From: Verrucomicrobiota bacterium | GTDB taxonomy: Bacteria; Verrucomicrobiota; Kiritimatiellia; Kiritimatiellales; Pontiellaceae | Direction of reading: 5' to 3' | DNA length: 64,000 nucleotides | NCBI GenBank assembly: GCA_024279685.1 | Contig: JAJRRI010000035.1 | Coordinates: forward strand, 3,081 to 67,080 | In this document: positions 1-64,000 of the stretch, one piece after another | Numbering within the stretch: the stretch's first letter is position 1 | Layout of the letters: the number at the start of each line of letters is the position of its first letter | Translations under genes and position numbers: made by a program | The notes under the pieces: generated by a model | The model's database searches: none | What the model saw: the letters and a program-made list of their open reading frames with translations, nothing else | Told to the model about the DNA's origin: nothing

Positions 1-246
1 CACAGTCTTTTGCGCGACTTAGGGCGAGCGGAATATTCCCACGTCAATGACATCGAAGCGGTTGATGGTTTCGATAAACTCTCGCAATGGGAGGGAATCC
101 TTCCCGCACTTGAAAGCTCGCACGCGATTGCGTGGACGATTAAAAACGCGGAACAATTCTCCAAAGAAGATCTATTAATTGTTAATGTCTCCGGCCGCGG
201 CGATAAGGATGTTCAACAAATCGTTGAATGGAAGAAGGAGCAATAA
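1..246 (+). CDS. trpB: Tryptophan synthase beta chain, C-terminal fragment (gene starts before the window)
   Basis: Frame is open from base 1 (HSLLRDLGRAEY...). Contains EGILPALESSHA and the C-terminal VNVSGRGDKD motif typical of TrpB. Confidence 0.93.
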   Translation, partial: HSLLRDLGRAEYSHVNDIEAVDGFDKLSQWEGILPALESSHAIAWTIKNAEQFSKEDLLIVNVSGRGDKDVQQIVEWKKEQ

Positions 247-1127
247 TGGCCCTAAAAAGCATGACTGGATTTGGTGAGGGAACAGCCTCGGCCAACGGCA
301 TTCACGTGGCGGTTGAGATGAGTTCCGTCAACCGCAAGCAACTGGACGTGAATCTTACCCTGCCACGGAACCTGGTTGCACTCGACGCCCGAATTCAGAG
401 TCTTGTACGACAGGAGTTTTCGCGCGGCCGTATCTCGGGTGTCGTCCGAGTCGAGGCGACCGATGGCTCCACGGGGATCGTGAAGATTGATTCCAAACTA
501 GCCGCGCAATATGTCGATGGGATTCGTGCGGTTGCCCAAAAACTAAAGCTGACCGATGATCTGAGCGCGGCGACACTCGCCCGGCTGCCCGGTTTGGTTT
601 CGGTGGAACAAGATGATCTCGATGCGGATCACGTTGCTGTGGCTCTCGATGGGGCCATGGAAAAGGCGTTGCGCGGCCTCGCCAAAATGCGCGCCGCCGA
701 AGGGAAGGCGCTTGCGACGGATCTACGTGAGCGATTGGCCTTGCTCGAAGAGGGCATGAAGTCGATCCATACGTGCTCGGCGGGTGTGGTGGAAAGTTAT
801 CGCCAAAAACTGCTTCAACGCCTGGCAGAAGCGGGGTTGGAAAACCTTGCTGCGGATGAGCGCATCGTCAAGGAGATCGCTCTTTTTGCCGACCGCTGCG
901 ATATTAGCGAGGAGCTCACCCGCCTCAAGAGTCATTTGATGCAAGCGCGCAAACTATTGCGTTCGGCCGAACCCGTTGGCCGTACCCTCGACTTTCTATG
1001 TCAGGAACTATTTCGGGAAATTAATACGGTGGGTTCCAAGGCCAATGAAATCGAAATCACCCGTCACGTCGTAGCCTTTAAGACTGAACTCGAACGCATT
1101 CGTGAGCAGGTTCAAAATGTTGAATAA
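246..1127 (+). CDS. yicC: YicC/YloC family endoribonuclease
   Basis: N-terminal LKSMTGFG, SVNRKQLD, and C-terminal GRTLDFLCQELFREINTVGSK...EQVQNVE. ATG at 246 overlaps the trpB stop. Sits upstream of gmk as is usual. Confidence 0.93.
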   Translation: MALKSMTGFGEGTASANGIHVAVEMSSVNRKQLDVNLTLPRNLVALDARIQSLVRQEFSRGRISGVVRVEATDGSTGIVKIDSKLAAQYVDGIRAVAQKLKLTDDLSAATLARLPGLVSVEQDDLDADHVAVALDGAMEKALRGLAKMRAAEGKALATDLRERLALLEEGMKSIHTCSAGVVESYRQKLLQRLAEAGLENLAADERIVKEIALFADRCDISEELTRLKSHLMQARKLLRSAEPVGRTLDFLCQELFREINTVGSKANEIEITRHVVAFKTELERIREQVQNVE

Positions 1128-1147
1128 TTTAGATCGGAGATAATATC

Positions 1148-1792
1148 GTGGGATCCAACAACGAACTGATCGAAGAACCCCCATCCACACCGCGCTCATC
1201 GCGCCCGCTGATGATTGTCGTGTCCGCGCCATCCGGCGCGGGTAAGAGCACGTTATGCAATCGGCTGATCGATGAGTTTTCCAGAGTAAGCTACTCCGTT
1301 TCCTGCACCACACGCGCACCGCGAGGAGCAGAAAAAGATGGCGAGCATTATTATTTCCTCTCCAAGAAGGAATTTAAGGAGCGGATTAAAAATAATGAGT
1401 TTTTGGAGTATGCCAAGGTGCATGGAAATTTTTACGGTACGCTCGGAGATACCGTGCTTTATGCGATGGAGGAGGGAAAGCACGTGCTGCTCGATATCGA
1501 TGTTCAGGGCGTGAATCAACTTCGGAAATCACTCATTCATCTCGATTCGCGCAATCCAATCCGCCGTGGATTTACCGATATTTTTATTTCGCCGCCGTCG
1601 CATGAGGAGCTTGAAAAGCGTTTGCGCGGTCGTGGAACGGATGATGAGAAAGTCATCCAGCAGCGACTGGATAATGCCACGGCCGAAATGGCCTGCGCTA
1701 AAGAGTATTCCTTTCAAATCATCAACGACGATCTCGAAACCGCCTACGACGAACTCAAGAGGGTCATTCTTTCCAAAACCGAACGGGGGTGA
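1148..1792 (+). CDS. gmk: Guanylate kinase
   Basis: P-loop SAPSGAGKST, SCTTRAPR, EYAKVHGNFYGT, LDIDVQG. Confidence 0.96.
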   Translation: MGSNNELIEEPPSTPRSSRPLMIVVSAPSGAGKSTLCNRLIDEFSRVSYSVSCTTRAPRGAEKDGEHYYFLSKKEFKERIKNNEFLEYAKVHGNFYGTLGDTVLYAMEEGKHVLLDIDVQGVNQLRKSLIHLDSRNPIRRGFTDIFISPPSHEELEKRLRGRGTDDEKVIQQRLDNATAEMACAKEYSFQIINDDLETAYDELKRVILSKTERG

Positions 1793-1861
1793 GCGTAGAA
1801 TCCCTAAGCCTAAAGGTCTTCGGCAGATCTCTTTTTCTCTTCAATGAGTCGGGGGAAGGGT

Positions 1862-3313
1862 CTATTGGATTTTGAGGGCGAGCATGGTCATGTCGTCGTA
1901 TTGCCGAGTGCTTCCGGCGAAGGCGAGGACTTGTTCGCGGATCGTGTCGAGCAGGTCGTGGGCGGAGGCATCGGCCATACGTTCGACGGCTTGGATGAGA
2001 TTTTCAGTTCCCCATTCGGCCTGCTCGCTGTTAATGGCTTCGGTGATTCCGTCGGTGTAGGTGACGATCAGGTCGCCGGGGTGCAAGCTGATGCTTTTGG
2101 TTTCGATGGCCCTTGAAAAAATGTCGTGATCGACCAGTCCAATCACAATGCCCCCGCTTTCGGGTTGGCTCGCTTTGGGTTCTCCATTACGAATGATAAT
2201 CGGAGCCTCGTGACCGGCTCGTGCAAAGCTGAGCTGGTGAGGTTCAAGATTGAGTACCATGTAGAGCATACTGATGAACATGTCGTCGGCCAGGTTGCTG
2301 GCGAGGGTTTGGTTGAGCGAGCAGAGCATGGCAGCGGGGTCGTAAACATTGGGGGCGTTCACGCGCAGAACGCTGCGACAGACGGCCATCATCAGTGCGC
2401 CGCCCACGCCTTTTCCGCTGACATCGGCAATGGCGAGGCCGATGTGCTTGTCGTCGATCTCGATGCAGTCGTAGTAGTCGCCGCCGATCTCCATGGCGGG
2501 TAGATTGAAGGCGGCGAGTTCGATGGAGGGATAGAAGGGTAATTCCTTTGGGAGCAATGAGCTTTGAACCTGCTGGGCAATTTGCATATCGCGATCACGC
2601 TGCCGTTTGTCTTCGAGGGCTTCCTGGAGGCCTGCATAGTGGATCGGGACGGAGGCTTGTGCGGCGAGCGCCTGTGCGAGATTGAGATCAGGAAGGGCAA
2701 AGTGGCTGTCGTTGGTTCGGTTAACCAGGGTCATGATGCCGATGGTATGGTTGCCGAAGCGCATGGGTACCACGAGCATGGTGCGGATTTTTAAGAAATT
2801 TTGCGGGAGCTGGTAAACGCGCGCATCCATTTCTGCATCTTCGATAAGAATGGAGTTTCCGACTACAGCGGCTTCACCGATGAGTCCCTTGCCAAAAGGA
2901 ATTGGCATTTCTCGAATGATCCGTTCGAGTGTTTCGGCGGAAGTAGGAGAGAGATCCGGCACTCTAGATTTAGGCTCGAAGGGGGGCGGGAAGATCCCTG
3001 AAATTGCGCGCGCTTCGAGCTGTTCGGATGTGGAATCGACCATATGGATGGCCCCGGCGCCGGCCTTACAGGTGCGGACGGCATAGTGGAGTACGCGATC
3101 GAGCAGTGTATCCATGGCCACGCTTTCGGCATCGGCAAAAATTTCGCCGACATTTTGCACAAACCCGAGGGTGGCCTCCTTTTCTTGAAGCAGCACATCA
3201 CGTTCTTTTCTTAGCTGGCCGCGGCGTCGACGGCAGGAGAGAAAAAAGAGGATAACGAGGGCCGGGATGAAGAGCTTGAAGAAGAGGATTAACCCATGTG
3301 GAACTCCATGCAT
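1862..3313 (-). CDS. Membrane-anchored GAF domain plus PP2C (SpoIIE/RsbU family) serine phosphatase
   Basis: N-terminal hydrophobic helix, GAF region (GKGLIGEAA..LVVPMRFG), PP2C motifs IGGDYYD, IADVSGKG, YTDGITEA, DDMTMLAL. Confidence 0.9.
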   Translation of the reverse strand: MHGVPHGLILFFKLFIPALVILFFLSCRRRRGQLRKERDVLLQEKEATLGFVQNVGEIFADAESVAMDTLLDRVLHYAVRTCKAGAGAIHMVDSTSEQLEARAISGIFPPPFEPKSRVPDLSPTSAETLERIIREMPIPFGKGLIGEAAVVGNSILIEDAEMDARVYQLPQNFLKIRTMLVVPMRFGNHTIGIMTLVNRTNDSHFALPDLNLAQALAAQASVPIHYAGLQEALEDKRQRDRDMQIAQQVQSSLLPKELPFYPSIELAAFNLPAMEIGGDYYDCIEIDDKHIGLAIADVSGKGVGGALMMAVCRSVLRVNAPNVYDPAAMLCSLNQTLASNLADDMFISMLYMVLNLEPHQLSFARAGHEAPIIIRNGEPKASQPESGGIVIGLVDHDIFSRAIETKSISLHPGDLIVTYTDGITEAINSEQAEWGTENLIQAVERMADASAHDLLDTIREQVLAFAGSTRQYDDMTMLALKIQ

Positions 3314-3319
3314 GGGAAC

Positions 3320-3859
3320 CTACTGTGGGCCGAGGGTGCGGACGTCATTTTGAAGGAGTTCGAGAACCGACTTAAATTTGTCGTAATTTTCGGGATTGAT
3401 ATCGGCGAGGGTTTTATGGGCTTCGAGGGTCGTTTTTGCCGCATCAAGTTTGTCTGAAAAGTCGGATTCCAGAGTTTGGCGCTCTCCTTCTTGGCCCTCG
3501 ACTAATTTTTGTTCCTCGCCGGTGCTGGAGAGGGAATAGTCCACCACCCGATCGACGCCTAGCGTGATGAGTAGTTTTTGATTTTTATTCGATAGATTGA
3601 TGAGCTTGAATGTGATGTCGGGCTTGTCCTTAACGTGGTAGGCGAGCCCTGCCAGAACACCCATGAAGGTGCTGTCCATACCGATGCAGTCCGACATATC
3701 AATCAGGATGCGGTGAGCCGAATTGGACTGGATTACCTGATGAATAAACTGCTTCATGGACGGGCTAATTTTGAACGAACCGCGCCCTTCGATCCGGATC
3801 ACAGCGGTCTGGTCGATAAATGCCGCCGTCAGATTATCCTGGTGGTTGGCTGAAGCCAT
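3320..3859 (-). CDS. STAS-domain anti-sigma factor antagonist
   Basis: IRIEGRG, ILIDMSDCIGMDSTFMGVL with the phosphorylatable DS motif. Directly upstream of the PP2C gene. Confidence 0.85.
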   Translation of the reverse strand: MASANHQDNLTAAFIDQTAVIRIEGRGSFKISPSMKQFIHQVIQSNSAHRILIDMSDCIGMDSTFMGVLAGLAYHVKDKPDITFKLINLSNKNQKLLITLGVDRVVDYSLSSTGEEQKLVEGQEGERQTLESDFSDKLDAAKTTLEAHKTLADINPENYDKFKSVLELLQNDVRTLGPQ

Positions 3860-3999
3860 ACGTTCTGAATCCTCTACTTACTTGAACTACGAGAATACTA
3901 GCACCGCCGCATTTGAGTTCAACGTGAATAGTTGGGAAAAACCGAAACGAACCCTTTGAGAGCGAGCGTGTAAATAAGGACAGCACCTCCGGATTTTGT

Positions 4000-4677
4000 T
4001 CAGGAGGCGGGCTGTACGATCACGACGCACTCGCCTTTGACGTTCCGCCCCTCGTAGGAGTCCCGAATTTCGGCGGGCGTTCCGGCGGTCAGTTCCTCGA
4101 ACTTCTTGGTCAGTTCCCGCCCGGTAAATACCATGCGGTCAGCGCCCAGATGCTCTTCAATCTCGCCGAGTAGTTTGATGAAACGGTAGGGGGATTCGTA
4201 GAAGACCACCGGCAGATCGGCCTCCGCCCACTTGAGTAGGTCGCGTTTGCGGCCCCCGCTCTTATGCGGCAGAAAGCCGGCAAAGATAAATCCCTTCTCG
4301 CCAAAGCCGCTGAGTGCGATGGCGGTGGTGACAGCGGCTGGGCCGGGGATGGATGTGATCATCACCTCGGCTTTGCGACAAAGCGCGACCACCCGCGCAC
4401 CGGGGTCGGAGATGCCCGGCATGCCCGAATCGGTTACCATAGCAACGGCCTCTCCATTTTGAATTCGCTCAATAATTTGTTCGGACCGCTGCACCTCGTT
4501 AAATTTATGACAGCTCATCAGGCGCGTGGTAATTTCGTAGCGACCGGTCAGCCGCCGCGTATGGCGGGTATCCTCCGCTACAATCAGATCGGCTTCCTTT
4601 AGCGTTTCCAGTGCGCGGATCGAGAGGTCGCCCAAATTCCCGATCGGTGTGCCTACAATGTAAAGTCCTGCATCCAT
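4000..4677 (-). CDS. rsmI: 16S rRNA (cytidine1402-2'-O)-methyltransferase
   Basis: LYIVGTPIGNLGD, AEDTRHT, DSGMPGISDPG, FYESPYR, RELTKKFEE, KGECV. Confidence 0.96.
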   Translation of the reverse strand: MDAGLYIVGTPIGNLGDLSIRALETLKEADLIVAEDTRHTRRLTGRYEITTRLMSCHKFNEVQRSEQIIERIQNGEAVAMVTDSGMPGISDPGARVVALCRKAEVMITSIPGPAAVTTAIALSGFGEKGFIFAGFLPHKSGGRKRDLLKWAEADLPVVFYESPYRFIKLLGEIEEHLGADRMVFTGRELTKKFEELTAGTPAEIRDSYEGRNVKGECVVIVQPAS

Positions 4678-4902
4678 AAGACACAGAATAGAGAAAAACC
4701 TGCCGCCGTAAAAGGAGCGAGGGAACTTTCTTTGGATGAACTCGATTTCGCGTTAAAAAAGAAATTAGCTTTAATCCGTTTGGATAATAAGCAATTCCTT
4801 CAGATTACGGCGTAGCGCACCCTTTTTAATCGGCCTGAATCGGTAGGCGGGTTCACGAATTTGAGTTTAGGCGAGTTGGAAAGGTTAAATAAAAGTGACC
4901 CT

Positions 4903-4976
4903 GTAGCTCGAAATTCTGTTTCGAGTTTTGCACGCGCACCGTTCCTCCGAAAATACGAAACAGAATTTCGCGCTAC
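4903..4976. repeat. Inverted repeat doublet, REP/REPIN-like (GTAG family)
   Basis: GTAGCT-CGAAATTCTGTTTCG at 4903-4923 and its reverse complement CGAAACAGAATTTCG-CGCTAC at 4956-4976. The 15-bp core is perfect and each arm is itself a CGAAA/TTTCG hairpin preceded by GTAG. Confidence 0.7.
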
Positions 4977-5053
4977 GTCGAGATCTCTGCGCCCAAGAGC
5001 TGCGTTTTACTTAATTTTAGATCCGGAATATTGGATATGTTGAAGATCTGATT

Positions 5054-6106
5054 TTAGCGCAGGATTTCGTTGATCTTTTCGAGTTGCGCGGAGCCGGGGC
5101 AGAGCTCTTTTTCGGTGAGGTTCCGTAGCGGGGTGGCGGTGGTATTCATGGTTTCGTGGATTTCCTGATAGTCTTCTTCGACGAAGAGCAATCCGGTGAG
5201 AACCTTACCTTCGGCCTTGTAGTCTTTCATCAGAGTGAGGGCGGAGCGACGGCTGTGGATGTCGTGTTTTTCATCGAGCTTCTGGAGATGGATGGCGGAG
5301 CCGTCGTGCATGGTGACGATTTCGGCGGTTCCGGGGGCATAGTCGGTCGTGATCTCTTCTTCGTGTGGCACGTAATCGACGGCGTTGGCGGAGGCCATAT
5401 GCTGGCGGATATAGTCGTAGGATTTGGTGGAGTTGGGGGTGTTGTTGAAGGTGACACAGGGCGAAATGACATTGATGAAGGCAAAGCCTTTGTGGGCAAT
5501 GGCGGCTTGAATGATCGGAACGAGTTGAGCCTTGTCGCCGGAGAAGCTGTTGGCCACAAACGTGGCTCCGAGTTGGAGTGCGATGGAGCAGAGATCGATC
5601 GGTTCGAGGGGGTTGGGTTCTCCCTTTTTGCTGATGGAGCCCATATCGGAGGTGGCAGAGTCTTGCCCTTTGGTCAGGCCGTACACCCCGTTGTTTTCGC
5701 AGATATAGATCATGTTGACGTTGCGGCGGACGGCGTGGACAAACTGACCCATGCCGATGGAGGCGGTGTCGCCATCGCCGGAGACACCGATGTAGAGCAG
5801 GTTTCGATTGGCCATATTGGCCCCGGTGGCGACGGCGGGCATACGGCCGTGTACCGAATTGAAGCCGTGGGAGTTTCCGAGAAAATAGGTTGGGGTTTTT
5901 GATGAGCAACCGATGCCGGAAAGTTTGGCGACGCGGTGGGGCGGGATCGACATTTCGAAGCAGGCCTCGATGATGGAGGCGCTGATGGAGTCGTGCCCGC
6001 ATCCGGCGCACAGAGTGGAGACGCGGCCTTCATAGTCCTTCGTCGTGAAGCCGAGGTCGTTCTTCGGTAGGTTGGGGTGGCGGAAGCCTGGGACGGTATA
6101 GCTCAT
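5054..6106 (-). CDS. 2-oxoacid:ferredoxin oxidoreductase beta subunit
   Basis: LCAGCGH, SGIGCSS, HGRMPAVATG, TPP-binding GDGD...NNGVYGLTKGQ, SPCVTFN. Confidence 0.93.
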   Translation of the reverse strand: MSYTVPGFRHPNLPKNDLGFTTKDYEGRVSTLCAGCGHDSISASIIEACFEMSIPPHRVAKLSGIGCSSKTPTYFLGNSHGFNSVHGRMPAVATGANMANRNLLYIGVSGDGDTASIGMGQFVHAVRRNVNMIYICENNGVYGLTKGQDSATSDMGSISKKGEPNPLEPIDLCSIALQLGATFVANSFSGDKAQLVPIIQAAIAHKGFAFINVISPCVTFNNTPNSTKSYDYIRQHMASANAVDYVPHEEEITTDYAPGTAEIVTMHDGSAIHLQKLDEKHDIHSRRSALTLMKDYKAEGKVLTGLLFVEEDYQEIHETMNTTATPLRNLTEKELCPGSAQLEKINEILR

Positions 6107-6119
6107 GGTGGAGACCTCT

Positions 6120-7970
6120 CTATTTTCTGCTGCTACGGCGCGTGCGCGGTGCGGTGGCGGTTTGCAGGATGTTATCGCGGATAATGTGGCGGATGAAGCG
6201 GGCGGTGATGGGGCTGCCGTCGTAGTGGAGCAGGGAGATCAGCTTGTGTGGGGTGAATTCGAATTCATTGATGAGTAGCGTGCGCATTTGTGCATCACGG
6301 TTTTGTTCGACCACAAAGACGTATTCGTGCTGCTCGATGAAGTCTTCGATCTCATTAGAGAAAGGGAAGGCCTTGATGCCGAGACTATCGAGCGAAATGC
6401 TGTGAAGCCGGTCGAGGTGGTGTAGGGCTTCGAGGGTAGAGGCTTCGCTGGTGCCATAGTAGATTACACCCACATTGCACGGTTTGTCGGTGGTGCGGAC
6501 ATCCGGCTTGGGCACATTGTGCCGGGCGGTTTCCCACTTCTTTTGCAATCGTTCCATGTTCTCGACATATTTTGATCCATCTTCGGTGTAGACCGCATAT
6601 TCGTCCTTGGAAGTGCCACGGGTAAAGTAGGCGCCTTTGGTGGGGTGGGTGCCGGGGAGGGTGCGGTAAGGAATGCCGTCCCCATCTGAGTCGAGGTAGC
6701 GGCCAAAGCGTTCGTCCATGGCTTCGAGGTCATCGGCGGTGAAGACCTTGCCACGGTCATAGGTACGTTCATCGTCCCATTCCAGTGGATCAGACATGTG
6801 CTCGTTCATGCCGAGATCAAGGTCGGACAATACCAGGACCGGCGTTTGGAAGCGTTCGGCTAAGTCGAGGGCTGTGGCGGTATGTTCAAAGCATTCCTTC
6901 GGGGTGGAGGGATAGAGGCAGATGTGCTTGGTATCGCCGTGCGAGGCATAGGCGCTATAGAGAACATCCGATTGTTGCGTCCGGGTTGGCATTCCAGTCG
7001 AAGGTCCCGAGCGCTGGATATTAATGAGTACCGTGGGGATTTCGGCAAAGTAGGCCAGCCCTAAAAATTCGTTCATTAGCGAAAGTCCTGGCCCGCTGGT
7101 GGCGGTGAAGGCGCGTGCGCCATTCCATGAGGCGCCGATCACCATACCAATCGCGGCCAGCTCATCCTCGGCTTGAACGATGGCAAAGTTTTTTTCGCCG
7201 GTTTCGGGGTCGATCCGTAGCTTCCGGCAATATTTGGCAAAGCTATCGATCACCGAGGTGGAGGGCGTGATGGGATACCAGCCGGCGACGGTGGCACCGC
7301 CGTAGACGGCGCCGAGTCCGCAGGCGGCGTTGCCGTCCATTAGAATTTTATTACCGACCTTATCGCGCCGTGAAAGGCGGAAGGCGATGGGGCATTCGTG
7401 GAGTTTTTTGGCGGCGTCGTAGCCCATTTGAAGAGCCTTAACATTTGGCGCAACCAACTTTTCTTTTCCTTTGAATTGCTCGCTGATCAATCCCTTGAGT
7501 ACGTCGAGTTCGATATCCAGGAGTGCGGCCAGCGCGCCGACATACATGACGTTACGGAAGAGCTGGCGATGACGTGGATCGGTGTAGGCTTCGCGGCAGT
7601 GTTCCATGAAGGGGATGCCGATAAAGTCGATATCGTTGCGGAGCAATTTTTTATCGATCGGCTTACTACTATCATAAATAAAGTAGCCGCCTCTTTGCAG
7701 CTCAGTAATGTCGCGCTCCATGCTCTGCGGGTTCATACAGACCATGATGTCGATTCCGCCGCGCCGTCCGAGAAATCCGTTGTCGTTGACGCGAACTTCG
7801 TACCACGTGGGCAATCCTTGGATGTTGGAGGGGAAGATATTTTTGGGGCTGATCGGGATGCCCATGCGGAAGATGGACTTCGAGAATAGGCTATTGGCAC
7901 TCGCGGATCCCGTTCCGTTAATGTTAGCGAATTTGATTACAAATTTATTGGTTTTAATATCACGCTTCAT
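6120..7970 (-). CDS. 2-oxoacid:ferredoxin oxidoreductase alpha subunit (gamma-alpha fusion)
   Basis: NINGTGSASAN gamma domain, WYPITPST, QAEDELAAIG, TATSGPGLSLM, QRSGPSTGMPT. Confidence 0.93.
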   Translation of the reverse strand: MKRDIKTNKFVIKFANINGTGSASANSLFSKSIFRMGIPISPKNIFPSNIQGLPTWYEVRVNDNGFLGRRGGIDIMVCMNPQSMERDITELQRGGYFIYDSSKPIDKKLLRNDIDFIGIPFMEHCREAYTDPRHRQLFRNVMYVGALAALLDIELDVLKGLISEQFKGKEKLVAPNVKALQMGYDAAKKLHECPIAFRLSRRDKVGNKILMDGNAACGLGAVYGGATVAGWYPITPSTSVIDSFAKYCRKLRIDPETGEKNFAIVQAEDELAAIGMVIGASWNGARAFTATSGPGLSLMNEFLGLAYFAEIPTVLINIQRSGPSTGMPTRTQQSDVLYSAYASHGDTKHICLYPSTPKECFEHTATALDLAERFQTPVLVLSDLDLGMNEHMSDPLEWDDERTYDRGKVFTADDLEAMDERFGRYLDSDGDGIPYRTLPGTHPTKGAYFTRGTSKDEYAVYTEDGSKYVENMERLQKKWETARHNVPKPDVRTTDKPCNVGVIYYGTSEASTLEALHHLDRLHSISLDSLGIKAFPFSNEIEDFIEQHEYVFVVEQNRDAQMRTLLINEFEFTPHKLISLLHYDGSPITARFIRHIIRDNILQTATAPRTRRSSRK

Positions 7971-7975
7971 ACCGA

Positions 7976-9760
7976 TTATCCTGCCTTGGTGGTTCTATAT
8001 TCAAATTTTTTCATATCCCATGCGGCGGTCGGACACCGTTCGGCACAGAGGCCACAGTGTAAACAGACATCTTCGTCCTTAACCATCACCCGGCCGGTCG
8101 GCAGGTCGGTCGAAACAAAGATATCCTGCAACAGATTGTTGGCGGGCATGGTTAGTTTCCTGCGCAAGGCCGCCTCCTCATCGTTGGTGGAAAAGGTCAG
8201 GCAATCGACGGGGCAGATATCGACGCAGGCATCGCACTCAATACATTTATCGGTCGTGAATACGGTCTGAACATCGCAGTTAAGACAGCGTTTTGCTTCC
8301 TCAAGAGCGGTCTCTAAATCAAACCCAAGTTCGACTTCCATGGTGCGGTTTTTTATCGAGGTAGCGAGGTCCGCGTGCGGCACGAGATAACGTTGGTCTT
8401 CGCTGATGACGCTACTATAGCTCCAATCGTGAATGCTCATTTTTTGACTCACCAGAATGGTTCCGGGAGCCGGGCGATCGTGAAGGTCTTTCTCATTAAA
8501 CATCATGTCGATCGAGAGGGCGGCTTGATGGCCTTGCGCCACGGCGGTAATGATATTCTGCGGGCCGAATGCGGCATCGCCCCCGAAAAAGACTTTGGGG
8601 TTGGTCGATTGGTGAGTCACCTCATCCACTTCCGCCAAGCCCGAATCTTTGAATTCGATGCCCATATCGCGCTCAATCCACGGGAAGGCGTTGGACTGAC
8701 CAATCGCCAAGAGCACCAGTTCGCAATCCGGCACTTCATTCTTTCCCGTGGGAGTGAAGACCTCTTTGCCATCGGCATCGATGGAATATTCAATGATCTC
8801 AAATTTCATTCCAACGAGTTTTCCATCCTGAACCACATAGTCGACCGGATTGTGGTTTTCGAGAATAGGAATATGTTCCGCCTGTGCATCTTCAATTTCC
8901 CATTCGGAGGCTAACATCGCTTGAATAGGGGTGCGGATCAGAATTCTGACGTTGCTCGCGCCGAGTCGAAGTGCGGTGCGGCAGCAGTCCATCGCCGTGT
9001 TTCCGCCCCCGAGTACAATGACATCCTTCGGGCATTCGGTATAGTGTCCAAACGAAACATCGGCCAACCACTCAACGCCTACGCGGATATTATTCCCTTC
9101 ATCGTTCGCGTAGCTGGGGAGTTTTAGATTACGCCCCGTCGGGGCTCCAGAGCCGATAAACACAGCGTCGTATCCTTGCTCAAGCAAGGCCTTAAGGCTG
9201 TCGACGCGCGTGTTAAAGAACGTGCCTACGCCCATGTCGAGAATGTATCCCGTCTCCTCGTCGATCACCTCACCCGGCAGGCGAAAGGAAGGGATTTGCG
9301 TGCGCATGAATCCGCCCGCCTTGAGGTTGGTTTCATAGAGGTCGACTTCATAGCCCAGTGGCATGAGATCGCGCGCCACGGTGAGTGACGAAGGACCCGC
9401 TCCGATTAGAGCCACACGATGGCCATTTTTTTGTTTCGGAATTTCGGGGAGGCGATCCTTGATTTCAGATTTATTGTCGGCACAAACCCGTTTTAGGCGA
9501 CAGATGGCCACGGGCTTGTCTTCTACGCGACCTCGCCGGCAGGCGGGTTCGCAGGGACGGTCGCACGTACGACCTAGAATACCCGGGAAAACATTGGATT
9601 CCCAGTTGATCATATAGGCATCGGTGTAACGGCCGGCGGCAATCAGCCGGATGTATTCCGGAACCGGAGTGTGTGAAGGGCACGCAAACTGGCAGTCGAC
9701 GACCTTGTGATAGTATTCCGGGTTGTTTACATCGGTTGGTTTCACGCTATTTTTCTCCAC
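7976..9760 (-). CDS. GltD-like FAD/NAD(P)H oxidoreductase with C-terminal 2x[4Fe-4S] ferredoxin domain
   Basis: CQFACP..GRTCDRPCEPACRR FeS region, IGAGPSS and GGGNTAMD nucleotide-binding motifs, CIECDACVDICP and CLHCGLCAERCP. Confidence 0.9.
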   Translation of the reverse strand: MEKNSVKPTDVNNPEYYHKVVDCQFACPSHTPVPEYIRLIAAGRYTDAYMINWESNVFPGILGRTCDRPCEPACRRGRVEDKPVAICRLKRVCADNKSEIKDRLPEIPKQKNGHRVALIGAGPSSLTVARDLMPLGYEVDLYETNLKAGGFMRTQIPSFRLPGEVIDEETGYILDMGVGTFFNTRVDSLKALLEQGYDAVFIGSGAPTGRNLKLPSYANDEGNNIRVGVEWLADVSFGHYTECPKDVIVLGGGNTAMDCCRTALRLGASNVRILIRTPIQAMLASEWEIEDAQAEHIPILENHNPVDYVVQDGKLVGMKFEIIEYSIDADGKEVFTPTGKNEVPDCELVLLAIGQSNAFPWIERDMGIEFKDSGLAEVDEVTHQSTNPKVFFGGDAAFGPQNIITAVAQGHQAALSIDMMFNEKDLHDRPAPGTILVSQKMSIHDWSYSSVISEDQRYLVPHADLATSIKNRTMEVELGFDLETALEEAKRCLNCDVQTVFTTDKCIECDACVDICPVDCLTFSTNDEEAALRRKLTMPANNLLQDIFVSTDLPTGRVMVKDEDVCLHCGLCAERCPTAAWDMKKFEYRTTKAG

Positions 9761-10117
9761 TATCGTCTGAAAATAACTAAGGAGGGCGTTTTGCGCACGC
9801 TCCTTTTTAAGAGCTCGAATTGGCTATATAAATCACAGTCGTTTATTGATTTCAGCATTAAAATGCCTAAATCGAACGGTATTTATCATCTAACCCATAA
9901 AAGAGGATTTTCGAGACGCTGAAGAACCACGAAACTTTGCGTCAGATCAAAGAGTGTGACGAGCCTCGGAAGTTATAATTTAACAGGGATTTAGCGGAAT
10001 AAATTCACGTTTCCGAGAAATTGTGAATGCCCTTTTAATGGAAATATGCGAAGAGTGGGAGTCGGTCGATAAAGCCTGCTTAAAAATGAAGGCTAACTAC
10101 ATAGAAAGGGGATAAAA

Positions 10118-10624
10118 ATGAATAAATCATTGATTATGGCGTTTATTGCAGGAGCTCTTACAGGATGTACCTCAACCTATAAGACGAGTACGCTTGAATT
10201 TCCATCAAAAAAACTCAACCGAGAATACACAGTAATTGTGCAAACCCCTCAAAATGGGTATTACGGCGCTCAGGAATATAAAAAATCGGGGTTAATGACA
10301 GCGAAGGCATTAAAAACTGGATTTTTGCAATATGCATCGAATGTTAATTCCGTACCGAACAAGACCTCAAAAAGTGATTTCAAAGGCATCGAGCGACATT
10401 ATTATGTAAGGCCTGAAATTTTAGAATGGGAAGATCGTGCTACGGAATGGTCCGGAAAACGGGATCGGATATCCGTTAAGATTGAAATTTATAATACGTC
10501 AACGATGGAGCGGGAATCGTCGATCATATTAAACGGGAAGAGCAAGTGGTTTACCCTCGGAGGAGACCATCCTCAGGACCTGCTGCAAAAGCCAGTACAT
10601 GACTATATCCGCACCCTTTATTAG
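10118..10624 (+). CDS. Lipoprotein, DUF4823-like
   Basis: Lipobox ALTG-C after a short signal peptide. PEILEWEDRATEWSGKRD motif recalled from DUF4823 proteins. RBS AGAAAGGGG upstream. Visibly AT-rich. Confidence 0.7.
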   Translation: MNKSLIMAFIAGALTGCTSTYKTSTLEFPSKKLNREYTVIVQTPQNGYYGAQEYKKSGLMTAKALKTGFLQYASNVNSVPNKTSKSDFKGIERHYYVRPEILEWEDRATEWSGKRDRISVKIEIYNTSTMERESSIILNGKSKWFTLGGDHPQDLLQKPVHDYIRTLY

Positions 10625-10671
10625 CTTGTGAACACCGCTCTCTGAAGCGGTATTCTTATGGGGTGTTAATT

Positions 10672-11898
10672 TTAAAGGCGCTTAAAAATCAATGAGGTGT
10701 TGATCCCGCCGAAGGCGAAGTTGTTGCTCATGATGTATTTGCAATCGATCTGTCGGCCGTCCCCCACGATATAATCGAGATCCCCGCAACGCTCATCGAT
10801 GGTCTTCAGGTTTAGTGTCGGATGGAACCACCCTTCGTTCATCATCTCTAGGCTCAGCCAGGCCTCGATAGCGCCGCAGGCTCCAAGGGTGTGGCCGAAA
10901 TAACTCTTTAACGAACTGATCGGTGTCTTCTTGCCGAAGAGGTTGGCTGTGGCATGGCTCTCTGCAATATCGCCTTTATCGGTGGCGGTGCCATGGGCTG
11001 AAACATAACCGATCATAGACGGATTGACCTGCGCATCATTCAGTGCCATTTCCATACAGCGTTGCATGCTTGCGCTATCTGGCTGGGTCACGTGCGCCGC
11101 ATCGCAGGTGGTTGCATAGCCGATCAGTTCGGCGTAAATTTGAGCTCCGCGAGCTTTAGCATGTTCATATTCTTCGAGCACCAATGTTCCGGCTCCCTCG
11201 CCAATCACTAGGCCATCGCGATCGGCATCGTATGGGCGCGGCGTAGTTTTTGGTGCCTCATTCCGCAGGCTGGTGGCATAGAGCACATCAAATGCCGCGG
11301 ATTCGGTGGGACAGAGTTCCTCTGCGCCTCCGGCGACCATGGCGGTTTGATATCCATGTTTGATGGCTTCATAGGCATATCCGATGGCCTGACTGCCGGA
11401 GGTGCATGCGCTACTGGTCGGAATTACGCGGCCCCGCAAGCCGAAGAAAATGGCTACGTTGACCGCCGTAGTATGCGGCATCATTTGAACATAGCTGTTG
11501 GCATGAATCGCCCGAGTATTCTTTTCATTCAACATGAGGCCAAAAGCGCCGGTGGCGTCCGTGCTGCCGGTGGAGGAGCCGTATGCAACTCCCGTTTGGC
11601 CATTGGTGAGGACGTCGAGCTCCAGCAAGCCGCTTTGCCGTAGGGCATTTTCCGAGGCCACCGTCGCTAGTTTGGATACCCGCCCCATGGAGCGGATCTT
11701 TTTTCGAGTGTAATGAGCGGGGAGGTCAAAATCGTTGATGGGTGCCGCTAGCTGAGTGTTCAATCCCTTATATTGCGCGTACTCGGGCATCCGTTGCACC
11801 GCGTTTTCACACGCCTTCAGGTTGGGTGCGACGGTTCCCCAATGGTTCCCGAAAGCGGTGACTCCGGACATTCCTGTAACGACCACTCGACGACTCAT
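10672..11898 (-). CDS. apeR: Beta-ketoacyl-ACP synthase (APE cluster, ApeR-type)
   Basis: RRVVVTGMSGVTAFG, catalytic SSACTSG, SAHGTAT, KSYFGHTLGA, SNNFAFGG. Last gene of the APE gene order. Confidence 0.9.
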   Translation of the reverse strand: MSRRVVVTGMSGVTAFGNHWGTVAPNLKACENAVQRMPEYAQYKGLNTQLAAPINDFDLPAHYTRKKIRSMGRVSKLATVASENALRQSGLLELDVLTNGQTGVAYGSSTGSTDATGAFGLMLNEKNTRAIHANSYVQMMPHTTAVNVAIFFGLRGRVIPTSSACTSGSQAIGYAYEAIKHGYQTAMVAGGAEELCPTESAAFDVLYATSLRNEAPKTTPRPYDADRDGLVIGEGAGTLVLEEYEHAKARGAQIYAELIGYATTCDAAHVTQPDSASMQRCMEMALNDAQVNPSMIGYVSAHGTATDKGDIAESHATANLFGKKTPISSLKSYFGHTLGACGAIEAWLSLEMMNEGWFHPTLNLKTIDERCGDLDYIVGDGRQIDCKYIMSNNFAFGGINTSLIFKRL

Positions 11899-12620
11899 AC
11901 CATACCTCCATTTACAGAAATGACCTGGCGGGTGATGTAGGACGCCGCATCAGACATTAGAAAGCGGGCTAGTCCCGCGACTTCTTCCGCCGTGCCCATT
12001 CGCCGGAGCGGAATCAGGGTCAAAGCTTGTTTTAAAACCTCTTCGTTCACGAGGCCTGTATCAATCAATCCTGGGGCGATGCAATTGACGGTAATTTTCC
12101 GTTTCGCCAACTCAAGGGCCAGCGATTTGGTCGCGCCGATGATCCCCGCCTTAGAAGCACTATAATTGGTTTGGCCCCGGTTTCCCGTGATCCCTGAAAC
12201 GGAGGAGAGCGTCACAATGCGCCCGCCTTTCCGCAATTGAACCATCGGCAGCACACACGGATGGAGTACATTATAAAATCCATCGAGGTTGGTGTGTAAA
12301 ACATGATCCCACTCCTGCTCCGTCATAGCAGGGAACGCATTATCGCGGACCACGCCCGCATTGGTCACGACGCCGTAATAGGCGCCGTGCGATTCGATAT
12401 CGGCCTCCAGTTGGGTGCGGCATTCCTCGCGTGCGCCGATATCGAAACAGATCGATCGGGCGGCCCCTCCGTGTTGGGTAATCTCCTGCATAGTTTGCTG
12501 CGCTCCGGCTTCATCGCTCCGGTAATGCACGACCACGGTAAACCCATCTTCCGCGAGTTGGAGGGCGATCGCTCGGCCTATTCCTTTACTCGCCCCGGTA
12601 ACTAATACGTGTCTTTCCAT
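11895..12620 (-). CDS. apeQ: 3-ketoacyl-ACP reductase (ApeQ, FabG-like)
   Basis: TGASKGIG, NAG, YSASK catalytic motif. Start moved to ATG 12620. Stop overlaps the apeR start. Confidence 0.9.
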   Translation of the reverse strand: MERHVLVTGASKGIGRAIALQLAEDGFTVVVHYRSDEAGAQQTMQEITQHGGAARSICFDIGAREECRTQLEADIESHGAYYGVVTNAGVVRDNAFPAMTEQEWDHVLHTNLDGFYNVLHPCVLPMVQLRKGGRIVTLSSVSGITGNRGQTNYSASKAGIIGATKSLALELAKRKITVNCIAPGLIDTGLVNEEVLKQALTLIPLRRMGTAEEVAGLARFLMSDAASYITRQVISVNGGMV

Positions 12621-12661
12621 GATCGTGCTCCCTTCCATTTTATCCGTTGATCTCATGTCGC

Positions 12662-13108
12662 CTAGGTTTCCGCTGGCGGCTCATATACATTCAATTCGCA
12701 CGTCGCTTGCAAGATTCCTTTATGGTGAATCGTGCAGGAAAAAGCCGCCATATTATCACTCTTCAAAATTTGTTTTGCATGGATATCCAAGACCATCCCT
12801 TCGGGAAAATGGGGCTGTTCGCTCCTATAACTTCGTCCCCCCAATAGGAATCCAATGGCGGGAGTTTCGTTCCGTTTCCAAGCGTGGTAGCCCGCCCAAA
12901 TCGCGACGGTCTGCGCCATGAATTCCATCCCGATATAGCCCGGAACCGCCCGCGTCTGCGCATTAAAAAAAATGCCCGACGCATGAATAATGACTCGGCA
13001 ATGTACCTTATCTTCTTCGGCATGTACCAGTTCATCAATAAGGATCATGGGTGCATCATGCGCGATGAGTTGGGCTATATTCGGCAGATCATTCATGAAC
13101 CCCTCCAA
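12662..13108 (-). CDS. apeP: Hotdog-fold dehydratase partner (ApeP)
   Basis: IAHDAPMILID, GMEFMAQTVA, IGFLLGGR. Located between KS and FabG. Confidence 0.85.
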   Translation of the reverse strand: MEGFMNDLPNIAQLIAHDAPMILIDELVHAEEDKVHCRVIIHASGIFFNAQTRAVPGYIGMEFMAQTVAIWAGYHAWKRNETPAIGFLLGGRSYRSEQPHFPEGMVLDIHAKQILKSDNMAAFSCTIHHKGILQATCELNVYEPPAET

Positions 13109-14306
13109 AAATTAGACTCACGTTATTCCCCCCAAAAGCGAAGGAATTGCTCAGCACCGCCCGTTTTTTCAGCCGCATGCCGGGTCTCGCCCATTGGACC
13201 GGCGGGAATTCAGCGGGGTATTCCCCGTCATTCACTTGCGCCGGAATTTCTAAATTATAGTGCAACAGGTGCCAGCAGATTGCCGCTTCAACGGCGCTGG
13301 CCGCACCGAGCGTGTGCCCGGTAAGCGGTTTGGTTGAGCTTACTGGAACCCGATCCCCAAACAGCCGGAAGATCGCTTTGGCTTCCATTTCATCGTTCAG
13401 TACGGTGGCGGTTCCATGGGCGTTAATATAACCAATGTCTTTCGGGCCGAGCGCCGCATCGGCCAGCGCCCGCCGCATCGACTCCTCGGCTCCGTTTCCT
13501 TCTGGGTGCGGCGCCGAAATATGGTGCGCATCCGAACTATCCCCAAACCCGAGCAGGGAAATATTTTTTGAATCGGGGTCGGCCTCGCGGGAGAGGACAA
13601 AAAAGGCCGCGCCTTCACCAATATTAATTCCGTTCCTATTTTTACTGAAGGGATTGCAGAGCGATTCGGATAGCGATTCCAAGGTATGAAATCCATTGAG
13701 CGTAAGCCGACAGAGCGAATCTGCCCCTCCTACAATGACGGCATCTGCCATGCCCGATCGGAGAAGCCGGGCTCCCGAAATAAAAGCGCGCCCGCTCGAT
13801 GAGCACGCGGTCGAAAGGGTATAGCTCGCCCCTTTGATGCCGAAGTAGGCCGCGATAAATTCGGAAAGGGTTCCAATTTCCTGCGTCTCATAGAGATAGT
13901 CGGCGGGGAACGCTCCCTTTTGGATCTGATGAAGCAAGGCTCGCTCGCCATCCGCAATACCGGACGTGCTCGTGCCCGCCACCACCGCCACGCGCTTGGC
14001 GCCATAGCGAGCCACGATCTGCTCCACCGAGGTTGAAATTTGTTGCAGCGCCGAGAGGGCTAGTCGATTGTTACCCGAGTGAATCAATCCCGTTGGGATT
14101 TCGGGTAAAGTGGACGCCACCTTTCCCACTCGAGTTTTCTGATCCGCATTCAGGAAATCATTTCCCCGTATCATGTCCGGCGAGCTCCCCTTCAACAGCC
14201 GTTCATGAATCTGTTCATGCCTTAAACCCAGCGCTGAATTAAATCCACAAGCGTGGATATAAACCGGGGGTGGTTTGTCGTTATTTGGGATGGATTTCGA
14301 GGGCAC
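13089..14306 (-). CDS. apeO: Beta-ketoacyl-ACP synthase (ApeO-type)
   Basis: GTSTSGI, STACSSS, NIGEGAA, SDAHHISAP, NAHGTAT, KPLTGHTLGA, SNSFAFGGNN. Confidence 0.9.
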   Translation of the reverse strand: MPSKSIPNNDKPPPVYIHACGFNSALGLRHEQIHERLLKGSSPDMIRGNDFLNADQKTRVGKVASTLPEIPTGLIHSGNNRLALSALQQISTSVEQIVARYGAKRVAVVAGTSTSGIADGERALLHQIQKGAFPADYLYETQEIGTLSEFIAAYFGIKGASYTLSTACSSSGRAFISGARLLRSGMADAVIVGGADSLCRLTLNGFHTLESLSESLCNPFSKNRNGINIGEGAAFFVLSREADPDSKNISLLGFGDSSDAHHISAPHPEGNGAEESMRRALADAALGPKDIGYINAHGTATVLNDEMEAKAIFRLFGDRVPVSSTKPLTGHTLGAASAVEAAICWHLLHYNLEIPAQVNDGEYPAEFPPVQWARPGMRLKKRAVLSNSFAFGGNNVSLIFGGVHE

Positions 14307-14309
14307 GTT

Positions 14310-14906
14310 TTACCGACTATAGTTGAGTGTTTTAATGGTTATTTTTAACCCTAAGAGATGATTCATAAACACAATGGTTCCGTCAAGGTCGGGTTCTTTT
14401 TCGTAGACTATCGTGGCCATCACCTGTTGGTTTTGATCCATCAACTGGCGTTGCTTCGACGTTCCTTCCAATCGCCAGCCGATCGCTTGTAAGGGTTCCT
14501 CCCAAGCTTCTAACGGCCAAAGCGTGATCATTAGGTTAAAGAGAATCTGTTCAGGATCAGGTAATTTTTTACCTAAGCCCGACATAACCGAAGTTGAAAT
14601 CGTCCCTTCTTCATAGGTCAGGCTCATAATACGTGACCCCCACGATGAAAACCCGGCCAGTACCAACCGTTCAGGATCCACTTGAAGTTGCACTGGCAAC
14701 TGGTGTTGCTCGCCTTGATAATCCACCGAGACCAACTGACTGGCGGAGAGGCAATAGCCCAGCGACTTCGGCAGCGGCATTTCGATGAAAAGGTTCGGAG
14801 CAATTTCCACCGTATTTTCGCGGAGTTGCGGGCGGCTGAGACATCCCCCCAAAAGGCATGCCGTACTCATCAACAGCCCGATCTTAAACCAAGAAAAACG
14901 CGTCAT
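14310..14906 (-). CDS. apeN: DUF3261 lipoprotein (ApeN)
   Basis: Lipobox LLGG-C from ATG 14906 (ATGA overlap with the MMPL stop). SASQLV, LVLAGFSSWG, LFNLMITLWP. Confidence 0.8.
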   Translation of the reverse strand: MTRFSWFKIGLLMSTACLLGGCLSRPQLRENTVEIAPNLFIEMPLPKSLGYCLSASQLVSVDYQGEQHQLPVQLQVDPERLVLAGFSSWGSRIMSLTYEEGTISTSVMSGLGKKLPDPEQILFNLMITLWPLEAWEEPLQAIGWRLEGTSKQRQLMDQNQQVMATIVYEKEPDLDGTIVFMNHLLGLKITIKTLNYSR

Positions 14907-17224
14907 GATCTCTTCTCCAGCGTCATGGCCAGCGGGGCTAGCAACCAGGATATAAAAATACCGACCAATACCGTCATTCCGAAACAATGAATCGCCGCCG
15001 TCTCACTTAACGCCAAGAGACCAAACGATAAAAGGGTGGTGGCGGCCGACAACGAAATAGACAGTTGGGTGCTGAGCAGGGCTTGGCCGGAACGCTCCCG
15101 CAGTTCGCCAAAGAAAAGCGTATAATCAATGCCGATCCCCAACACAATGGCCAAGGCCAGCAGGTTGAACAGATTCATCGGCGCGCCCGAAAGACCCGCG
15201 ATTGAAATACTAAACAGCCCAGCAAGGATGGGCGGGAGGACCATACGAGTGCCTTTTGCTACCCCATATCGGAGGGCTAAAAGAATCCAAATTGACAGCG
15301 TGGCCAAGAGGAGTAAATAGGTGATTCGAACTCGGTACACCGAAAAAAGAGCTGAAATTTCGGACGCCTTATCCAAAAAGTGAAGGTCTGGGTTTTGCGC
15401 CGCTAGTGCGTTCAAGGGCGCGGCGTTTTTTACCCCGTTTAGTAGAATCACCGAACCTACTTTTTCGGTGTCATCCAATTTTCCTAGCCATAGAAACCGA
15501 AGCGGTTCGGCGGCCGGGGATGCTAAGAAACTAGCGAGGGTTAGCGGCGAGAAATCGGTCGCCATGCTGGGGGTCTCGGAAAGGCCCAAGGTCTGCTTAA
15601 GTTGATGCCCTTGTTTTAGGTAGAGGCTTTGAACTAGCTCGAAATTATCGCGCTGAATACGCTCGGAAGGCGCATAGGGTTCTAGACTATGGAACCCGCC
15701 CAAAATCTCATTTTGAATCAACTCATTTAAGCGTAGGCCGGTCTCGTGAAGTCGTTCGAGCACCGCTTGCTCATCGTCACCGGTCACCAGTAACATGTGC
15801 TGACCATTCTGTATTCCCATCACCTGCTGCACCACTTTTTCTTGGGCTTTTAGGTCGGGAGAAAGGGCCTGTAGCTGGCGGATATCATCATTGAACTCGG
15901 CACGAAAGAGACCCGGAATAGCGAGTCCCAGCACCAGGAGCGGAAGTGCGATTCGGACCGAACGGTTGCTCCAAAATACGATCCAGCCGTTCATCGGAGC
16001 GGCCCATGGCAGGCCCGAATTCGTGCCCGGTTTGGCCGCCAGAACCGGATACCAACAGACCACTGTGGCGTAGGCTCCGGCCAGCCCGACGGTGGAAAAA
16101 ACAGCCAGTTGCTGTAGGCCTGGGAAGGGAGCCGCGAGTAATCCTGCATAGCCCATTACACTCGTAATTAACCCCATCGTGATGGCTGAAAAAATGGCCT
16201 TGAGGCCCGTTCCTGAATGCCAGCTCGAACCGGCCGCGAGGCGGTGCGTTAAATAGTGAAAGGCATAGTCGATGGAAATACCAATTAGGCTGGCTCCAAA
16301 AACCAAGCTGAACAGATGCACGCGTCCGAAGATCCAAACCGTGACCACAAATGCCGCCAGCAGTCCGCAACCGATCGATAATAACGAGAGACCAATCGGC
16401 AACAGGCTCCGGTAGACGATGATGAGCAGCACGAGCACTCCGATCAATGAACCGATGCCAATGGTACTGATTTCGCGCTGGGCACTTTTAATTCCCTCCG
16501 CCGCATAACAGAGCACGCCCGTATGATATAGCTCCACCGCATATCTTTCACGGATCTGTTGTTCGAGTTCCAGCAGGGCGGGCAGTTGATTGGCTCCGCG
16601 TGCGCCATAGGCGGAATCGGCCGCCTCGGCCGTAATTAGGAGGTAGCTTTTTTCCTCGTCGCTTTTGCCGGGAAATCCATCGATGAGGGTGAAAGCGCCG
16701 GATTGTGAAGTCAGGCCGGAGAGGAATTCACGAAATAAAAGAAAGGGATTGTTCTGCAACTCGCGTCCCGTCACTCCAGAGAAGGGGCTGTAGAGTTGCA
16801 TCTGAACTCGCTCCACCTGTGCTTCCGGCGTATGCCGGAGACGTTCGCGTTGCTCTGGGGTGAGCAGTTGAAATCGTTTGGGATAGTAGAGATCGCTCCA
16901 GGATTTCTGTTGGTTAGAATCGATCCGTCCGGACACGGAAGAAAAGAGCTCCATTTGTTTAAGCCCGCCCACTAGATCTTCAGCCGCCCGCACAGCCTGA
17001 TCCTTATCCTCGGCTTCAATGACAAAGAGCACTTTGCGTTCTAGCCCGCCGAGCACGCGATCCATCGCCGCCTGCGCAACAGGGTTCTGCCGGTCTCTAG
17101 GCAGAAGCGCCATGATGTCGGTCTCGATCAGCGTTCCACGACTCGATCCCAACCCCTGCCAGAGTAAGCTTCCGCCGAGAACCAGAATGACAACCAGCCA
17201 GCTATATGCTCTTTTAAAATTCAA
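14903..17224 (-). CDS. apeM: MMPL/RND-type exporter (ApeM)
   Basis: ETDIMALLP, two transmembrane bundles with GISIDYAFH and LGIGIDYTLF, NDDIRQLQ. Confidence 0.9.
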   Translation of the reverse strand: MNFKRAYSWLVVILVLGGSLLWQGLGSSRGTLIETDIMALLPRDRQNPVAQAAMDRVLGGLERKVLFVIEAEDKDQAVRAAEDLVGGLKQMELFSSVSGRIDSNQQKSWSDLYYPKRFQLLTPEQRERLRHTPEAQVERVQMQLYSPFSGVTGRELQNNPFLLFREFLSGLTSQSGAFTLIDGFPGKSDEEKSYLLITAEAADSAYGARGANQLPALLELEQQIRERYAVELYHTGVLCYAAEGIKSAQREISTIGIGSLIGVLVLLIIVYRSLLPIGLSLLSIGCGLLAAFVVTVWIFGRVHLFSLVFGASLIGISIDYAFHYLTHRLAAGSSWHSGTGLKAIFSAITMGLITSVMGYAGLLAAPFPGLQQLAVFSTVGLAGAYATVVCWYPVLAAKPGTNSGLPWAAPMNGWIVFWSNRSVRIALPLLVLGLAIPGLFRAEFNDDIRQLQALSPDLKAQEKVVQQVMGIQNGQHMLLVTGDDEQAVLERLHETGLRLNELIQNEILGGFHSLEPYAPSERIQRDNFELVQSLYLKQGHQLKQTLGLSETPSMATDFSPLTLASFLASPAAEPLRFLWLGKLDDTEKVGSVILLNGVKNAAPLNALAAQNPDLHFLDKASEISALFSVYRVRITYLLLLATLSIWILLALRYGVAKGTRMVLPPILAGLFSISIAGLSGAPMNLFNLLALAIVLGIGIDYTLFFGELRERSGQALLSTQLSISLSAATTLLSFGLLALSETAAIHCFGMTVLVGIFISWLLAPLAMTLEKRS

Positions 17225-17849
17225 ATGAACTCCGCTCTGCTTCAGTTAATGAGGCCGGATGGTTGCTCTGATGACTGAATTGGATGACGGAAATATCCCC
17301 GCTCGTCTCCTCAAGACGGATCGTGTCGATGTATTCACGACCCTGGAGTCGGATCGTTTTAAAGGCGGTTTTCAGGGGCCCTTGCTCCGGAGTCAGCTTC
17401 AACGTCCAGTATTTTTCCTCCTTCACTGGCGGGAAAAATTCCACGTTAAACTGTTCGGCTAGCCCCTCTGTCTCCCCACGAAAAATGGAAAGAAAAAGCC
17501 CGCTGAAATAAAACATCATTGGGTTTTCATCGGCCTGCATCACCTGCGCGGGCTGCTCGCCAAATTGTTGGCTCAACTGATCCTTCCCCAGAATGAGTGT
17601 AACGGAAAATGGGTGAGTCTGTAGCCATTGGAGTCCATGGGGCTCGGATAAAAGAAAGCGTCCCTCTGAGACCAGAGGTTGGTCAAATAGCTCCAACGTC
17701 CGGGTCTGTTTGAATGATCCACGGATCACCGTGTGGGCGGACAAAGTCCGCTGGAGTTCCACCAACGATTCGATCGGCTTTCCGCTCCCACTCATGGGGA
17801 ATGCGATCAGCATGGAGAACATAAATATCCAGCTTCTGCTACCGCGCAT
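17214..17849 (-). CDS. apeL: LolA-like lipid/lipoprotein carrier (ApeL)
   Basis: Signal peptide, GSFKQTR, PLVSEGRF, GLQWLQTHPF, WTLKLTP, ETSGD. Confidence 0.85.
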   Translation of the reverse strand: MRGSRSWIFMFSMLIAFPMSGSGKPIESLVELQRTLSAHTVIRGSFKQTRTLELFDQPLVSEGRFLLSEPHGLQWLQTHPFSVTLILGKDQLSQQFGEQPAQVMQADENPMMFYFSGLFLSIFRGETEGLAEQFNVEFFPPVKEEKYWTLKLTPEQGPLKTAFKTIRLQGREYIDTIRLEETSGDISVIQFSHQSNHPASLTEAERSSFEF

Positions 17850-18267
17850 GCCAGGCCTCCACTCGGTTCAGGAAGACTTTGGGCGACACATAACACATCT
17901 CTTCCGTCTCCATATCCACCGCTACCTGCAGGGTGTATCCGCGGGTGAGTCGCTCGCCCGTTTTTGCATCGTAGACGACATACTTTACCTTCAGGCGATT
18001 TTCCCATTCGGCGAGCTCGGCCGTCACTCGGATCTCGTGGTTGAAGGAGACCGGGCGGATATATTTAACGCGCACATCGATAATCGGCCAGACATAGCCC
18101 GACGCGCGCATGGCTAGATAGCTATATTCAATCTTTTCCAATAAAGCGTGACGAGCGGCCTCGAAAAATCGGAAATAATTTCCATGATAGATTACCCCCA
18201 TTGGGTCGGCATCTTGAAAAGAGGTCGTCAGCACCACTTCGGCTTGCAGGCGTTTTTCTGAGTTCAT
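17839..18267 (-). CDS. apeK: Acyl-CoA/ACP thioesterase, 4HBT-like (ApeK)
   Basis: FQDADPMGVIYHGNYFRFFE motif. ATG 18267 overlaps the ammonia-lyase stop (ATGA). Confidence 0.88.
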   Translation of the reverse strand: MNSEKRLQAEVVLTTSFQDADPMGVIYHGNYFRFFEAARHALLEKIEYSYLAMRASGYVWPIIDVRVKYIRPVSFNHEIRVTAELAEWENRLKVKYVVYDAKTGERLTRGYTLQVAVDMETEEMCYVSPKVFLNRVEAWHAR

Positions 18268-19811
18268 GCGCCGGCCTCCGGATAGAGAGGCCAATGCTGC
18301 GATCGGATACGTTTGATGCAAAGACGCAAGTCCGGTTCGAGCATTCGATCTTCAATGACGAGTTCAAAGTCTTCCAGTACCGTGGCCCTCATCGTTTGTA
18401 AGGCCGCGCTGAGGGGATGGTCGTCTAGATCGCCCTGTTTTTTACGAATTTCGAGGGCTTGCGTGGCGGCCAATAGCGAGGCTGCCGCCACCTGCTCGGT
18501 CAGCTCCAATACCCGAATACAGTCGCGCGCCGCAATGGTTCCCATACTGACCTTGTCCTGATTATGGCATTCCGTGGAGCGCGAAAAAACGCTGGCTGGC
18601 ATTGTGTGTTTAAGCGCTTCGGCGGTCCACGCCGACGTCCCAATTTGTACGGCTTTGAACCCATGATTAATCGCCTGCCGGTGTCCTTCTGCACCGGTCA
18701 GGTTCAGCGGCAATCCGTTATTAAATTTATAGTCCATCAGCTGCGCCATCTGCCGATCCAACAGATCCGCCAGATTCGCGACCGCGATTTTGAGCGTATC
18801 CATCGCCATCGCCACATGACCGCCATAAAAATGACCGCCATGCAAAACACGCTCGGTGTCGGGATCAATAATCGGATTATCGTTGCTGCTGTTCAGCTCA
18901 TTTTCGATCAGCTGGCGGAGCCAGGGTAGGCTGTCTTCCAGCACGCCGATCACATGCGGCGCGCAACGTAGCGAATAGCGATCTTGCAACCGGTCACTGT
19001 TGCGTGGCGGGCGCTCGGCCTGTAGGTCGGAGCGCAACCAACTGGCAACGGCCTGTTGACCCGGATGGGGCTTTACCGCAAATAGGGCTTCGTCAAAATG
19101 AAATTCGTTGCCCTGTAGCGCCACGGACATCATGGCCGTGATTCGGGTGGTCAGTTTTCCTAGGTAGGCCGCACGCTCAAAGGCCAAACACGCCACGCCG
19201 GTCATCACCGCCGTTCCGTTCATCAACGCCAGTCCCTCTTTGGGCTTCAGTTCAATGGGTTCCATATTTAGAACCTCAAAAACCTCTGCGGTGGAACGGA
19301 GGTTGCCTTCAAAGTAGACTTCGCGTTCACCAATCAGGACGGCCGCAACATAGGAGAGCGGAGTCAAATCGCCACTGGCCCCCACCGAACCTTCCTGTGG
19401 AATGCGCGGGTGTACATTCAAGTTGAGTAACTGGATGAGTTGATCGAGCACCACTAGGCGCACGCCTGAAAATCCACGTGCCAATGAGCTCAGTCGTGTC
19501 GCTAGAATGGCGCGCACGTGCTGCTCATCAAAATCGGCCCCGAGGCCGCATCCATGAAAGCGAATCAGATGCAGCGGCAACTCGCTCGTTAAATCGGGAG
19601 GAATGGCCACCGTACATGAATCTCCGTATCCGGTTGTGACGCCATAGATCACCCCTTCCTCGCGTAGTAATTGATCGAGGAAGGCCGCCCCGCGATTACT
19701 TTTTTCGATAAAGGCCGGATCTTCCGACAAGGCAACAGGCGCTCCTAAAGCAATCGCTGCAATCTGTTCAAGAGTCAGGTCGCCCTGGCCAAATATGATT
19801 GGTTTATTCAT
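18264..19811 (-). CDS. Aromatic amino acid ammonia-lyase (HAL/PAL/TAL family)
   Basis: IYGVTTGYG, MIO-forming GASGDL, KEGLALMNGT, QDRYSLRCAPHV, NDNP, HGGHFYG, HNQDKVSMG. Confidence 0.92.
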   Translation of the reverse strand: MNKPIIFGQGDLTLEQIAAIALGAPVALSEDPAFIEKSNRGAAFLDQLLREEGVIYGVTTGYGDSCTVAIPPDLTSELPLHLIRFHGCGLGADFDEQHVRAILATRLSSLARGFSGVRLVVLDQLIQLLNLNVHPRIPQEGSVGASGDLTPLSYVAAVLIGEREVYFEGNLRSTAEVFEVLNMEPIELKPKEGLALMNGTAVMTGVACLAFERAAYLGKLTTRITAMMSVALQGNEFHFDEALFAVKPHPGQQAVASWLRSDLQAERPPRNSDRLQDRYSLRCAPHVIGVLEDSLPWLRQLIENELNSSNDNPIIDPDTERVLHGGHFYGGHVAMAMDTLKIAVANLADLLDRQMAQLMDYKFNNGLPLNLTGAEGHRQAINHGFKAVQIGTSAWTAEALKHTMPASVFSRSTECHNQDKVSMGTIAARDCIRVLELTEQVAAASLLAATQALEIRKKQGDLDDHPLSAALQTMRATVLEDFELVIEDRMLEPDLRLCIKRIRSQHWPLYPEAGA

Positions 19812-21492
19812 TTTTATCCCCATCGTCCAGCTCCCAGAAATTGAAAAAATTATACCACTGCAACGGAGCTTTCAGCGCATAATAATTAAGACGTTCGGCA
19901 TAGGCCTGAACGATTTCGGCCAGCGCTTCCATGCGCCGGCTCCGGTCGAGTGTCATTGATTCTCGGAACGGTTCCACATAGAGCTCAAAGTGCGGTTTGT
20001 ATTTTGTTCCGCCGCGCAGCCCGAAACATAGAAAGGTCGGCACATTCAATACCGAAGCGAGAATGAAGGCCCCTTGCGGAAAGGGCGCTGGACGACCCAG
20101 GAAGTCGGCATACACGACGCGCTTCTCTTTCGAGACCGAGGTGCGATCGCCCATGATGACCACCATCTCACCTTGGTCGAGCTTCTCCTTCAAGTTCATC
20201 GCCACCTCGGGCCGCATATCCTTTACCTGAATCAGGTTCAGGCCGGAAGCCGGATTAACCGCTCTCATGACGGCATTGAACCGCGCCGCATTTTCGGTAA
20301 AAATTAACGCATTAATTTTTAGCTCTGGACACTGGATGCTTAACGCTCGAAACAGCTCAAGATTTCCCAGATGGGCGCCTAGTACGACCACGCCCTGTTT
20401 TTTTTCGAGGTAAGGGGCATACGTATCTAATCCGTGGAGGGTCACATTTTCCATCGTCCAATCCCCGCGCCAGCCTGCAATCTTATCCAGCATGGAGCGG
20501 CCAAACGAAAGAAAGTGCCGGAAGGGAGTCAAGTTTTGCGGCAAGGGTTTTTGGTGCGCCGCCGCATATGTTTTGAGCTGATTTAGGTATTCGTTGGAGG
20601 CGGATCGGGCCTGCTTGCGGGTGGCGTGATAGTACACCATGACCAGACTCATTAAGGCTTCGAACACGCGTATTCCGAAGATGGAGTAGGCGGCTAATAA
20701 GGTCTTCATGCCCAGAACACTTCCTTTTTCCGTGTACGCTGACCAGTGGATATTTCGCTGAAAATTACGAATTAGGAGCTTGGGGATACGGGGCAACATG
20801 CCAAAAAATAGGCGCGTGTGCATGAGGCTAATTCGGACGTTATCGCGCCGCACGTCAAAATGAGAAATACCGTTTTCGGGATAGATGACGCCCACGTCAA
20901 GAAAGCGGACTCCACACCCCGCCCAGTATATATGCACCATAATTTCCGTATCAAAATCCATGCGTTGGCCGGGCGCCTTCCGCTCTATCGTCGCCAGGGT
21001 TTCAGGTAGGGGATACGCTCGGAAGCCGCACATGCTGTCGGTAATGTGCAACGAGAGCGTTTCAATCCAAACCCAGATATGAGTGATGTATCGACCATAG
21101 TGCCGCGCTTTCGGGATAGACTCATCGTAGCGCGGCTTGCCTGAAATTAAGTCCGTGGGATATTTCTGGGATAGCCGGAGTAATTCGGGAAGTGCCTCCA
21201 GATCGTGCTGGCCGTCGGCATCCACCTGAATACCATGGCTAAACCCACGTTCGGCGGCGCGGCGGAAACCGGCCATGACGGCGGCTCCCTTGCCGTTGTT
21301 TTTCGGAAGCGTGAGAATTTCAATCCCATCCCGATGACGCTCCTCGGACAAGAGGCGGGCGGTTTCTGGGCCACTGCCATCATCAATAATCAGCACGGGA
21401 AGCCCCACCGATTCCAGCGCATCCAGCAGAGCGGGGATCGTTTCCCCATGGTCATAGCAGGGAATCAAAATCACTGGGCGGTACGCATTCAT
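19804..21492 (-). CDS. apeJ: Glycosyltransferase family 2 fused to LpxL-like acyltransferase (ApeJ)
   Basis: GT2 motifs IPCYDH, DDGS, KGAAV, QVDADGQH, DSMCGFR. C-terminal AHLGNLE and MGDR acyltransferase motifs. Confidence 0.9.
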   Translation of the reverse strand: MNAYRPVILIPCYDHGETIPALLDALESVGLPVLIIDDGSGPETARLLSEERHRDGIEILTLPKNNGKGAAVMAGFRRAAERGFSHGIQVDADGQHDLEALPELLRLSQKYPTDLISGKPRYDESIPKARHYGRYITHIWVWIETLSLHITDSMCGFRAYPLPETLATIERKAPGQRMDFDTEIMVHIYWAGCGVRFLDVGVIYPENGISHFDVRRDNVRISLMHTRLFFGMLPRIPKLLIRNFQRNIHWSAYTEKGSVLGMKTLLAAYSIFGIRVFEALMSLVMVYYHATRKQARSASNEYLNQLKTYAAAHQKPLPQNLTPFRHFLSFGRSMLDKIAGWRGDWTMENVTLHGLDTYAPYLEKKQGVVVLGAHLGNLELFRALSIQCPELKINALIFTENAARFNAVMRAVNPASGLNLIQVKDMRPEVAMNLKEKLDQGEMVVIMGDRTSVSKEKRVVYADFLGRPAPFPQGAFILASVLNVPTFLCFGLRGGTKYKPHFELYVEPFRESMTLDRSRRMEALAEIVQAYAERLNYYALKAPLQWYNFFNFWELDDGDKNE

Positions 21493-23246
21493 TCTGGGGG
21501 CGCCAAAAGAATCCGGCCGGAGGAATGTTTTCCCGCCTCGGAGCAGTAGGCAAATTTTAACTTTTGCTTTTCAGCGTCCCACTGGAGCGTTAACTCAACG
21601 AGATTGCCGGGGGTGATCGGCTTGAAAAATTTAATCACTTCCATCCCTTTAAAAATCGGCGGTGTGTCTAGAAACTCTCGTCCATACTCCACCGCCCAAT
21701 CGATCTGGGTGACGCCGGGCAAAAGTTGAAACTGGGTAAAATGGCCCTCGAAGTAAGTGATATCGGCATCGATTCGCAGGGTTAATCGAATTTGACTTTC
21801 ATCCGCCTCCTGAGCAAGAAGGGTGGGTTTAAGTTTTAGGGGGTTCTTTTCGTTCGTTGAAGTTGAAGGCGGTTGATCGAGGAAGAGACGTTTGAGTTCA
21901 GCCAGGCTATGCTTGCCTTGTGGATTGAGCGGAATGTGATCCACCACCCGATACCGACGTGGAATTCCAACCGGATCCACACTTCGGCGCAGTTCCGTTC
22001 GCAATAAAATCCAGAACCGCCCGCGCCCTAGCTCTTTAATTTTTTGGTGGCCCGCTTCGCTCAGCACGATTATCGCGCATACGGCTTGGCGGTTACTTTG
22101 TTCCAAGGAAACAGCGACGGCCTCCGAAATCCATTTTAACGCTTGAACATGATGCTCGACCTCCGTGAGGGAGATTCGTTTTTCCTCAATCTTTACAATC
22201 CGGTCGGAGCGCCCCTCCAAAAGGAACGTTCGTTCCGAAAGTGGACGGCAACGGTCGGCGGTTTCCATCCACTCATCTCCCGGAATAAATGGGGATCGCA
22301 GGCAAAGGTTTCCTGCGGTATTGCACTTCATTTTAATCGGCGGAAATAGGGACCAGGGTATCTGGGCGGTGGTGGCTCGGCGAAAGGCAATGCCGCCGGT
22401 TTCTGTACTGCCGAACACTTCAATCGGGGTGGTTTTCAGTAAATTCTCACCCTGTTGTGATACTGAAAATGGAAGAGCTCCGCCCGAAGAAAAAACCGCC
22501 CGAAATGGGGTGGGGGATCCGGTGGGGTCTAATCTTTTCAGCAGTGCGGGACTGCTGATGAGCGTACTATTTTCGCCCCCATGATCCATCACTTGCTCCG
22601 GGTGTTCTCGAATCCGGCGCTCGAACGGGCGGGAGGCACAGAGCGGCCAGAGGATGCGAAAGAGTAAGCCGTAGATATGCTGGTGAGAAACGGTTCCTGC
22701 CAAGCACGTACCGGCTAGCACATCCCCCCAGAGGGTTTCCAGAACCTGGATCTCTGCGTCGAGCAACGCCAAAGGTTTTTGAATAGGCGTCGGGGTTCCG
22801 GTGGAACCGGAGGTATATAAAGTAAGGATGATCTGGTTGAGATCTAAGGCTTGGAAAGGAAGAGGTATGGGCGGATGTTCCTTCTTCAATGGAAGCGAGA
22901 TGTGGGCTTCTGTGATGGAGTGCACAAACTCGGCCGATAACGGGCCGTCCTCTAGGAGGCCCTCGAACCCGCCCGAAATTTCTTTCAACGCATTGGGCTG
23001 AAGGTTGCCCGGCAAAATCAGTTCGCAATTTGCGTGAGCTGTGGCTAAAAATGCGACTGCAAAATGATAACTATCCCGTAGGCAAAGGGCCCATCGCTGG
23101 CAGGGGCTTTCGCGGAGTACGGCGGCGAGTACCGCAACGTCTTTTCTAAATTGGACTACACCGACGTCGCCAAAAAGTCCGGACACCACGAGTTGATCGT
23201 CCGACCGCCGCATCATCAATTCCGAGAGTGAATGGAGACCGGTCAT
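21489..23246 (-). CDS. apeH: Acyl-ACP/CoA synthetase (ApeH) fused to C-terminal FabA/Z-like dehydratase (ApeI)
   Basis: YTSGSTGTP, HQHIYGL, EVFGSTETGG, GRSDRIVKIEEKR. The last ~114 aa contain YFEGHF..LPGVTQIDW and EVIKFFKPI. Confidence 0.88.
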   Translation of the reverse strand: MTGLHSLSELMMRRSDDQLVVSGLFGDVGVVQFRKDVAVLAAVLRESPCQRWALCLRDSYHFAVAFLATAHANCELILPGNLQPNALKEISGGFEGLLEDGPLSAEFVHSITEAHISLPLKKEHPPIPLPFQALDLNQIILTLYTSGSTGTPTPIQKPLALLDAEIQVLETLWGDVLAGTCLAGTVSHQHIYGLLFRILWPLCASRPFERRIREHPEQVMDHGGENSTLISSPALLKRLDPTGSPTPFRAVFSSGGALPFSVSQQGENLLKTTPIEVFGSTETGGIAFRRATTAQIPWSLFPPIKMKCNTAGNLCLRSPFIPGDEWMETADRCRPLSERTFLLEGRSDRIVKIEEKRISLTEVEHHVQALKWISEAVAVSLEQSNRQAVCAIIVLSEAGHQKIKELGRGRFWILLRTELRRSVDPVGIPRRYRVVDHIPLNPQGKHSLAELKRLFLDQPPSTSTNEKNPLKLKPTLLAQEADESQIRLTLRIDADITYFEGHFTQFQLLPGVTQIDWAVEYGREFLDTPPIFKGMEVIKFFKPITPGNLVELTLQWDAEKQKLKFAYCSEAGKHSSGRILLAPPE

Positions 23247-23248
23247 CT

Positions 23249-23830
23249 TTAATTCGGCAACGGGGGTTTAGGTTCAAATTTTTGCTGAATGCGCTGGCGG
23301 ATGAGGAATTCAACGAGGAACAGATTCCCCATCAGTAGATAACTAATCAATCCATTATATAGGGTCCATACTTCCAACGATTGAAAGCAGGTGATGAGCG
23401 CGATGCTTCCGTTGAGGATGAAAAATAGACACCAGATTTGGGTGACGGTGCGCGTGTAGCGAACTCCACTTTCCGGCAGGTCGGGGTTTTTGAGGCGGGC
23501 AAAACGCTCAATCATCGATTGCTGCTGAAAAAGACTACTGCCAAATAGCGTGAGCATCAGGAGATTGACGACAACGGGATAATATAAAAACCAGCCGGTT
23601 TGCTTGAAGAGGAGACTGAATAGAACCAAGATTAAACCGGCTCCGGCGCTACTCATTGCAATCGGTTTAAGTCCTTTGATTTGTATGGCGCGGCCGCCGG
23701 CGAGGCGTAGGATAAACAAAATCGTGAGCAGACCTGCAACACCCCTGATTCCCCAGCGGCTCAATCCAAAATAAACCATCACCGGATAGGCGAGTAAGGC
23801 CAGCGTGGATAGAAGCATCAGCCCGCGCAT
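23249..23830 (-). CDS. apeG: Integral membrane protein COG4648-like (ApeG)
   Basis: AYPVMVYFGL, YYPVVVN, SMIERFAR, YTRTVTQIW, WTLYNGLISY. Confidence 0.85.
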   Translation of the reverse strand: MRGLMLLSTLALLAYPVMVYFGLSRWGIRGVAGLLTILFILRLAGGRAIQIKGLKPIAMSSAGAGLILVLFSLLFKQTGWFLYYPVVVNLLMLTLFGSSLFQQQSMIERFARLKNPDLPESGVRYTRTVTQIWCLFFILNGSIALITCFQSLEVWTLYNGLISYLLMGNLFLVEFLIRQRIQQKFEPKPPLPN

Positions 23831-24078
23831 TATTCAGCTTTTAAGAGGTTTGCCACCGCATCAACGACATCATTCACGGTCCGGATTTGCTTAAACTCTT
23901 CCGGCTGAATTTTTCGGTGCGTCAGGGTTTGAAGTTTAACGACCAGATCCACCGCATCAATGCTGTCCATATCAAGTTCATCAAATAGCCCCGTTTCTGG
24001 CTGGACCTGATTGGCATCCAACTCGGTCAGTTCCATAAGAACCTCTTGCACTTGGCTAAAAATTTCGTCCCGATTCAT
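23830..24078 (-). CDS. apeF: Acyl carrier protein (ApeF)
   Basis: LDMDSIDAVDL phosphopantetheine site, acidic 82-aa protein. Confidence 0.92.
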   Translation of the reverse strand: MNRDEIFSQVQEVLMELTELDANQVQPETGLFDELDMDSIDAVDLVVKLQTLTHRKIQPEEFKQIRTVNDVVDAVANLLKAE

Positions 24079-24113
24079 TCGTATTCCCCTTGAAAAATTC
24101 CTTTTAAACCGAG

Positions 24114-24374
24114 CTATTCAGCCTGATGGCTCGCGATATAGGCCGCCAGATTAGCTACCGATTCAAAGTGCTCTCGAATCTTCGGATCATCGGAGTCAAT
24201 GATGATATTGTACTGCTTCTTGATGGCCAGTCCCAGCTCTAGTGCATCGATCGAGTCCAGCCCCAACCCTTCGCCGAAGAGCGGCTCGGATGCGACAATA
24301 TCATCGGCCGTGATATCCTCTAGATTCAACGAATTTATAATTAGTTCTTTTACTTCAGTGTGTAATGCATCCAC
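24114..24374 (-). CDS. apeE: Acyl carrier protein (ApeE)
   Basis: PLFGEGLGLDSIDALELG. Confidence 0.92.
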   Translation of the reverse strand: MDALHTEVKELIINSLNLEDITADDIVASEPLFGEGLGLDSIDALELGLAIKKQYNIIIDSDDPKIREHFESVANLAAYIASHQAE

Positions 24375-24380
24375 AAGATT

Positions 24381-25172
24381 TCACCTTTCTGTTTCGTTTG
24401 TTTTTTCTTCTTCTGGAAAGAGCACTTCGGCTAAATGCAGGTTTAGATGGCGGGCGGCGGCATTGACTGAGCTCGCATTGGAGAGAAAGGGTTCGACCTC
24501 GATCAGCTCCTTTACCTCCACTCTAAAAACCGGTTTGACGTCCGGCATGTTGTACCATTTATGCTCTTTGGTTAAAAAACTGGGGTTCACCGTAACATGA
24601 ACCAGACGCAGGGCGACCTTTGAATGCGTTGTAATCTGTGCCGCACCACGCATCAAGGTCGACGGTTTTCCGGGCGTGGTTCGCGTTCCTTCGGGGAAAA
24701 TCAGGAGGACACGACCTTGGTGTAACCGCGTCACGCACTCGTCCACGAATTGGGAAGCATCTGCGTTGGAAATGTAGCCTGCCGTCTTGACGAGCCCCTT
24801 CATGCAGGGATTTTTAAAAATCGCCGGTTTCACGATGCAGTCGCACTGCGGCAGACTGGATGCAATCATCACATAGTCGATCAGGCTGGGATGGTTGGCC
24901 ACGATCAGGCATCCGCGGTCGCTCCTAAGGGTGTCCATCCCAACCCGCTCAATGTCAGCCACACCGATCCTTTGGATCATCCATAGGAATAAATTAAAGG
25001 TTCGTTGAATAAGGGCCTGCGCGCGGCGTTGTTTGACCCATGGATCGCGCTCAAAAATTCCGAGAATTGGAAAGCACACAAAGGAGAGAAACACGCCTCC
25101 GATCCCGAAGCAGGCAAAACTGATCCCTGTACCGAAAATCCGCCTATATCGTCTAAGTCGACTTAGGATCAT
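24381..25172 (-). CDS. apeD: Lysophospholipid acyltransferase, PlsC-like (ApeD)
   Basis: NHPSLID and FPEGTRT motifs, RGAAQI. Confidence 0.9.
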   Translation of the reverse strand: MILSRLRRYRRIFGTGISFACFGIGGVFLSFVCFPILGIFERDPWVKQRRAQALIQRTFNLFLWMIQRIGVADIERVGMDTLRSDRGCLIVANHPSLIDYVMIASSLPQCDCIVKPAIFKNPCMKGLVKTAGYISNADASQFVDECVTRLHQGRVLLIFPEGTRTTPGKPSTLMRGAAQITTHSKVALRLVHVTVNPSFLTKEHKWYNMPDVKPVFRVEVKELIEVEPFLSNASSVNAAARHLNLHLAEVLFPEEEKTNETER

Positions 25173-25175
25173 AGG

Positions 25176-25880
25176 TTACGCCAAGTTCAGGGTCATGTTG
25201 GCCCTGGGGCACCCTTGTTCGTCGGTCTCATGAAGAAGCTGGACGATAAGATCTAATGCCGCAGAAGACGTTTCTTTTTCGAAATTCAGAATCACCTCTA
25301 CCTGATCGCCCCCCGTTAACAGCAACCCGAGTGCATAGCCTGGGTGTGACGTTTTTATCAGCGTGTTATACGGCTCAGGCAGCGGTTCATCAAAGTCGAC
25401 CAGTAAGATGCGGTGGCCGGGATGCAGTGCCAGATAGACTCCCGCTTCGGTCAATGCCGCCGCAAGCGACTTCGATCCGGCTCCGATCGAAGTCACCGGA
25501 ACCGGCTTTTGGCTGATAATCGTATAATGACTGGCGGCGGTATTATGCACCGATTGGGAAAACATCGTGGGCGATGCATCTTCCCCGATTAGGATCTCTT
25601 TCAGCAGGGCGGTCGTTCGGGTGAGCTCGCCGTGTCGGCTGGAAAAAATGATGTAATCCAGCTCTTCACCTTGGGTGAGCATCAGCGCATTCTGCACCGC
25701 AAGTTTACTTAGGGAGCTCATGCGGCGGCGTACCATCGCCGGGATTCGATCGGTCAGCAGTTGGCCCTCAACTCCATCCCACGAACATCCATTCTCTGCC
25801 CAACCCTGCCAGGCGAACCGTTCAGAAAGTCCGGCGGAAAGCGCCTGCCACTTGATTAAATTGAAACTTACATTGCTCAT
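25176..25880 (-). CDS. apeC: Ketosynthase chain-length factor (ApeC)
   Basis: RRRMSSLSK, FSSRHGE, SPTMFSQSVHN, with no catalytic Cys. First gene of the minus-strand operon. Confidence 0.88.
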   Translation of the reverse strand: MSNVSFNLIKWQALSAGLSERFAWQGWAENGCSWDGVEGQLLTDRIPAMVRRRMSSLSKLAVQNALMLTQGEELDYIIFSSRHGELTRTTALLKEILIGEDASPTMFSQSVHNTAASHYTIISQKPVPVTSIGAGSKSLAAALTEAGVYLALHPGHRILLVDFDEPLPEPYNTLIKTSHPGYALGLLLTGGDQVEVILNFEKETSSAALDLIVQLLHETDEQGCPRANMTLNLA

Positions 25881-25993
25881 TTAAATAGATTATATAATTC
25901 AACCGTCCTATGATCTATCGCTAAACGAGAATAGTTTGGGGCAGGAAAAAAGTAGGCCAACGGCGGCCTACCACCCTTTTCAGGAATCAGGAT

Positions 25994-27061
25994 ATGACAT
26001 CGTACGAGAAAGAACCTTTTAATGCGTTTCAGGCTAAGGAAGAAGCCCAGAAGCTCGCCTTTGCTCCTATCCTTTTTCACTGCGCGAGAACCCTACGGGA
26101 TTTAGGAATCCTCGCGGCGCTCGACCGCGCTGGAGATCCTGGACTGGATGCGACAACACTGGCCAAAGAAACCGGAGTCAGCGAATATGGCGTGAAGGTC
26201 TTGTTGGATATGGCACTCAGTGGAAGCATCGTAACCTGGGTCGCCCCACGCTATAAACTAGCCAATCTCGGCCACTTTCTCGAACATGATGGCATGACTC
26301 GAGCCAATATGGATTTCTCGGCTGACGTCTGTTATGCCGCCATGATGCATCTCACCGAAGCCATCCAAACCGGAACACCCGCCGGACTGAAAGAGCTGGG
26401 CGACTGGGCAACCATCTACGAAGGACTCACACAGTTGCCGCAGAAAGCGAAAGAGAGTTGGTTCAATTTTGACCACTTCTATTCCGATCGTTCCTTTCCG
26501 ATTCTTCTCGAACGCATCTTTACAGAAAAACCGGCGAAAATTTATGACATTGGCGGAAATACGGGGAAATGGGCCATGCAGTGCTGCGAGTATGATCCCG
26601 ATGTGGAAGTCACCATCATTGATCTTCCACCGCAAATTAATATGGCCATGGAAAATGCAAAAGAGACCGGGCTTGAAGATCGGATTAAGGGATATCCGGC
26701 CAATATGCTCGTTCCCAAGCAACTCCTCCCCGACGAGGCCGACATTTGGTGGATGAGCCAGTTTCTTGATTGTTTTTCACCGATGGAGATTCTGGCGATT
26801 TTAAAAAATGTGCGGGCGTCGATGAAACAGGGGGCTAGGGTATTCATTCTTGAACTCTTCTGGGATATTCAGCAGTACGATGCCGCTGCGCTCAGCCTGA
26901 ATGCCACCTCGCTCTACTTCACCTGTCTGGCCAATGGAAATAGCCGATTTTATCGATGCGACGATTTTCTGGAAATCGTTAAGGAGGCCGGCTTCCAGGT
27001 GACCGAGCAGACGAACGAGATCGGATTGGGACATACCTTATTGGAGCTGGCTACGAGGTGA
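25994..27061 (+). CDS. apeB: SAM-dependent O-methyltransferase (ApeB-like), divergent from the APE operon
   Basis: AQKLAFAP N-terminus, DIGGNTGKW SAM motif, WMSQFLDCFS, LYFTCLANGNS. Confidence 0.88.
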   Translation: MTSYEKEPFNAFQAKEEAQKLAFAPILFHCARTLRDLGILAALDRAGDPGLDATTLAKETGVSEYGVKVLLDMALSGSIVTWVAPRYKLANLGHFLEHDGMTRANMDFSADVCYAAMMHLTEAIQTGTPAGLKELGDWATIYEGLTQLPQKAKESWFNFDHFYSDRSFPILLERIFTEKPAKIYDIGGNTGKWAMQCCEYDPDVEVTIIDLPPQINMAMENAKETGLEDRIKGYPANMLVPKQLLPDEADIWWMSQFLDCFSPMEILAILKNVRASMKQGARVFILELFWDIQQYDAAALSLNATSLYFTCLANGNSRFYRCDDFLEIVKEAGFQVTEQTNEIGLGHTLLELATR

Positions 27062-27097
27062 TTGGTGTCACGTTAAAATGACCCCATTCTTTTTGTT

Positions 27098-27682
27098 ATG
27101 AAAACATCTATAGCCGCACTTTTACTCTTTATATCCTTACTCTCCGTCCTCCAAGCGGAGACCGACGACCCGCTTCCGGAACCCCACTTTGCTCTTATTA
27201 CGGGCGGAGGTTCATCCATCAAGGGGTTCGGCGAGACCGATCAAATTGTCTACACCGCCGATGTTATGTGGCGCTATGCTAAGCCGCTATTTTCAGTCGA
27301 TAAAAAGTGGATAAAGGGCACGCACCACATGTGGATTGAGACCCCCGTCTCCATACTCATTCATGATTCCGATTCGAACGATACATTCGATCTAGGAATC
27401 ATCGGCGTGAATTTCTTAGCCGTCTGGGTATTTCCAGAATGGAAAGGGATGAGCCCCTACCTGCTGGCCGGAGGCGGCCCGCGCTATATAATCGCCGATA
27501 TTGAGGGGATGGGATCCGATATGTCCGGCAACTACCAACTCGGCGCGGGCGCCTTTCTGTTCAACGAAAGCGATCACCCGTTGAGCCTTGAAATTCGCTA
27601 TGACCACATTTCAAATGGCGATCGGGCCGACCCCAACGTCCCTTTAAATTCAGTAAAAATCCTTCTCGGTATCCGCCTGTAA
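27098..27682 (+). CDS. Acyloxyacyl hydrolase / PagL-like outer-membrane beta-barrel deacylase
   Basis: Signal peptide, alternating beta-strand pattern, NYQLGAGA and the catalytic-type YDHISNG..PN..LNS motif near the C-terminus. Confidence 0.75.
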   Translation: MKTSIAALLLFISLLSVLQAETDDPLPEPHFALITGGGSSIKGFGETDQIVYTADVMWRYAKPLFSVDKKWIKGTHHMWIETPVSILIHDSDSNDTFDLGIIGVNFLAVWVFPEWKGMSPYLLAGGGPRYIIADIEGMGSDMSGNYQLGAGAFLFNESDHPLSLEIRYDHISNGDRADPNVPLNSVKILLGIRL

Positions 27683-27707
27683 CTTCAATTTTTTAGAAGT
27701 AAAAACC

Positions 27708-27965
27708 GGCTCTTCGAATATTCTTATGGTGAGAGCTCCAGCGTTCCGCAAAAGAACAGGATGCTCACACGATAGTTTTCAAAGCTCTGGAACTCTCGGG
27801 CATGATCCTTCATCGCCTGGATTTTTGAGAGCACTTCAGTTTGCCTCGTTCCGATACTCTTTTTGCTTTGTTTGGGATGATAGAGAAAAGGGTCATAGCC
27901 GCTTCGCTGCCGTCGCGTTGCGCCAGCCTCACTTCATATCTGGCATGAGGCTCTTCGTTTTCCAG
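27708..27965 (-). mobile_element. ISL3-family transposase C-terminal remnant with terminal inverted repeat
   Basis: Minus frame ending TAA at 27724-27726 reads ..SKIQAMKDHAREFQSFENYRVSILFFCGTLELSP*, matching the ISL3 C-terminal pattern SKIQ.IK..ARGF.SFENYR..ILFFCG.L.L.P. GGCTCTTCG at 27708 is an ISL3-type end. Upstream sequence is degenerate, with a stop and a frameshift. Confidence 0.72.
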
Positions 27966-28142
27966 TTTTAGAGAGGGTTTAATTTGAAGTATATCCTTAT
28001 AGAATTCGATTGAGATAATGTAAATTTTATCTTGTGAGAGGGCGCTGATCAGTGTATTTATGAAGGATATTCAGTGGGAAAGGATTCTCATCTGATAATT
28101 CAGGTTAAACGTTTAGTTAACTTAAGTATGGAGGAGGCAGTG

Positions 28143-30197
28143 ATGAGGAAAAACAAAGGATGCAAACTATTTACGGCGATAGTGGCTTTTGTCATGATGG
28201 CCAGTCTATCGATGGGACAGCAGGATTTTCGCTACCGGCTGAGTGGGGATTGGTTCAATTTGCGAATGTCGACAGACGATTCGGGTTGGTACGAACCCGG
28301 CACGCTAGTCCCTCTCGCACCCGGAGTAGCGGACAACGCCCGAATAAACTGGGGCGGAAATACGGTAACGCTCACCAATGGCGCGGTCGTGGTGGGGGGG
28401 ATGCAATCGGGGTGGGATTCGCCCGGAACGTTGCTGATTGGTGCGGGCGGCGACTTGAGCACCAGCTTAAGTGTGGTTACGAACAACTCGGTGATTGGAT
28501 TTAACAATGTGGGCGTGTTGACCGTCGAAACGGGCGGTTCGGCTCTGTTTCGTTCGGACTTTTTGGTGGGGCAACAAGCCTCTGGAGTTGGCACGGTAAA
28601 TATTAATGGCGGAACCATTACGGTGGACGGCGAATTTCGTGCGGGAGATTTAGGCACCGGATCAATCTTTGTGAATGAGGGCGGCACTTTGAATCTGAGT
28701 GGCTTAGCCACCAACGGAATCGATTCGATCCGCGTGGGATCCAAACTGGATATTGTCGGTACCGGCCAAGTCATTATTTCGGGCGACGCGGAAGATACCG
28801 TGAACCTATATGTGGCCAATGGAACCCTTCTGGGAAATGGCGTAAGTAATAATGTGATTGTGCAGGTGACCTTCGGCGCAGAAACGAATACCACCATTAC
28901 CGCCATCGTGGTCGTGCCTAATGTCGTGGGTAGCTTCTTGGGTTCAGCAACGAATGCGATTCAAAATTTGGGTTATGTGACTGGAACCGTTGTTGATGGC
29001 TATGAGCCAGGCGTGCTATCGGGTGCGGTCATCGGGCAGGACCCGTTAGGCGGATCGAGCGCTGCGCCTGGAACGGTTGTAAACCTGATCATTCAGGAAC
29101 CCTTTCTTCCCGTCAGCGTTCAAGAGAATACGTGGTGGGGTCCTACCAGTGGCGATTGGTTGGCTGCCACGAACTGGAGTGCCGGCGTGGCTCCCATCCG
29201 GGAAACGCAGAACTATTCGGTCAGGCTTAGATTGGGGCCGATCGTAACCTTGACTAACTCGATTCGAGTCAGTTCATTGGAAGTTGGAACGAGGGCCACA
29301 CCTGGAACTCGGTTGACGATTTCAAATGGCGGGAGCCTCATTGGCGGCGGACGGGCGAATGGAGGCACAATCCATTGCTCCTTTGGCGTCAGTGCAGAAA
29401 CGGTTGTAACGGTTCAGACGAACTCGCTCTTGCAAACGCAATCCTTTGCTATTTTGGGGCACGGTATAGGCACACCAACCGATTACACGGTCACACTAAA
29501 TATTGATGGGGGAAGTTTTATTAGTAAAGACTGGATGGGGGTCGGATACCTCTCGAAGCAGATTTGGGGAGTGATCAATGTTGATAATGGCGGATACTTC
29601 GAAGTCCTTCGCTTTCACGATGGGCGCGACGGTGCGGGGAACTCGACGAATGGCGTGATTAACCTGAACCATGGCACGATGGTCATGAATGGGAATGCGA
29701 CGAACTTCATTAATGGAGCCATCGCAAATGGGTTTATTGCACCCAACCCAGATACACCTTATACGTTGGACTATAATGTGACGACCGCGGGTAAGACGAC
29801 CTTACGCCTTATACCCGCCAGCTATACGGCGTGGGCGGAAACCTGGGGCGTGGACATTGGCTCGGAAACCGATGACTATGACAACGATCAGGCGGATAAC
29901 CTCTGGGAATACGCCGCAAACGGAAACCCCACCAATGCTCAGGATACGGGAGTCGCTCCTGTGCTGGCAAATGATGCCGGAGTGCTGACGTATACTCACC
30001 TTGTGCGCGCTGACGACCTTAATCTCGTCTACACGGTACAAACCACAGGGATACTGACGCCGGCCAATTGGGTGGATACTGGGTCGACCGTTATTGGAAC
30101 GGAGGTCAGTGGCGGCGATTATAACACGGTGACTAACCTCGTTTCACCGGTGGCCGTCGATCAATCCTTCCTGCGTGTGGAAGTCGACAATCCCTAG
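28143..30197 (+). CDS. Secreted modular protein: two autotransporter/PEP-CTERM-type passenger modules, a central PASTA domain and a C-terminal DxDxD...FLRV domain
   Basis: RBS GGAGGAGG before ATG 28143, then a signal peptide. GxLTxxxGG beta-repeats. PASTA VPNVVG..IGQDP..GTVVNL at about 28911-29102. Terminal domain from 29823. Confidence 0.75.
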   Translation: MRKNKGCKLFTAIVAFVMMASLSMGQQDFRYRLSGDWFNLRMSTDDSGWYEPGTLVPLAPGVADNARINWGGNTVTLTNGAVVVGGMQSGWDSPGTLLIGAGGDLSTSLSVVTNNSVIGFNNVGVLTVETGGSALFRSDFLVGQQASGVGTVNINGGTITVDGEFRAGDLGTGSIFVNEGGTLNLSGLATNGIDSIRVGSKLDIVGTGQVIISGDAEDTVNLYVANGTLLGNGVSNNVIVQVTFGAETNTTITAIVVVPNVVGSFLGSATNAIQNLGYVTGTVVDGYEPGVLSGAVIGQDPLGGSSAAPGTVVNLIIQEPFLPVSVQENTWWGPTSGDWLAATNWSAGVAPIRETQNYSVRLRLGPIVTLTNSIRVSSLEVGTRATPGTRLTISNGGSLIGGGRANGGTIHCSFGVSAETVVTVQTNSLLQTQSFAILGHGIGTPTDYTVTLNIDGGSFISKDWMGVGYLSKQIWGVINVDNGGYFEVLRFHDGRDGAGNSTNGVINLNHGTMVMNGNATNFINGAIANGFIAPNPDTPYTLDYNVTTAGKTTLRLIPASYTAWAETWGVDIGSETDDYDNDQADNLWEYAANGNPTNAQDTGVAPVLANDAGVLTYTHLVRADDLNLVYTVQTTGILTPANWVDTGSTVIGTEVSGGDYNTVTNLVSPVAVDQSFLRVEVDNP

Positions 30198-30211
30198 TCG
30201 GATAAAAATCA

Positions 30212-30236
30212 GAGCGGGGGGAATCTTCCCCCGCTC
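30212..30236 (+). terminator. GC-rich hairpin, probable intrinsic terminator
   Basis: GAGCGGGGG-gaatctt-CCCCCGCTC 15 nt after the stop. Weak U-tract. Confidence 0.55.
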
Positions 30237-30309
30237 CTTATACTCCGTTTTAGAAAAAATATTGTGGTGAGCGGAATAAGCCACTCACCTAAAAAAAAGG
30301 AACATACAT

Positions 30310-31242
30310 ATGAATAAAAAACTACTGATGGGACTCGTATTTTGCGGCATGGCCGTAGGTAGCGCAAATGCGCTATTTTATCGAGGTAGCGGAAATTGGA
30401 CAGATACGACACCTTCCGCTCCCGGCCCCGGCTGGCAGTCGACTGTGCCAGGCTCAACGGACACTGCCGAGCTGAGACTGGGCAATACCGTGACGCTAGG
30501 CTATGCAGCGCCCAGCGTGGCAAGCCTGCAGATCGGCCGAGGAAGAACCGGGTTTACGGATGACCGTTCCGGCACGTTGAACATTCAAAGTGGTGGAAGC
30601 GTGACCTCCTCCGGCGACATTATAGTCGGCTTGAGCGGAAACACGGCGGCCCCAGTGGCTAACTACCAAGGTACGCTTAATATTAATGCGGGTGGATTGT
30701 TAACCGGGCTCACTTCCATGCGGGTCGGCGACCAGACGGGCGACGGCCCAGACGTTGGAGTCGGTGTTGTGGTGGTAGATGGAACTCTAACTCTCGCTCA
30801 GCACTTGTGGTTTGGCCGTCTTGGCGGAATCGGTACCATGACGATCAATAACGGCGGCGTGGTAAATGTAGGCGGAGGCCTTGGTCTTGGAACTTCGAAT
30901 GGTCTGGCTCCTTCGGGCGGAACCGGCACCCTTACGGTTGAAAGCGGCGGTCTGCTGGCGTTGAACACCTGGAATAATGATGGCACGAACGCGATTCAAT
31001 CGGGATCTGTGCTGAATATTAATGGAACCGGTGTGGTGACCATAAACGGAGACCGTCTTGCTTCGGCTGATTCCTACATTGCAGCGGGAAAGATTCTTAC
31101 GGATGACGTCAGTCTTTCGGTTACGTACGATACGGTATCGGATGTTACCACGATCGTAGCCATTCCAGAACCTGCAACGCTCGGAATGGTTGCGGCCTTT
31201 GGTGGTGCTTTGATCTTCATTCGTCGCAGAATGTCCATCTAA
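30310..31242 (+). CDS. PEP-CTERM sorting-domain protein
   Basis: Signal peptide (..AVGSANA), passenger beta-repeats, C-terminal IPEPATLGMVAAFGGALIFIRRRMSI. Confidence 0.92.
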   Translation: MNKKLLMGLVFCGMAVGSANALFYRGSGNWTDTTPSAPGPGWQSTVPGSTDTAELRLGNTVTLGYAAPSVASLQIGRGRTGFTDDRSGTLNIQSGGSVTSSGDIIVGLSGNTAAPVANYQGTLNINAGGLLTGLTSMRVGDQTGDGPDVGVGVVVVDGTLTLAQHLWFGRLGGIGTMTINNGGVVNVGGGLGLGTSNGLAPSGGTGTLTVESGGLLALNTWNNDGTNAIQSGSVLNINGTGVVTINGDRLASADSYIAAGKILTDDVSLSVTYDTVSDVTTIVAIPEPATLGMVAAFGGALIFIRRRMSI

Positions 31243-31277
31243 TTCATGGAATAAACTAGACGTTTAATACACGAATC

Positions 31278-31303
31278 GGCGGCAGAGGTTTTCCTCTGTC
31301 GCC
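31278..31303 (+). terminator. Intrinsic terminator
   Basis: GGCGGCAGAGG-tttt-CCTCTGTCGCC followed by ATTTT. Confidence 0.7.
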
Positions 31304-31457
31304 ATTTTAGGTGAAAAACCGCATGATCGAGCCTTTTTTCACTCACGCAGTACGATTGAGGCATGAAAATAAAGAAGGGGTTCGAGATTCACCGAGCCCT
31401 GTAATAGGCGCAGGCTTATATCGAATCGCTGGTGTTTAAAATGAAATTTACTCGCCA

Positions 31458-31483
31458 CACGATCTCTAAATTTTTAGATCGTG
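31458..31483. promoter_or_regulatory. Inverted repeat, candidate operator upstream of the GH87 fusion
   Basis: CACGATCT-N10-AGATCGTG, about 70 nt upstream of the start codon. Confidence 0.35.
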
Positions 31484-31551
31484 AAGAACTAAGCTCCATC
31501 GGATGGCAGTGCTTTATATTTTTTTAAAAACCCGACCCAATGAAGGAATAG

Positions 31552-34431
31552 ATGATGATAAATAAAAACAGAAAAATACGATTTAATCCGACGGCCTTCT
31601 TAATAAGTGCGGTTCTATTCGCTTCGGGGGGTGCGCTAAAAACAGATGCAGCGGTTCTATTGTCCGACGGGATGGATTATGCGAACGATACGACCCTTCA
31701 AAGTGCCTGGACGAGTGTCCACGGAAATGGAAATGTTAAAACTCAAACTTCGTATACGCCCGCGCCTTTGGCGGGGCAGTCGGATAGTCCGGTTTCAGGA
31801 AAGTTTATGGAACTGGACAATCAAGTGGTCTATCGGGAGTTGTCGGCCAATACCGCCGGCGACTGGAGTCTGAGTGCGAAATTACTCCATAACACGTACG
31901 GTCGGCGGCTGATTGTTTTTTTGCTGAATGAAACCGGAACGCAGGGATATGGGATGCTTTGGGACTCTGCCCAGGTGAGTAGCTCCGGCGGGGAAGGATT
32001 CTATCGAATCAGAAAATTCGATAACTCCAGCTATACCGATTGGACCACGTTTGGAAACGGAATTTCAATTCCTGGGGATTGGCCGAGCTCTCATCCGATC
32101 ACCGGATATGCCGTGACGAGTGCGCCGAGTTCAGATCAAGATACAGCGACGTATGATACTGCTTCTTGGGCCGATTTTGTTTCCCTCCGGCTGGAATGGA
32201 CAGCGGCAACCGGAACGCTTACGTTATTCGAAAATAATGTTCAGGTGGGACAGGTCGTTGATACGAGTTTTACGAATTTTAAACGTATTTATCTGAGTGG
32301 AAATACCGCTGGATTTTTTGACGATATTGAACTCAACGGTACTTTTTACATGGGGGGTTATGCGGGGTGGGCGGCAAGCTACCCTGCTCTGGTTGGGGGG
32401 GAATCGGATGACGAGGATAACGATGGCTTATCGAATTTAGAAGAATATGCGCTAGGCGGAAATCCAACGAATGCCAACGATATCGGTTATGTTCCAACCA
32501 CGGGGGTTTCGGGCGATTTCTTTGAAGTGATTCATGTGCGCCGTATCGCAGCGGCGAACGAACTGCTCTACTATTTGGAGCAGAACGAGGATCTGGTGGC
32601 TAGCCCGGGATGGGATAGAACCGGGGAATATGAGATCACGGGGATAGGCCCCTTTCCGGCTAATCCAGAATTTGAAGTCGTGACGAATCAGATTTCGATG
32701 GTGGGTAATTCGCAAGAATTTTTTCAGTTGAAGGTCAGTAATCGTTCGGATCCATTTCCTCCGCTGTTCAATACAACCACGTTTGGGGCCACCGTTCCAT
32801 TTGTCACTTTGGAAGGCGAGGATGCTGCGGCCACCAGCGGTTCTATCGTTCAGTTAGGCGCTCCGTATCCGTGGCCATCGACCCCCGCACAGGAAGCTTC
32901 TGGACGGGCGTTTGTTGAATTGGATAGTACGGGAGAATATGTTGAATTTAATGTGCCGGCCGACGCCGATGGGATGGTGATTCGCCACTGTATTCCGGAT
33001 GCGCCCGGGGGTGGGGGAATGAGCGCCACGTTGGGGCTCTATGTGAACGGAGTACGCGTTCAGGACGTGAATCTCTCGTCTAAATTTAACTGGCTCTACA
33101 TCACCGATCCCACGCCGTATTCAAACGGACAGGACAATACGCCCAATGGCTTCCCGCATGTCTTTTGGGATGAAACCCGGTTGCTTATTTCGGGCGGCGT
33201 TGTGGCGGGCGATGTAATCCGCCTCCAGAAGGATGCGGGCGATACGGCGGCCTATTACCGGATTGATTTGGTGGAGCTTGAAGAAGTTCCGCCGCCGCTG
33301 ACCCAGCCGGCCAACTCGCTTTCGATCGCCGATTATGGCGCTGACGGCTCTTCGGCCGCCAACGATACGCCTGCGATCAAAAACTGTATTGCCGCCGCGC
33401 AAGCTCAGGGGAAAACGGTTTGGTTCCCGGTTGGTACGTTTTTGCAGGATGAATATTTTACATTGACTGGAGTCAGGGTGCAGGGCGCCGGGATGTGGCA
33501 CACGACCTTGTCCGACACCGTGGGAGATGCTGGCACGAATGGGAGGGGGCATTTTGGCTTTTATCTTCAGGGGGATGGCCCTGGGGTTTCTGACATGATG
33601 CTTAATAGTTTGGAAAATACACGCCGCCAGGGGAACTCTCCAAGACCGCTTTTTGGACGGTCAAATAATTGGGCCGTCGAACGGGTGTGGATCACGCATA
33701 CGGCATACGGCATGTGGCTGGCCGGGAACAATGGCGTGGTTCGAGACTGCCGCGTTCGGTTTACCTATGCGGATGGCATTAATGTGAATGACGGCAGTGC
33801 ACATGAGTTGAACAATGTGCTGGTCGAAAATAACCATGTGCGCGGAACGGGTGACGATGGCATTGCGGTACTGGCTCACATGTCTTCCCCCGGGAAGGTC
33901 AGCCAGATTACGGTGCGCCATAATACGGTGATCGCTCCCTATTGGGCGGCCAATCTGGATATGACGGGGGGAACGGATATTCTGATGCATAATAATGTCC
34001 TCGCGGACGGCGGTGGGTTTGTAGTGAATCTACCCAGTGCATACGGAATGGAACCGCTGGACAATGCGCTCTTTACCTATAATAAAATTATGCGGTGCGG
34101 TTATATTTCTGGGGGAGGGGGGCAGCGGCGCGGGGCCATTTGGATTCTTCCAAATACGTCTTCACTCAGTGATTTTCGGATCGAAAACAACGTGGTGGAA
34201 GACGCCCTCTACCATGGGATTGAAATTGTGGGAACTCAGTTCCAGGAGATCCTCTTTAAAAATAATACCATTAACAATAGCGGCCGCAAGGCGGTTTCGA
34301 TTGGCTCGTCGGCAAATGGAATAGGCACGTTCGAGGACAACGTATCCACGGGATCCAGTGAGTTGCCGTACTTCGATAATAATTCAGGAACCTACACCGT
34401 CGTGGATGACGGTAGTAATAGCTGGAACTGA
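31552..34431 (+). CDS. Secreted multidomain GH87-like (alpha-1,3-glucanase/mycodextranase-type) beta-helix glycoside hydrolase with an N-terminal beta-sandwich and an internal DxDxD...FFQL domain
   Basis: Signal peptide. GATVPFVTLEGED, QEASGRAFVEL, VIRHCIPD, GAGMWHT, YADGIN and RGTGDDGIA match GH87 catalytic modules as recalled. Internal domain at 32359-32739. Confidence 0.78.
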   Translation: MMINKNRKIRFNPTAFLISAVLFASGGALKTDAAVLLSDGMDYANDTTLQSAWTSVHGNGNVKTQTSYTPAPLAGQSDSPVSGKFMELDNQVVYRELSANTAGDWSLSAKLLHNTYGRRLIVFLLNETGTQGYGMLWDSAQVSSSGGEGFYRIRKFDNSSYTDWTTFGNGISIPGDWPSSHPITGYAVTSAPSSDQDTATYDTASWADFVSLRLEWTAATGTLTLFENNVQVGQVVDTSFTNFKRIYLSGNTAGFFDDIELNGTFYMGGYAGWAASYPALVGGESDDEDNDGLSNLEEYALGGNPTNANDIGYVPTTGVSGDFFEVIHVRRIAAANELLYYLEQNEDLVASPGWDRTGEYEITGIGPFPANPEFEVVTNQISMVGNSQEFFQLKVSNRSDPFPPLFNTTTFGATVPFVTLEGEDAAATSGSIVQLGAPYPWPSTPAQEASGRAFVELDSTGEYVEFNVPADADGMVIRHCIPDAPGGGGMSATLGLYVNGVRVQDVNLSSKFNWLYITDPTPYSNGQDNTPNGFPHVFWDETRLLISGGVVAGDVIRLQKDAGDTAAYYRIDLVELEEVPPPLTQPANSLSIADYGADGSSAANDTPAIKNCIAAAQAQGKTVWFPVGTFLQDEYFTLTGVRVQGAGMWHTTLSDTVGDAGTNGRGHFGFYLQGDGPGVSDMMLNSLENTRRQGNSPRPLFGRSNNWAVERVWITHTAYGMWLAGNNGVVRDCRVRFTYADGINVNDGSAHELNNVLVENNHVRGTGDDGIAVLAHMSSPGKVSQITVRHNTVIAPYWAANLDMTGGTDILMHNNVLADGGGFVVNLPSAYGMEPLDNALFTYNKIMRCGYISGGGGQRRGAIWILPNTSSLSDFRIENNVVEDALYHGIEIVGTQFQEILFKNNTINNSGRKAVSIGSSANGIGTFEDNVSTGSSELPYFDNNSGTYTVVDDGSNSWN

Positions 34432-34516
34432 TGACTTCCCCTCCGTTTTAACCCTCTTGAAAAAAGGGGGCGGCGGGGCTGAAAAATAAATAGAGCACCA
34501 TGTGGAGTATAAAATA

Positions 34517-36319
34517 ATGAAAATCGATTTTAGGTTTAGTGTGGCGGTTCTTACCCTGGCGATAGGGGGCGGGGTTTCCCCGGTGGAAGCGGGGGTTGCG
34601 ACGTTGACGAAGGACCGGGTCGCTGAGGGTAAAGTTTGGGTGCCCCGGGCGTTAGTGAATACGAATGTTTTTGGGGCAACGGTTCCATTTGTCACACTCG
34701 AAGGTGAGGATGGTTCTTCAAATGGCTCGGTGGTTCAGCTGGGGACGCCTTTTCCTTGGCCGTCCGTTCCTGCTCAGGAGGCTTCAGGTCGTGCGTTTGT
34801 TGAATTAGAAAACACGGGCGAATACGTGGAGTTTAAGGTGTCTGATAAAGCGAATACCTTGGTGATTCGCCACTGCATCCCTGATGCCTCCGAGGGCGGG
34901 GGCATTACGGCCTCGCTGGGATTGTATATAAATGGAACCCGCGTGCAAAACCTCAGTCTCTCCTCCAAATTTAACTGGGTGTATATTACGAATCCGAGGC
35001 CGTATTCAAATGGGCATGACAATACGCCGAATGGCTTCCCGCATATGTTTTGGGATGAAACGCGATTTTTCCTCTCGCAGGAGGTGAAAGCGGGCGACGT
35101 AATTCGCCTCCAAAAAGATGCGGATGATACGGCGGCATACTATCGCATTGATTTGATAGAGCTCGAAGACGTTGCGCCAGCCCTCCAACAACCTGAAGGG
35201 TCTTTGTCGATTGTTGATTATGGCGCCACCGGGCAGTCGGCGGATATCGATACCCCCGCGATTAAGAAGTGTATTGCGGCGGCAAAAGCGGAAGGTAAAA
35301 CGGTTTGGTTTCCGGCCGGTACGTATTTTCAAAATGAATATTTTGTATTGGACGGAGTCAAGGTGCAGGGCGCCGGGATGTGGCACACCACGTTGTCCGA
35401 TGTCGTGGGCAATGCCGCGACGGGCTGGAAGGCGAACTCTGGGTTTTGGTTTGGTGGTGTTGGACCGAGTGTTTCTGACCTAACGTTTAATAGTATCGCC
35501 AATACCCGCCGTCATCTAGGGGCTCCAAAGTCATTCTTCGGAAACTCACGAGATTGGTCGGTTGAACGGGTTTGGGTAACGCATACCGGAACCGGCATGT
35601 GGCTCGCAGGGCAGAACGGGGTTATTCGAGATTGCCGGATCCGCTTCACCTACGCTGACGGGATTAACGTGAATAACGGAAATACTTTTTATTCGGTCGA
35701 TAATGTGTTGGTCGAAAATAACCATGTGCGCGGAGCGGGCGATGATAGCATTGCGATTTTAGCTCATGGAGACTCGACCGGCGGCGTTTCCCGAGTCACG
35801 GTTCGCCATAACACCGTGGTGGCCGATTGGTGGGGAGCGAGTTTGGATATGACGGGCGGGAATGACCATCTCGTTCATAACAATCTAATTTTAGATGGAG
35901 GTGGATTTGTGATCAATCTGCCTGGAGCTTATCCGATGATCGCGTTGAGCGATAGTCTCTTTGCTTATAATAAGATTATACGCTGTGGAAAACGGTATGG
36001 AACGACGTCGGCCTTGGAGCGCGGGGCTCTTTGGGTTTTTCCATCGACGGCGGGGATTCAGAATTTAAGAATCGAGAATAACTGGATTGAAGATTCCTTT
36101 TATCACGGGATTCATGTGACTGGAGATGAACCTCAAGAGATTTACTTTAAGAATAATAAAATTGGACGGAGTGGTCGGGAAGCGGTCTTTATCTCTTCCT
36201 CAGCCGTCGGGACGGGAACGTTTGAAGGCAATGTATCCAGAGAATCTGGAGCCGCCTCGCCCCTGGTAAACCGCTCCAAAAAGTATAAAGTGACCGACCT
36301 AAATAACGATTGGGAGTAA
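34517..36319 (+). CDS. Secreted GH87-like glycoside hydrolase, paralog of the preceding catalytic module
   Basis: Signal peptide from ATG 34517. Same motifs: GATVPFVTLEGED, QEASGRAFVEL, YADGIN, RGAGDDSIA. Near-identical DNTPNGFPH.FWDETR segment. Confidence 0.8.
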   Translation: MKIDFRFSVAVLTLAIGGGVSPVEAGVATLTKDRVAEGKVWVPRALVNTNVFGATVPFVTLEGEDGSSNGSVVQLGTPFPWPSVPAQEASGRAFVELENTGEYVEFKVSDKANTLVIRHCIPDASEGGGITASLGLYINGTRVQNLSLSSKFNWVYITNPRPYSNGHDNTPNGFPHMFWDETRFFLSQEVKAGDVIRLQKDADDTAAYYRIDLIELEDVAPALQQPEGSLSIVDYGATGQSADIDTPAIKKCIAAAKAEGKTVWFPAGTYFQNEYFVLDGVKVQGAGMWHTTLSDVVGNAATGWKANSGFWFGGVGPSVSDLTFNSIANTRRHLGAPKSFFGNSRDWSVERVWVTHTGTGMWLAGQNGVIRDCRIRFTYADGINVNNGNTFYSVDNVLVENNHVRGAGDDSIAILAHGDSTGGVSRVTVRHNTVVADWWGASLDMTGGNDHLVHNNLILDGGGFVINLPGAYPMIALSDSLFAYNKIIRCGKRYGTTSALERGALWVFPSTAGIQNLRIENNWIEDSFYHGIHVTGDEPQEIYFKNNKIGRSGREAVFISSSAVGTGTFEGNVSRESGAASPLVNRSKKYKVTDLNNDWE

Positions 36320-36425
36320 ATCGGCACGTTGTTCTGAGCTCGACGCGGAGAAGGACGGTGTAGATTTGGGATTGCTCGGCGTCGGAGGTGCTGATTTTAC
36401 GCATCGTGATGATGCCCTCTCCAAT

Positions 36426-37199
36426 TTATAATCGTTGCAACGTTAAGCCTCCATCCACATAGATCACCTGCCCCGTCGCGTAGGGCAGGTCGCCCCGAGC
36501 CATCGCAGCCGCAAGTTTCCCGACATCTTCCGGTAGGCCCCATCGCTTGAGTACGCATAGATCGGTTTCAAAAATCAGCTGGTCATATTTTTCCGTTACC
36601 CCAGCGGTCATATCGGTTGTGATGATGCCGGGGCGAATTTCATAGACTGGAATTTCATATTCGCCAAGACGTGCGGCAAACAGCTCACTCATCATACCCA
36701 AACCTGCCTTGGAGATGCAGTAGTCGCCTCGATTGGGCGATACGACCGTTGCGGAAATTGAACCGATATTTATGATGCAGCCCGTAAAATAATCATCGGC
36801 TTGTCGTTGCTTAACCATCCAGTTGGCCACCGCCTGCGTTAGAAAATAGGGACCCTGAAGATTAATTTTTATGATCCACTCAAAACTCTCTTCGTCGGCC
36901 TCTAGAATATCGGCACGGGTCTTTGGTGCGACGCCCGCATTGTTGACGAGTACGTCGAGGCGGCCAAACCGCTCGTTAATCTCTTCGAGCATGGCCGCGC
37001 GGTCCTCGGCGGAGGAAACATCACCGGAGCAGTAAAGAACTTCAGCCCCTTTGTTTTCTAAGGACTGAATAGAATCAGCCACCTTCGAGTCCTCGCTGCG
37101 ACCGCTTAAAACAAGATTAAACCCGTCTGCTGCTAACTTTTCGCAAATGCCAAATCCAATACCTCGCCCGCCGCCGGTTACTAAGGCTACTTTTTTCAT
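36426..37199 (-). CDS. Short-chain dehydrogenase/reductase (sugar-acid SDR, often annotated 3-ketoacyl-ACP reductase)
   Basis: TGGGRGIG, NNAG, catalytic YCISK, EIRPGII, YATGQVIYVDGG. Confidence 0.88.
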   Translation of the reverse strand: MKKVALVTGGGRGIGFGICEKLAADGFNLVLSGRSEDSKVADSIQSLENKGAEVLYCSGDVSSAEDRAAMLEEINERFGRLDVLVNNAGVAPKTRADILEADEESFEWIIKINLQGPYFLTQAVANWMVKQRQADDYFTGCIINIGSISATVVSPNRGDYCISKAGLGMMSELFAARLGEYEIPVYEIRPGIITTDMTAGVTEKYDQLIFETDLCVLKRWGLPEDVGKLAAAMARGDLPYATGQVIYVDGGLTLQRL

Positions 37200-37217
37200 G
37201 ATTCGTTTTCCTTAAGG

Positions 37218-37766
37218 TTAAAAACGTTTTTGTTTACGTATATGTTGAATGATAATTCGGCAGTCTTCGAGGACTTCATAGGTATGCTCGAAAACCGCAT
37301 CAAACTGAAGGCATTCGCCCCTAGAGAGGACATGGTTTTCATACGGAAGATTAATTTTTAACGTTCCCTCTAATACCCAACAAATTTCAAAATCATCACG
37401 GTGCGCATCCGGATTGGACCGGGAGGCCCCTTTCGGGGCTTCCGCGTAGAAACATTTTGAGTTAGCAAACTCGATTTGTCGAAAATGAAAGTCCCCCGCA
37501 ATGCGCTCGCTCTCGTGCTGGCACTGCGCGGTTCTTGATTCCACCAGCGCTAGCATTTCAGAGGCTGTTAATCCAAAAGCGCGTGCCAAGCGAAACAGGG
37601 TTTTAAGTTCGGCAGTGGTCTGATTGCGCTCCAGTTTAGAGATAACCGCGGGCGAAATCCCGGTTCGCTCGGAAAGATCGGCAATCGTCATCTCCGCTCG
37701 TTTTCGCAAATCTCGCAAGACCGAAAAATTGTACATCTGCATACTGTCATCTCTCTCTCTAGCCAC
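37218..37766 (-). CDS. XRE-family HTH transcriptional regulator with C-terminal cupin sensor
   Basis: LRDLRKRAEMTIADLSERTGISPAVISKLERN HTH. Cupin HRDDFE..GTL..GECLQFDA..HTY. The true start may be ATG 37742 or 37736. Confidence 0.88.
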   Translation of the reverse strand: MARERDDSMQMYNFSVLRDLRKRAEMTIADLSERTGISPAVISKLERNQTTAELKTLFRLARAFGLTASEMLALVESRTAQCQHESERIAGDFHFRQIEFANSKCFYAEAPKGASRSNPDAHRDDFEICWVLEGTLKINLPYENHVLSRGECLQFDAVFEHTYEVLEDCRIIIQHIRKQKRF

Positions 37767-37859
37767 GTCTTATCTCCAATGAATGTTTGGATAATATAGG
37801 CCTTGACTATTTTCTTGTACAATATATTTTCACATTAAATATATCTATGGAGAAGTTTA

Positions 37860-39211
37860 ATGCGCATTGATACCCTTCTTACAACACAGAGTCTGCTGCC
37901 GGATCTTGAGCGATTTTGGACGGTTTCCGGCCAGAAAATTAACGACTTGAATCAAAACTATAACCCCGCTAAAGGCTCACCCGTTTTCACGGTTGAAGGG
38001 GAATACACGACTCGAGGTTGGACCGAATGGACGCAAGGTTTTCAGTATGGTGGGGAAATTCTGCAGTTCGATGCGACCGACGATGCCTCCTTTCTCGAAA
38101 TGGGCAAAAAAACACCGTCGAAAAGATGGCTCCGCACGTTAGTCACTTCGGGGTGCACGACCATGGATTTAACAATGTCAGCACCTACGGGAATCTACTG
38201 CGCCTGATGAATGAAGGGCGTATGCCTGAAAATGAATGGGAACGCAATTTTTACGAAATGGCGCTAAAGACTTCGGGATCCGTGCAGGCCCGTCGCTGGA
38301 CCAGCCTTCCTTCCGGAGGTTATATCTACTCCTTTAACGGGCCGCACTCCTTGTTTGCCGACACGATTCGCTCATTGCGCGCACTCGCCGTGGCTCATCA
38401 ATTGGGTCATTCCTTCATGGGTGAATGGGATGTAGAAACCTCTCTGCTGGCTCGATTGGTCCAACACGCCAAAACCCCCGCTGATTACGCGGTCTACTAC
38501 GGCGAGGGGCGCGATCACTATGATCTATGGGGTCGCACCGCACACGAAAGTATTTTTAATCTAAACGACGGAAACTATCGCTGTCCCAATTCACAGCAAG
38601 GCTTCTCGCCCTTCACCACGTGGACGCGCGGTCTCGCATGGATCATGCTCGGTGCTCCGGAGCAGCTTGAGTTCTTAAAGACCCTTGATGACGCCGAACT
38701 TGAACCGCTTGGCGGACGCGAATCCATCGAAGCCTTCCTGCTTAAAATGGCGAAATCCACCTGCGATTTTTACATCGAAAATACGGCCACCGATGGGATT
38801 CCCTATTGGGACACCGGCGCACTCAACACTCATCAACTCGGGGATAAGGTCTACGACCGTGAATCTGAACCGTTCAATTCTGCTGAACCCGTCGATTCTT
38901 CGGCTGCCGCCATCGGAGCGCAAGGGTTACTCCGCCTGGGTCATTATCTAAACGATGAGAAGTATATTCAAGCGGGGTTAACCGTCATGAAAACGTTGCT
39001 GAGCGATACATATCTCAGTCTCAACGAATCGCACCAAGGATTAATCCTCCACTCGGTTTATCACCGCCCCAACGGATGGGATCATATTCCGGAAGGTCAG
39101 TCCGTGCCGTGCGGCGAATCCAGCATGTGGGGCGACTACCATGCTCGCGAGGCCGCGCTCTATGTCCAGCGCCTTGCGAAAAATGAGCCATACCTAAAAT
39201 TTTATCTGTAA
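37860..39211 (+). pseudogene. GH88-like unsaturated glucuronyl hydrolase split by a one-base frameshift at A7 (38106-38112)
   Basis: The first frame gives WTEWTQGFQYG. The second gives HDHGFNN, FADT, WTRGLAW, DSSAAAIG and WGDYH. Adding one A joins them (EMGKKNTVEKMAPH) into a 450-aa ORF. This may be a sequencing error or a real frameshift. Confidence 0.8.
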
Positions 39212-39228
39212 CCCAAAAGGAAAGCATC

Positions 39229-39693
39229 ATGATCATTGGAGACCTCAATCAAATTAAAGGCCGCACCTATCCCGCCCAGCGACTCACCCAAAATCTCGTG
39301 GGAGGTGCCTCGCCCGTCCAGTGCGATAATTTTGCTATGGGTTTCGTGACGCTCGAACCCAACGGCGGTCAGGTTCCATGGCACAACCAGGAGCAAGAAG
39401 AAGTCTACTTCGTCGTCTCCGGGAAAACCGAAATGTGTCTCGGCGAAGAACGTTGCGAAATGAAAGCGGGCCAAATTGTTCATATTCCAACCGGCATCTT
39501 TCATCAAATGACCAATATCGGCACCGAACCCGCCACCTTTATCTATTGCTACGGCCCCGCAGGTGACGTTGCTCACTGGAGGCAGGAGTTGGCCGGAACC
39601 CTACCGAAGGAAGGGATCGATGTTCCCGCCTTGCCTGAAGGTGCACAGCCCCAATGTACCGAAATGCCCGAGGGCGGGCCCATTATAATATAG
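39229..39693 (+). CDS. Cupin-domain protein
   Basis: Cupin motifs PWHNQEQEEVYFVVSG and GQIVHIPTGIFHQMTN. Confidence 0.88.
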   Translation: MIIGDLNQIKGRTYPAQRLTQNLVGGASPVQCDNFAMGFVTLEPNGGQVPWHNQEQEEVYFVVSGKTEMCLGEERCEMKAGQIVHIPTGIFHQMTNIGTEPATFIYCYGPAGDVAHWRQELAGTLPKEGIDVPALPEGAQPQCTEMPEGGPIII

Positions 39694-39758
39694 GCATTGG
39701 GCCAGCGAGCTTGAGCCACTGATCACTTAAAATTTAAAAATTGAATCGGAGATTCATC

Positions 39759-40934
39759 ATGGAAATAAAACGGATTGGAATCATTATGAACGGCGTGACG
39801 GGGCGCATGGGAACCAACCAGCACCTCGCACGATCCATCAGCGAAATCATCAAGCAAGGGGGAATCAAGGTAGGTAACGACTTAGTCATCATGCCTGATC
39901 CAATCCTAACGGGTCGGCGCGAGCATGCCCTTAAGGAGCTCGCGGAAAAATATGGGAACGACGCCCGTGGCGAGGCCTATAAATACACCACTGACGTGCA
40001 GGGCGCACTGGACGGGAAATATGGCGAATACGAAATATTTTTCGACGCCTCGGGTACGCTCCAACGCGCGGGATTCATCGAGCAAGCTGTGAAAGCCGGC
40101 AAAGCGATCTACTGCGAAAAACCAACGGCGGTTAAAACGAAGGAAGCCGTTCGTCTGGCCAAACTCGTTGATGATGCGGGTCTGAAAAATGGAGTGGTGC
40201 AAGACAAGTTGTGGCTCCCCGGATTTCGCAAAATAAAGATGCTCAAGGAGCAGGGTTTCTTCGGGAAAATCCTTTCCGTCAAAGGCGATTTTGGCTATTG
40301 GGTTTTCACCGGCATGGATTACGATCAGCCCGCGCAACGCCCAAGCTGGAACTATCGTTCCGAAGACGGTGGCGGCATGATGATTGACATGTTTTGTCAC
40401 TGGCGCTACGTGATCGACAACGTGTTCGGCCCCATCAAAAGTCTTGTGGCCTGTGGGGCAATCGATTTGCCCGAACGGCGAGCCGAAGACGGCACTCCAT
40501 TCGACTGCACGGCCGACGATTCGGCCTATGCCATGTTCCTCCTCGAAGATGGAACTATGGTTCAGTTCAATTCTTCATGGTGTACCCGCGTACGGCGCGA
40601 CGATCTGCTGACGATACACGTCGATGGGGTAAAGGGTTCAGCCGTTGCTGGCCTACGTGAAGTCAAAACTCAGAGCGCGGCCAATACGCCAAAACCGACT
40701 TGGAATCCTGACATCAAGCAACCCATCGATTTTCTGGGTGGCTGGCAGGATGTACCCAATAATATTGAATACGAGAACGCCTTCAAAATCCAATGGGAAA
40801 TGTTCATCAAGCACGTCGTGCTCGATGAAGCATGGAACTACTCGTTGATGGAAGGGGCCAAAGGCGTTCAGCTTGCCGAGCTGGGTATGGAGAGCTGGAA
40901 AGAACGCAAGTGGGTTGATGTCCCGAGCTTATAG
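39759..40934 (+). CDS. Gfo/Idh/MocA family oxidoreductase
   Basis: IGIIMNGVTGRMG, IYCEKP, VVQDKLWLPG, GGGMMIDMFCHW. Confidence 0.9.
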   Translation: MEIKRIGIIMNGVTGRMGTNQHLARSISEIIKQGGIKVGNDLVIMPDPILTGRREHALKELAEKYGNDARGEAYKYTTDVQGALDGKYGEYEIFFDASGTLQRAGFIEQAVKAGKAIYCEKPTAVKTKEAVRLAKLVDDAGLKNGVVQDKLWLPGFRKIKMLKEQGFFGKILSVKGDFGYWVFTGMDYDQPAQRPSWNYRSEDGGGMMIDMFCHWRYVIDNVFGPIKSLVACGAIDLPERRAEDGTPFDCTADDSAYAMFLLEDGTMVQFNSSWCTRVRRDDLLTIHVDGVKGSAVAGLREVKTQSAANTPKPTWNPDIKQPIDFLGGWQDVPNNIEYENAFKIQWEMFIKHVVLDEAWNYSLMEGAKGVQLAELGMESWKERKWVDVPSL

Positions 40935-41014
40935 GATGGATTATCTATAGATTACGCAGGGGTTCACTCTTTTTTCTTTCATCGGTGTCCCCTGCGAAAT
41001 TGGAAGCGGACAGG

Positions 41015-41647
41015 CTACTCGGCCTCTTCCGCCTTGGCGAGCGCCGCAACAACTTGGGCCGTGATGACACTCCATTGCTGGTCGGCGATCTGTTGTTGAG
41101 TGGCGAGCCACGAGCCGCCGATAGAACTGACGGCCGGCAGCGAAAGATAGTCGTTCATATTTCCAAGTCCCACTCCGCCCGTTGGGCAGAATTTTATTCC
41201 AAGCGAGGCATACGGAGCGGTTAGATTCTTGAGCATTCCCACTCCTCCCGCGGCACCGGCTGGGAAAAACTTGAGCAACTTACAGTCCAGCGCAAGCCCC
41301 TGTTCAATTTCCGAGGGCGTCATGACGCCGGGAATGAAGAGCGTTTCCGCCGCTTGGAAAAATTTAACGGTATCGGGGTTGAGCCCCGGAGCAAGGCCAA
41401 AGTCGACCCCGGTATCCACGCACATTTGAGCTTGGTCGCGGGTGACCACCGTGCCGCCTCCTAAAAGCATTTCGGGAAAGGTTTTCTTGATCCGCGCAAG
41501 TGCTTCGGCAGCGGCGGCGGTGCGGCAGGTTATTTCAATCACATCCATCCCGCCTTTCAGTAGGGCTTCAGCCAGCGGCTCAGCATCGTTGGCGTTGTCG
41601 ATCACAATGACCGGGATCACCGGGCGCTTTAAAATTTTATGTAGCAT
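41015..41647 (-). CDS. eda: KDPG/KHG aldolase
   Basis: VIPVIVI, IEITCRT, GGGTV, PGVMTPSE, LKFFPA, FCPTGGV, IGGSW. Confidence 0.95.
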   Translation of the reverse strand: MLHKILKRPVIPVIVIDNANDAEPLAEALLKGGMDVIEITCRTAAAAEALARIKKTFPEMLLGGGTVVTRDQAQMCVDTGVDFGLAPGLNPDTVKFFQAAETLFIPGVMTPSEIEQGLALDCKLLKFFPAGAAGGVGMLKNLTAPYASLGIKFCPTGGVGLGNMNDYLSLPAVSSIGGSWLATQQQIADQQWSVITAQVVAALAKAEEAE

Positions 41648-41661
41648 ATTTTCTTTTCCTT

Positions 41662-42762
41662 TTAGCGGTCTACGCGCGCGCCGGAACCGGCGACGACTTT
41701 TTTAACTTCTGCGAGCGAGACCATGGTGGTATCGCCCGGCGTGGTCATGGCCAGCGCACCGTGTGCCGCGCCGTATTCGATGGCTAATTGTGGGTCGTTC
41801 AATTCCATGAGGCCGTAGATAAATCCGGAGGCAAAGCTGTCCCCGCCGCCGACGCGATCCATGATTTCAAGCTCAGGGCGATGCGTTGCGGTATAGAATT
41901 CTCCGTCGATCCAGCACATGGCCCCCCAGTCGTTGGAGGTGGCCGTTCTAACCCCGCGCATCGTGGTGGCTGTGGCCTTAAAATTGGGAAACTCGGCGAC
42001 GGCTTGGGCGATCATCCGTTGAAATGAGCCGACATCGAGATCCGTCAGATTTTCATCCGAGCCTTCGATTTCGAAACCAAGACAGGCGGTGAAGTCTTCT
42101 TCATTTCCCATCATTACGTCGACGTATTTTGCGATCTCGCGGTTTATTTCTTGGCATTTTTCAAGACCGCCGAATCCTTTCCAAAGCGATGGGCGGTAGT
42201 TGAGGTCGTACGAAATTAGAGTTCCATGTTTTTTAGCCGCTTGAGCGGCCTCGATCACGACTGCGCTGGTGCTTTCAGAAAGCGCCGCAAAGATCCCGCC
42301 GGTATGGAACCACCGTACGCCGAGCGTGCCGAAGATTTCTTCCCAGTCGATGTCGCCCGGTTTTAACTGCGAGGCCGCTGTGTTTCCCCGGTCGGAGCAG
42401 CCCACCGCTCCGCGAATACCAAAACCGCGTTCGGTAAAATTCATCCCGTTGCGAACGATTCGGCCAATGCCGTCGTAGTCCATCCATTTGACCAGCGAAG
42501 TATCCACTCCGCCCTGTAAAATAAAATCCTCCATGAGCAGGCCGATCTCATTTTTTGCAAAAGCAGTAGCCACTGCCGCACGCTGTCCGAAACAACGACG
42601 TAGACCCCGGGCTACGTTATATTCGCCTCCGCCCTCCCAAGCACGGAATTCGCGTGCGGTACGGATTCGACCTTCGCCCGGATCAAGACGAAGCATGACC
42701 TCGCCCAAAGATAAAATATCATAACGGCAGTCCGCCGCCGATTTAACATTCAAAACACTCAT
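41662..42762 (-). CDS. kdgK: PfkB-family sugar kinase, 2-keto-3-deoxygluconate kinase type
   Basis: SLGEVMLRL, GGGEYNVA, SYDLNYRPSLW, DRVGGGDSFASG. Adjacent to eda. Confidence 0.88.
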   Translation of the reverse strand: MSVLNVKSAADCRYDILSLGEVMLRLDPGEGRIRTAREFRAWEGGGEYNVARGLRRCFGQRAAVATAFAKNEIGLLMEDFILQGGVDTSLVKWMDYDGIGRIVRNGMNFTERGFGIRGAVGCSDRGNTAASQLKPGDIDWEEIFGTLGVRWFHTGGIFAALSESTSAVVIEAAQAAKKHGTLISYDLNYRPSLWKGFGGLEKCQEINREIAKYVDVMMGNEEDFTACLGFEIEGSDENLTDLDVGSFQRMIAQAVAEFPNFKATATTMRGVRTATSNDWGAMCWIDGEFYTATHRPELEIMDRVGGGDSFASGFIYGLMELNDPQLAIEYGAAHGALAMTTPGDTTMVSLAEVKKVVAGSGARVDR

Positions 42763-42774
42763 TCAAATCTCCTC

Positions 42775-43227
42775 TTATTCAACCGATAATAGATAAAAAA
42801 TCAGACTTAATAAATAGCCCGTTAGGCCAATCATCAGCAAAACCATGGCTACCCGATAAAATGTGGTGCGTAAATTTCTCTGGCGCAGGTGTAAAATAAG
42901 CGTCTGCTCTATGTCCGCCGCTCGCCACGCCGTCATCCAACGAAGGCGCAATGGACCTGCCACCAGCGCCATCACTGAAAACAGCACGAAAATAAGACCG
43001 AAACCAATTAAAAAACGGCTGTAGACATTCGACTGCGCCATGCGCGGGCCAGAAAATCCGGTAATCGTGAGGCAGATGGTGGCCAATCCCAATAGCATTT
43101 GGGCGCGGGTCTGCAAGAGGGAGAAGCCTTCTTTCAGGACGTTGAACAGTTTAGCATAGTCGTCTGTTCCATGGATTTCTTTTAAGAAGTCCAGTTCTTC
43201 TTCAGGGGTTAGCTTTTTAAGACTCAT
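42775..43227 (-). CDS. Hypothetical three-TM membrane protein
   Basis: ATG 43227 with GGAGA RBS, three hydrophobic segments, apparently co-transcribed with kdgK-eda. Confidence 0.7.
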   Translation of the reverse strand: MSLKKLTPEEELDFLKEIHGTDDYAKLFNVLKEGFSLLQTRAQMLLGLATICLTITGFSGPRMAQSNVYSRFLIGFGLIFVLFSVMALVAGPLRLRWMTAWRAADIEQTLILHLRQRNLRTTFYRVAMVLLMIGLTGYLLSLIFYLLSVE

Positions 43228-43307
43228 ATCCGTTTCTCCAACAAACTCCGAGTAGATGCCTTTAATCGTTTTCTCAATCGAGGTAGAGAGTATCAAATCG
43301 AAATCAC

Positions 43308-43345
43308 TACACACTTTTTAAAGACGCTTTGCCAGTGCTATCGCC
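43308..43345 (-). promoter_or_regulatory. Copy 1 of a duplicated 38-bp upstream motif
   Basis: 30/38 ungapped identity to 45281-45318. Confidence 0.6.
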
Positions 43346-43385
43346 TTTGTAAATCACCCTAATTTTTAAGGTAATTGATCTGAAT

Positions 43386-43404
43386 CGGATGAATGATTCA
43401 TCCG
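43386..43404. terminator. Palindrome right after the symporter stop (terminator or operator)
   Basis: CGGATGAAT-G-ATTCATCCG. Confidence 0.4.
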
Positions 43405-43405
43405 G

Positions 43406-45121
43406 TCAGTCTGCATTTCGATTCATTTTACGACCTAAAGAAAAGAGAACCGATCCGACCAATAGGATGAGGGTCGCCACGGAGGCAATGTAGCCTCGGG
43501 CGGAGGCGGGATTGGGGAGCAGTAGAAAGAGCGCAACAAATCCACCCAGGAAAAGAGCCAATATGCCGATCAGCGTCAACTGTTGCGCATCGTTAGCCTC
43601 GCCCACCTCTTCTTCGAAGTTGACGGGGGTGTGTATCCGAGTGAAAAATTCGGCTAATTTTTCGCGGGAGGCTACCGAGGTTTTGTTCCAGAAGAGGCGG
43701 GTGGAGATGAAGGCAAGGAATCCGATCACGCTATTGACGAGGGCTTGCCGGAACGAGGGAAGTTCTATGGCCGTTCCTACGACTGAACCCACCATGCCCG
43801 CACCGAAGCAGACCCATCCAGACCACATCGGCGTCTTGCGGATAAAGTAACCAAAGAACAGGGGCATGAATAACGGGGTAATCAGAAGAGCGGAGAAACG
43901 GAAGATGAGTTCAAAGATTCCCTGTCCCTCGGCGGTGGAGGCGAAATAGAGGGCGCAAGAGACCAGACCGATGGCGAGTAGGGAGGTGAATACGCGGCCA
44001 AGCCGGAGCAGGAAACGATGGTCGGTGCGCGGGGTGCGGCCACAGAGCCGAGCTAACGCGGGATAGGCGTTTTTTACGAAAAGAGCGGCATTGGCATTAA
44101 GCGAAGTGTCCATGGTACTCATCTGGGCGGAAAACATGGCCACCACCATGAGGGGAACAAAGCCAAAGGGAAGAAGTTTCGTGGCCATGAAGGCATAGGA
44201 AATATCGCCCGGGTTTGGCACATCCATCTGAGCAAGCTCGTCGGCATACATCAAACGAGCCACCATCGGCTGAATAAAATAGACGACCAGACCGAGTAAT
44301 CCCGCCACCGTGCAGAGTAGGGCGGCCTTCCGCGCTTCGCGCCCATCTTTGCAGGAGAAAAAACGCTGGCCGCCCTGCATACCTAAAATGCCGTAGACCT
44401 GCATGATGCCTACCCCTATGAGCCACTCAATTCCGTAGAGTCCATCGGATCGGCCCGTGGTCACCATCCGAAAGTCATTCTCCAGGCCCGCGCTGCGGAT
44501 CGCCTCCAAAAACCCGGAAATACCGCCGATATGCTTTAGGCAGAGTACGGCCATAAGCGTGGCCATCGAAAAGAGGACTAGGCTTTGAAGGAAGTCGGCA
44601 GCTAACACCGCCCAGTTCCCGCCGGTTAGGGTGTAGAAAAGAACGATCATCCCCAGCGCAAGAATGGTCAATTTGATCGGGAATCCAAAGACACTATGTG
44701 TGAACAGCGCAAGCATGAAGAGCCCGATCCCGCCGAAGATCACCAGGCAGATAATGTTGTAATAGGTGAAACACTGCTGAAACGACACGCCGAAGCGGTC
44801 CCGTACAATTTCGGCAAAGGTCGTTACTCGCGCCTGCCGGTACCAAGCGGCGACCCCTAACACGAGGACAATTCCACAGAGGGAATTGACGATGTAGATC
44901 CACCAGATGCTGAACCCTGACCGGTACGCAACCCCGGCGTTGGCAATGAAGGTCTGCGTGCTAATACTGCTCATCAGAAGGCTCATGCCTACCATCCACC
45001 AGGACGAGCGCGAGCCTGCGCGGAAAAAATCATCTTCGTCGCGGTTCAGCCGTTTGAAGACCATCCCAATTGACGCAAGGAAAACAAAGTAGAACCCAAT
45101 TACGATATAGTTAAGAAGCAT
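43406..45121 (-). CDS. Sodium:solute symporter (SSS) family sugar transporter
   Basis: FFRAG, WWMVGMSL, YTLTGGNWAVLAADFLQ, AQMSTMDTSLN, multiple TM helices. Confidence 0.92.
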   Translation of the reverse strand: MLLNYIVIGFYFVFLASIGMVFKRLNRDEDDFFRAGSRSSWWMVGMSLLMSSISTQTFIANAGVAYRSGFSIWWIYIVNSLCGIVLVLGVAAWYRQARVTTFAEIVRDRFGVSFQQCFTYYNIICLVIFGGIGLFMLALFTHSVFGFPIKLTILALGMIVLFYTLTGGNWAVLAADFLQSLVLFSMATLMAVLCLKHIGGISGFLEAIRSAGLENDFRMVTTGRSDGLYGIEWLIGVGIMQVYGILGMQGGQRFFSCKDGREARKAALLCTVAGLLGLVVYFIQPMVARLMYADELAQMDVPNPGDISYAFMATKLLPFGFVPLMVVAMFSAQMSTMDTSLNANAALFVKNAYPALARLCGRTPRTDHRFLLRLGRVFTSLLAIGLVSCALYFASTAEGQGIFELIFRFSALLITPLFMPLFFGYFIRKTPMWSGWVCFGAGMVGSVVGTAIELPSFRQALVNSVIGFLAFISTRLFWNKTSVASREKLAEFFTRIHTPVNFEEEVGEANDAQQLTLIGILALFLGGFVALFLLLPNPASARGYIASVATLILLVGSVLFSLGRKMNRNAD

Positions 45122-45280
45122 TTTTTATGGGTTCCCTTTGAGTGATCTCTCCGGCCTATGATGGACAAGCGGGAGTTCTTGTTAGGCCTAGCCTCGAGCG
45201 CATAGTCTCCGCGTTGGTTCATGGGCGAAATTTGTCATTTTCAGAATAACGTCTGTGAGTAGGAATTAAACTGAAATAAA

Positions 45281-45318
45281 TACACACTTTTTAAATCACT
45301 TTTGCCAGATCCATCGCC
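45281..45318 (-). promoter_or_regulatory. Copy 2 of the duplicated 38-bp upstream motif
   Basis: TACACACTTTTTAAA..TTTGCCAG..ATCGCC shared with 43308-43345. Confidence 0.6.
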
Positions 45319-45402
45319 CTCGAATCCTCCCTCTTGGAAGAGGGTCTAATTCCCCGAATTTTTAAATTGAAGTCTGCGCGCGAGAGTTCTATTTTTGGCG
45401 AT

Positions 45403-45414
45403 ATGAAACGTTTA
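45403..45414. promoter_or_regulatory. Candidate LacI-type operator ATGAAACGTTTA
   Basis: Identical 12-mer at 50566-50577 and related sites at 28106 and 52094, all intergenic. Confidence 0.45.
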
Positions 45415-45534
45415 ACTTCGTCCTATCACTAAGACGCCAAACCTGTCCAACGGCACGTCATAACGGAGGAAATGAACCTTCTATTTAACCCACTTAGAAG
45501 GCTCATTCATCTACTTAATAAATCATGGAGAATT

Positions 45535-46380
45535 ATGACAGAACAACCTAAATTTAAATGGGGTATTTCCACGCTGGGGTGTCATGAATTCACTCTGGAA
45601 GAAACCTGCAAGCTGGCCGAGCGCTACGATATCCACACGTTTGAAATCCGTTCGCTTGAAGATCGACAGGATTTGGCGAAATATTTCGATGAAACCTATC
45701 CAGATCCCGGAAAAATAATAGAACTTCTCGGGCGGTATAAACAATCCATTGTGGCTCTCAATAGCTCCTTCAAGCTGATCGGAACGCAGGAAGAAGACCG
45801 CGAGGAGCTCTTGGAATTTGCCCGTTGGGCCGAACGATTAAACGTACCCTTCATTCGTACATTCGGCGGCGGAAGTATGGATCGGCCTTTTCGTCAGGCT
45901 GAAATAAATGAGGCGGCGGAAAACCTCCGCTGGTGGCATCAAATTCGTCAAGAAAATGGATGGCAGACCCGATTGGCTCTTGAAACCCATGATGGGTTCA
46001 GTAGCGGGGCGCGTTGCCTCGAACTTCAGGCCTGCTGTGAAACTCCGTTGGATCTAATTTGGGACACTCACCACAGCTGGAAGATAGGAGGAGAAACTCC
46101 GCAAGAAACTTGGAATCATATTGCACCACTTGTCCGGCATGTGCACATTAAAGACAGCGTTTCAGTTCCGGGAATCCATCTTCCCTATACCTATGTTGTT
46201 CCCGGTACGGGAGAGTTCCCTGCGAAGGAAACGCTCTCTCTTTTAAGAGAAAATAACTACACGGGTGTCGTCAGTTTGGAATGGGAACGCAAATGGCACC
46301 CTGATTTAGTGCCGCTGGCCGAAGCTCTGGAGGCTCTCGTTTCCAGCGGCTGGAAATCGGATGCCTTCGCTATCGCATAA
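45535..46380 (+). CDS. Sugar phosphate isomerase/epimerase (xylose isomerase-like TIM barrel)
   Basis: ISTLGC, metal-binding LETHD, WDTHH, HVHIKD, SLEWERKWHP. Confidence 0.88.
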   Translation: MTEQPKFKWGISTLGCHEFTLEETCKLAERYDIHTFEIRSLEDRQDLAKYFDETYPDPGKIIELLGRYKQSIVALNSSFKLIGTQEEDREELLEFARWAERLNVPFIRTFGGGSMDRPFRQAEINEAAENLRWWHQIRQENGWQTRLALETHDGFSSGARCLELQACCETPLDLIWDTHHSWKIGGETPQETWNHIAPLVRHVHIKDSVSVPGIHLPYTYVVPGTGEFPAKETLSLLRENNYTGVVSLEWERKWHPDLVPLAEALEALVSSGWKSDAFAIA

Positions 46381-46420
46381 GGATGACCCAACCCGTTTAG
46401 TATTAAAAAGGAAGTATCCT

Positions 46421-47671
46421 ATGCCCACTCGACCTCTAGAGGAAAATATCTTGAAATTGGCCATGATCGGCTGCGGTGGCTATGCCGGAGACTGGATTGA
46501 TCGACTGGCCGAAATACCTGATCTCTGCGAGTTGATCGCCGTTACTACGCTTGATCCGGACGACCCTGCTGCGCAGGCCTGTCGAGCCAAAGGTTTGCTC
46601 GTCTATAACAGCGTAGATGAATTACTTGACCACCTTTCGCCGGAAACTTGCTCTGCTGTAATTGTTCCAACAAGTATTGATAGCCATTATGAATACGCCT
46701 TCAAGGTGGTTGAACGCGGGTTTCATGTCCTCCTCGAAAAGCCTCCTGTTTCGGTCATTCAAGATCTCGATCGGCTAATTAAACTCCAACGCGAAAGTGG
46801 GAAGTTTATTGCCATCACCTTTCAGCATCTCTACAGCACGGGCGTACAGCGGCTTAAGACCCGATTGGCTTCCGGCGAGTTCGGCGCAATTAAGACCGTC
46901 CGAGCTCATGCCGTGTGGCCGCGACCGGAATCCTATTTTTCTCGGAGCTTTTGGAGCGGCCGCATTCAGATGGATGGGAGGTGGGTGCTCGATGGAACTC
47001 TTGGAAATCCGCTGGCTCACCTCATGGCCGAGGCGCTTTATTTAGCCACTCCAGATTTGGGGATGGCCATTCCCGTTCACTTGGAAGCGGAGCTTTATCA
47101 GACCAATAACATCGAAAGCGAGGATACCAGCGTGGTTCGGATTAAAACCAAAAAGGGCGTATCCGTCTTTTACAGCGCAAGCCTCTGCGGCACCAAGCTT
47201 ATGCCCATCTGTTGCGAAATCGAGACCGAGCGAGCTGTCATTCGCCTGACCGATCACGCTCAACTGGAAATCACCTACTCTGATGGACGTAAGGAGCTTC
47301 AGGACGATCCAGGGCGTAACGATCACTCCACCGATCGCTGTTTAATGATCGAGGCGATTATCCGAAAATTGTTGCGGAATGAGCGCCCGATGATCACCGT
47401 CGAAGAGTGCCGTCCTTACATGCTGGCATGGAACGGCGCTTTCGAATCTGCGCAACGCCCGGTCGCTGTTCCCTTTTCCAAAAAAGAGATTGAGGCGGGA
47501 ATCATGCGCTTTATCCCTGGGATCGGCGAGCTAGGCCAAAAGGCCGTTAAAGAGCAAAGTCTGTTCTCTGAATTAGGTGTAGAATGGGCCGTGGCCGGAA
47601 CCCCCGTCGACCTTACCGAATACACCCACTTCCCATCGATCAATCCAGAATGGATTGATCGATCTCCCTGA
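46421..47671 (+). CDS. Gfo/Idh/MocA family oxidoreductase
   Basis: MIGCGGY, PTSIDSH, VLLEKPP, DGTLGNPLAH. Confidence 0.88.
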   Translation: MPTRPLEENILKLAMIGCGGYAGDWIDRLAEIPDLCELIAVTTLDPDDPAAQACRAKGLLVYNSVDELLDHLSPETCSAVIVPTSIDSHYEYAFKVVERGFHVLLEKPPVSVIQDLDRLIKLQRESGKFIAITFQHLYSTGVQRLKTRLASGEFGAIKTVRAHAVWPRPESYFSRSFWSGRIQMDGRWVLDGTLGNPLAHLMAEALYLATPDLGMAIPVHLEAELYQTNNIESEDTSVVRIKTKKGVSVFYSASLCGTKLMPICCEIETERAVIRLTDHAQLEITYSDGRKELQDDPGRNDHSTDRCLMIEAIIRKLLRNERPMITVEECRPYMLAWNGAFESAQRPVAVPFSKKEIEAGIMRFIPGIGELGQKAVKEQSLFSELGVEWAVAGTPVDLTEYTHFPSINPEWIDRSP

Positions 47672-47703
47672 GGCTGGCTGCACTACGCCCTCCGAGAAAA
47701 GAT

Positions 47704-48294
47704 CTACGTTTCGAGTAAGACGAGTAGGGAGCGCGAGCCATGAGCACCGATCACGAGGCACTGTTCTACATCGGCAGTTTTGGATGGTCCAGCGATGAAT
47801 CCGGCCCATGGTTGGGCGGTGTGATCCAGTCCCAAACTGGCGTAAGCCTCGTGGAGATTATGGAGTAGAGTGCTGGCTTTAACGACTAGAACCAAGTGTT
47901 GGGTGAGAAAAAATAAGCTGCGTTGGGGAAGCTGCTTCTCTTCAACCCAGATCGCCCCGTTTTCAGCAACCCCAAGCGTGCCACGGGTAATAAGCAAGTC
48001 GAGTTTGTCGCCGTCGTGAGGAGTGCTAAATTCGCGAGCACTTAGACTGGGAATAGGCAACTCATCACCGATCGTATGGAATATAGTTTTTGCGTCTGCG
48101 TAGTGTTGATCAATCAGCGGCTTAATCTCTTCCACGGCATTAATTTCGGTGCAGATTCCTCCAACGGATTCGACGGCTTGCTTGAACTGGGTGCTGATGT
48201 CCTCGTAGCGAATGCCAAACGTAGGGGCGGAGGGCAAATCAATGGAGGCCGGCTTATGCGCACGGACGGAGGCGAGGATGCTTTCGCGGCTCAT
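47704..48294 (-). CDS. lutC: Lactate utilization protein C (LUD domain)
   Basis: SRESILA, GVAENGAIW, FIAGPSKTADVEQ..GAHG. Confidence 0.9.
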   Translation of the reverse strand: MSRESILASVRAHKPASIDLPSAPTFGIRYEDISTQFKQAVESVGGICTEINAVEEIKPLIDQHYADAKTIFHTIGDELPIPSLSAREFSTPHDGDKLDLLITRGTLGVAENGAIWVEEKQLPQRSLFFLTQHLVLVVKASTLLHNLHEAYASLGLDHTAQPWAGFIAGPSKTADVEQCLVIGAHGSRSLLVLLET

Positions 48295-49673
48295 GAGTTT
48301 TTATCCCTGTTTTTTGTGTACCACTCTTGAAAACTTTCTGGCGGGGCGGGCGGAAGATCGCGTTGGCGCCCCCAAATATTGAGCGGGTTGTAAAGAAAGA
48401 CCCGTGGAAGTTTCATGGCGAGGCGAGCGCACTTTCCTGCGAGTTTATAGCGCTGTGGAGACTGGAGAACCCAGCTTGTAAGTTTCATGGCCAGACGCTT
48501 TCCGGGATTGAGCTTTCCAGCTTTGACCACTTCTTCGCGCCACGCGAGCAGTTGGTGATGCAGGTCGATTTTCACCGGACAAACATCGGTGCACGATCCG
48601 CAGAGGGTTGATGCGAAAGGTAGACTTTTATGAGCCGCTAAGTCCTTATTTGGGGCTAGTACGGAGCCAATCGGACCTGGAATGACATAGCCGTAGCTGT
48701 GTCCTCCACTGCGCCTGTAAATGGGGCAGGTATTCATGCAAGCTCCGCAGCGAATACAGGAGAGCGATCGCCAAAATTTCTTGCGGGATAAAAGTTCGCT
48801 GCGCCCATTGTCGACGATGACGACATGCATTTCGCTGCCCTTTTGGGGGCCGTTAAAGTGAGAGCTGTAGGTGGTGATGGGCTGGCCGGTCGCCGAGCGT
48901 GCGAGTAGACGGAGAAAGACACCGAGGTTTTCTTGTTTGGGGATAATTTTTTCCAGACCCATGCAGGCGATGTGAATGGGGGGCAAGACGGTTCCGAGAT
49001 CCGCATTACCTTCATTGGTGCACACGACTACGCTACCGGTTTCGGCAACGGCAAAATTAACTCCTGTAATACCAGCCTCTGCATCGAGGAATTTTTTACG
49101 CAAATCAAGACGCGCAGATTCCGTGAGGTACTTCGGATCGGAGGCGCCCTTTTTTGTGCCCATATGCTCATGAAAAAGCTCACCAATTTCTTCTTTTTTT
49201 ACATGAATGGCCGGCAAGACGATATGGCTGGGCGGCTCATTACGTAATTGCACAATCCGCTCGCCAAGATCCGTGTCTATGACCGTTATGCCGCGTTTTT
49301 CTAAAAAGGGGTTGAGATGGCACTCTTCTGTGAGCATGGATTTGCTTTTAACCACCTCGCGAACCTGGTGCGTTTTTAAAATATCGTAGACGATTTGATT
49401 GTGCTCATCGCCTGTGGCCGCCCAATGAATGGTAATGCCTTTGGCTTGGGCGTTGCGCTCAAACTCTTCGAGGTACTCATCGAGGTTAGAGAGGCTGTGC
49501 GCTTTGATTTGCGCCGCAGTATCGCGGAGTTGTTCCCACTCGGGGAGACTGGCGGCGGCTTTGTCGCGCTTTTGACGCACAAACCAAAGGGCCTTATTAT
49601 GCCATGTAGTTCGCGCTTGATCAGAAACAAAGGCGGCGGCTTTTTTGGGGTGATGGGTATGCATTTGTGTCAT
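48291..49673 (-). CDS. lutB: Lactate utilization FeS protein B
   Basis: VVKSKSMLTEE, DTDLGE, PSHIVLPAIH, CTNEGN, CIRCGACMNTCP, STLCGSCTDVCPV. Confidence 0.95.
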   Translation of the reverse strand: MTQMHTHHPKKAAAFVSDQARTTWHNKALWFVRQKRDKAAASLPEWEQLRDTAAQIKAHSLSNLDEYLEEFERNAQAKGITIHWAATGDEHNQIVYDILKTHQVREVVKSKSMLTEECHLNPFLEKRGITVIDTDLGERIVQLRNEPPSHIVLPAIHVKKEEIGELFHEHMGTKKGASDPKYLTESARLDLRKKFLDAEAGITGVNFAVAETGSVVVCTNEGNADLGTVLPPIHIACMGLEKIIPKQENLGVFLRLLARSATGQPITTYSSHFNGPQKGSEMHVVIVDNGRSELLSRKKFWRSLSCIRCGACMNTCPIYRRSGGHSYGYVIPGPIGSVLAPNKDLAAHKSLPFASTLCGSCTDVCPVKIDLHHQLLAWREEVVKAGKLNPGKRLAMKLTSWVLQSPQRYKLAGKCARLAMKLPRVFLYNPLNIWGRQRDLPPAPPESFQEWYTKNRDKNS

Positions 49674-49681
49674 GGCCTACT

Positions 49682-50434
49682 CTATTTAATCGTGCCCGCT
49701 AAAATTTCCGCGATATGAACCACCCGCAACGGATCACCATTGCGTGTGATAAGACCGTTTAAGTGCATGAGGCAGGACATATCGATGCCGGTCATGATTT
49801 GTGCACCTGCTTGGAGATGGTCGGCGATACGGTCTTTGCCCATCTGACAGGAGATCGCCTCTTCAGCAATTGCAAAAGTGCCGCCAAAACCACAGCATTC
49901 GTCTTTGCGATCCAGCTCAACGAGTTCGATGCCTTTAACCATGGCGAGCAGTTGGGTGACTTTTGAAAAAGGTGCGTCCATGCGTTCGCTTGACTTGGCG
50001 AGACGTAATTCACGCAGACCGTGGCAACTTTGGTGCAAGCCCACTCGATAAGGTAGGCTGGCATTGATTTCTTTGATTTGGATGACATCCACTAAAAATT
50101 CGCAAAGTTCCATCGTTCGGGTGCTAACATGGTCGTAGCCCTCGCAGTGTGAGGCAACATCTTTGTAGTGGTTGCGTACCATGGACGTGCAGCTGCCGGA
50201 GGGGCAGACGATATAATCGTAGGGTTTAAACGTTTTAATGAAATGCTCGGCAACGGGTTTTACATCGTCGCTACAGCCCGTATTACCCATAGGTTGCCCG
50301 CAGCAGGTCTGCGCAAGTGGGTAATCAACATCCAGATTAAGCTGTTGGAGTAAGGTCAGTGTGGCTTTAGCTACATGAGGGTACAGCTGATCAACATAAC
50401 AGGGGATAAATAAACCAATTTTCATAGGACTCAC
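49682..50434 (-). CDS. lutA: Lactate utilization protein A (two CCG domains)
   Basis: LFIPCYVD, QTCCGQP, PSGSC, HQSCHG, ECCGFGGTF, DMSCLMH. Confidence 0.95.
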   Translation of the reverse strand: MSPMKIGLFIPCYVDQLYPHVAKATLTLLQQLNLDVDYPLAQTCCGQPMGNTGCSDDVKPVAEHFIKTFKPYDYIVCPSGSCTSMVRNHYKDVASHCEGYDHVSTRTMELCEFLVDVIQIKEINASLPYRVGLHQSCHGLRELRLAKSSERMDAPFSKVTQLLAMVKGIELVELDRKDECCGFGGTFAIAEEAISCQMGKDRIADHLQAGAQIMTGIDMSCLMHLNGLITRNGDPLRVVHIAEILAGTIK

Positions 50435-50565
50435 TGTACTTCTTTTGGGGGAGGCATGGCAGATTAAATAGTGAAAATATTGGCCTGGGGTAACCTAACT
50501 TTATGGGCGAATTAACGTCCATGATCTGCACCCGACCTAACTACAAAAAATAATTGACAGTGGAG

Positions 50566-50577
50566 ATGAAACGTTTA
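50566..50577. promoter_or_regulatory. Candidate LacI-type operator ATGAAACGTTTA just downstream of a TTGACA hexamer (50554-50559)
   Basis: Identical to 45403-45414. Lies in the divergent lutA / BNR-4 intergenic region. Confidence 0.45.
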
Positions 50578-50661
50578 GTTTTTTCTTTTATAATTATCGA
50601 ATTCAGAAGGGGTATATGTAGAGTGAAGAATCCGATAAAAAACGATGGAGAAGATGTCCGC

Positions 50662-52047
50662 ATGGTAACGGTAAATAAAAAAGCCGATGGCTATCGAGGT
50701 GTCTGGTGTATGGACCAGGCTTCGGATGATGAATATGTTTATAAATATAGTGGGGGGCTCGGGACGTATTGTGCCAAACACCAACCTTTTGCTGTGTACT
50801 CGCCGGAGTCCAAGAAAACATTTTTCTGCTATGGGGGGGCTGCAAAGGAGAATCATCAGCAACTTCTTCACATGGTGTCTTACTATGACCATGCAACTGG
50901 AATGGTGCCAAGGCCCACTTTGTTGTTGGACAAGCAGACCGATGACGCTCACGATAATCCGATTATTTCGCTCGATGAAGAGGGTTACATTTGGATATTT
51001 TCTACCTCACATGGAACCGGGCGACCTTCCTATATTCACCGTAGCGCTAAGCCCTATGACATCAATGAGTTTGAACTCGTTCCCGCAACACGCCTTGTTG
51101 ACGGAAAAAGGGTTCCTTTCGACAACTTCTCGTATATGCAGGTCTGGAATATTCCCCAGCGCGGTTTTGTCGCGTTCTTGACCCACTATAACGACCCCGC
51201 CATTCGCACCAATTTCTTCATAGAAAGCCGAGATGGGATTGATTGGGGAGAATGGCAACGGCTTGCGGGTATAGAACAGGGGCACTATCAAATCAGTGCA
51301 TCCCTCGCCGGGAAGATAGCGAGCGCCTGTAATTTTCACCCCTCCGAAAAAGGAAATGGCCTGAACTGGCGGACCAATTTATATTACATGGAGTCTTTGG
51401 ATTTTGGCGGGACATGGATCTCAATCGAGGGCAAGCCGCTGAAGTGCCCGCTCATTGATGTTAAAAATCCAGCCTTGGTTCATGATTATCAAAAAGAAGG
51501 ACTGAACGTTTACCTCAAAGATATCCGACTGGACGATGCCGGCCGGCCGATTATTTTATATTTGACCAGCGGGGGCTATGAATCAGGTCCTGAAAATGCG
51601 CCTCGCACTTGGACGACCGCGCATTGGAACGGAATGAATTGGGATGTCAGGCCTGCCATGGAATCGGATAGCAATTATGATATGGGTTCGCTCTATGTTG
51701 AAGGCGATGGGATTTGGCGAATCATCGCGCCCACCGAGACAGGACCCCAGCCCTTCAACCCTGGAGGTGAAGTGGCGATGTGGATGACCGAAGATTATGG
51801 AATGACTTGGAACCGCATTAAGAACCTCACATCAGATAGCGAGTGCAACCATACCTTCGTGCGGCGCCCGGTGAATGCCCATCCCGATTTCTACGCTCTA
51901 TGGGCAGATGGCCATGCTCGGAAACCGTCCTCCTCTCGGATCTATTTCTGCGACAAGGAGGGAAATGTCAGCATGCTTCCGGAAGAGATGGATGCTGATT
52001 TTGTTCAGCCGACACGAGTCGCCTCCACAGATAAATTAAGCGATTGA
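50662..52047 (+). CDS. BNR-4 repeat beta-propeller protein, possible polysaccharide/oligosaccharide lyase
   Basis: YSGGLGTYCAKH, DDAHDNP..LDEEGYIWIF..HG, and Asp-box-like YMESLDFGGTW and WMTEDYGMTW. No signal peptide from ATG 50662. Confidence 0.75.
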   Translation: MVTVNKKADGYRGVWCMDQASDDEYVYKYSGGLGTYCAKHQPFAVYSPESKKTFFCYGGAAKENHQQLLHMVSYYDHATGMVPRPTLLLDKQTDDAHDNPIISLDEEGYIWIFSTSHGTGRPSYIHRSAKPYDINEFELVPATRLVDGKRVPFDNFSYMQVWNIPQRGFVAFLTHYNDPAIRTNFFIESRDGIDWGEWQRLAGIEQGHYQISASLAGKIASACNFHPSEKGNGLNWRTNLYYMESLDFGGTWISIEGKPLKCPLIDVKNPALVHDYQKEGLNVYLKDIRLDDAGRPIILYLTSGGYESGPENAPRTWTTAHWNGMNWDVRPAMESDSNYDMGSLYVEGDGIWRIIAPTETGPQPFNPGGEVAMWMTEDYGMTWNRIKNLTSDSECNHTFVRRPVNAHPDFYALWADGHARKPSSSRIYFCDKEGNVSMLPEEMDADFVQPTRVASTDKLSD

Positions 52048-52165
52048 CCGAGAGGTTTCTGGGGGCAGTATTTTTTGAATGACCCTGGAGTTTTGAACGT
52101 TTATTCTAACTATTTTCCATACGATTGAGCGTGCATTAATAGGGTACCTCGCAAGGAGAGAAAAA

Positions 52166-52330
52166 ATGATAAAGACAGAAGATAGAATGAAATCTTTTCT
52201 GCTCTCTTTGAGTAGGGAGAGTATTGTGTGGCCGGTACGTGCAGGCGACAGAGCTCCAGTGGCTCCCCGTTCTATGAACGGATCTGTTCATTTGATCTCT
52301 ATGATCCAACTCCCCTCCGTAATATCATGA
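52166..52330 (+). CDS. Small 54-aa ORF coupled to the symporter start (not in the ORF track)
   Basis: AAGGAG RBS before ATG 52166. Stop TGA 52328-52330 overlaps ATG 52327 of the symporter. No recognisable domain. Confidence 0.35.
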   Translation: MIKTEDRMKSFLLSLSRESIVWPVRAGDRAPVAPRSMNGSVHLISMIQLPSVIS

Positions 52331-54630
52331 ACGGTAGCATGCATTGGGTTGATTGGTTGATCGTGGTCCTTCCTGTGGCCTTCGTATTGGGTATTGCGAT
52401 TGATTCAAAACGCTACGCAAAGGGGGTCGTCAATTATTTAGCGGCCGGCCGAGTCGCGGGAAGATATGTCCTGACGGTTGGGGATATGACTACGGGCATT
52501 GGCATTGTTACGCTGATGGCCTATGTAGAGTCCCACTACAAAACAGGATTCGGGGTCATGTTTTGGAATACAGCGACCATTCCTTTGTTAATCTTTTTTG
52601 CGTTATCAGGGTTTTGTATCTACCGATTCCGGGAGAGTAAGGCTATCTCCAATGGCCAATTTCTTGAGATGCGTTACAGTCGCTCGCTTCGCATTATTGC
52701 TTCAACCATACGGGTTACTGCAGAGCTACTTACCAATTGCATTGGTCCCGCCATTGCCACTCAATTTTTTATCTATTTTCTAGGCATCCCCCATACGATC
52801 ATGCTCGGAGAAGTGGTGATTCAAACCTACCCCTTTCTAGTAGGAGTGATTCTAATTCTCGCACTCATTGTTATTCTGCCCGGCGGTCGGATTGCTTTGC
52901 TTATTACCGATGGAATTCAGGGATTGGTCTGTTATCCAGTTTTTGTCCTTATTGTGGGTTATGTCATGTTCCAATTTTCATGGAGCGAACAAATCTCCCC
53001 CGTGTTATTAGATCGGGTGCCGGGTGAGAGCTTAATGAACCCATTTGATGTGAGTAACTTGAGGGATTTTAATGTGGTTACGGTGTTAATCATCGTCATT
53101 GCAAAAATTTACAATACGGCCAGCTTTGCCGGTAATGATGTCACCGCATCTGGACGAACTCCACACGAGCAAAAGATGGCCGGTGTGTTGGGGGTTTGGC
53201 GCCTAGGAATCGGGTTGGTGTTGTTCATTATGGTTTCCATGGTCGTCTTAACCGTAATGAATCACGCTTCTCTGGCTCCGCGAGCTCATGAAATACGTCA
53301 AGCGCTCTCAGAAAAGGTTATCGCCCAAGTTATACCAGAATCTGAGCAACAACGGGAGGCTCTCAACCAGGCCATAGCGACCATTCCGTTGCAGGTGCAC
53401 GAAATTGGGGTGGATACCCCGCTCTCCCATGTACAGAACCTCGATACAGTCTACATGGATGTTGTCAAATTGGGCTTGGGCGATACGCCCGAAGGAAATG
53501 CCCATTTCCAAAAATTCCGTACACTGTATCATCAGATGATGATGCCCTTGGGGCTTCGGCAAATCCTGCCCGCGGGTCTGATGGGATTATTTTGCCTACT
53601 CGCTCTGTTGCTGATGCTGTCAACGGATGATTCGCGCATTTTTAATGCAGCGTCCGCCTCTGTTCAGGACTTGGTCATCCCGTTTCAGAAAAAAGCCATG
53701 ACTCCGCATCAACATATACGCTTGGTAAAATGGATGGCCGTCTTAGTTGCGGGTATCTTTTTTATGGGGTCGGTGTTCTTTTCCCAGATGGACTACATTA
53801 ATATGTTTATTACCATCATGGTCTCCATCTGGCTGGGAGCTGCTGCACCGATTATGGTATTTGGCCTCTACAGCCGTTTGGGAAATACGGTGGGGGCCTA
53901 CGGCGCAATCATCTTTGGTTCAGGCAGTGCGGTTACGGGTGCGATTCTGCAACGCAAATGGGCGGATGGAGTCTACCCTTTTCTTCAGGATCAGGGCTGG
54001 GTTGAAGGAGTTGGAAGCTTTTTGGCCGCCATCAGCAAGCCGCTTAATCCCTATGTTGTCTGGGAGATGAATCCCGTAAAATTCCCGATCAATAGCTATG
54101 AATTGTCCTTTATTGCTCTGTTGTTTGGAACGATTGCCTACGTGACCGGTTCTTTGCTGGCCAACCGCAAGCCGTTCAATCTCGATCGCCTGTTGCACCG
54201 CGGAAAATACAATACGGATGGAACCGCAGAAATTCAGTCTAAATGGACTTGGAGATCGGCAGGAGGCAAGCTGGTCGGGATTACGTCTGACTACACACGC
54301 GGTGATAAGATCATCGCTTGGGGAGTCGTTGGGTATACACTCGTCTATCAACTTATTCTCTCCTTTCTGGTGGTTCTCATTTGGAATCTTATCGACCCTT
54401 GGCCCTTGTCCTGGTGGTCGTCCTATTATTTCATCATCTATTTTGTGACCTCTCCCTTGATTGGCATTATAACAGCGATCTGGTTCTGCTGGGGTGGTGT
54501 CCGGGATATTAGGCAACTCTTTAGAGACCTCGCCAAGCGGGTCGACAATCCTCTTGATGACGGCCGCGTGGAAGGAGATGTGGCGCTTTCAGATTTGGAC
54601 TTGCTGAAGAAGGATGAAGAGGAGAAGTAA
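52327..54630 (+). CDS. Large sodium:solute symporter family transporter
   Basis: HWVDWLIV, YLAAGRVAGRY, GQFLEMRYSR, GGRIALLITD, LSTDDSRIF, many TM helices and a long soluble insert. Confidence 0.88.
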   Translation: MNGSMHWVDWLIVVLPVAFVLGIAIDSKRYAKGVVNYLAAGRVAGRYVLTVGDMTTGIGIVTLMAYVESHYKTGFGVMFWNTATIPLLIFFALSGFCIYRFRESKAISNGQFLEMRYSRSLRIIASTIRVTAELLTNCIGPAIATQFFIYFLGIPHTIMLGEVVIQTYPFLVGVILILALIVILPGGRIALLITDGIQGLVCYPVFVLIVGYVMFQFSWSEQISPVLLDRVPGESLMNPFDVSNLRDFNVVTVLIIVIAKIYNTASFAGNDVTASGRTPHEQKMAGVLGVWRLGIGLVLFIMVSMVVLTVMNHASLAPRAHEIRQALSEKVIAQVIPESEQQREALNQAIATIPLQVHEIGVDTPLSHVQNLDTVYMDVVKLGLGDTPEGNAHFQKFRTLYHQMMMPLGLRQILPAGLMGLFCLLALLLMLSTDDSRIFNAASASVQDLVIPFQKKAMTPHQHIRLVKWMAVLVAGIFFMGSVFFSQMDYINMFITIMVSIWLGAAAPIMVFGLYSRLGNTVGAYGAIIFGSGSAVTGAILQRKWADGVYPFLQDQGWVEGVGSFLAAISKPLNPYVVWEMNPVKFPINSYELSFIALLFGTIAYVTGSLLANRKPFNLDRLLHRGKYNTDGTAEIQSKWTWRSAGGKLVGITSDYTRGDKIIAWGVVGYTLVYQLILSFLVVLIWNLIDPWPLSWWSSYYFIIYFVTSPLIGIITAIWFCWGGVRDIRQLFRDLAKRVDNPLDDGRVEGDVALSDLDLLKKDEEEK

Positions 54631-54831
54631 TTTAGACTTTTCTTCGGATCATTCTTGATTACACGGTGGCAATTCCCGTTTGGAAATCCGCATCGATGAG
54701 AACATGTTCTATCTGAGCCTGATCCATCGAGGGGTACTCGCAGAAACTGCCACGCCGGAAATACACTGGACTTAAATCAAAAGAAAAGCAGAGCGAGAAA
54801 CGATCCCTAAAAAGCGGTACGTGACAGGGGA

Positions 54832-55335
54832 CTAAATCAGCCCCTCGCGGGCTAGCTCGCGGAAAATGCGGTCGACCTCGTTGTGGGCGATGGGGATAAA
54901 CGCTTCATAGTCAGCCGTATTTTTCCCGGTCGGATCAGGGATGTCACGAATTTCGGAAGGGTTGTCTTTCCAGAGATATTCCATGATGCGGAAAGTTTTC
55001 TCTGTGGCGTGTGGAAAACGTTTAAGGATATCGTCTTTCTGCCATTGCTCCATGACGAGAATGACATCCGCAGATTTGATGGTCTTGCGGGTGAGGGGGG
55101 CGGAGTGGTGATTCCTGAGCGAGAAGCCGTTAAGCCGAGCGACGTGTTTGACTACCTGGCTGGCCGATCCTCCGCGTCGCGCTTTCACGCCGGCGGAAAG
55201 AATGCGTATCTTTTTATGGACATGGGGGAGGTGTTCTTTGAGGTAGTGTTCCATGTAGCCATGGAGGTAGGCGCTGCGCGTTATATTGGCCTTGCAGACT
55301 ACGATGATCGTAAATTTTTTCCCAAATAGGCCCAT
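54832..55335 (-). CDS. Low-molecular-weight protein tyrosine/arginine phosphatase
   Basis: P-loop VCKANITRS, SAGV, ADVILVME, DIPDP. Confidence 0.85.
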   Translation of the reverse strand: MGLFGKKFTIIVVCKANITRSAYLHGYMEHYLKEHLPHVHKKIRILSAGVKARRGGSASQVVKHVARLNGFSLRNHHSAPLTRKTIKSADVILVMEQWQKDDILKRFPHATEKTFRIMEYLWKDNPSEIRDIPDPTGKNTADYEAFIPIAHNEVDRIFRELAREGLI

Positions 55336-55353
55336 GGTGGTTCCGTGGATAAA

Positions 55354-55381
55354 AAAGAGCCATTCATAGGAATGGCTCTTT
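55354..55381 (-). terminator. Intrinsic terminator of the minus-strand secreted-protein gene
   Basis: 12-bp stem AAAGAGCCATTC-atag-GAATGGCTCTTT, with the A-run giving a U-tract on the minus strand. Confidence 0.7.
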
Positions 55382-55401
55382 ACTGTAACGGCGGGTTTTG
55401 C

Positions 55402-56118
55402 CTACATGAATTGTTTTGCATAGGCTTGGGCTTCGCGGGAGAGTTTATGCAACGAGAAGCCTTTCTCCGATCCGCCAGCCTCTAATTTGAGGTATACCTT
55501 TCCTGCTGAAAATCTAACAAATATAGCGCGGGCCGGAATTTTTTTCCCGTTGTGCATGATGGTCCACTCTCGGTATTCAGGAACGGGACCTTCATCTTCC
55601 ATCGTAGCTTTATCATCTGCGTTATCTGCTGAAGGGGTTCCTGTTTTAGCTCCTTCAGGGAGCGGGGCTTTCATAAATTCGGAAGGTATGCCTCCGATGG
55701 AAACTTTGCCGGGCGGGCCTTTTTTTGGATTAATGGGGATGGCATAGTATTTTTGATCTCCGTTCTCATCCACATCGCCAGAGTCTAGTGCGATGGATCC
55801 TTCGATCTCATTATTGGAAGGGGGATAGTTGCTTTTGTAGTAGCCGAGATAGTTCTTGTAGTTATCGAATACAATAATGTGGAAGTTCAATTTATCGAGC
55901 TTGCCTTCATAGATATGGTAGTAGGTATCGCCCACCTCGATGGATGAAACGCGTTTAATTTTAATTTTTTCTGGGAAATGTTCATCCCCAATCGCTTCTA
56001 TCGCCTCTTTGGCCTCGCGACTTTTTGGCTGATTTTTACGTTCTTGTTTTGCCAGAGCATCGGTTGTAAAGCCTGCTGCCAGTGCAAAAATAGTTATCAT
56101 ACACAGTGTTTTTTTCAT
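55402..56118 (-). CDS. Secreted hypothetical protein with C-terminal SHD1-like domain
   Basis: Signal peptide (..TTDALA). C-terminal REWT..GKKIPA.FV....KVYLK...LHKLSREAQAY resembles SLA1 homology domain 1. Confidence 0.65.
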   Translation of the reverse strand: MKKTLCMITIFALAAGFTTDALAKQERKNQPKSREAKEAIEAIGDEHFPEKIKIKRVSSIEVGDTYYHIYEGKLDKLNFHIIVFDNYKNYLGYYKSNYPPSNNEIEGSIALDSGDVDENGDQKYYAIPINPKKGPPGKVSIGGIPSEFMKAPLPEGAKTGTPSADNADDKATMEDEGPVPEYREWTIMHNGKKIPARAIFVRFSAGKVYLKLEAGGSEKGFSLHKLSREAQAYAKQFM

Positions 56119-56288
56119 CTCTGTATCCTCCTTTACGTGATCTATCCATCTTGCTGCTCGGGAAATCCAAGCTCTTATAAGTATAAGGGAATAAAATAGA
56201 GGTTTTATCTCTAAATACCATATTTTTTCACGGAATTTTTAGGCTTTTATATTTTTGACCCCAGATCAAGCGGACCAGAAAAAACCAC

Positions 56289-56317
56289 TTGGCAGGCTAA
56301 GAGGCATTCGGCATACT
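56289..56317 (+). promoter_or_regulatory. Candidate sigma70 promoter of efp
   Basis: TTGGCA-17 nt-CATACT, 40 nt upstream of the efp ATG. Confidence 0.4.
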
Positions 56318-56357
56318 GCCTGTTCTTTTTGAAAAGTTAAACCTAGAGGGAAACCCC

Positions 56358-56924
56358 ATGTACAGTGCATCCGACCTAAAGAAAGGCCTGAAAATTGAAA
56401 TCGACGGCGATCCCTGCATGATTACAAACTTCGAATTTTCCAAGCCCGGAAAGGGGCAGGCGCTCTACCGCTGTAAGATCAAAAATTTGGTCACCGGAAA
56501 CCAATTCGACAAAACCTATCGCTCCGTTGAAAAGGTCAAACGTTGCGCACTCATGTCACGCGATTTCACCTTTTCCTATATTGATAGCAACAACTATGTT
56601 TTCTCGGACAATGAAACCTACGAAGAGGTGTTGTTGAATGAGGAACTACTGGGAAACTTGAAACGCTTTATCGTCGATGATATGCAGGTGGAGATCCTCT
56701 TTCACGATGACCGCGCGCTCGACATCACCTTGCCGAACTTTGTGGAGATGGAGATTGCCGAAACCGAACCCGGTGCGCGGGGCGATACCGCCACCAATGT
56801 CATGAAGCCAGCCAAGCTCATCAATGGCTATGAAATCAACGTGCCAATTTTCATTAACGAAGGCGATGTCATCCGCCTTGATACGCGCACGGGTGCCTAT
56901 TCCGACCGTGTGTCCAAGGGATAG
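56358..56924 (+). CDS. efp: Translation elongation factor P
   Basis: SKPGKGQA loop, EPGARGDTAT, VPIFINEGD, DTRTGAY. Confidence 0.97.
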   Translation: MYSASDLKKGLKIEIDGDPCMITNFEFSKPGKGQALYRCKIKNLVTGNQFDKTYRSVEKVKRCALMSRDFTFSYIDSNNYVFSDNETYEEVLLNEELLGNLKRFIVDDMQVEILFHDDRALDITLPNFVEMEIAETEPGARGDTATNVMKPAKLINGYEINVPIFINEGDVIRLDTRTGAYSDRVSKG

Positions 56925-57770
56925 ATGATGGCTGACAGCACGATGCTTAGAAACGCTATGATGCGAAGCATCCGGGCGTTTTTTTTTGACCGTGACTTTA
57001 TCGAAGTCGAAACCCCAATTCGGTTGAAAACCCCTTGTATGGAGCAGCACATTGATGCTGAGCCTAGCGGCGATTACTTTCTACGGACCTCTCCAGAAAT
57101 CTTCCATACACGACTACTCGCCGCCGGACACGAACGAATTTTTGAGATGGGAAAATGCTTTCGTCGAGGCGAGTTTGGCCCGTTGCACCACCCTGAATAC
57201 ACCATGTTGGAGTGGTACCGCGCTAATGCCGATTACATGGATATCCTCGCCGATACTAAAGCGTTGATCCAAGCGGTCGCTGGGATTGATGATCTTGTTT
57301 GGCGTCAATGGACGGTGTCCGAAGCGTTCCTTGAATATGCCGAGTGGGATCCGGTGGGGCACTATGATGAAAATCGATTTGATATCGATTTGGTCGAAAA
57401 AGTTGAGCCTGCTTTAAAAAAAATCGGAGGGCCGATTGTGTTGATCGACTATCCGGTTGAGGCCGCCGCGCTCTCGCGTCGCAAGCCAGGTAATTCGCCC
57501 CTCGCCGAACGCTGGGAACTGTATATTGATGGGGTCGAAATCGCTAATGCGTACTCCGAACTCACGGATCCGGTTGAGCAACGCCACCGTTTCGAAGAAT
57601 GTGCCGAGCAACGCAGAGTAATGGGCAAGGCGATCTACCCGATTGATGAAGAATTTATCGAGGCTCTAGAGACGATGCCCCCGTCTGGTGGTGTGGCACT
57701 CGGCGTTGACCGCCTGCTTATGCTCATTGCGGGGGCTTCGAATCTTGATGCGGTACTACCCTTTCGTTGA
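56925..57770 (+). CDS. epmA: EF-P lysine aminoacylase (EpmA/GenX)
   Basis: FIEVETP, LRTSPE, CFRRGE..HHPEYTMLEWY, EIANAYSEL, SGGVALGVDRL. Directly after efp. Confidence 0.92.
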   Translation: MMADSTMLRNAMMRSIRAFFFDRDFIEVETPIRLKTPCMEQHIDAEPSGDYFLRTSPEIFHTRLLAAGHERIFEMGKCFRRGEFGPLHHPEYTMLEWYRANADYMDILADTKALIQAVAGIDDLVWRQWTVSEAFLEYAEWDPVGHYDENRFDIDLVEKVEPALKKIGGPIVLIDYPVEAAALSRRKPGNSPLAERWELYIDGVEIANAYSELTDPVEQRHRFEECAEQRRVMGKAIYPIDEEFIEALETMPPSGGVALGVDRLLMLIAGASNLDAVLPFR

Positions 57771-58169
57771 GAGGTTTTCAGCGTGGTATTTCGCGATATT
57801 TTTTTCCACCACTTGAAGTTGTTTTGCGACATCGTTGAGTCGAAACTCGATGGAATTAAGGATCCAGAACTGAAAGTGCTCCACCTTGTTGGCTTTGTGC
57901 ATCATCCAAATAATTTTTACCGAAACCAAGAGCACCGCGATCTCAAGGGAGAAGAGCGATGGGATGGGGGTATTGAAGCCGAAGACATAATGCAGGATAT
58001 CGTTGAGAGCCAGAAGGCTGATGGCGAGGATGAAGAAGAAGTTGATCCATCGATCTTTCTTGGCGGCATTTTTCCCCCCGATCTGTCCTACCAGTCTCCT
58101 GATCGTTTCTTTCTCTTTTTTGAATTGATCCAGTTCTGCTTTCAGTTGGATAGGGTCTAGTTCTTCCAT
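57756..58169 (-). CDS. Hypothetical two-TM membrane protein with coiled-coil ends
   Basis: 137-aa ORF with two hydrophobic segments and HFQFWILNSIEFRLN. Convergent with epmA. Confidence 0.7.
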   Translation of the reverse strand: MEELDPIQLKAELDQFKKEKETIRRLVGQIGGKNAAKKDRWINFFFILAISLLALNDILHYVFGFNTPIPSLFSLEIAVLLVSVKIIWMMHKANKVEHFQFWILNSIEFRLNDVAKQLQVVEKNIAKYHAENLSTKG

Positions 58170-58297
58170 ACATTCACTCCATTAAAAAAATGTGGGATTG
58201 AGTATTAGGTTTGAATAGGGGTTCGGCAATAAATTAGAGTGTTAATTTTTAGTGCACATGCTACAACCTGCTCCTTATTTTTTTGCGGGTGGGATTT

Positions 58298-59392
58298 ATG
58301 GGAAAGAAACTAAAGATTGTCATTGCTTGCGGAGGTACTGGAGGACACATATTCCCGGGATTGGCCACGGGATATGAGATGGTCGAACGCGGTCACGATG
58401 TAACGCTTTGGATGGCCGGAAAGGACATTGAACATGATGCCGTCAAGGATTGGCCGGGAGAGATAGTCACTATTCCTTCCGAAGGGTTTCAATTTGGTCT
58501 TTCGTTGCGCAGCGTTGGAACGCTCTACAAGTTGTTCAGAGCCTATCGATTGTCGCTTGCTCCTATGCGTAAAATAAATCCGGATGTGGTCCTGGCGATG
58601 GGAAGCTATGCTTCGTTTGGTCCGGTGAAGGCGGCAAAAAAGCTCAAAATTCCTTACGTCCTGCATGAATCGAATCTACTTCCCGGTCGGGCGGTAAGCT
58701 TGCTTGCTCGTCAGGCGAGCACCGTCGCCGTGAGCTTTGAAAAATCACGGTTCTATTTAAAGCATGGCCAGATTGAAAAAACGGGCATGCCCTTGCGTCA
58801 GGCGCTCCAACGAGCGAGTGACCGACCTTCACGCAAGCGAGGAGCGGACGATCCTTTACGCATCCTTGTGATGGGCGGAAGCAGGGGCTCTAAAGCACTC
58901 AATGAAACCGTGCCCGTAGCCATCGTTGCGGCCATCGCAAAAGGGATTAACATCGAAGTGGAGCACATTGCCGGGCTTCAGAATAGCGAGGCGGTTGAGG
59001 AAATTTATGCGGCGGCGGGCGTGCAGGCGAACGTGCACCATTGTGTTCAGCACATGGAAGAAATCTACCCTAAAATTGACCTCGCTATCTGCCGCTCAGG
59101 AGCCGCAACTTGCGCCGAACTCTCGGCCTTTGCTCTGCCCGCATTGCTGATTCCCTATCCGACGGCGATCCGCGACCACCAGATGGGGAATGCCCGTGTT
59201 TTGCAGGATTTTTCCGCTGCCGACGTCGTGGCGCAGAGCGACCTTACCGCCAGCTGGTTGCGCGACTATCTCATTCGTGTGGTCGAGCAGCCCGAGCGGC
59301 TTGAACGCATGTCAGTCGCTATGAAGAAGCGGGCGCAACCTAACGCAGGCAGCCGATTGGCGGATCTGCTCGAAAAAGTGGCCGGGCCGTAG
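58298..59392 (+). CDS. murG: Undecaprenyl-PP-MurNAc-pentapeptide GlcNAc transferase
   Basis: GGTGGHIFPG, HESNLLPG, TGMPLR, MGGSRG, CRSGAAT, LIPYP..DHQ..NA. Confidence 0.95.
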   Translation: MGKKLKIVIACGGTGGHIFPGLATGYEMVERGHDVTLWMAGKDIEHDAVKDWPGEIVTIPSEGFQFGLSLRSVGTLYKLFRAYRLSLAPMRKINPDVVLAMGSYASFGPVKAAKKLKIPYVLHESNLLPGRAVSLLARQASTVAVSFEKSRFYLKHGQIEKTGMPLRQALQRASDRPSRKRGADDPLRILVMGGSRGSKALNETVPVAIVAAIAKGINIEVEHIAGLQNSEAVEEIYAAAGVQANVHHCVQHMEEIYPKIDLAICRSGAATCAELSAFALPALLIPYPTAIRDHQMGNARVLQDFSAADVVAQSDLTASWLRDYLIRVVEQPERLERMSVAMKKRAQPNAGSRLADLLEKVAGP

Positions 59393-60687
59393 TGCTGAGT
59401 TCGGTTGATCGTGCAGAGAAAATCCTTCAGAAAGGAGGATGTGTTCATCTGGTCGGCGTGGCTGGGATCGGTATGGCAGGGATTGCCTTTTTACTTAAAG
59501 AACGCAACTTTTCCGTTAGCGGTTGCGATGTGCAGGAAAATCGTCAGACCGATTGGTTGCGAAAGGTCGGGGTCCATGTTTTTACCGGTCATGACGAAGG
59601 GCATATTACCGAACATATAGACTGGCTCATTCGATCCACGGCCGTGCCCGACACCCATCCCGAAGTGTGCCGTGCCAAGGCATTAGGCATTCCTATTTCT
59701 CGGCGAGGTGAAGTTCTTCCCGCACTCATGCGCAATCGCACCTGCATCGCGGTCGCCGGAACACACGGGAAAACCACCACGACAGCGATGATCGCCCAAG
59801 TACTCGATTGTGGGTACTGCATCGGTGGCGAGGTTTCAGGAGTGGAAGGCGTTGCAAAGGATGCTCCATTGATGGTCGTCGAGGCGGATGAATCCGATGG
59901 CACGGTCGCGGGCTACACCCCCGATTATGCCATCATCACCAACATTGAATACGACCACATGGAGCACCATGCTTCCGAGGCGGACTTTGTGGAGTGCTTT
60001 GAACATTTAATTCGCAACACCCAAGAAAAAGTTTTCTTCTGCGCAGAAGATTCGATCGCCAGTCGACTTGGTTTGGGGAATCAAAAATGTGAACCCTTCA
60101 CGCTTTTAAATCCACCGCTTCAATTGCCCATCCCCGGTCGGCATAATCAATGGAACGCCGCCGCCGCAATGGCGGTTTGCAAGGGGTGGAAAAGCACGGC
60201 GGAAATTTCCCACGCGCTGGCAAACCTCCGGCCGATCCGCCGCCGCTTTGAGCGTGTATTTGAGGGAGGCGGGATTCAAATTATCTCTGACTATGCGCAC
60301 CACCCAACCGAAGTTGCGGCACTGGTTCAAACGGCATTAGAGCTGAAACCCAAGCGATTACTCGGAATTTTCCAGCCCCACCGCTATACCCGTACGCGTG
60401 CGCTAGGGGCTGATTTTCCGTCTAGTTTTGAGGGGCTGGAAAAACTCTGGCTCGTGCCGGTCTACGCCGCTTCCGAGCCGCCGATCCGAGGCGGAACCAC
60501 ACAGGATTTGATGGCGCATTTTCCGCCGAACTCGGACCTTCGATTATCCCTTTGTGATGGGCTGGAAGCGGCTTGGGTTGAGGTTCAATCTGAATTGAAA
60601 GCCGGCGACATAGTGCTGATTATCGGAGCCGGCGATATCGAAAAAATTGCCGATCAGGCGAAAAGAAGGCTCGGAAATACCTCCTGA
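59392..60687 (+). CDS. murC: UDP-N-acetylmuramate--L-alanine ligase
   Basis: HLVGVAGIGM, STAV, AGTHGKTTTT, VEADESDG, DYAHHPTE, FQPHRYTRT, GAGDI. Confidence 0.93.
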   Translation: MLSSVDRAEKILQKGGCVHLVGVAGIGMAGIAFLLKERNFSVSGCDVQENRQTDWLRKVGVHVFTGHDEGHITEHIDWLIRSTAVPDTHPEVCRAKALGIPISRRGEVLPALMRNRTCIAVAGTHGKTTTTAMIAQVLDCGYCIGGEVSGVEGVAKDAPLMVVEADESDGTVAGYTPDYAIITNIEYDHMEHHASEADFVECFEHLIRNTQEKVFFCAEDSIASRLGLGNQKCEPFTLLNPPLQLPIPGRHNQWNAAAAMAVCKGWKSTAEISHALANLRPIRRRFERVFEGGGIQIISDYAHHPTEVAALVQTALELKPKRLLGIFQPHRYTRTRALGADFPSSFEGLEKLWLVPVYAASEPPIRGGTTQDLMAHFPPNSDLRLSLCDGLEAAWVEVQSELKAGDIVLIIGAGDIEKIADQAKRRLGNTS

Positions 60688-60731
60688 AAGTTCGGTTGTG
60701 AATCCAGTGGGTATCTGTATATTTACCATCC

Positions 60732-62213
60732 ATGGAATTCTCTAAGGCCATCCAGGAAAAGCTGAAGACCCTGACGGATGCGCCGGGGTGTTACTTAATG
60801 CGCGATCGGGATGGAAAGATTATCTATATCGGCAAGGCGGCCTCGTTGCGGAAGCGCGTACAGAGCTATTTTCGGAAACAGACCCAACGAACGGCATCGC
60901 CGAAGATCCGTAGCCTGATTCATTCCATCGAGGATTTTGATATCGTGGTGCTCAAGTCAGAAGCGGAGGCGATTCTGACCGAGGGAAAACTGATCAAAGA
61001 GTATCGCCCGCACTACAACACGCTGTGGAAGGACGACAAGCGTTTCACGATGATTCGCGTCGATGTGCAATACCCTTTTCCGACACTGGCCAAGTGTCGG
61101 ATCAAAAAGAAGGATGGCGCCTCGTATTTTGTACCCTACACTTCGGGCATGGCGGCAAAGGTGACCCTAGAGTTTTTAGAGCGTCGGTTTGGCCTCCGCC
61201 GCTGTCGGCCCCGCGAACCGGATGTAGATACATACAAACACTGTAGCAACGACATTATCGCCAACTGTTCGGCGCCGTGCATCGGGAAGGTTTCGCCGGA
61301 GGCTTATCGCGAACGAGTGGAGGAAGCTTGTGCTTTTCTGCGAGGCGAGCGGATGGAGATGCTCAAGGAATTACGTGCGGAAATGAAGGCGGTTGCGATT
61401 GAACAGCGGTTTGAAGAGGCGGCCGCGTTGCGCGATATGCTGGCGCACCTCCATCAGGCGGTAAAGGAAAAGGCGAAGGTGTGTAAGAGTCCAAAGATGA
61501 AGCAGGATGAAGCACGGTTAGGTCTGACGGAGTTGAAGAATCAGCTCCAGCTCACGGTGGAGCCCCGCGTGATTGAGTGTTTCGATATTTCCAATATTTC
61601 GGGCACTAACTCGGTGGCCAGCATGGTGTGCGCGATGGATGGAGTGCCCTATTCCAACCGCTATCGCCGTGTTCGGATTAAGACCGTCGAAGGCGCGGAC
61701 GATCCTCGCTCGATGGCTGAGGTGGTACGGCGGCGCTACTCGCGCCTGCTAAAGGAAAATAAACCGTTGCCGGATTTAGTGATGGTAGACGGCGGCATTA
61801 CCCAATTGCGTGCGGCCAAGGCGGAGCTCATGCGGCTTGGCTTGGACGCACTGCCTATCGTCGGCTTGGCCAAACGCTACGAGGAACTAGTATGGGATTC
61901 CGAATACAACTCGGGAAACCTATTTTTGCCGCGCCATTCCGCCGGACTGATGGTCGTAACGCGCCTGCGCGACGAGGCTCACCGATTTGCCATCACCTAC
62001 CATCGCGAGCTACGCCGCCAGCGGATTAAAGAATCAAGATTAGACGAAATTCCGAGCGTTGGGCCGGCGAAAAAAAATAGATTATTAAATCATTTTGGAT
62101 CCATCACTCGGCTAAATCGTGCTTCGGTTGAGCAGATCGCAGAAGCGCCAGGGATTGGCAAAAAAACCGCGGAACTCATCCGCAGCGAACTCAATAAAAA
62201 GGACTCAAAATGA
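60732..62213 (+). CDS. uvrC: Excinuclease ABC subunit C
   Basis: GIY-YIG PGCYLM..IIYIGKA, UVR domain, IECFDISN, MVDGGITQ, RDEAHRFA, C-terminal HhH. Confidence 0.96.
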   Translation: MEFSKAIQEKLKTLTDAPGCYLMRDRDGKIIYIGKAASLRKRVQSYFRKQTQRTASPKIRSLIHSIEDFDIVVLKSEAEAILTEGKLIKEYRPHYNTLWKDDKRFTMIRVDVQYPFPTLAKCRIKKKDGASYFVPYTSGMAAKVTLEFLERRFGLRRCRPREPDVDTYKHCSNDIIANCSAPCIGKVSPEAYRERVEEACAFLRGERMEMLKELRAEMKAVAIEQRFEEAAALRDMLAHLHQAVKEKAKVCKSPKMKQDEARLGLTELKNQLQLTVEPRVIECFDISNISGTNSVASMVCAMDGVPYSNRYRRVRIKTVEGADDPRSMAEVVRRRYSRLLKENKPLPDLVMVDGGITQLRAAKAELMRLGLDALPIVGLAKRYEELVWDSEYNSGNLFLPRHSAGLMVVTRLRDEAHRFAITYHRELRRQRIKESRLDEIPSVGPAKKNRLLNHFGSITRLNRASVEQIAEAPGIGKKTAELIRSELNKKDSK

Positions 62214-63400
62214 AAGTACCCACCAAACGGTTTGGACGAACGGAAGTGCAGATACCCGTGTTGAGTTGCGGCGGTATGCGCTACCAGCAGGACTGGGAAG
62301 AGATTGATCCCGATAAGATTGAGAAGGCGGGGCAAGAAAATCTGGAGGCGACCATTCATTATGCGTTGGAGTGTGGCATTAACCACATCGAAACCGCACG
62401 TGGCTATGGGTCGTCCGAGATGCAACTCGGTTGGGTCCTTCCGAAGATCGAGCGCGATCGCTTGCTGGTACAAACTAAGATTGGCGTAAAGGAATCTGCG
62501 GCGGAATTTTTGGCAGACTTTGAGATTTCGATGAACTATCTAAAACTCGATCACGTTGATTTTCTTTCGATCCATGGCATCAATAACCCCGAGTTGCTTG
62601 AGACGACGTTGAAGAAGGGCGGCTGTATGGAGGCGGTGCGGCAGCTTCAGCAGGAGGGGCGCGTACGCTTTGCGGGCTACTCCACTCACGGCGGCCCGGA
62701 GACGGCAATCCCCGCAGCAAAGTCGGGCGAGTTTGACTATGTAAATCTCCACTGGTACTACATCTATAATCAACTTCATTGGCCAATGGTCGAAGCTTCG
62801 GCCAAAGCTGACATGGGTGTTTTCATCATTAGCCCGAACGACAAAGGAGGCATGCTCTACCACCCCACACCCAAAATGGCGGGCTTATGCGATCCACTCA
62901 CACCGATGCAGTGGAACGATCTCTATTGCCTTGCCCGCCCCGAAGTTCACACCCTCAGCATCGGTGCGAGCAAACCTTCAGATTTCGACGAACATGTGGC
63001 CGCCGTCACGCAGCATTGGGCCGAGCGGGAGACGCTGGCCGGAACGATTGAGGAGCGCATGGGTCAATCCATGGAAGCTGATCTGGGCGCAGACTGGATG
63101 AACCATTGGCACGAAGGCTTGCCGCATCACACGGAAACGCCGGGAAACATTAACGTACGAGAAATCCTACGCCTGTGGACGTTCCACAAGGGACTGGGTC
63201 TAACCGAAGTCGCTACGCTGCGCTACAATCTACTGGGCAATGCAGAGCATTGGTTCCCGGGGCAACCTGCTGTGGATGTGGAGAAACAAGATTGGACGTG
63301 TCTAGCGGCCAGCCCATTTGCAGATCGAATTCCCCGTATTCTCGCCGAAGCTCACACCCTATTTGTCGAGGCTCCGGCCGAGCGGTTGAGTAAATCGTAG
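62210..63400 (+). CDS. Aldo/keto reductase family protein
   Basis: RFGRTE..PVLSCGGMR, HIETARGYG.SE, VQTK, SIHGIN, YSTHG, ISPNDKGG. Confidence 0.88.
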   Translation: MKVPTKRFGRTEVQIPVLSCGGMRYQQDWEEIDPDKIEKAGQENLEATIHYALECGINHIETARGYGSSEMQLGWVLPKIERDRLLVQTKIGVKESAAEFLADFEISMNYLKLDHVDFLSIHGINNPELLETTLKKGGCMEAVRQLQQEGRVRFAGYSTHGGPETAIPAAKSGEFDYVNLHWYYIYNQLHWPMVEASAKADMGVFIISPNDKGGMLYHPTPKMAGLCDPLTPMQWNDLYCLARPEVHTLSIGASKPSDFDEHVAAVTQHWAERETLAGTIEERMGQSMEADLGADWMNHWHEGLPHHTETPGNINVREILRLWTFHKGLGLTEVATLRYNLLGNAEHWFPGQPAVDVEKQDWTCLAASPFADRIPRILAEAHTLFVEAPAERLSKS

Positions 63401-63408
63401 ACCCAAAT

Positions 63409-63434
63409 AAAAGGGCTCCGTTGGGAGCCCTTTT
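63409..63434. terminator. Bidirectional intrinsic terminator between convergent genes
   Basis: AAAAGGGCTCC-gttg-GGAGCCCTTTT. Confidence 0.8.
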
Positions 63435-63455
63435 TCGCGTAAACAAAAGTACGAA

Positions 63456-63638
63456 TTACTTTTGTTCCTGTAGCGTCAGTTTACTTCCTGATTCAAGCCA
63501 TTCTGTCAGAATGACCTTGCAGGATTTACTGGTAGAAAGATGCATGGAGTGAGCACGCACTTCCAATTCATCGGCCATTTCTTTCGCCATATTAATACCA
63601 ATAGTTTTAGTGTTCTTTCCGATCGGCTTTGTTGACAT
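63456..63638 (-). CDS. Small protein, ribbon-helix-helix-like
   Basis: 60 aa with GAGG RBS, followed by the terminator. KTIGINM strand then two predicted helices. Confidence 0.65.
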   Translation of the reverse strand: MSTKPIGKNTKTIGINMAKEMADELEVRAHSMHLSTSKSCKVILTEWLESGSKLTLQEQK

Positions 63639-63868
63639 GTATTACCTCGTTGTTTGTTAAAGATTGTATGTATAAATGATAATTCAACTTGGTACTAGTA
63701 AAAACTACTAAAAATATTCATTGGCTCAACTTACTGCCTAATCAGCTGCCCTTAAAACAGAAGCCGAGTCAGGTCCTGGGAATTAAAGAATAAAGATGAT
63801 TTAGAGCAGTCATATTTTTGGATCAACCTGCGCTTGTTAATCTCCTGAGCGGACACTATGTTCCGCGC

Positions 63869-64000
63869 ATGTTGAATCAAAATCAAACCGGTACTAAAGG
63901 CCGCGTGGCGATTGGCATGAGTGGCGGCACCGATTCTTCGGCGGCCGCCGCCATGCTGGTCGACCAAGGCTATGAAGTCATTGGCCTTACGGCTCATATG
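63869..64000 (+). CDS. mnmA: tRNA 2-thiouridylase, N-terminal fragment (not in the ORF track, runs off the window)
   Basis: Translated by hand from ATG 63869: MLNQNQTGTKGRVAIGMSGGTDSSAAAAMLVDQGYEVIGLTAHM (SGGxDS PP-loop). Confidence 0.9.
   Translation, partial: MLNQNQTGTKGRVAIGMSGGTDSSAAAAMLVDQGYEVIGLTAHM

Follow-up and report, generated by a model that had tools for sequence, protein, structure and literature searches.

Large amounts of carbon reside in polymers of uronic acids (such as pectin, ulvan, alginate, glycosaminoglycans, and gum-type exudates), and genome-based models judge the use of uronates by the presence of KduI/KduD or UxaC/UxuA. In the classical route for unsaturated uronates, a GH88 enzyme (UGL) or a GH105 enzyme is followed by KduI, KduD, KdgK, and Eda. 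Routes that are independent of KduI are already known: Streptococcus and other Bacillota contain DhuI/DhuD (PMC12838403), and in alginate users the DEH reductase FlRed, a single SDR, takes 4-deoxy-5-keto-uronate in its erythro form to KDG without an isomerase (PMC8563752). The locus described here is probably, judging from its encoded sequences, a real variant of unsaturated-uronate catabolism that lies outside the textbook KduI/KduD scheme. A literature search found no paper on its enzyme set.

Organization of the locus

The window, by which we mean the whole stretch of 64,000 nucleotides that was analyzed, derives from the MAG of a marine Pontiella-like bacterium (2.69 Mb in 178 contigs, 93.9% complete). 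The SDR, regulator, GH88-like, cupin, Gfo, Eda, and PfkB kinase genes named in the original prediction were all located in it, and are given here with three further genes.

36426..37199, minus strand: SDR oxidoreductase, 257 aa (Pfam adh_short_C2, 4e-53)
37218..37766, minus strand: XRE-type HTH plus cupin regulator, 182 aa (Pfam HTH_3, 1e-13; Cupin_2, 1e-6)
37860..39211, plus strand: GH88-like (alpha/alpha)6 protein (GH88L), frameshifted; homologues of 450 aa
39229..39693, plus strand: single-domain cupin, 154 aa (Pfam Cupin_2, 2e-18)
39759 (ATG; the ORF opens at 39741) to 40934, plus strand: Gfo/Idh/MocA oxidoreductase (Gfo), ~391 aa (Pfam GFO_IDH_MocA_C3 and _C)
41015..41647, minus strand: Eda (KDPG/KHG aldolase), 210 aa (PF01081, 4e-59)
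41662..42762, minus strand: PfkB-family sugar-acid kinase of the KDG-kinase type, 366 aa (PfkB, 5e-20)
42775..43230, minus strand: small membrane protein, ~151 aa from the Met at 43230, with hydrophobic C-terminal segments
43406..45121, minus strand: SSF sodium:solute symporter, 571 aa (PF00474, 7e-37; TIGR00813, 157 bits)
50662..52047, plus strand: BNR_4 beta-propeller (PF15892), a weakly linked outlier

The plus-strand GH88L, cupin, and Gfo genes converge with a group comprising Eda, the PfkB kinase, the small membrane protein, and the SSF symporter. The symporter is the first gene of this minus-strand operon and a candidate importer for the substrate of the cluster. The small membrane protein, encoded between the symporter and kinase genes, matched no Pfam family; it resembles other small proteins of the membrane that are either unnamed or PycTM-like, and Pontiella desulfatans has a homologue with 80% identity close to its cluster. 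The XRE-cupin gene is divergent from the GH88L operon, has an orthologue at the same position in P. desulfatans and in 8 of the 50 loci compared below, and likely encodes the local regulator of the cluster.

On re-check, the window contained none of kduI, uxaC, and uxuA, as had been noted before, and the genome-wide search for kduI/kduD that had been suggested gave the same picture. In this 93.9% complete MAG, KduI was not found (a PF04962 scan gave no match) and no protein scored above the KduD cut-off, the best KduD-model match being FabG, inside the fab cluster. UxuA was not found in the whole MAG, and canonical GH88/GH105 enzymes were not detected in it, the PF07470 scan of the genome being empty. 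UxaC is present on another contig.

GH88L is distinct from canonical GH88

The plus-strand gene that had been called a GH88-like hydrolase is present, yet it is split by a frameshift and its likeness to GH88 is only distant. Against PF07470 (GH88) the protein scored 13.2 bits (E 0.044), below the Pfam gathering score of 26.6, and only a few members of the GH88L family carry a precomputed match to this model. UGL chains in the PDB were matched at E 3e-5 by sequence and at 6e-11 with a family profile. Intact homologues have 450 aa and are 76-92% identical to the window copy. When the AF2 model of a 92% identical homologue (pLDDT 68.8, pTM 0.80) was searched with Foldseek, the best matches were the GH88 UGLs 3wiw, 1vd5, 2fv0, 3vxd, and 2zzr (E 2e-8 to 1e-6, TM 0.53-0.74; TM 0.55-0.74 for the first three), with GH105 structures next; the modeled fold of GH88L is thus an (alpha/alpha)6-barrel like that of the UGL structures. 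The functional residues of UGL include D88, D149, H193, F46, and W42 (PMC4528949). Among these, W42, F46, D88, and H193 align with W57, F61, D101, and H229 of GH88L, all four of which are invariant in the family, while no sequence alignment was obtained for the region around D149, the second catalytic Asp, the invariant D168 being a mere positional guess for its equivalent. Of six functional residues given for UGL in the literature, GH88L appears to have five. GH88L is not a canonical GH88 and constitutes a separate subfamily of ~450 aa with the GH88 fold. The Chondrinema orthologue is labeled 'glycoside hydrolase family 88 protein' by NCBI.

A frameshift in the window copy of GH88L

The GH88L gene contains a -1 frameshift at an A7 run (38106-38112), one base short of the A8 that is needed for the GKKNTVEK read by the intact 450-aa homologues at this point. 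The N-terminal 84 codons lie in the ORF 37860-38207 and the remainder in the ORF 38018-39211. Since one base of the A8 tract is lacking, either the module is inactive or decaying here, or the assembly contains a homopolymer error. We regard it as an even call whether the frameshift is real, the pathway being then non-functional in this organism and the locus a recently acquired, decaying island, whatever the function of the family. A real lesion, a one-base deletion within the A8 tract, would agree with the absence of GH88L from all four of the same-genus genomes sampled and with broken copies elsewhere in the phylum (split in genome G005; two stops in genome G146, where the BNR_4 gene is broken too). 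It would also agree with the GH88L tree, in which Pontiella and Rhodopirellula are intermixed within the clade of the window copy, suggesting horizontal transfer. This was moreover the sole frameshift noticed in a non-systematic look at window genes, an impression that, if it holds, speaks against an error-prone assembly. On the other hand, the gene has a single lesion, its two halves, free of additional stops, still share ~92% identity with intact homologues, and the neighboring genes are all intact. Homopolymer indels are a classic sequencing or assembly error, and slippage on an A run can in part restore the reading frame. For this MAG the message is accordingly the more modest one that the gene set is present and its first gene is frameshifted.

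The gene set is conserved across phyla

At an identity of 63% or more, GH88L is present in no fewer than 599 species genomes, the carriers including PVC bacteria, Bacteroidota, Acidobacteriota, and others. When we compared 50 GH88L loci with 5 kb flanks, the SDR was beside GH88L in 42 and Gfo in 32; 11 loci had a cupin and 20 had a TIM-barrel isomerase, and each of these 31 also had Gfo. The TIM-barrel isomerase stands in place of the cupin in the loci of Bacteroidota. One locus (L040) has the co-directional order XRE-GH88L-cupin-Gfo-SDR-eda-kinase, and the loci of Balneolaceae read SDR-eda-kinase-UxaC-cupin-Gfo-GH88L-SDR. The grouping of hydrolase-like gene, cupin, Gfo, and SDR into one unit, proposed from the window by itself, therefore recurs across phyla, and the proposed tie to the KDG route is upheld by Eda, the KDG-type kinase, and UxaC, which are co-directional with or adjacent to the cluster in several genomes. 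Among 151 genomes of the phylum, GH88L was not complementary to KduI, PF04962 being present in 11 of the 24 carriers and 34 of the 127 non-carriers.

The cupin, Gfo, and SDR proteins

The best PDB match of the 154-aa cupin was 5zbe (3e-8), followed by oxalate decarboxylases, and judged by chain names none of its 46 PDB matches (E ≤ 0.01) was a KdgF. We rejected it as a KduI, since its matches were to generic Cupin_2 and, weakly, to other cupin families, not to PF04962, and it has 154 aa versus the ~280 aa of the bicupin. Its conserved motifs are WHNQxQEE and FHQ, and from its sequence it is a probable metal-dependent isomerase.

Gfo belongs to the Gfo/Idh/MocA proteins by its Pfam scores (68.5 bits for PF22725 and 46.7 bits for PF02894) and by its GVTGRMG and YCEKP (EKP) motifs, conserved in 47 orthologues. 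It aligned over its full length with PDB 3OQB (E 4e-141), a structural-genomics Gfo/Idh/MocA 'Oxidoreductase' that is a clear orthologue and carries no assigned function. In sugar-acid operons of Proteobacteria, Actinobacteria, and haloarchaea, Gfo has orthologues with 47-57% identity. Together with a TIM partner (41-43% identical), and without GH88L, Gfo recurs in operons of Nitratireductor, Erwinia, Pseudoroseomonas, and pAO1 that also contain DHDPS-family aldolase/dehydratase, enolase-like, and glycerate-kinase genes, and in Haloferax volcanii Gfo adjoins GH28; these partners place the pair in keto-deoxy sugar-acid metabolism.

The SDR has the motifs TGGGRGIG, NNAG, and S...YxxxK, and an Arg after strand beta-2 hints at the use of NADP(H). 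It scored 349 bits against NCBIfam NF009386 (PRK12745; cut-off 250), and its best PDB matches, 4da9 and 4one, are both of no assigned function. As a KduD it was rejected (NF005390, 134.5 bits, cut-off 369; TIGR01832, 121 bits, cut-off 338.85), and the protein is no closer to KduD, DhuD, and DEH reductases than to FabG.

Eda, the kinase, and a lyase-like propeller

Eda scored above the curated cut-off (TIGR01182, 214.7 bits versus 156.05). The best model match of the PfkB kinase was NF041633, an aldolase-kinase fusion, in its kinase half (266 bits, below cut-off), and the KDG/KDGal kinase models gave 139 and 76 bits, below their cut-offs of 440 and 400; its assignment as a KDG kinase is supported by its position beside Eda. 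The MAG encodes three PfkB paralogues, this one included, and the window's kinase is 63-73% identical to the GH88L-adjacent kinases of loci L040, L059, and L070, from three other phyla.

The BNR_4 gene is followed by a large SSS transporter gene. Its propeller resembles the uronate lyases PL25, PL42, and PL24, with a profile match to the PL25 structure 5uam at 4e-6. The AF2 model (pLDDT 80) has a seven-bladed propeller fold like that of PL25/PL42, for which Foldseek again returned 5uam as best match (TM 0.70, E 3e-17), then 7esk/7esl, 5mum, and 6byp. No signal peptide was predicted, and we took the protein as cytoplasmic. A homologue adjoins the cluster in Fodinibius, and BNR_4 and GH88L co-occurred in 10 of 12 genomes in a sample from the window's own phylum but in only 2 of 10 in Planctomycetota. 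From its modeled fold, the BNR_4 protein may be a source of unsaturated uronates.

Proposed pathway and alternatives

We favor, at somewhat better than even odds (roughly 0.55), a reading of these sequences in which the locus would be the form that a widespread cytoplasmic module takes in PVC bacteria; through this module 4,5-unsaturated uronates, or an enol-ether sugar acid much like them, would enter the Entner-Doudoroff pathway by its KDG branch. The SSF symporter would import a small acidic substrate, and GH88L, acting like UGL, would hydrate the C4=C5 vinyl ether to give 4-deoxy-5-keto-uronate (DKI or DEH). The cupin and Gfo would then form an isomerase/reductase pair leading to KDG, analogous and not homologous to KduI/KduD or DhuI/DhuD, and the SDR, the tightest partner of GH88L and probably NADPH-linked, may reduce a keto or aldehyde intermediate, as in a DEH-reductase-like step. 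By family-level assignments, of which that of Eda is above the curated cut-off, the PfkB kinase and Eda would yield pyruvate and glyceraldehyde-3-phosphate. In favor of this reading we count the GH88 fold and the four aligned UGL residues, the conserved neighborhood, the links to the KDG route, the occurrence of Gfo and its TIM partner in other sugar-acid operons, the organic-acid/solute transporters next to the cluster, and a genome in which KduI, KduD, UxuA, and canonical GH88/GH105 were not detected.

Several observations count against a route from unsaturated uronates. The conversion of DKI to KDG is one net reduction, which leaves a second oxidoreductase unaccounted for. Also counted against it are the PF07470 score below cut-off, the unaligned D149, a cupin that is not KdgF- or KduI-like, an SDR that is not specifically KduD-, DhuD-, or DehR-like, the lack of a conserved lyase or second-sugar neighbor, the equal frequency of KduI-family genes in carriers and non-carriers, the four same-genus relatives out of four without GH88L, and the frameshift.

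The surplus oxidoreductase is also an argument for a substrate of another kind, a small acidic compound of enol-ether or keto type that is not lyase-derived, such as a pyranone-type acid or a uronate derivative that is oxidized or methylated, which GH88L would hydrate as a monomer and Gfo and the SDR would reduce in two successive steps on the way to KDG. Such a substrate would suit the cluster-adjacent transporters, whose families (AAHS-like MFS, PanF-like SSS, DASS) import organic acids or solutes, and the loci compared, where no conserved polysaccharide lyase, SusC/D, or second-sugar catabolic gene accompanies the cluster. It would suit as well the replacement of the isomerase/Gfo pair in Spirosomataceae by an OYE-type ene-reductase and another Gfo, the conservation of GH88L across phyla (at least 63%, unusually high for a glycosidase), and its lack of complementarity with KduI. 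We nevertheless consider this substrate unlikely, as GH88L conserves the UGL residues responsible for binding and hydrating the unsaturated uronate, UxaC, GH28, or the lyase-like BNR_4 adjoins the cluster or Gfo in some genomes, and no result points to any specific alternative compound.

Cleavage of a glycoside by oxidation, elimination, hydration, and reduction, in which Gfo would oxidize a ring hydroxyl, the cupin or TIM protein eliminate the aglycone, GH88L hydrate a glycal-type enol ether, and the SDR reduce the ketone, maps four enzyme types one-to-one onto four chemical steps and recalls the Gfo and xylose-isomerase-like TIM pairs that typify levoglucosan and 3-keto-glycoside routes (LgdA/LgdB, DgpA/B/C), our Gfo being weakly similar to levoglucosan dehydrogenase and to the C-glycoside 3-oxidase DgpA, but it is improbable given that several loci (Rubripirellula, Rhodopirellula JB044, and others) have GH88L and the SDR but neither Gfo nor the isomerase, that proteobacterial sugar-acid operons have Gfo/TIM pairs next to DHDPS-family and enolase-like genes with no GH88L or SDR, that the recurrent downstream genes are KDG kinase and Eda and not hexose-entry enzymes, and that GH88L keeps the uronate-site residues of UGL.

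Within the unsaturated-uronate reading, we tentatively suggest two new functions, which we hold to be somewhat less probable than not: a deeply conserved GH88 subfamily acting in the cytoplasm to hydrate unsaturated uronates that are free or carry minimal substitution, and a third, non-homologous 4-deoxy-5-keto-uronate isomerase-reductase pair (monocupin or xylose-isomerase-like TIM plus Gfo/Idh/MocA), the same pair supplying aldolases of the DHDPS type in Proteobacteria, Actinobacteria, and possibly haloarchaea. In that case, uronate carbon in soil and sea would have a major unannotated route, in at least 599 species. Once the steps are assigned, the enzyme repertoire would gain a new GH88 subfamily and probably a new isomerase/reductase pair; because the module is annotated as 'hypothetical', '3-ketoacyl-ACP reductase', and 'predicted dehydrogenase', uronate capacity would be systematically under-called.

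Comparison with known systems

The locus resembles the classical route in its first enzyme, which has the GH88 fold and keeps W42, F46, D88, and H193 of UGL, in the adjacent cupin-fold protein and SDR, and in the KDG-type kinase and KDPG aldolase downstream. It differs in that GH88L is a separate ~450-aa subfamily, the monocupin has no PF04962 match, the SDR fails the KduD models, a Gfo/Idh/MocA protein is tightly coupled to the isomerase, and a conserved lyase or PUL context is lacking. In alginate users, the monomer comes from exolytic lyases and KdgF, not from a GH88-type enzyme, and the window SDR shows no specific similarity to known DEH(U) reductases. Nevertheless, the single-SDR route of FlRed matches the minimal loci of GH88L and SDR, and FlRed can also oxidize DEHU to keto-deoxy-glucarate (PMC8563752), which resembles the DHDPS-linked proteobacterial Gfo operons. 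In the DhuI/DhuD system of Streptococcus and other Bacillota, non-homologous enzymes take the place of KduI/KduD after UGL. DhuI is a member of the RpiB/LacAB family, versus the cupin or xylose-isomerase-like TIM fold here, and DhuD is an SDR, whereas the constant partner of the isomerase here is Gfo/Idh/MocA; the existence of DhuI/DhuD indicates that isomerase-reductase pairs for DHU/DKI arose more than once (PMC12838403).

Organization of the GH88L cluster

The ORF listing and the scans against Pfam and NCBIfam confirmed every gene named in the original prediction. The gene for the GH88-like (α/α)6 protein (GH88L) is followed on the plus strand by genes for a cupin and a Gfo/Idh/MocA oxidoreductase (Gfo), and the symporter, membrane protein, kinase and Eda genes converge on this set from the minus strand.

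Genes of the cluster. Convergent minus-strand genes are listed in order of transcription.
36426-37199, minus: SDR (ORF listing, Pfam/NCBIfam scans)
37218-37766, minus: regulator with HTH_3 and Cupin_2 domains (Pfam/NCBIfam scans)
37860-39211, plus: GH88L
39229-39693, plus: Cupin_2 protein of 154 aa (Pfam/NCBIfam scans)
39741-40934, plus: Gfo, probable start at 39759 (Pfam/NCBIfam scans)
43406-45121, minus: SSF symporter, first transcribed of the convergent set
42775-43230, minus: small membrane protein of ~151 aa with no family, second, within the symporter-kinase-eda operon
41662-42762, minus: PfkB kinase, third
41015-41647, minus: Eda, last (TIGR01182 score of 214.7, above the cut-off of 156)

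The kinase scored highest against the kinase portion of a model for an aldolase-kinase fusion and next against KDG/KDGal kinase models, without reaching the cut-off of any of them; it is 63-73% identical to the kinases at three other GH88L loci (L040, L059 and L070). The SDR motifs are conserved, and an Arg after strand β2 hints at use of NADPH. In Pontiella desulfatans the SDR, XRE, GH88L, cupin and Gfo genes are arranged as in the window, with 85-90% identity, and an 80% identical homologue of the membrane protein lies near the cluster. Directly beyond the symporter gene (45472-47671), a xylose-isomerase-like TIM barrel and a Gfo/Idh/MocA protein form a second pair in the window, which has no sequence relation to the cluster's Gfo.

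GH88L is related to unsaturated glucuronyl hydrolases

GH88L did not pass the cut-off of PF07470 (13.2 bits against 26.6). The GH88 unsaturated glucuronyl hydrolase (UGL) of Bacillus was matched with an E-value of 3e-5 using the single sequence and 6e-11 using the family profile. When a homologue of 92% identity was modelled with AlphaFold (pLDDT 68.8, pTM 0.80), the closest structures were GH88 UGLs (3wiw, 1vd5, 2fv0 and Streptococcus UGLs; TM 0.53-0.74), with GH105 next. The functional residues of UGL are D149, H193, D88 and F46, with W42 as a stacking residue (PMC4528949). In HMMER alignments, UGL W42, F46, D88 and H193 correspond to GH88L W57, F61, D101 and H229, all four of which are invariant in the family; an attempt to align the central part of GH88L with UGL, so as to place D149, gave only spurious antibody matches. 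Judged by the failure against PF07470 together with the UGL matches, the modelled fold and the four invariant residues, GH88L is a distinct, longer branch of the GH88 superfamily that is predicted to keep most of the vinyl-ether hydration site.

A frameshift interrupts the GH88L gene

The ORF at 38018-39211 (397 codons) had no match in Pfam. It lacks the start of the true gene, whose first 84 codons are in another frame (ORF 37860-38207), and homologues of 450 aa align end to end across both pieces. The frame switches at ATGGGCAAAAAAACACC, where the window has a run of seven A (38106-38112) and the conserved GKKNTVEK requires eight. Beyond this run there is no further lesion, and each half shares ~92% identity with the closest intact homologue. 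In an unsystematic look at the window genes examined, this was the sole frameshift noticed. GH88L is absent from all four genomes of the same genus (4/4), and broken copies occur in two other genomes of the phylum (G146 and G005). Given these three observations, we consider a real lesion and a homopolymer error about evenly matched as explanations, and the odds that the locus is dead in its own genome are near even; such a loss would be orthogonal to any reading of the pathway. A BNR_4 homologue is broken along with GH88L in G146, and the two may have decayed jointly.

Distribution and phylogeny of GH88L

A pattern scan with one genome per species gave at least 600 matches, 599 of them confirmed; identity was at least 63% for all of the best 80 of at least 599 confirmed matches. 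These come from Planctomycetota, Verrucomicrobiota, Kiritimatiellota, Bacteroidota and Acidobacteriota, and also from Balneolota, Fibrobacteria, Lentisphaerota, Rhodothermota and one actinomycete. In a 50%-identity library, the full-length members of the family fall into what is essentially a single cluster, the other entries being fragments and wrong-frame products; of the apparent representatives below 55% identity, most proved to be partial sequences or GC-rich contigs translated in the wrong frame, and these were left out of the alignment. The maximum-likelihood tree follows phyla for the most part, with one change needed for Acidobacteriota, one for Balneolota and four for Bacteroidota, so that the high identity reflects mostly strong constraint, not rampant transfer. 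The window GH88L falls in a clade (support 99) with Pontiella desulfatans and Rhodopirellula/Rubripirellula, a grouping that indicates probable transfer between these marine lineages.

GH88L neighbourhoods consist of two parts

ORFs were called, clustered and, for recurrent clusters, annotated at 82 GH88L loci, and partners were counted at the 50 loci flanked by 5 kb or more at both ends. The SDR accompanies GH88L at 42 of the 50, Gfo at 32, a 276-aa xylose-isomerase-like TIM barrel at 20 and the cupin at 11. Gfo is present at every locus with a cupin or TIM barrel (31/31) and occurs without either at only one; the SDR is the sole partner at three loci, and five loci lack all of these partners. 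From these counts, the GH88L unit is made of two parts, a core of GH88L and SDR and a pair of an isomerase and Gfo, within which monocupin and TIM barrel are interchangeable. The monocupin version is found in PVC, Acidobacteriota and Balneolota, and the TIM version in Bacteroidota and some Opitutales. The unit is linked to downstream genes of the KDG route in more than one phylum; gene orders include XRE-GH88L-cupin-Gfo-SDR-eda-kinase on a single strand (L040), XRE-GH88L-SDR-eda-kinase (L070) and, in Balneolaceae, SDR-eda-kinase-UxaC-cupin-Gfo-GH88L-SDR-DASS.

An OYE-type flavoprotein is encoded at 10 of the 50 loci, alongside a different Gfo-type enzyme at seven of these. In Spirosomataceae (L009, L018, L022, L023 and others), the flavoprotein (~480 aa) and this enzyme, which weakly matched a glycoside 3-dehydrogenase model (178 bits, below the cut-off of 750), replace the isomerase/Gfo pair; the Spirosomataceae version of the pathway may include a C=C reduction step.

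Transporters adjoining the cluster are MFS proteins (with weak matches to aromatic-acid/sialate symporters), PanF-like SSS proteins or DASS anion symporters. No conserved lyase, SusC/D or second-sugar pathway was found among the recurrent neighbours of GH88L. A small acid that does not come from a lyase and requires two reductions would be an alternative substrate; we regard it as an unlikely rival to the unsaturated uronate for which the conserved UGL-site residues speak.

The Gfo and TIM barrel pair recurs without GH88L

The window Gfo aligned over its whole length with PDB 3OQB (E 4e-141), a structural genomics entry named just 'Oxidoreductase'. By tblastn against plasmids, Gfo orthologues of 40-57% identity were found on 70 plasmid records, with hosts including Sinorhizobium, Rhizobium, Azospirillum, Erwinia, Paracoccus, Arthrobacter (pAO1) and Haloferax, and GH88L on one plasmid only, from Chondrinema. 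On plasmids of Nitratireductor (L095), Erwinia (L096) and Pseudoroseomonas (L098), the neighbours of Gfo are a DHDPS-family protein and a TIM-barrel orthologue that shares 41-43% identity with the Bacteroidota TIM; the operons differ in whether they also encode an enolase-like protein, a glycerate kinase and transporters of the TTT or MFS type. On pAO1 (L100, Paenarthrobacter/Arthrobacter), the order is AldH-Gfo-DHDPS-glycerate kinase, with no TIM partner. GH88L and SDR are absent from all four operons, which constitute an uncharacterised acid-sugar route in their own right.

Because the pair recurs in DHDPS-family plasmid operons lacking GH88L, it appears to be an autonomous acid-sugar unit that would deliver a 2-keto-3-deoxy acid to an aldolase, which fits a KduI/KduD-like role. 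This autonomy opposes a 3-keto-glycoside reading, and we hold a glycoside route of oxidation, elimination, hydration and reduction to be very improbable. A further Gfo orthologue (51% identity) lies on pHV3 of Haloferax volcanii (L099, 373220-374368), a genetically tractable host, with GH28, an alpha/beta hydrolase, a DUF362 protein, a second Gfo and IclR regulators as neighbours.

KduI and KduD in the MAG and in the phylum

No KduI, canonical GH88/GH105 or UxuA was detected in the MAG, which is 93.9% complete, and no KduD above cut-off; the top SDR match was FabG within a fab cluster. The own-genome scans gave no matches to PL8 or heparinase II/III-type lyases, nor to PL7, although the PL7 scan carries little weight for want of a positive control. 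The genome has a second eda-kinase pair. On another contig (C125, 13888-19401), UxaC adjoins a LarA-like (Lar_N) protein, a 6-phosphogluconate dehydrogenase and a PfkB kinase, which may form a mannonate/gluconate epimerase route from hexuronates to the pentose-phosphate pathway.

The prediction of a KduI-independent bridge from GH88 to KdgK by the cupin, SDR and Gfo agrees with the gene content of this MAG, but no phyletic substitution of KduI was seen. Among 151 genomes of the phylum with completeness of at least 90%, 24 carry GH88L and 45 a PF04962 protein. The latter is present in 11/24 GH88L carriers versus 34/127 non-carriers, and strong KduI-type matches occur in 4/24 versus 19/127, so the module is not a phyletic substitute for KduI; in one family, most members have both GH88L and KduI. 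Complementarity was accordingly rejected. Replacement of KduI is weakened as a reading, leaving room for a substrate or isomer that differs from KduI's.

The BNR_4 gene as a possible substrate source

The gene for a cytoplasmic BNR_4 propeller (50662-52047), whose product has no signal peptide, is followed by one for a ~770-aa SSS-type transporter (50662-54630 for the two together). The propeller's profile matched PL25 ulvan lyase (4e-6), and its model (pLDDT 80) best matched PL25 (TM 0.70), PL42 Rha-GlcA lyases, former GH145 proteins and PL24. In Fodinibius, a homologue of 61% identity adjoins the cluster. Of the 12 BNR_4 carriers sampled in the phylum, 10 also encode GH88L (Fisher p 9e-8). 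The association was not replicated in Planctomycetota (2/10, p 0.6), and one Dyadobacter and one Rhodopirellula carrier of GH88L lack the protein; BNR_4 was therefore rejected as the dedicated upstream enzyme. It is at most a weak, lineage-specific lead to a possible substrate source. The lactate-utilisation genes LutABC (47704-50434) separate the cluster from the BNR_4 gene in the window, and a lactate permease occupies that interval in Fodinibius; these neighbours hint at a deoxy-sugar co-substrate (rhamnose or fucose).

Proposed pathway and comparison with known routes

From the folds, family memberships, conserved UGL-site residues, gene linkage and genomic absences described here, we infer a substrate, the reactions from GH88L to KDG, their order and their cofactors, with a probability of about 0.55 for the pathway as a whole. 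A small acidic substrate would be imported, and GH88L would hydrate its vinyl ether to give 4-deoxy-5-keto-uronate. This would be converted to KDG by the cupin/Gfo pair, the SDR or both, and KDG would then be processed by the kinase and Eda.

A literature search found no paper on this cluster, and searches on Pontiella GH88, alternative routes from 4-deoxy-5-keto-uronate and 4-O-methyl-glucuronate or hexenuronate catabolism returned nothing specific. KduI-independent routes are known from DhuI/DhuD (PMC12838403) and from FlRed, a DEH reductase whose route has both a reductive and an oxidative branch (PMC8563752).
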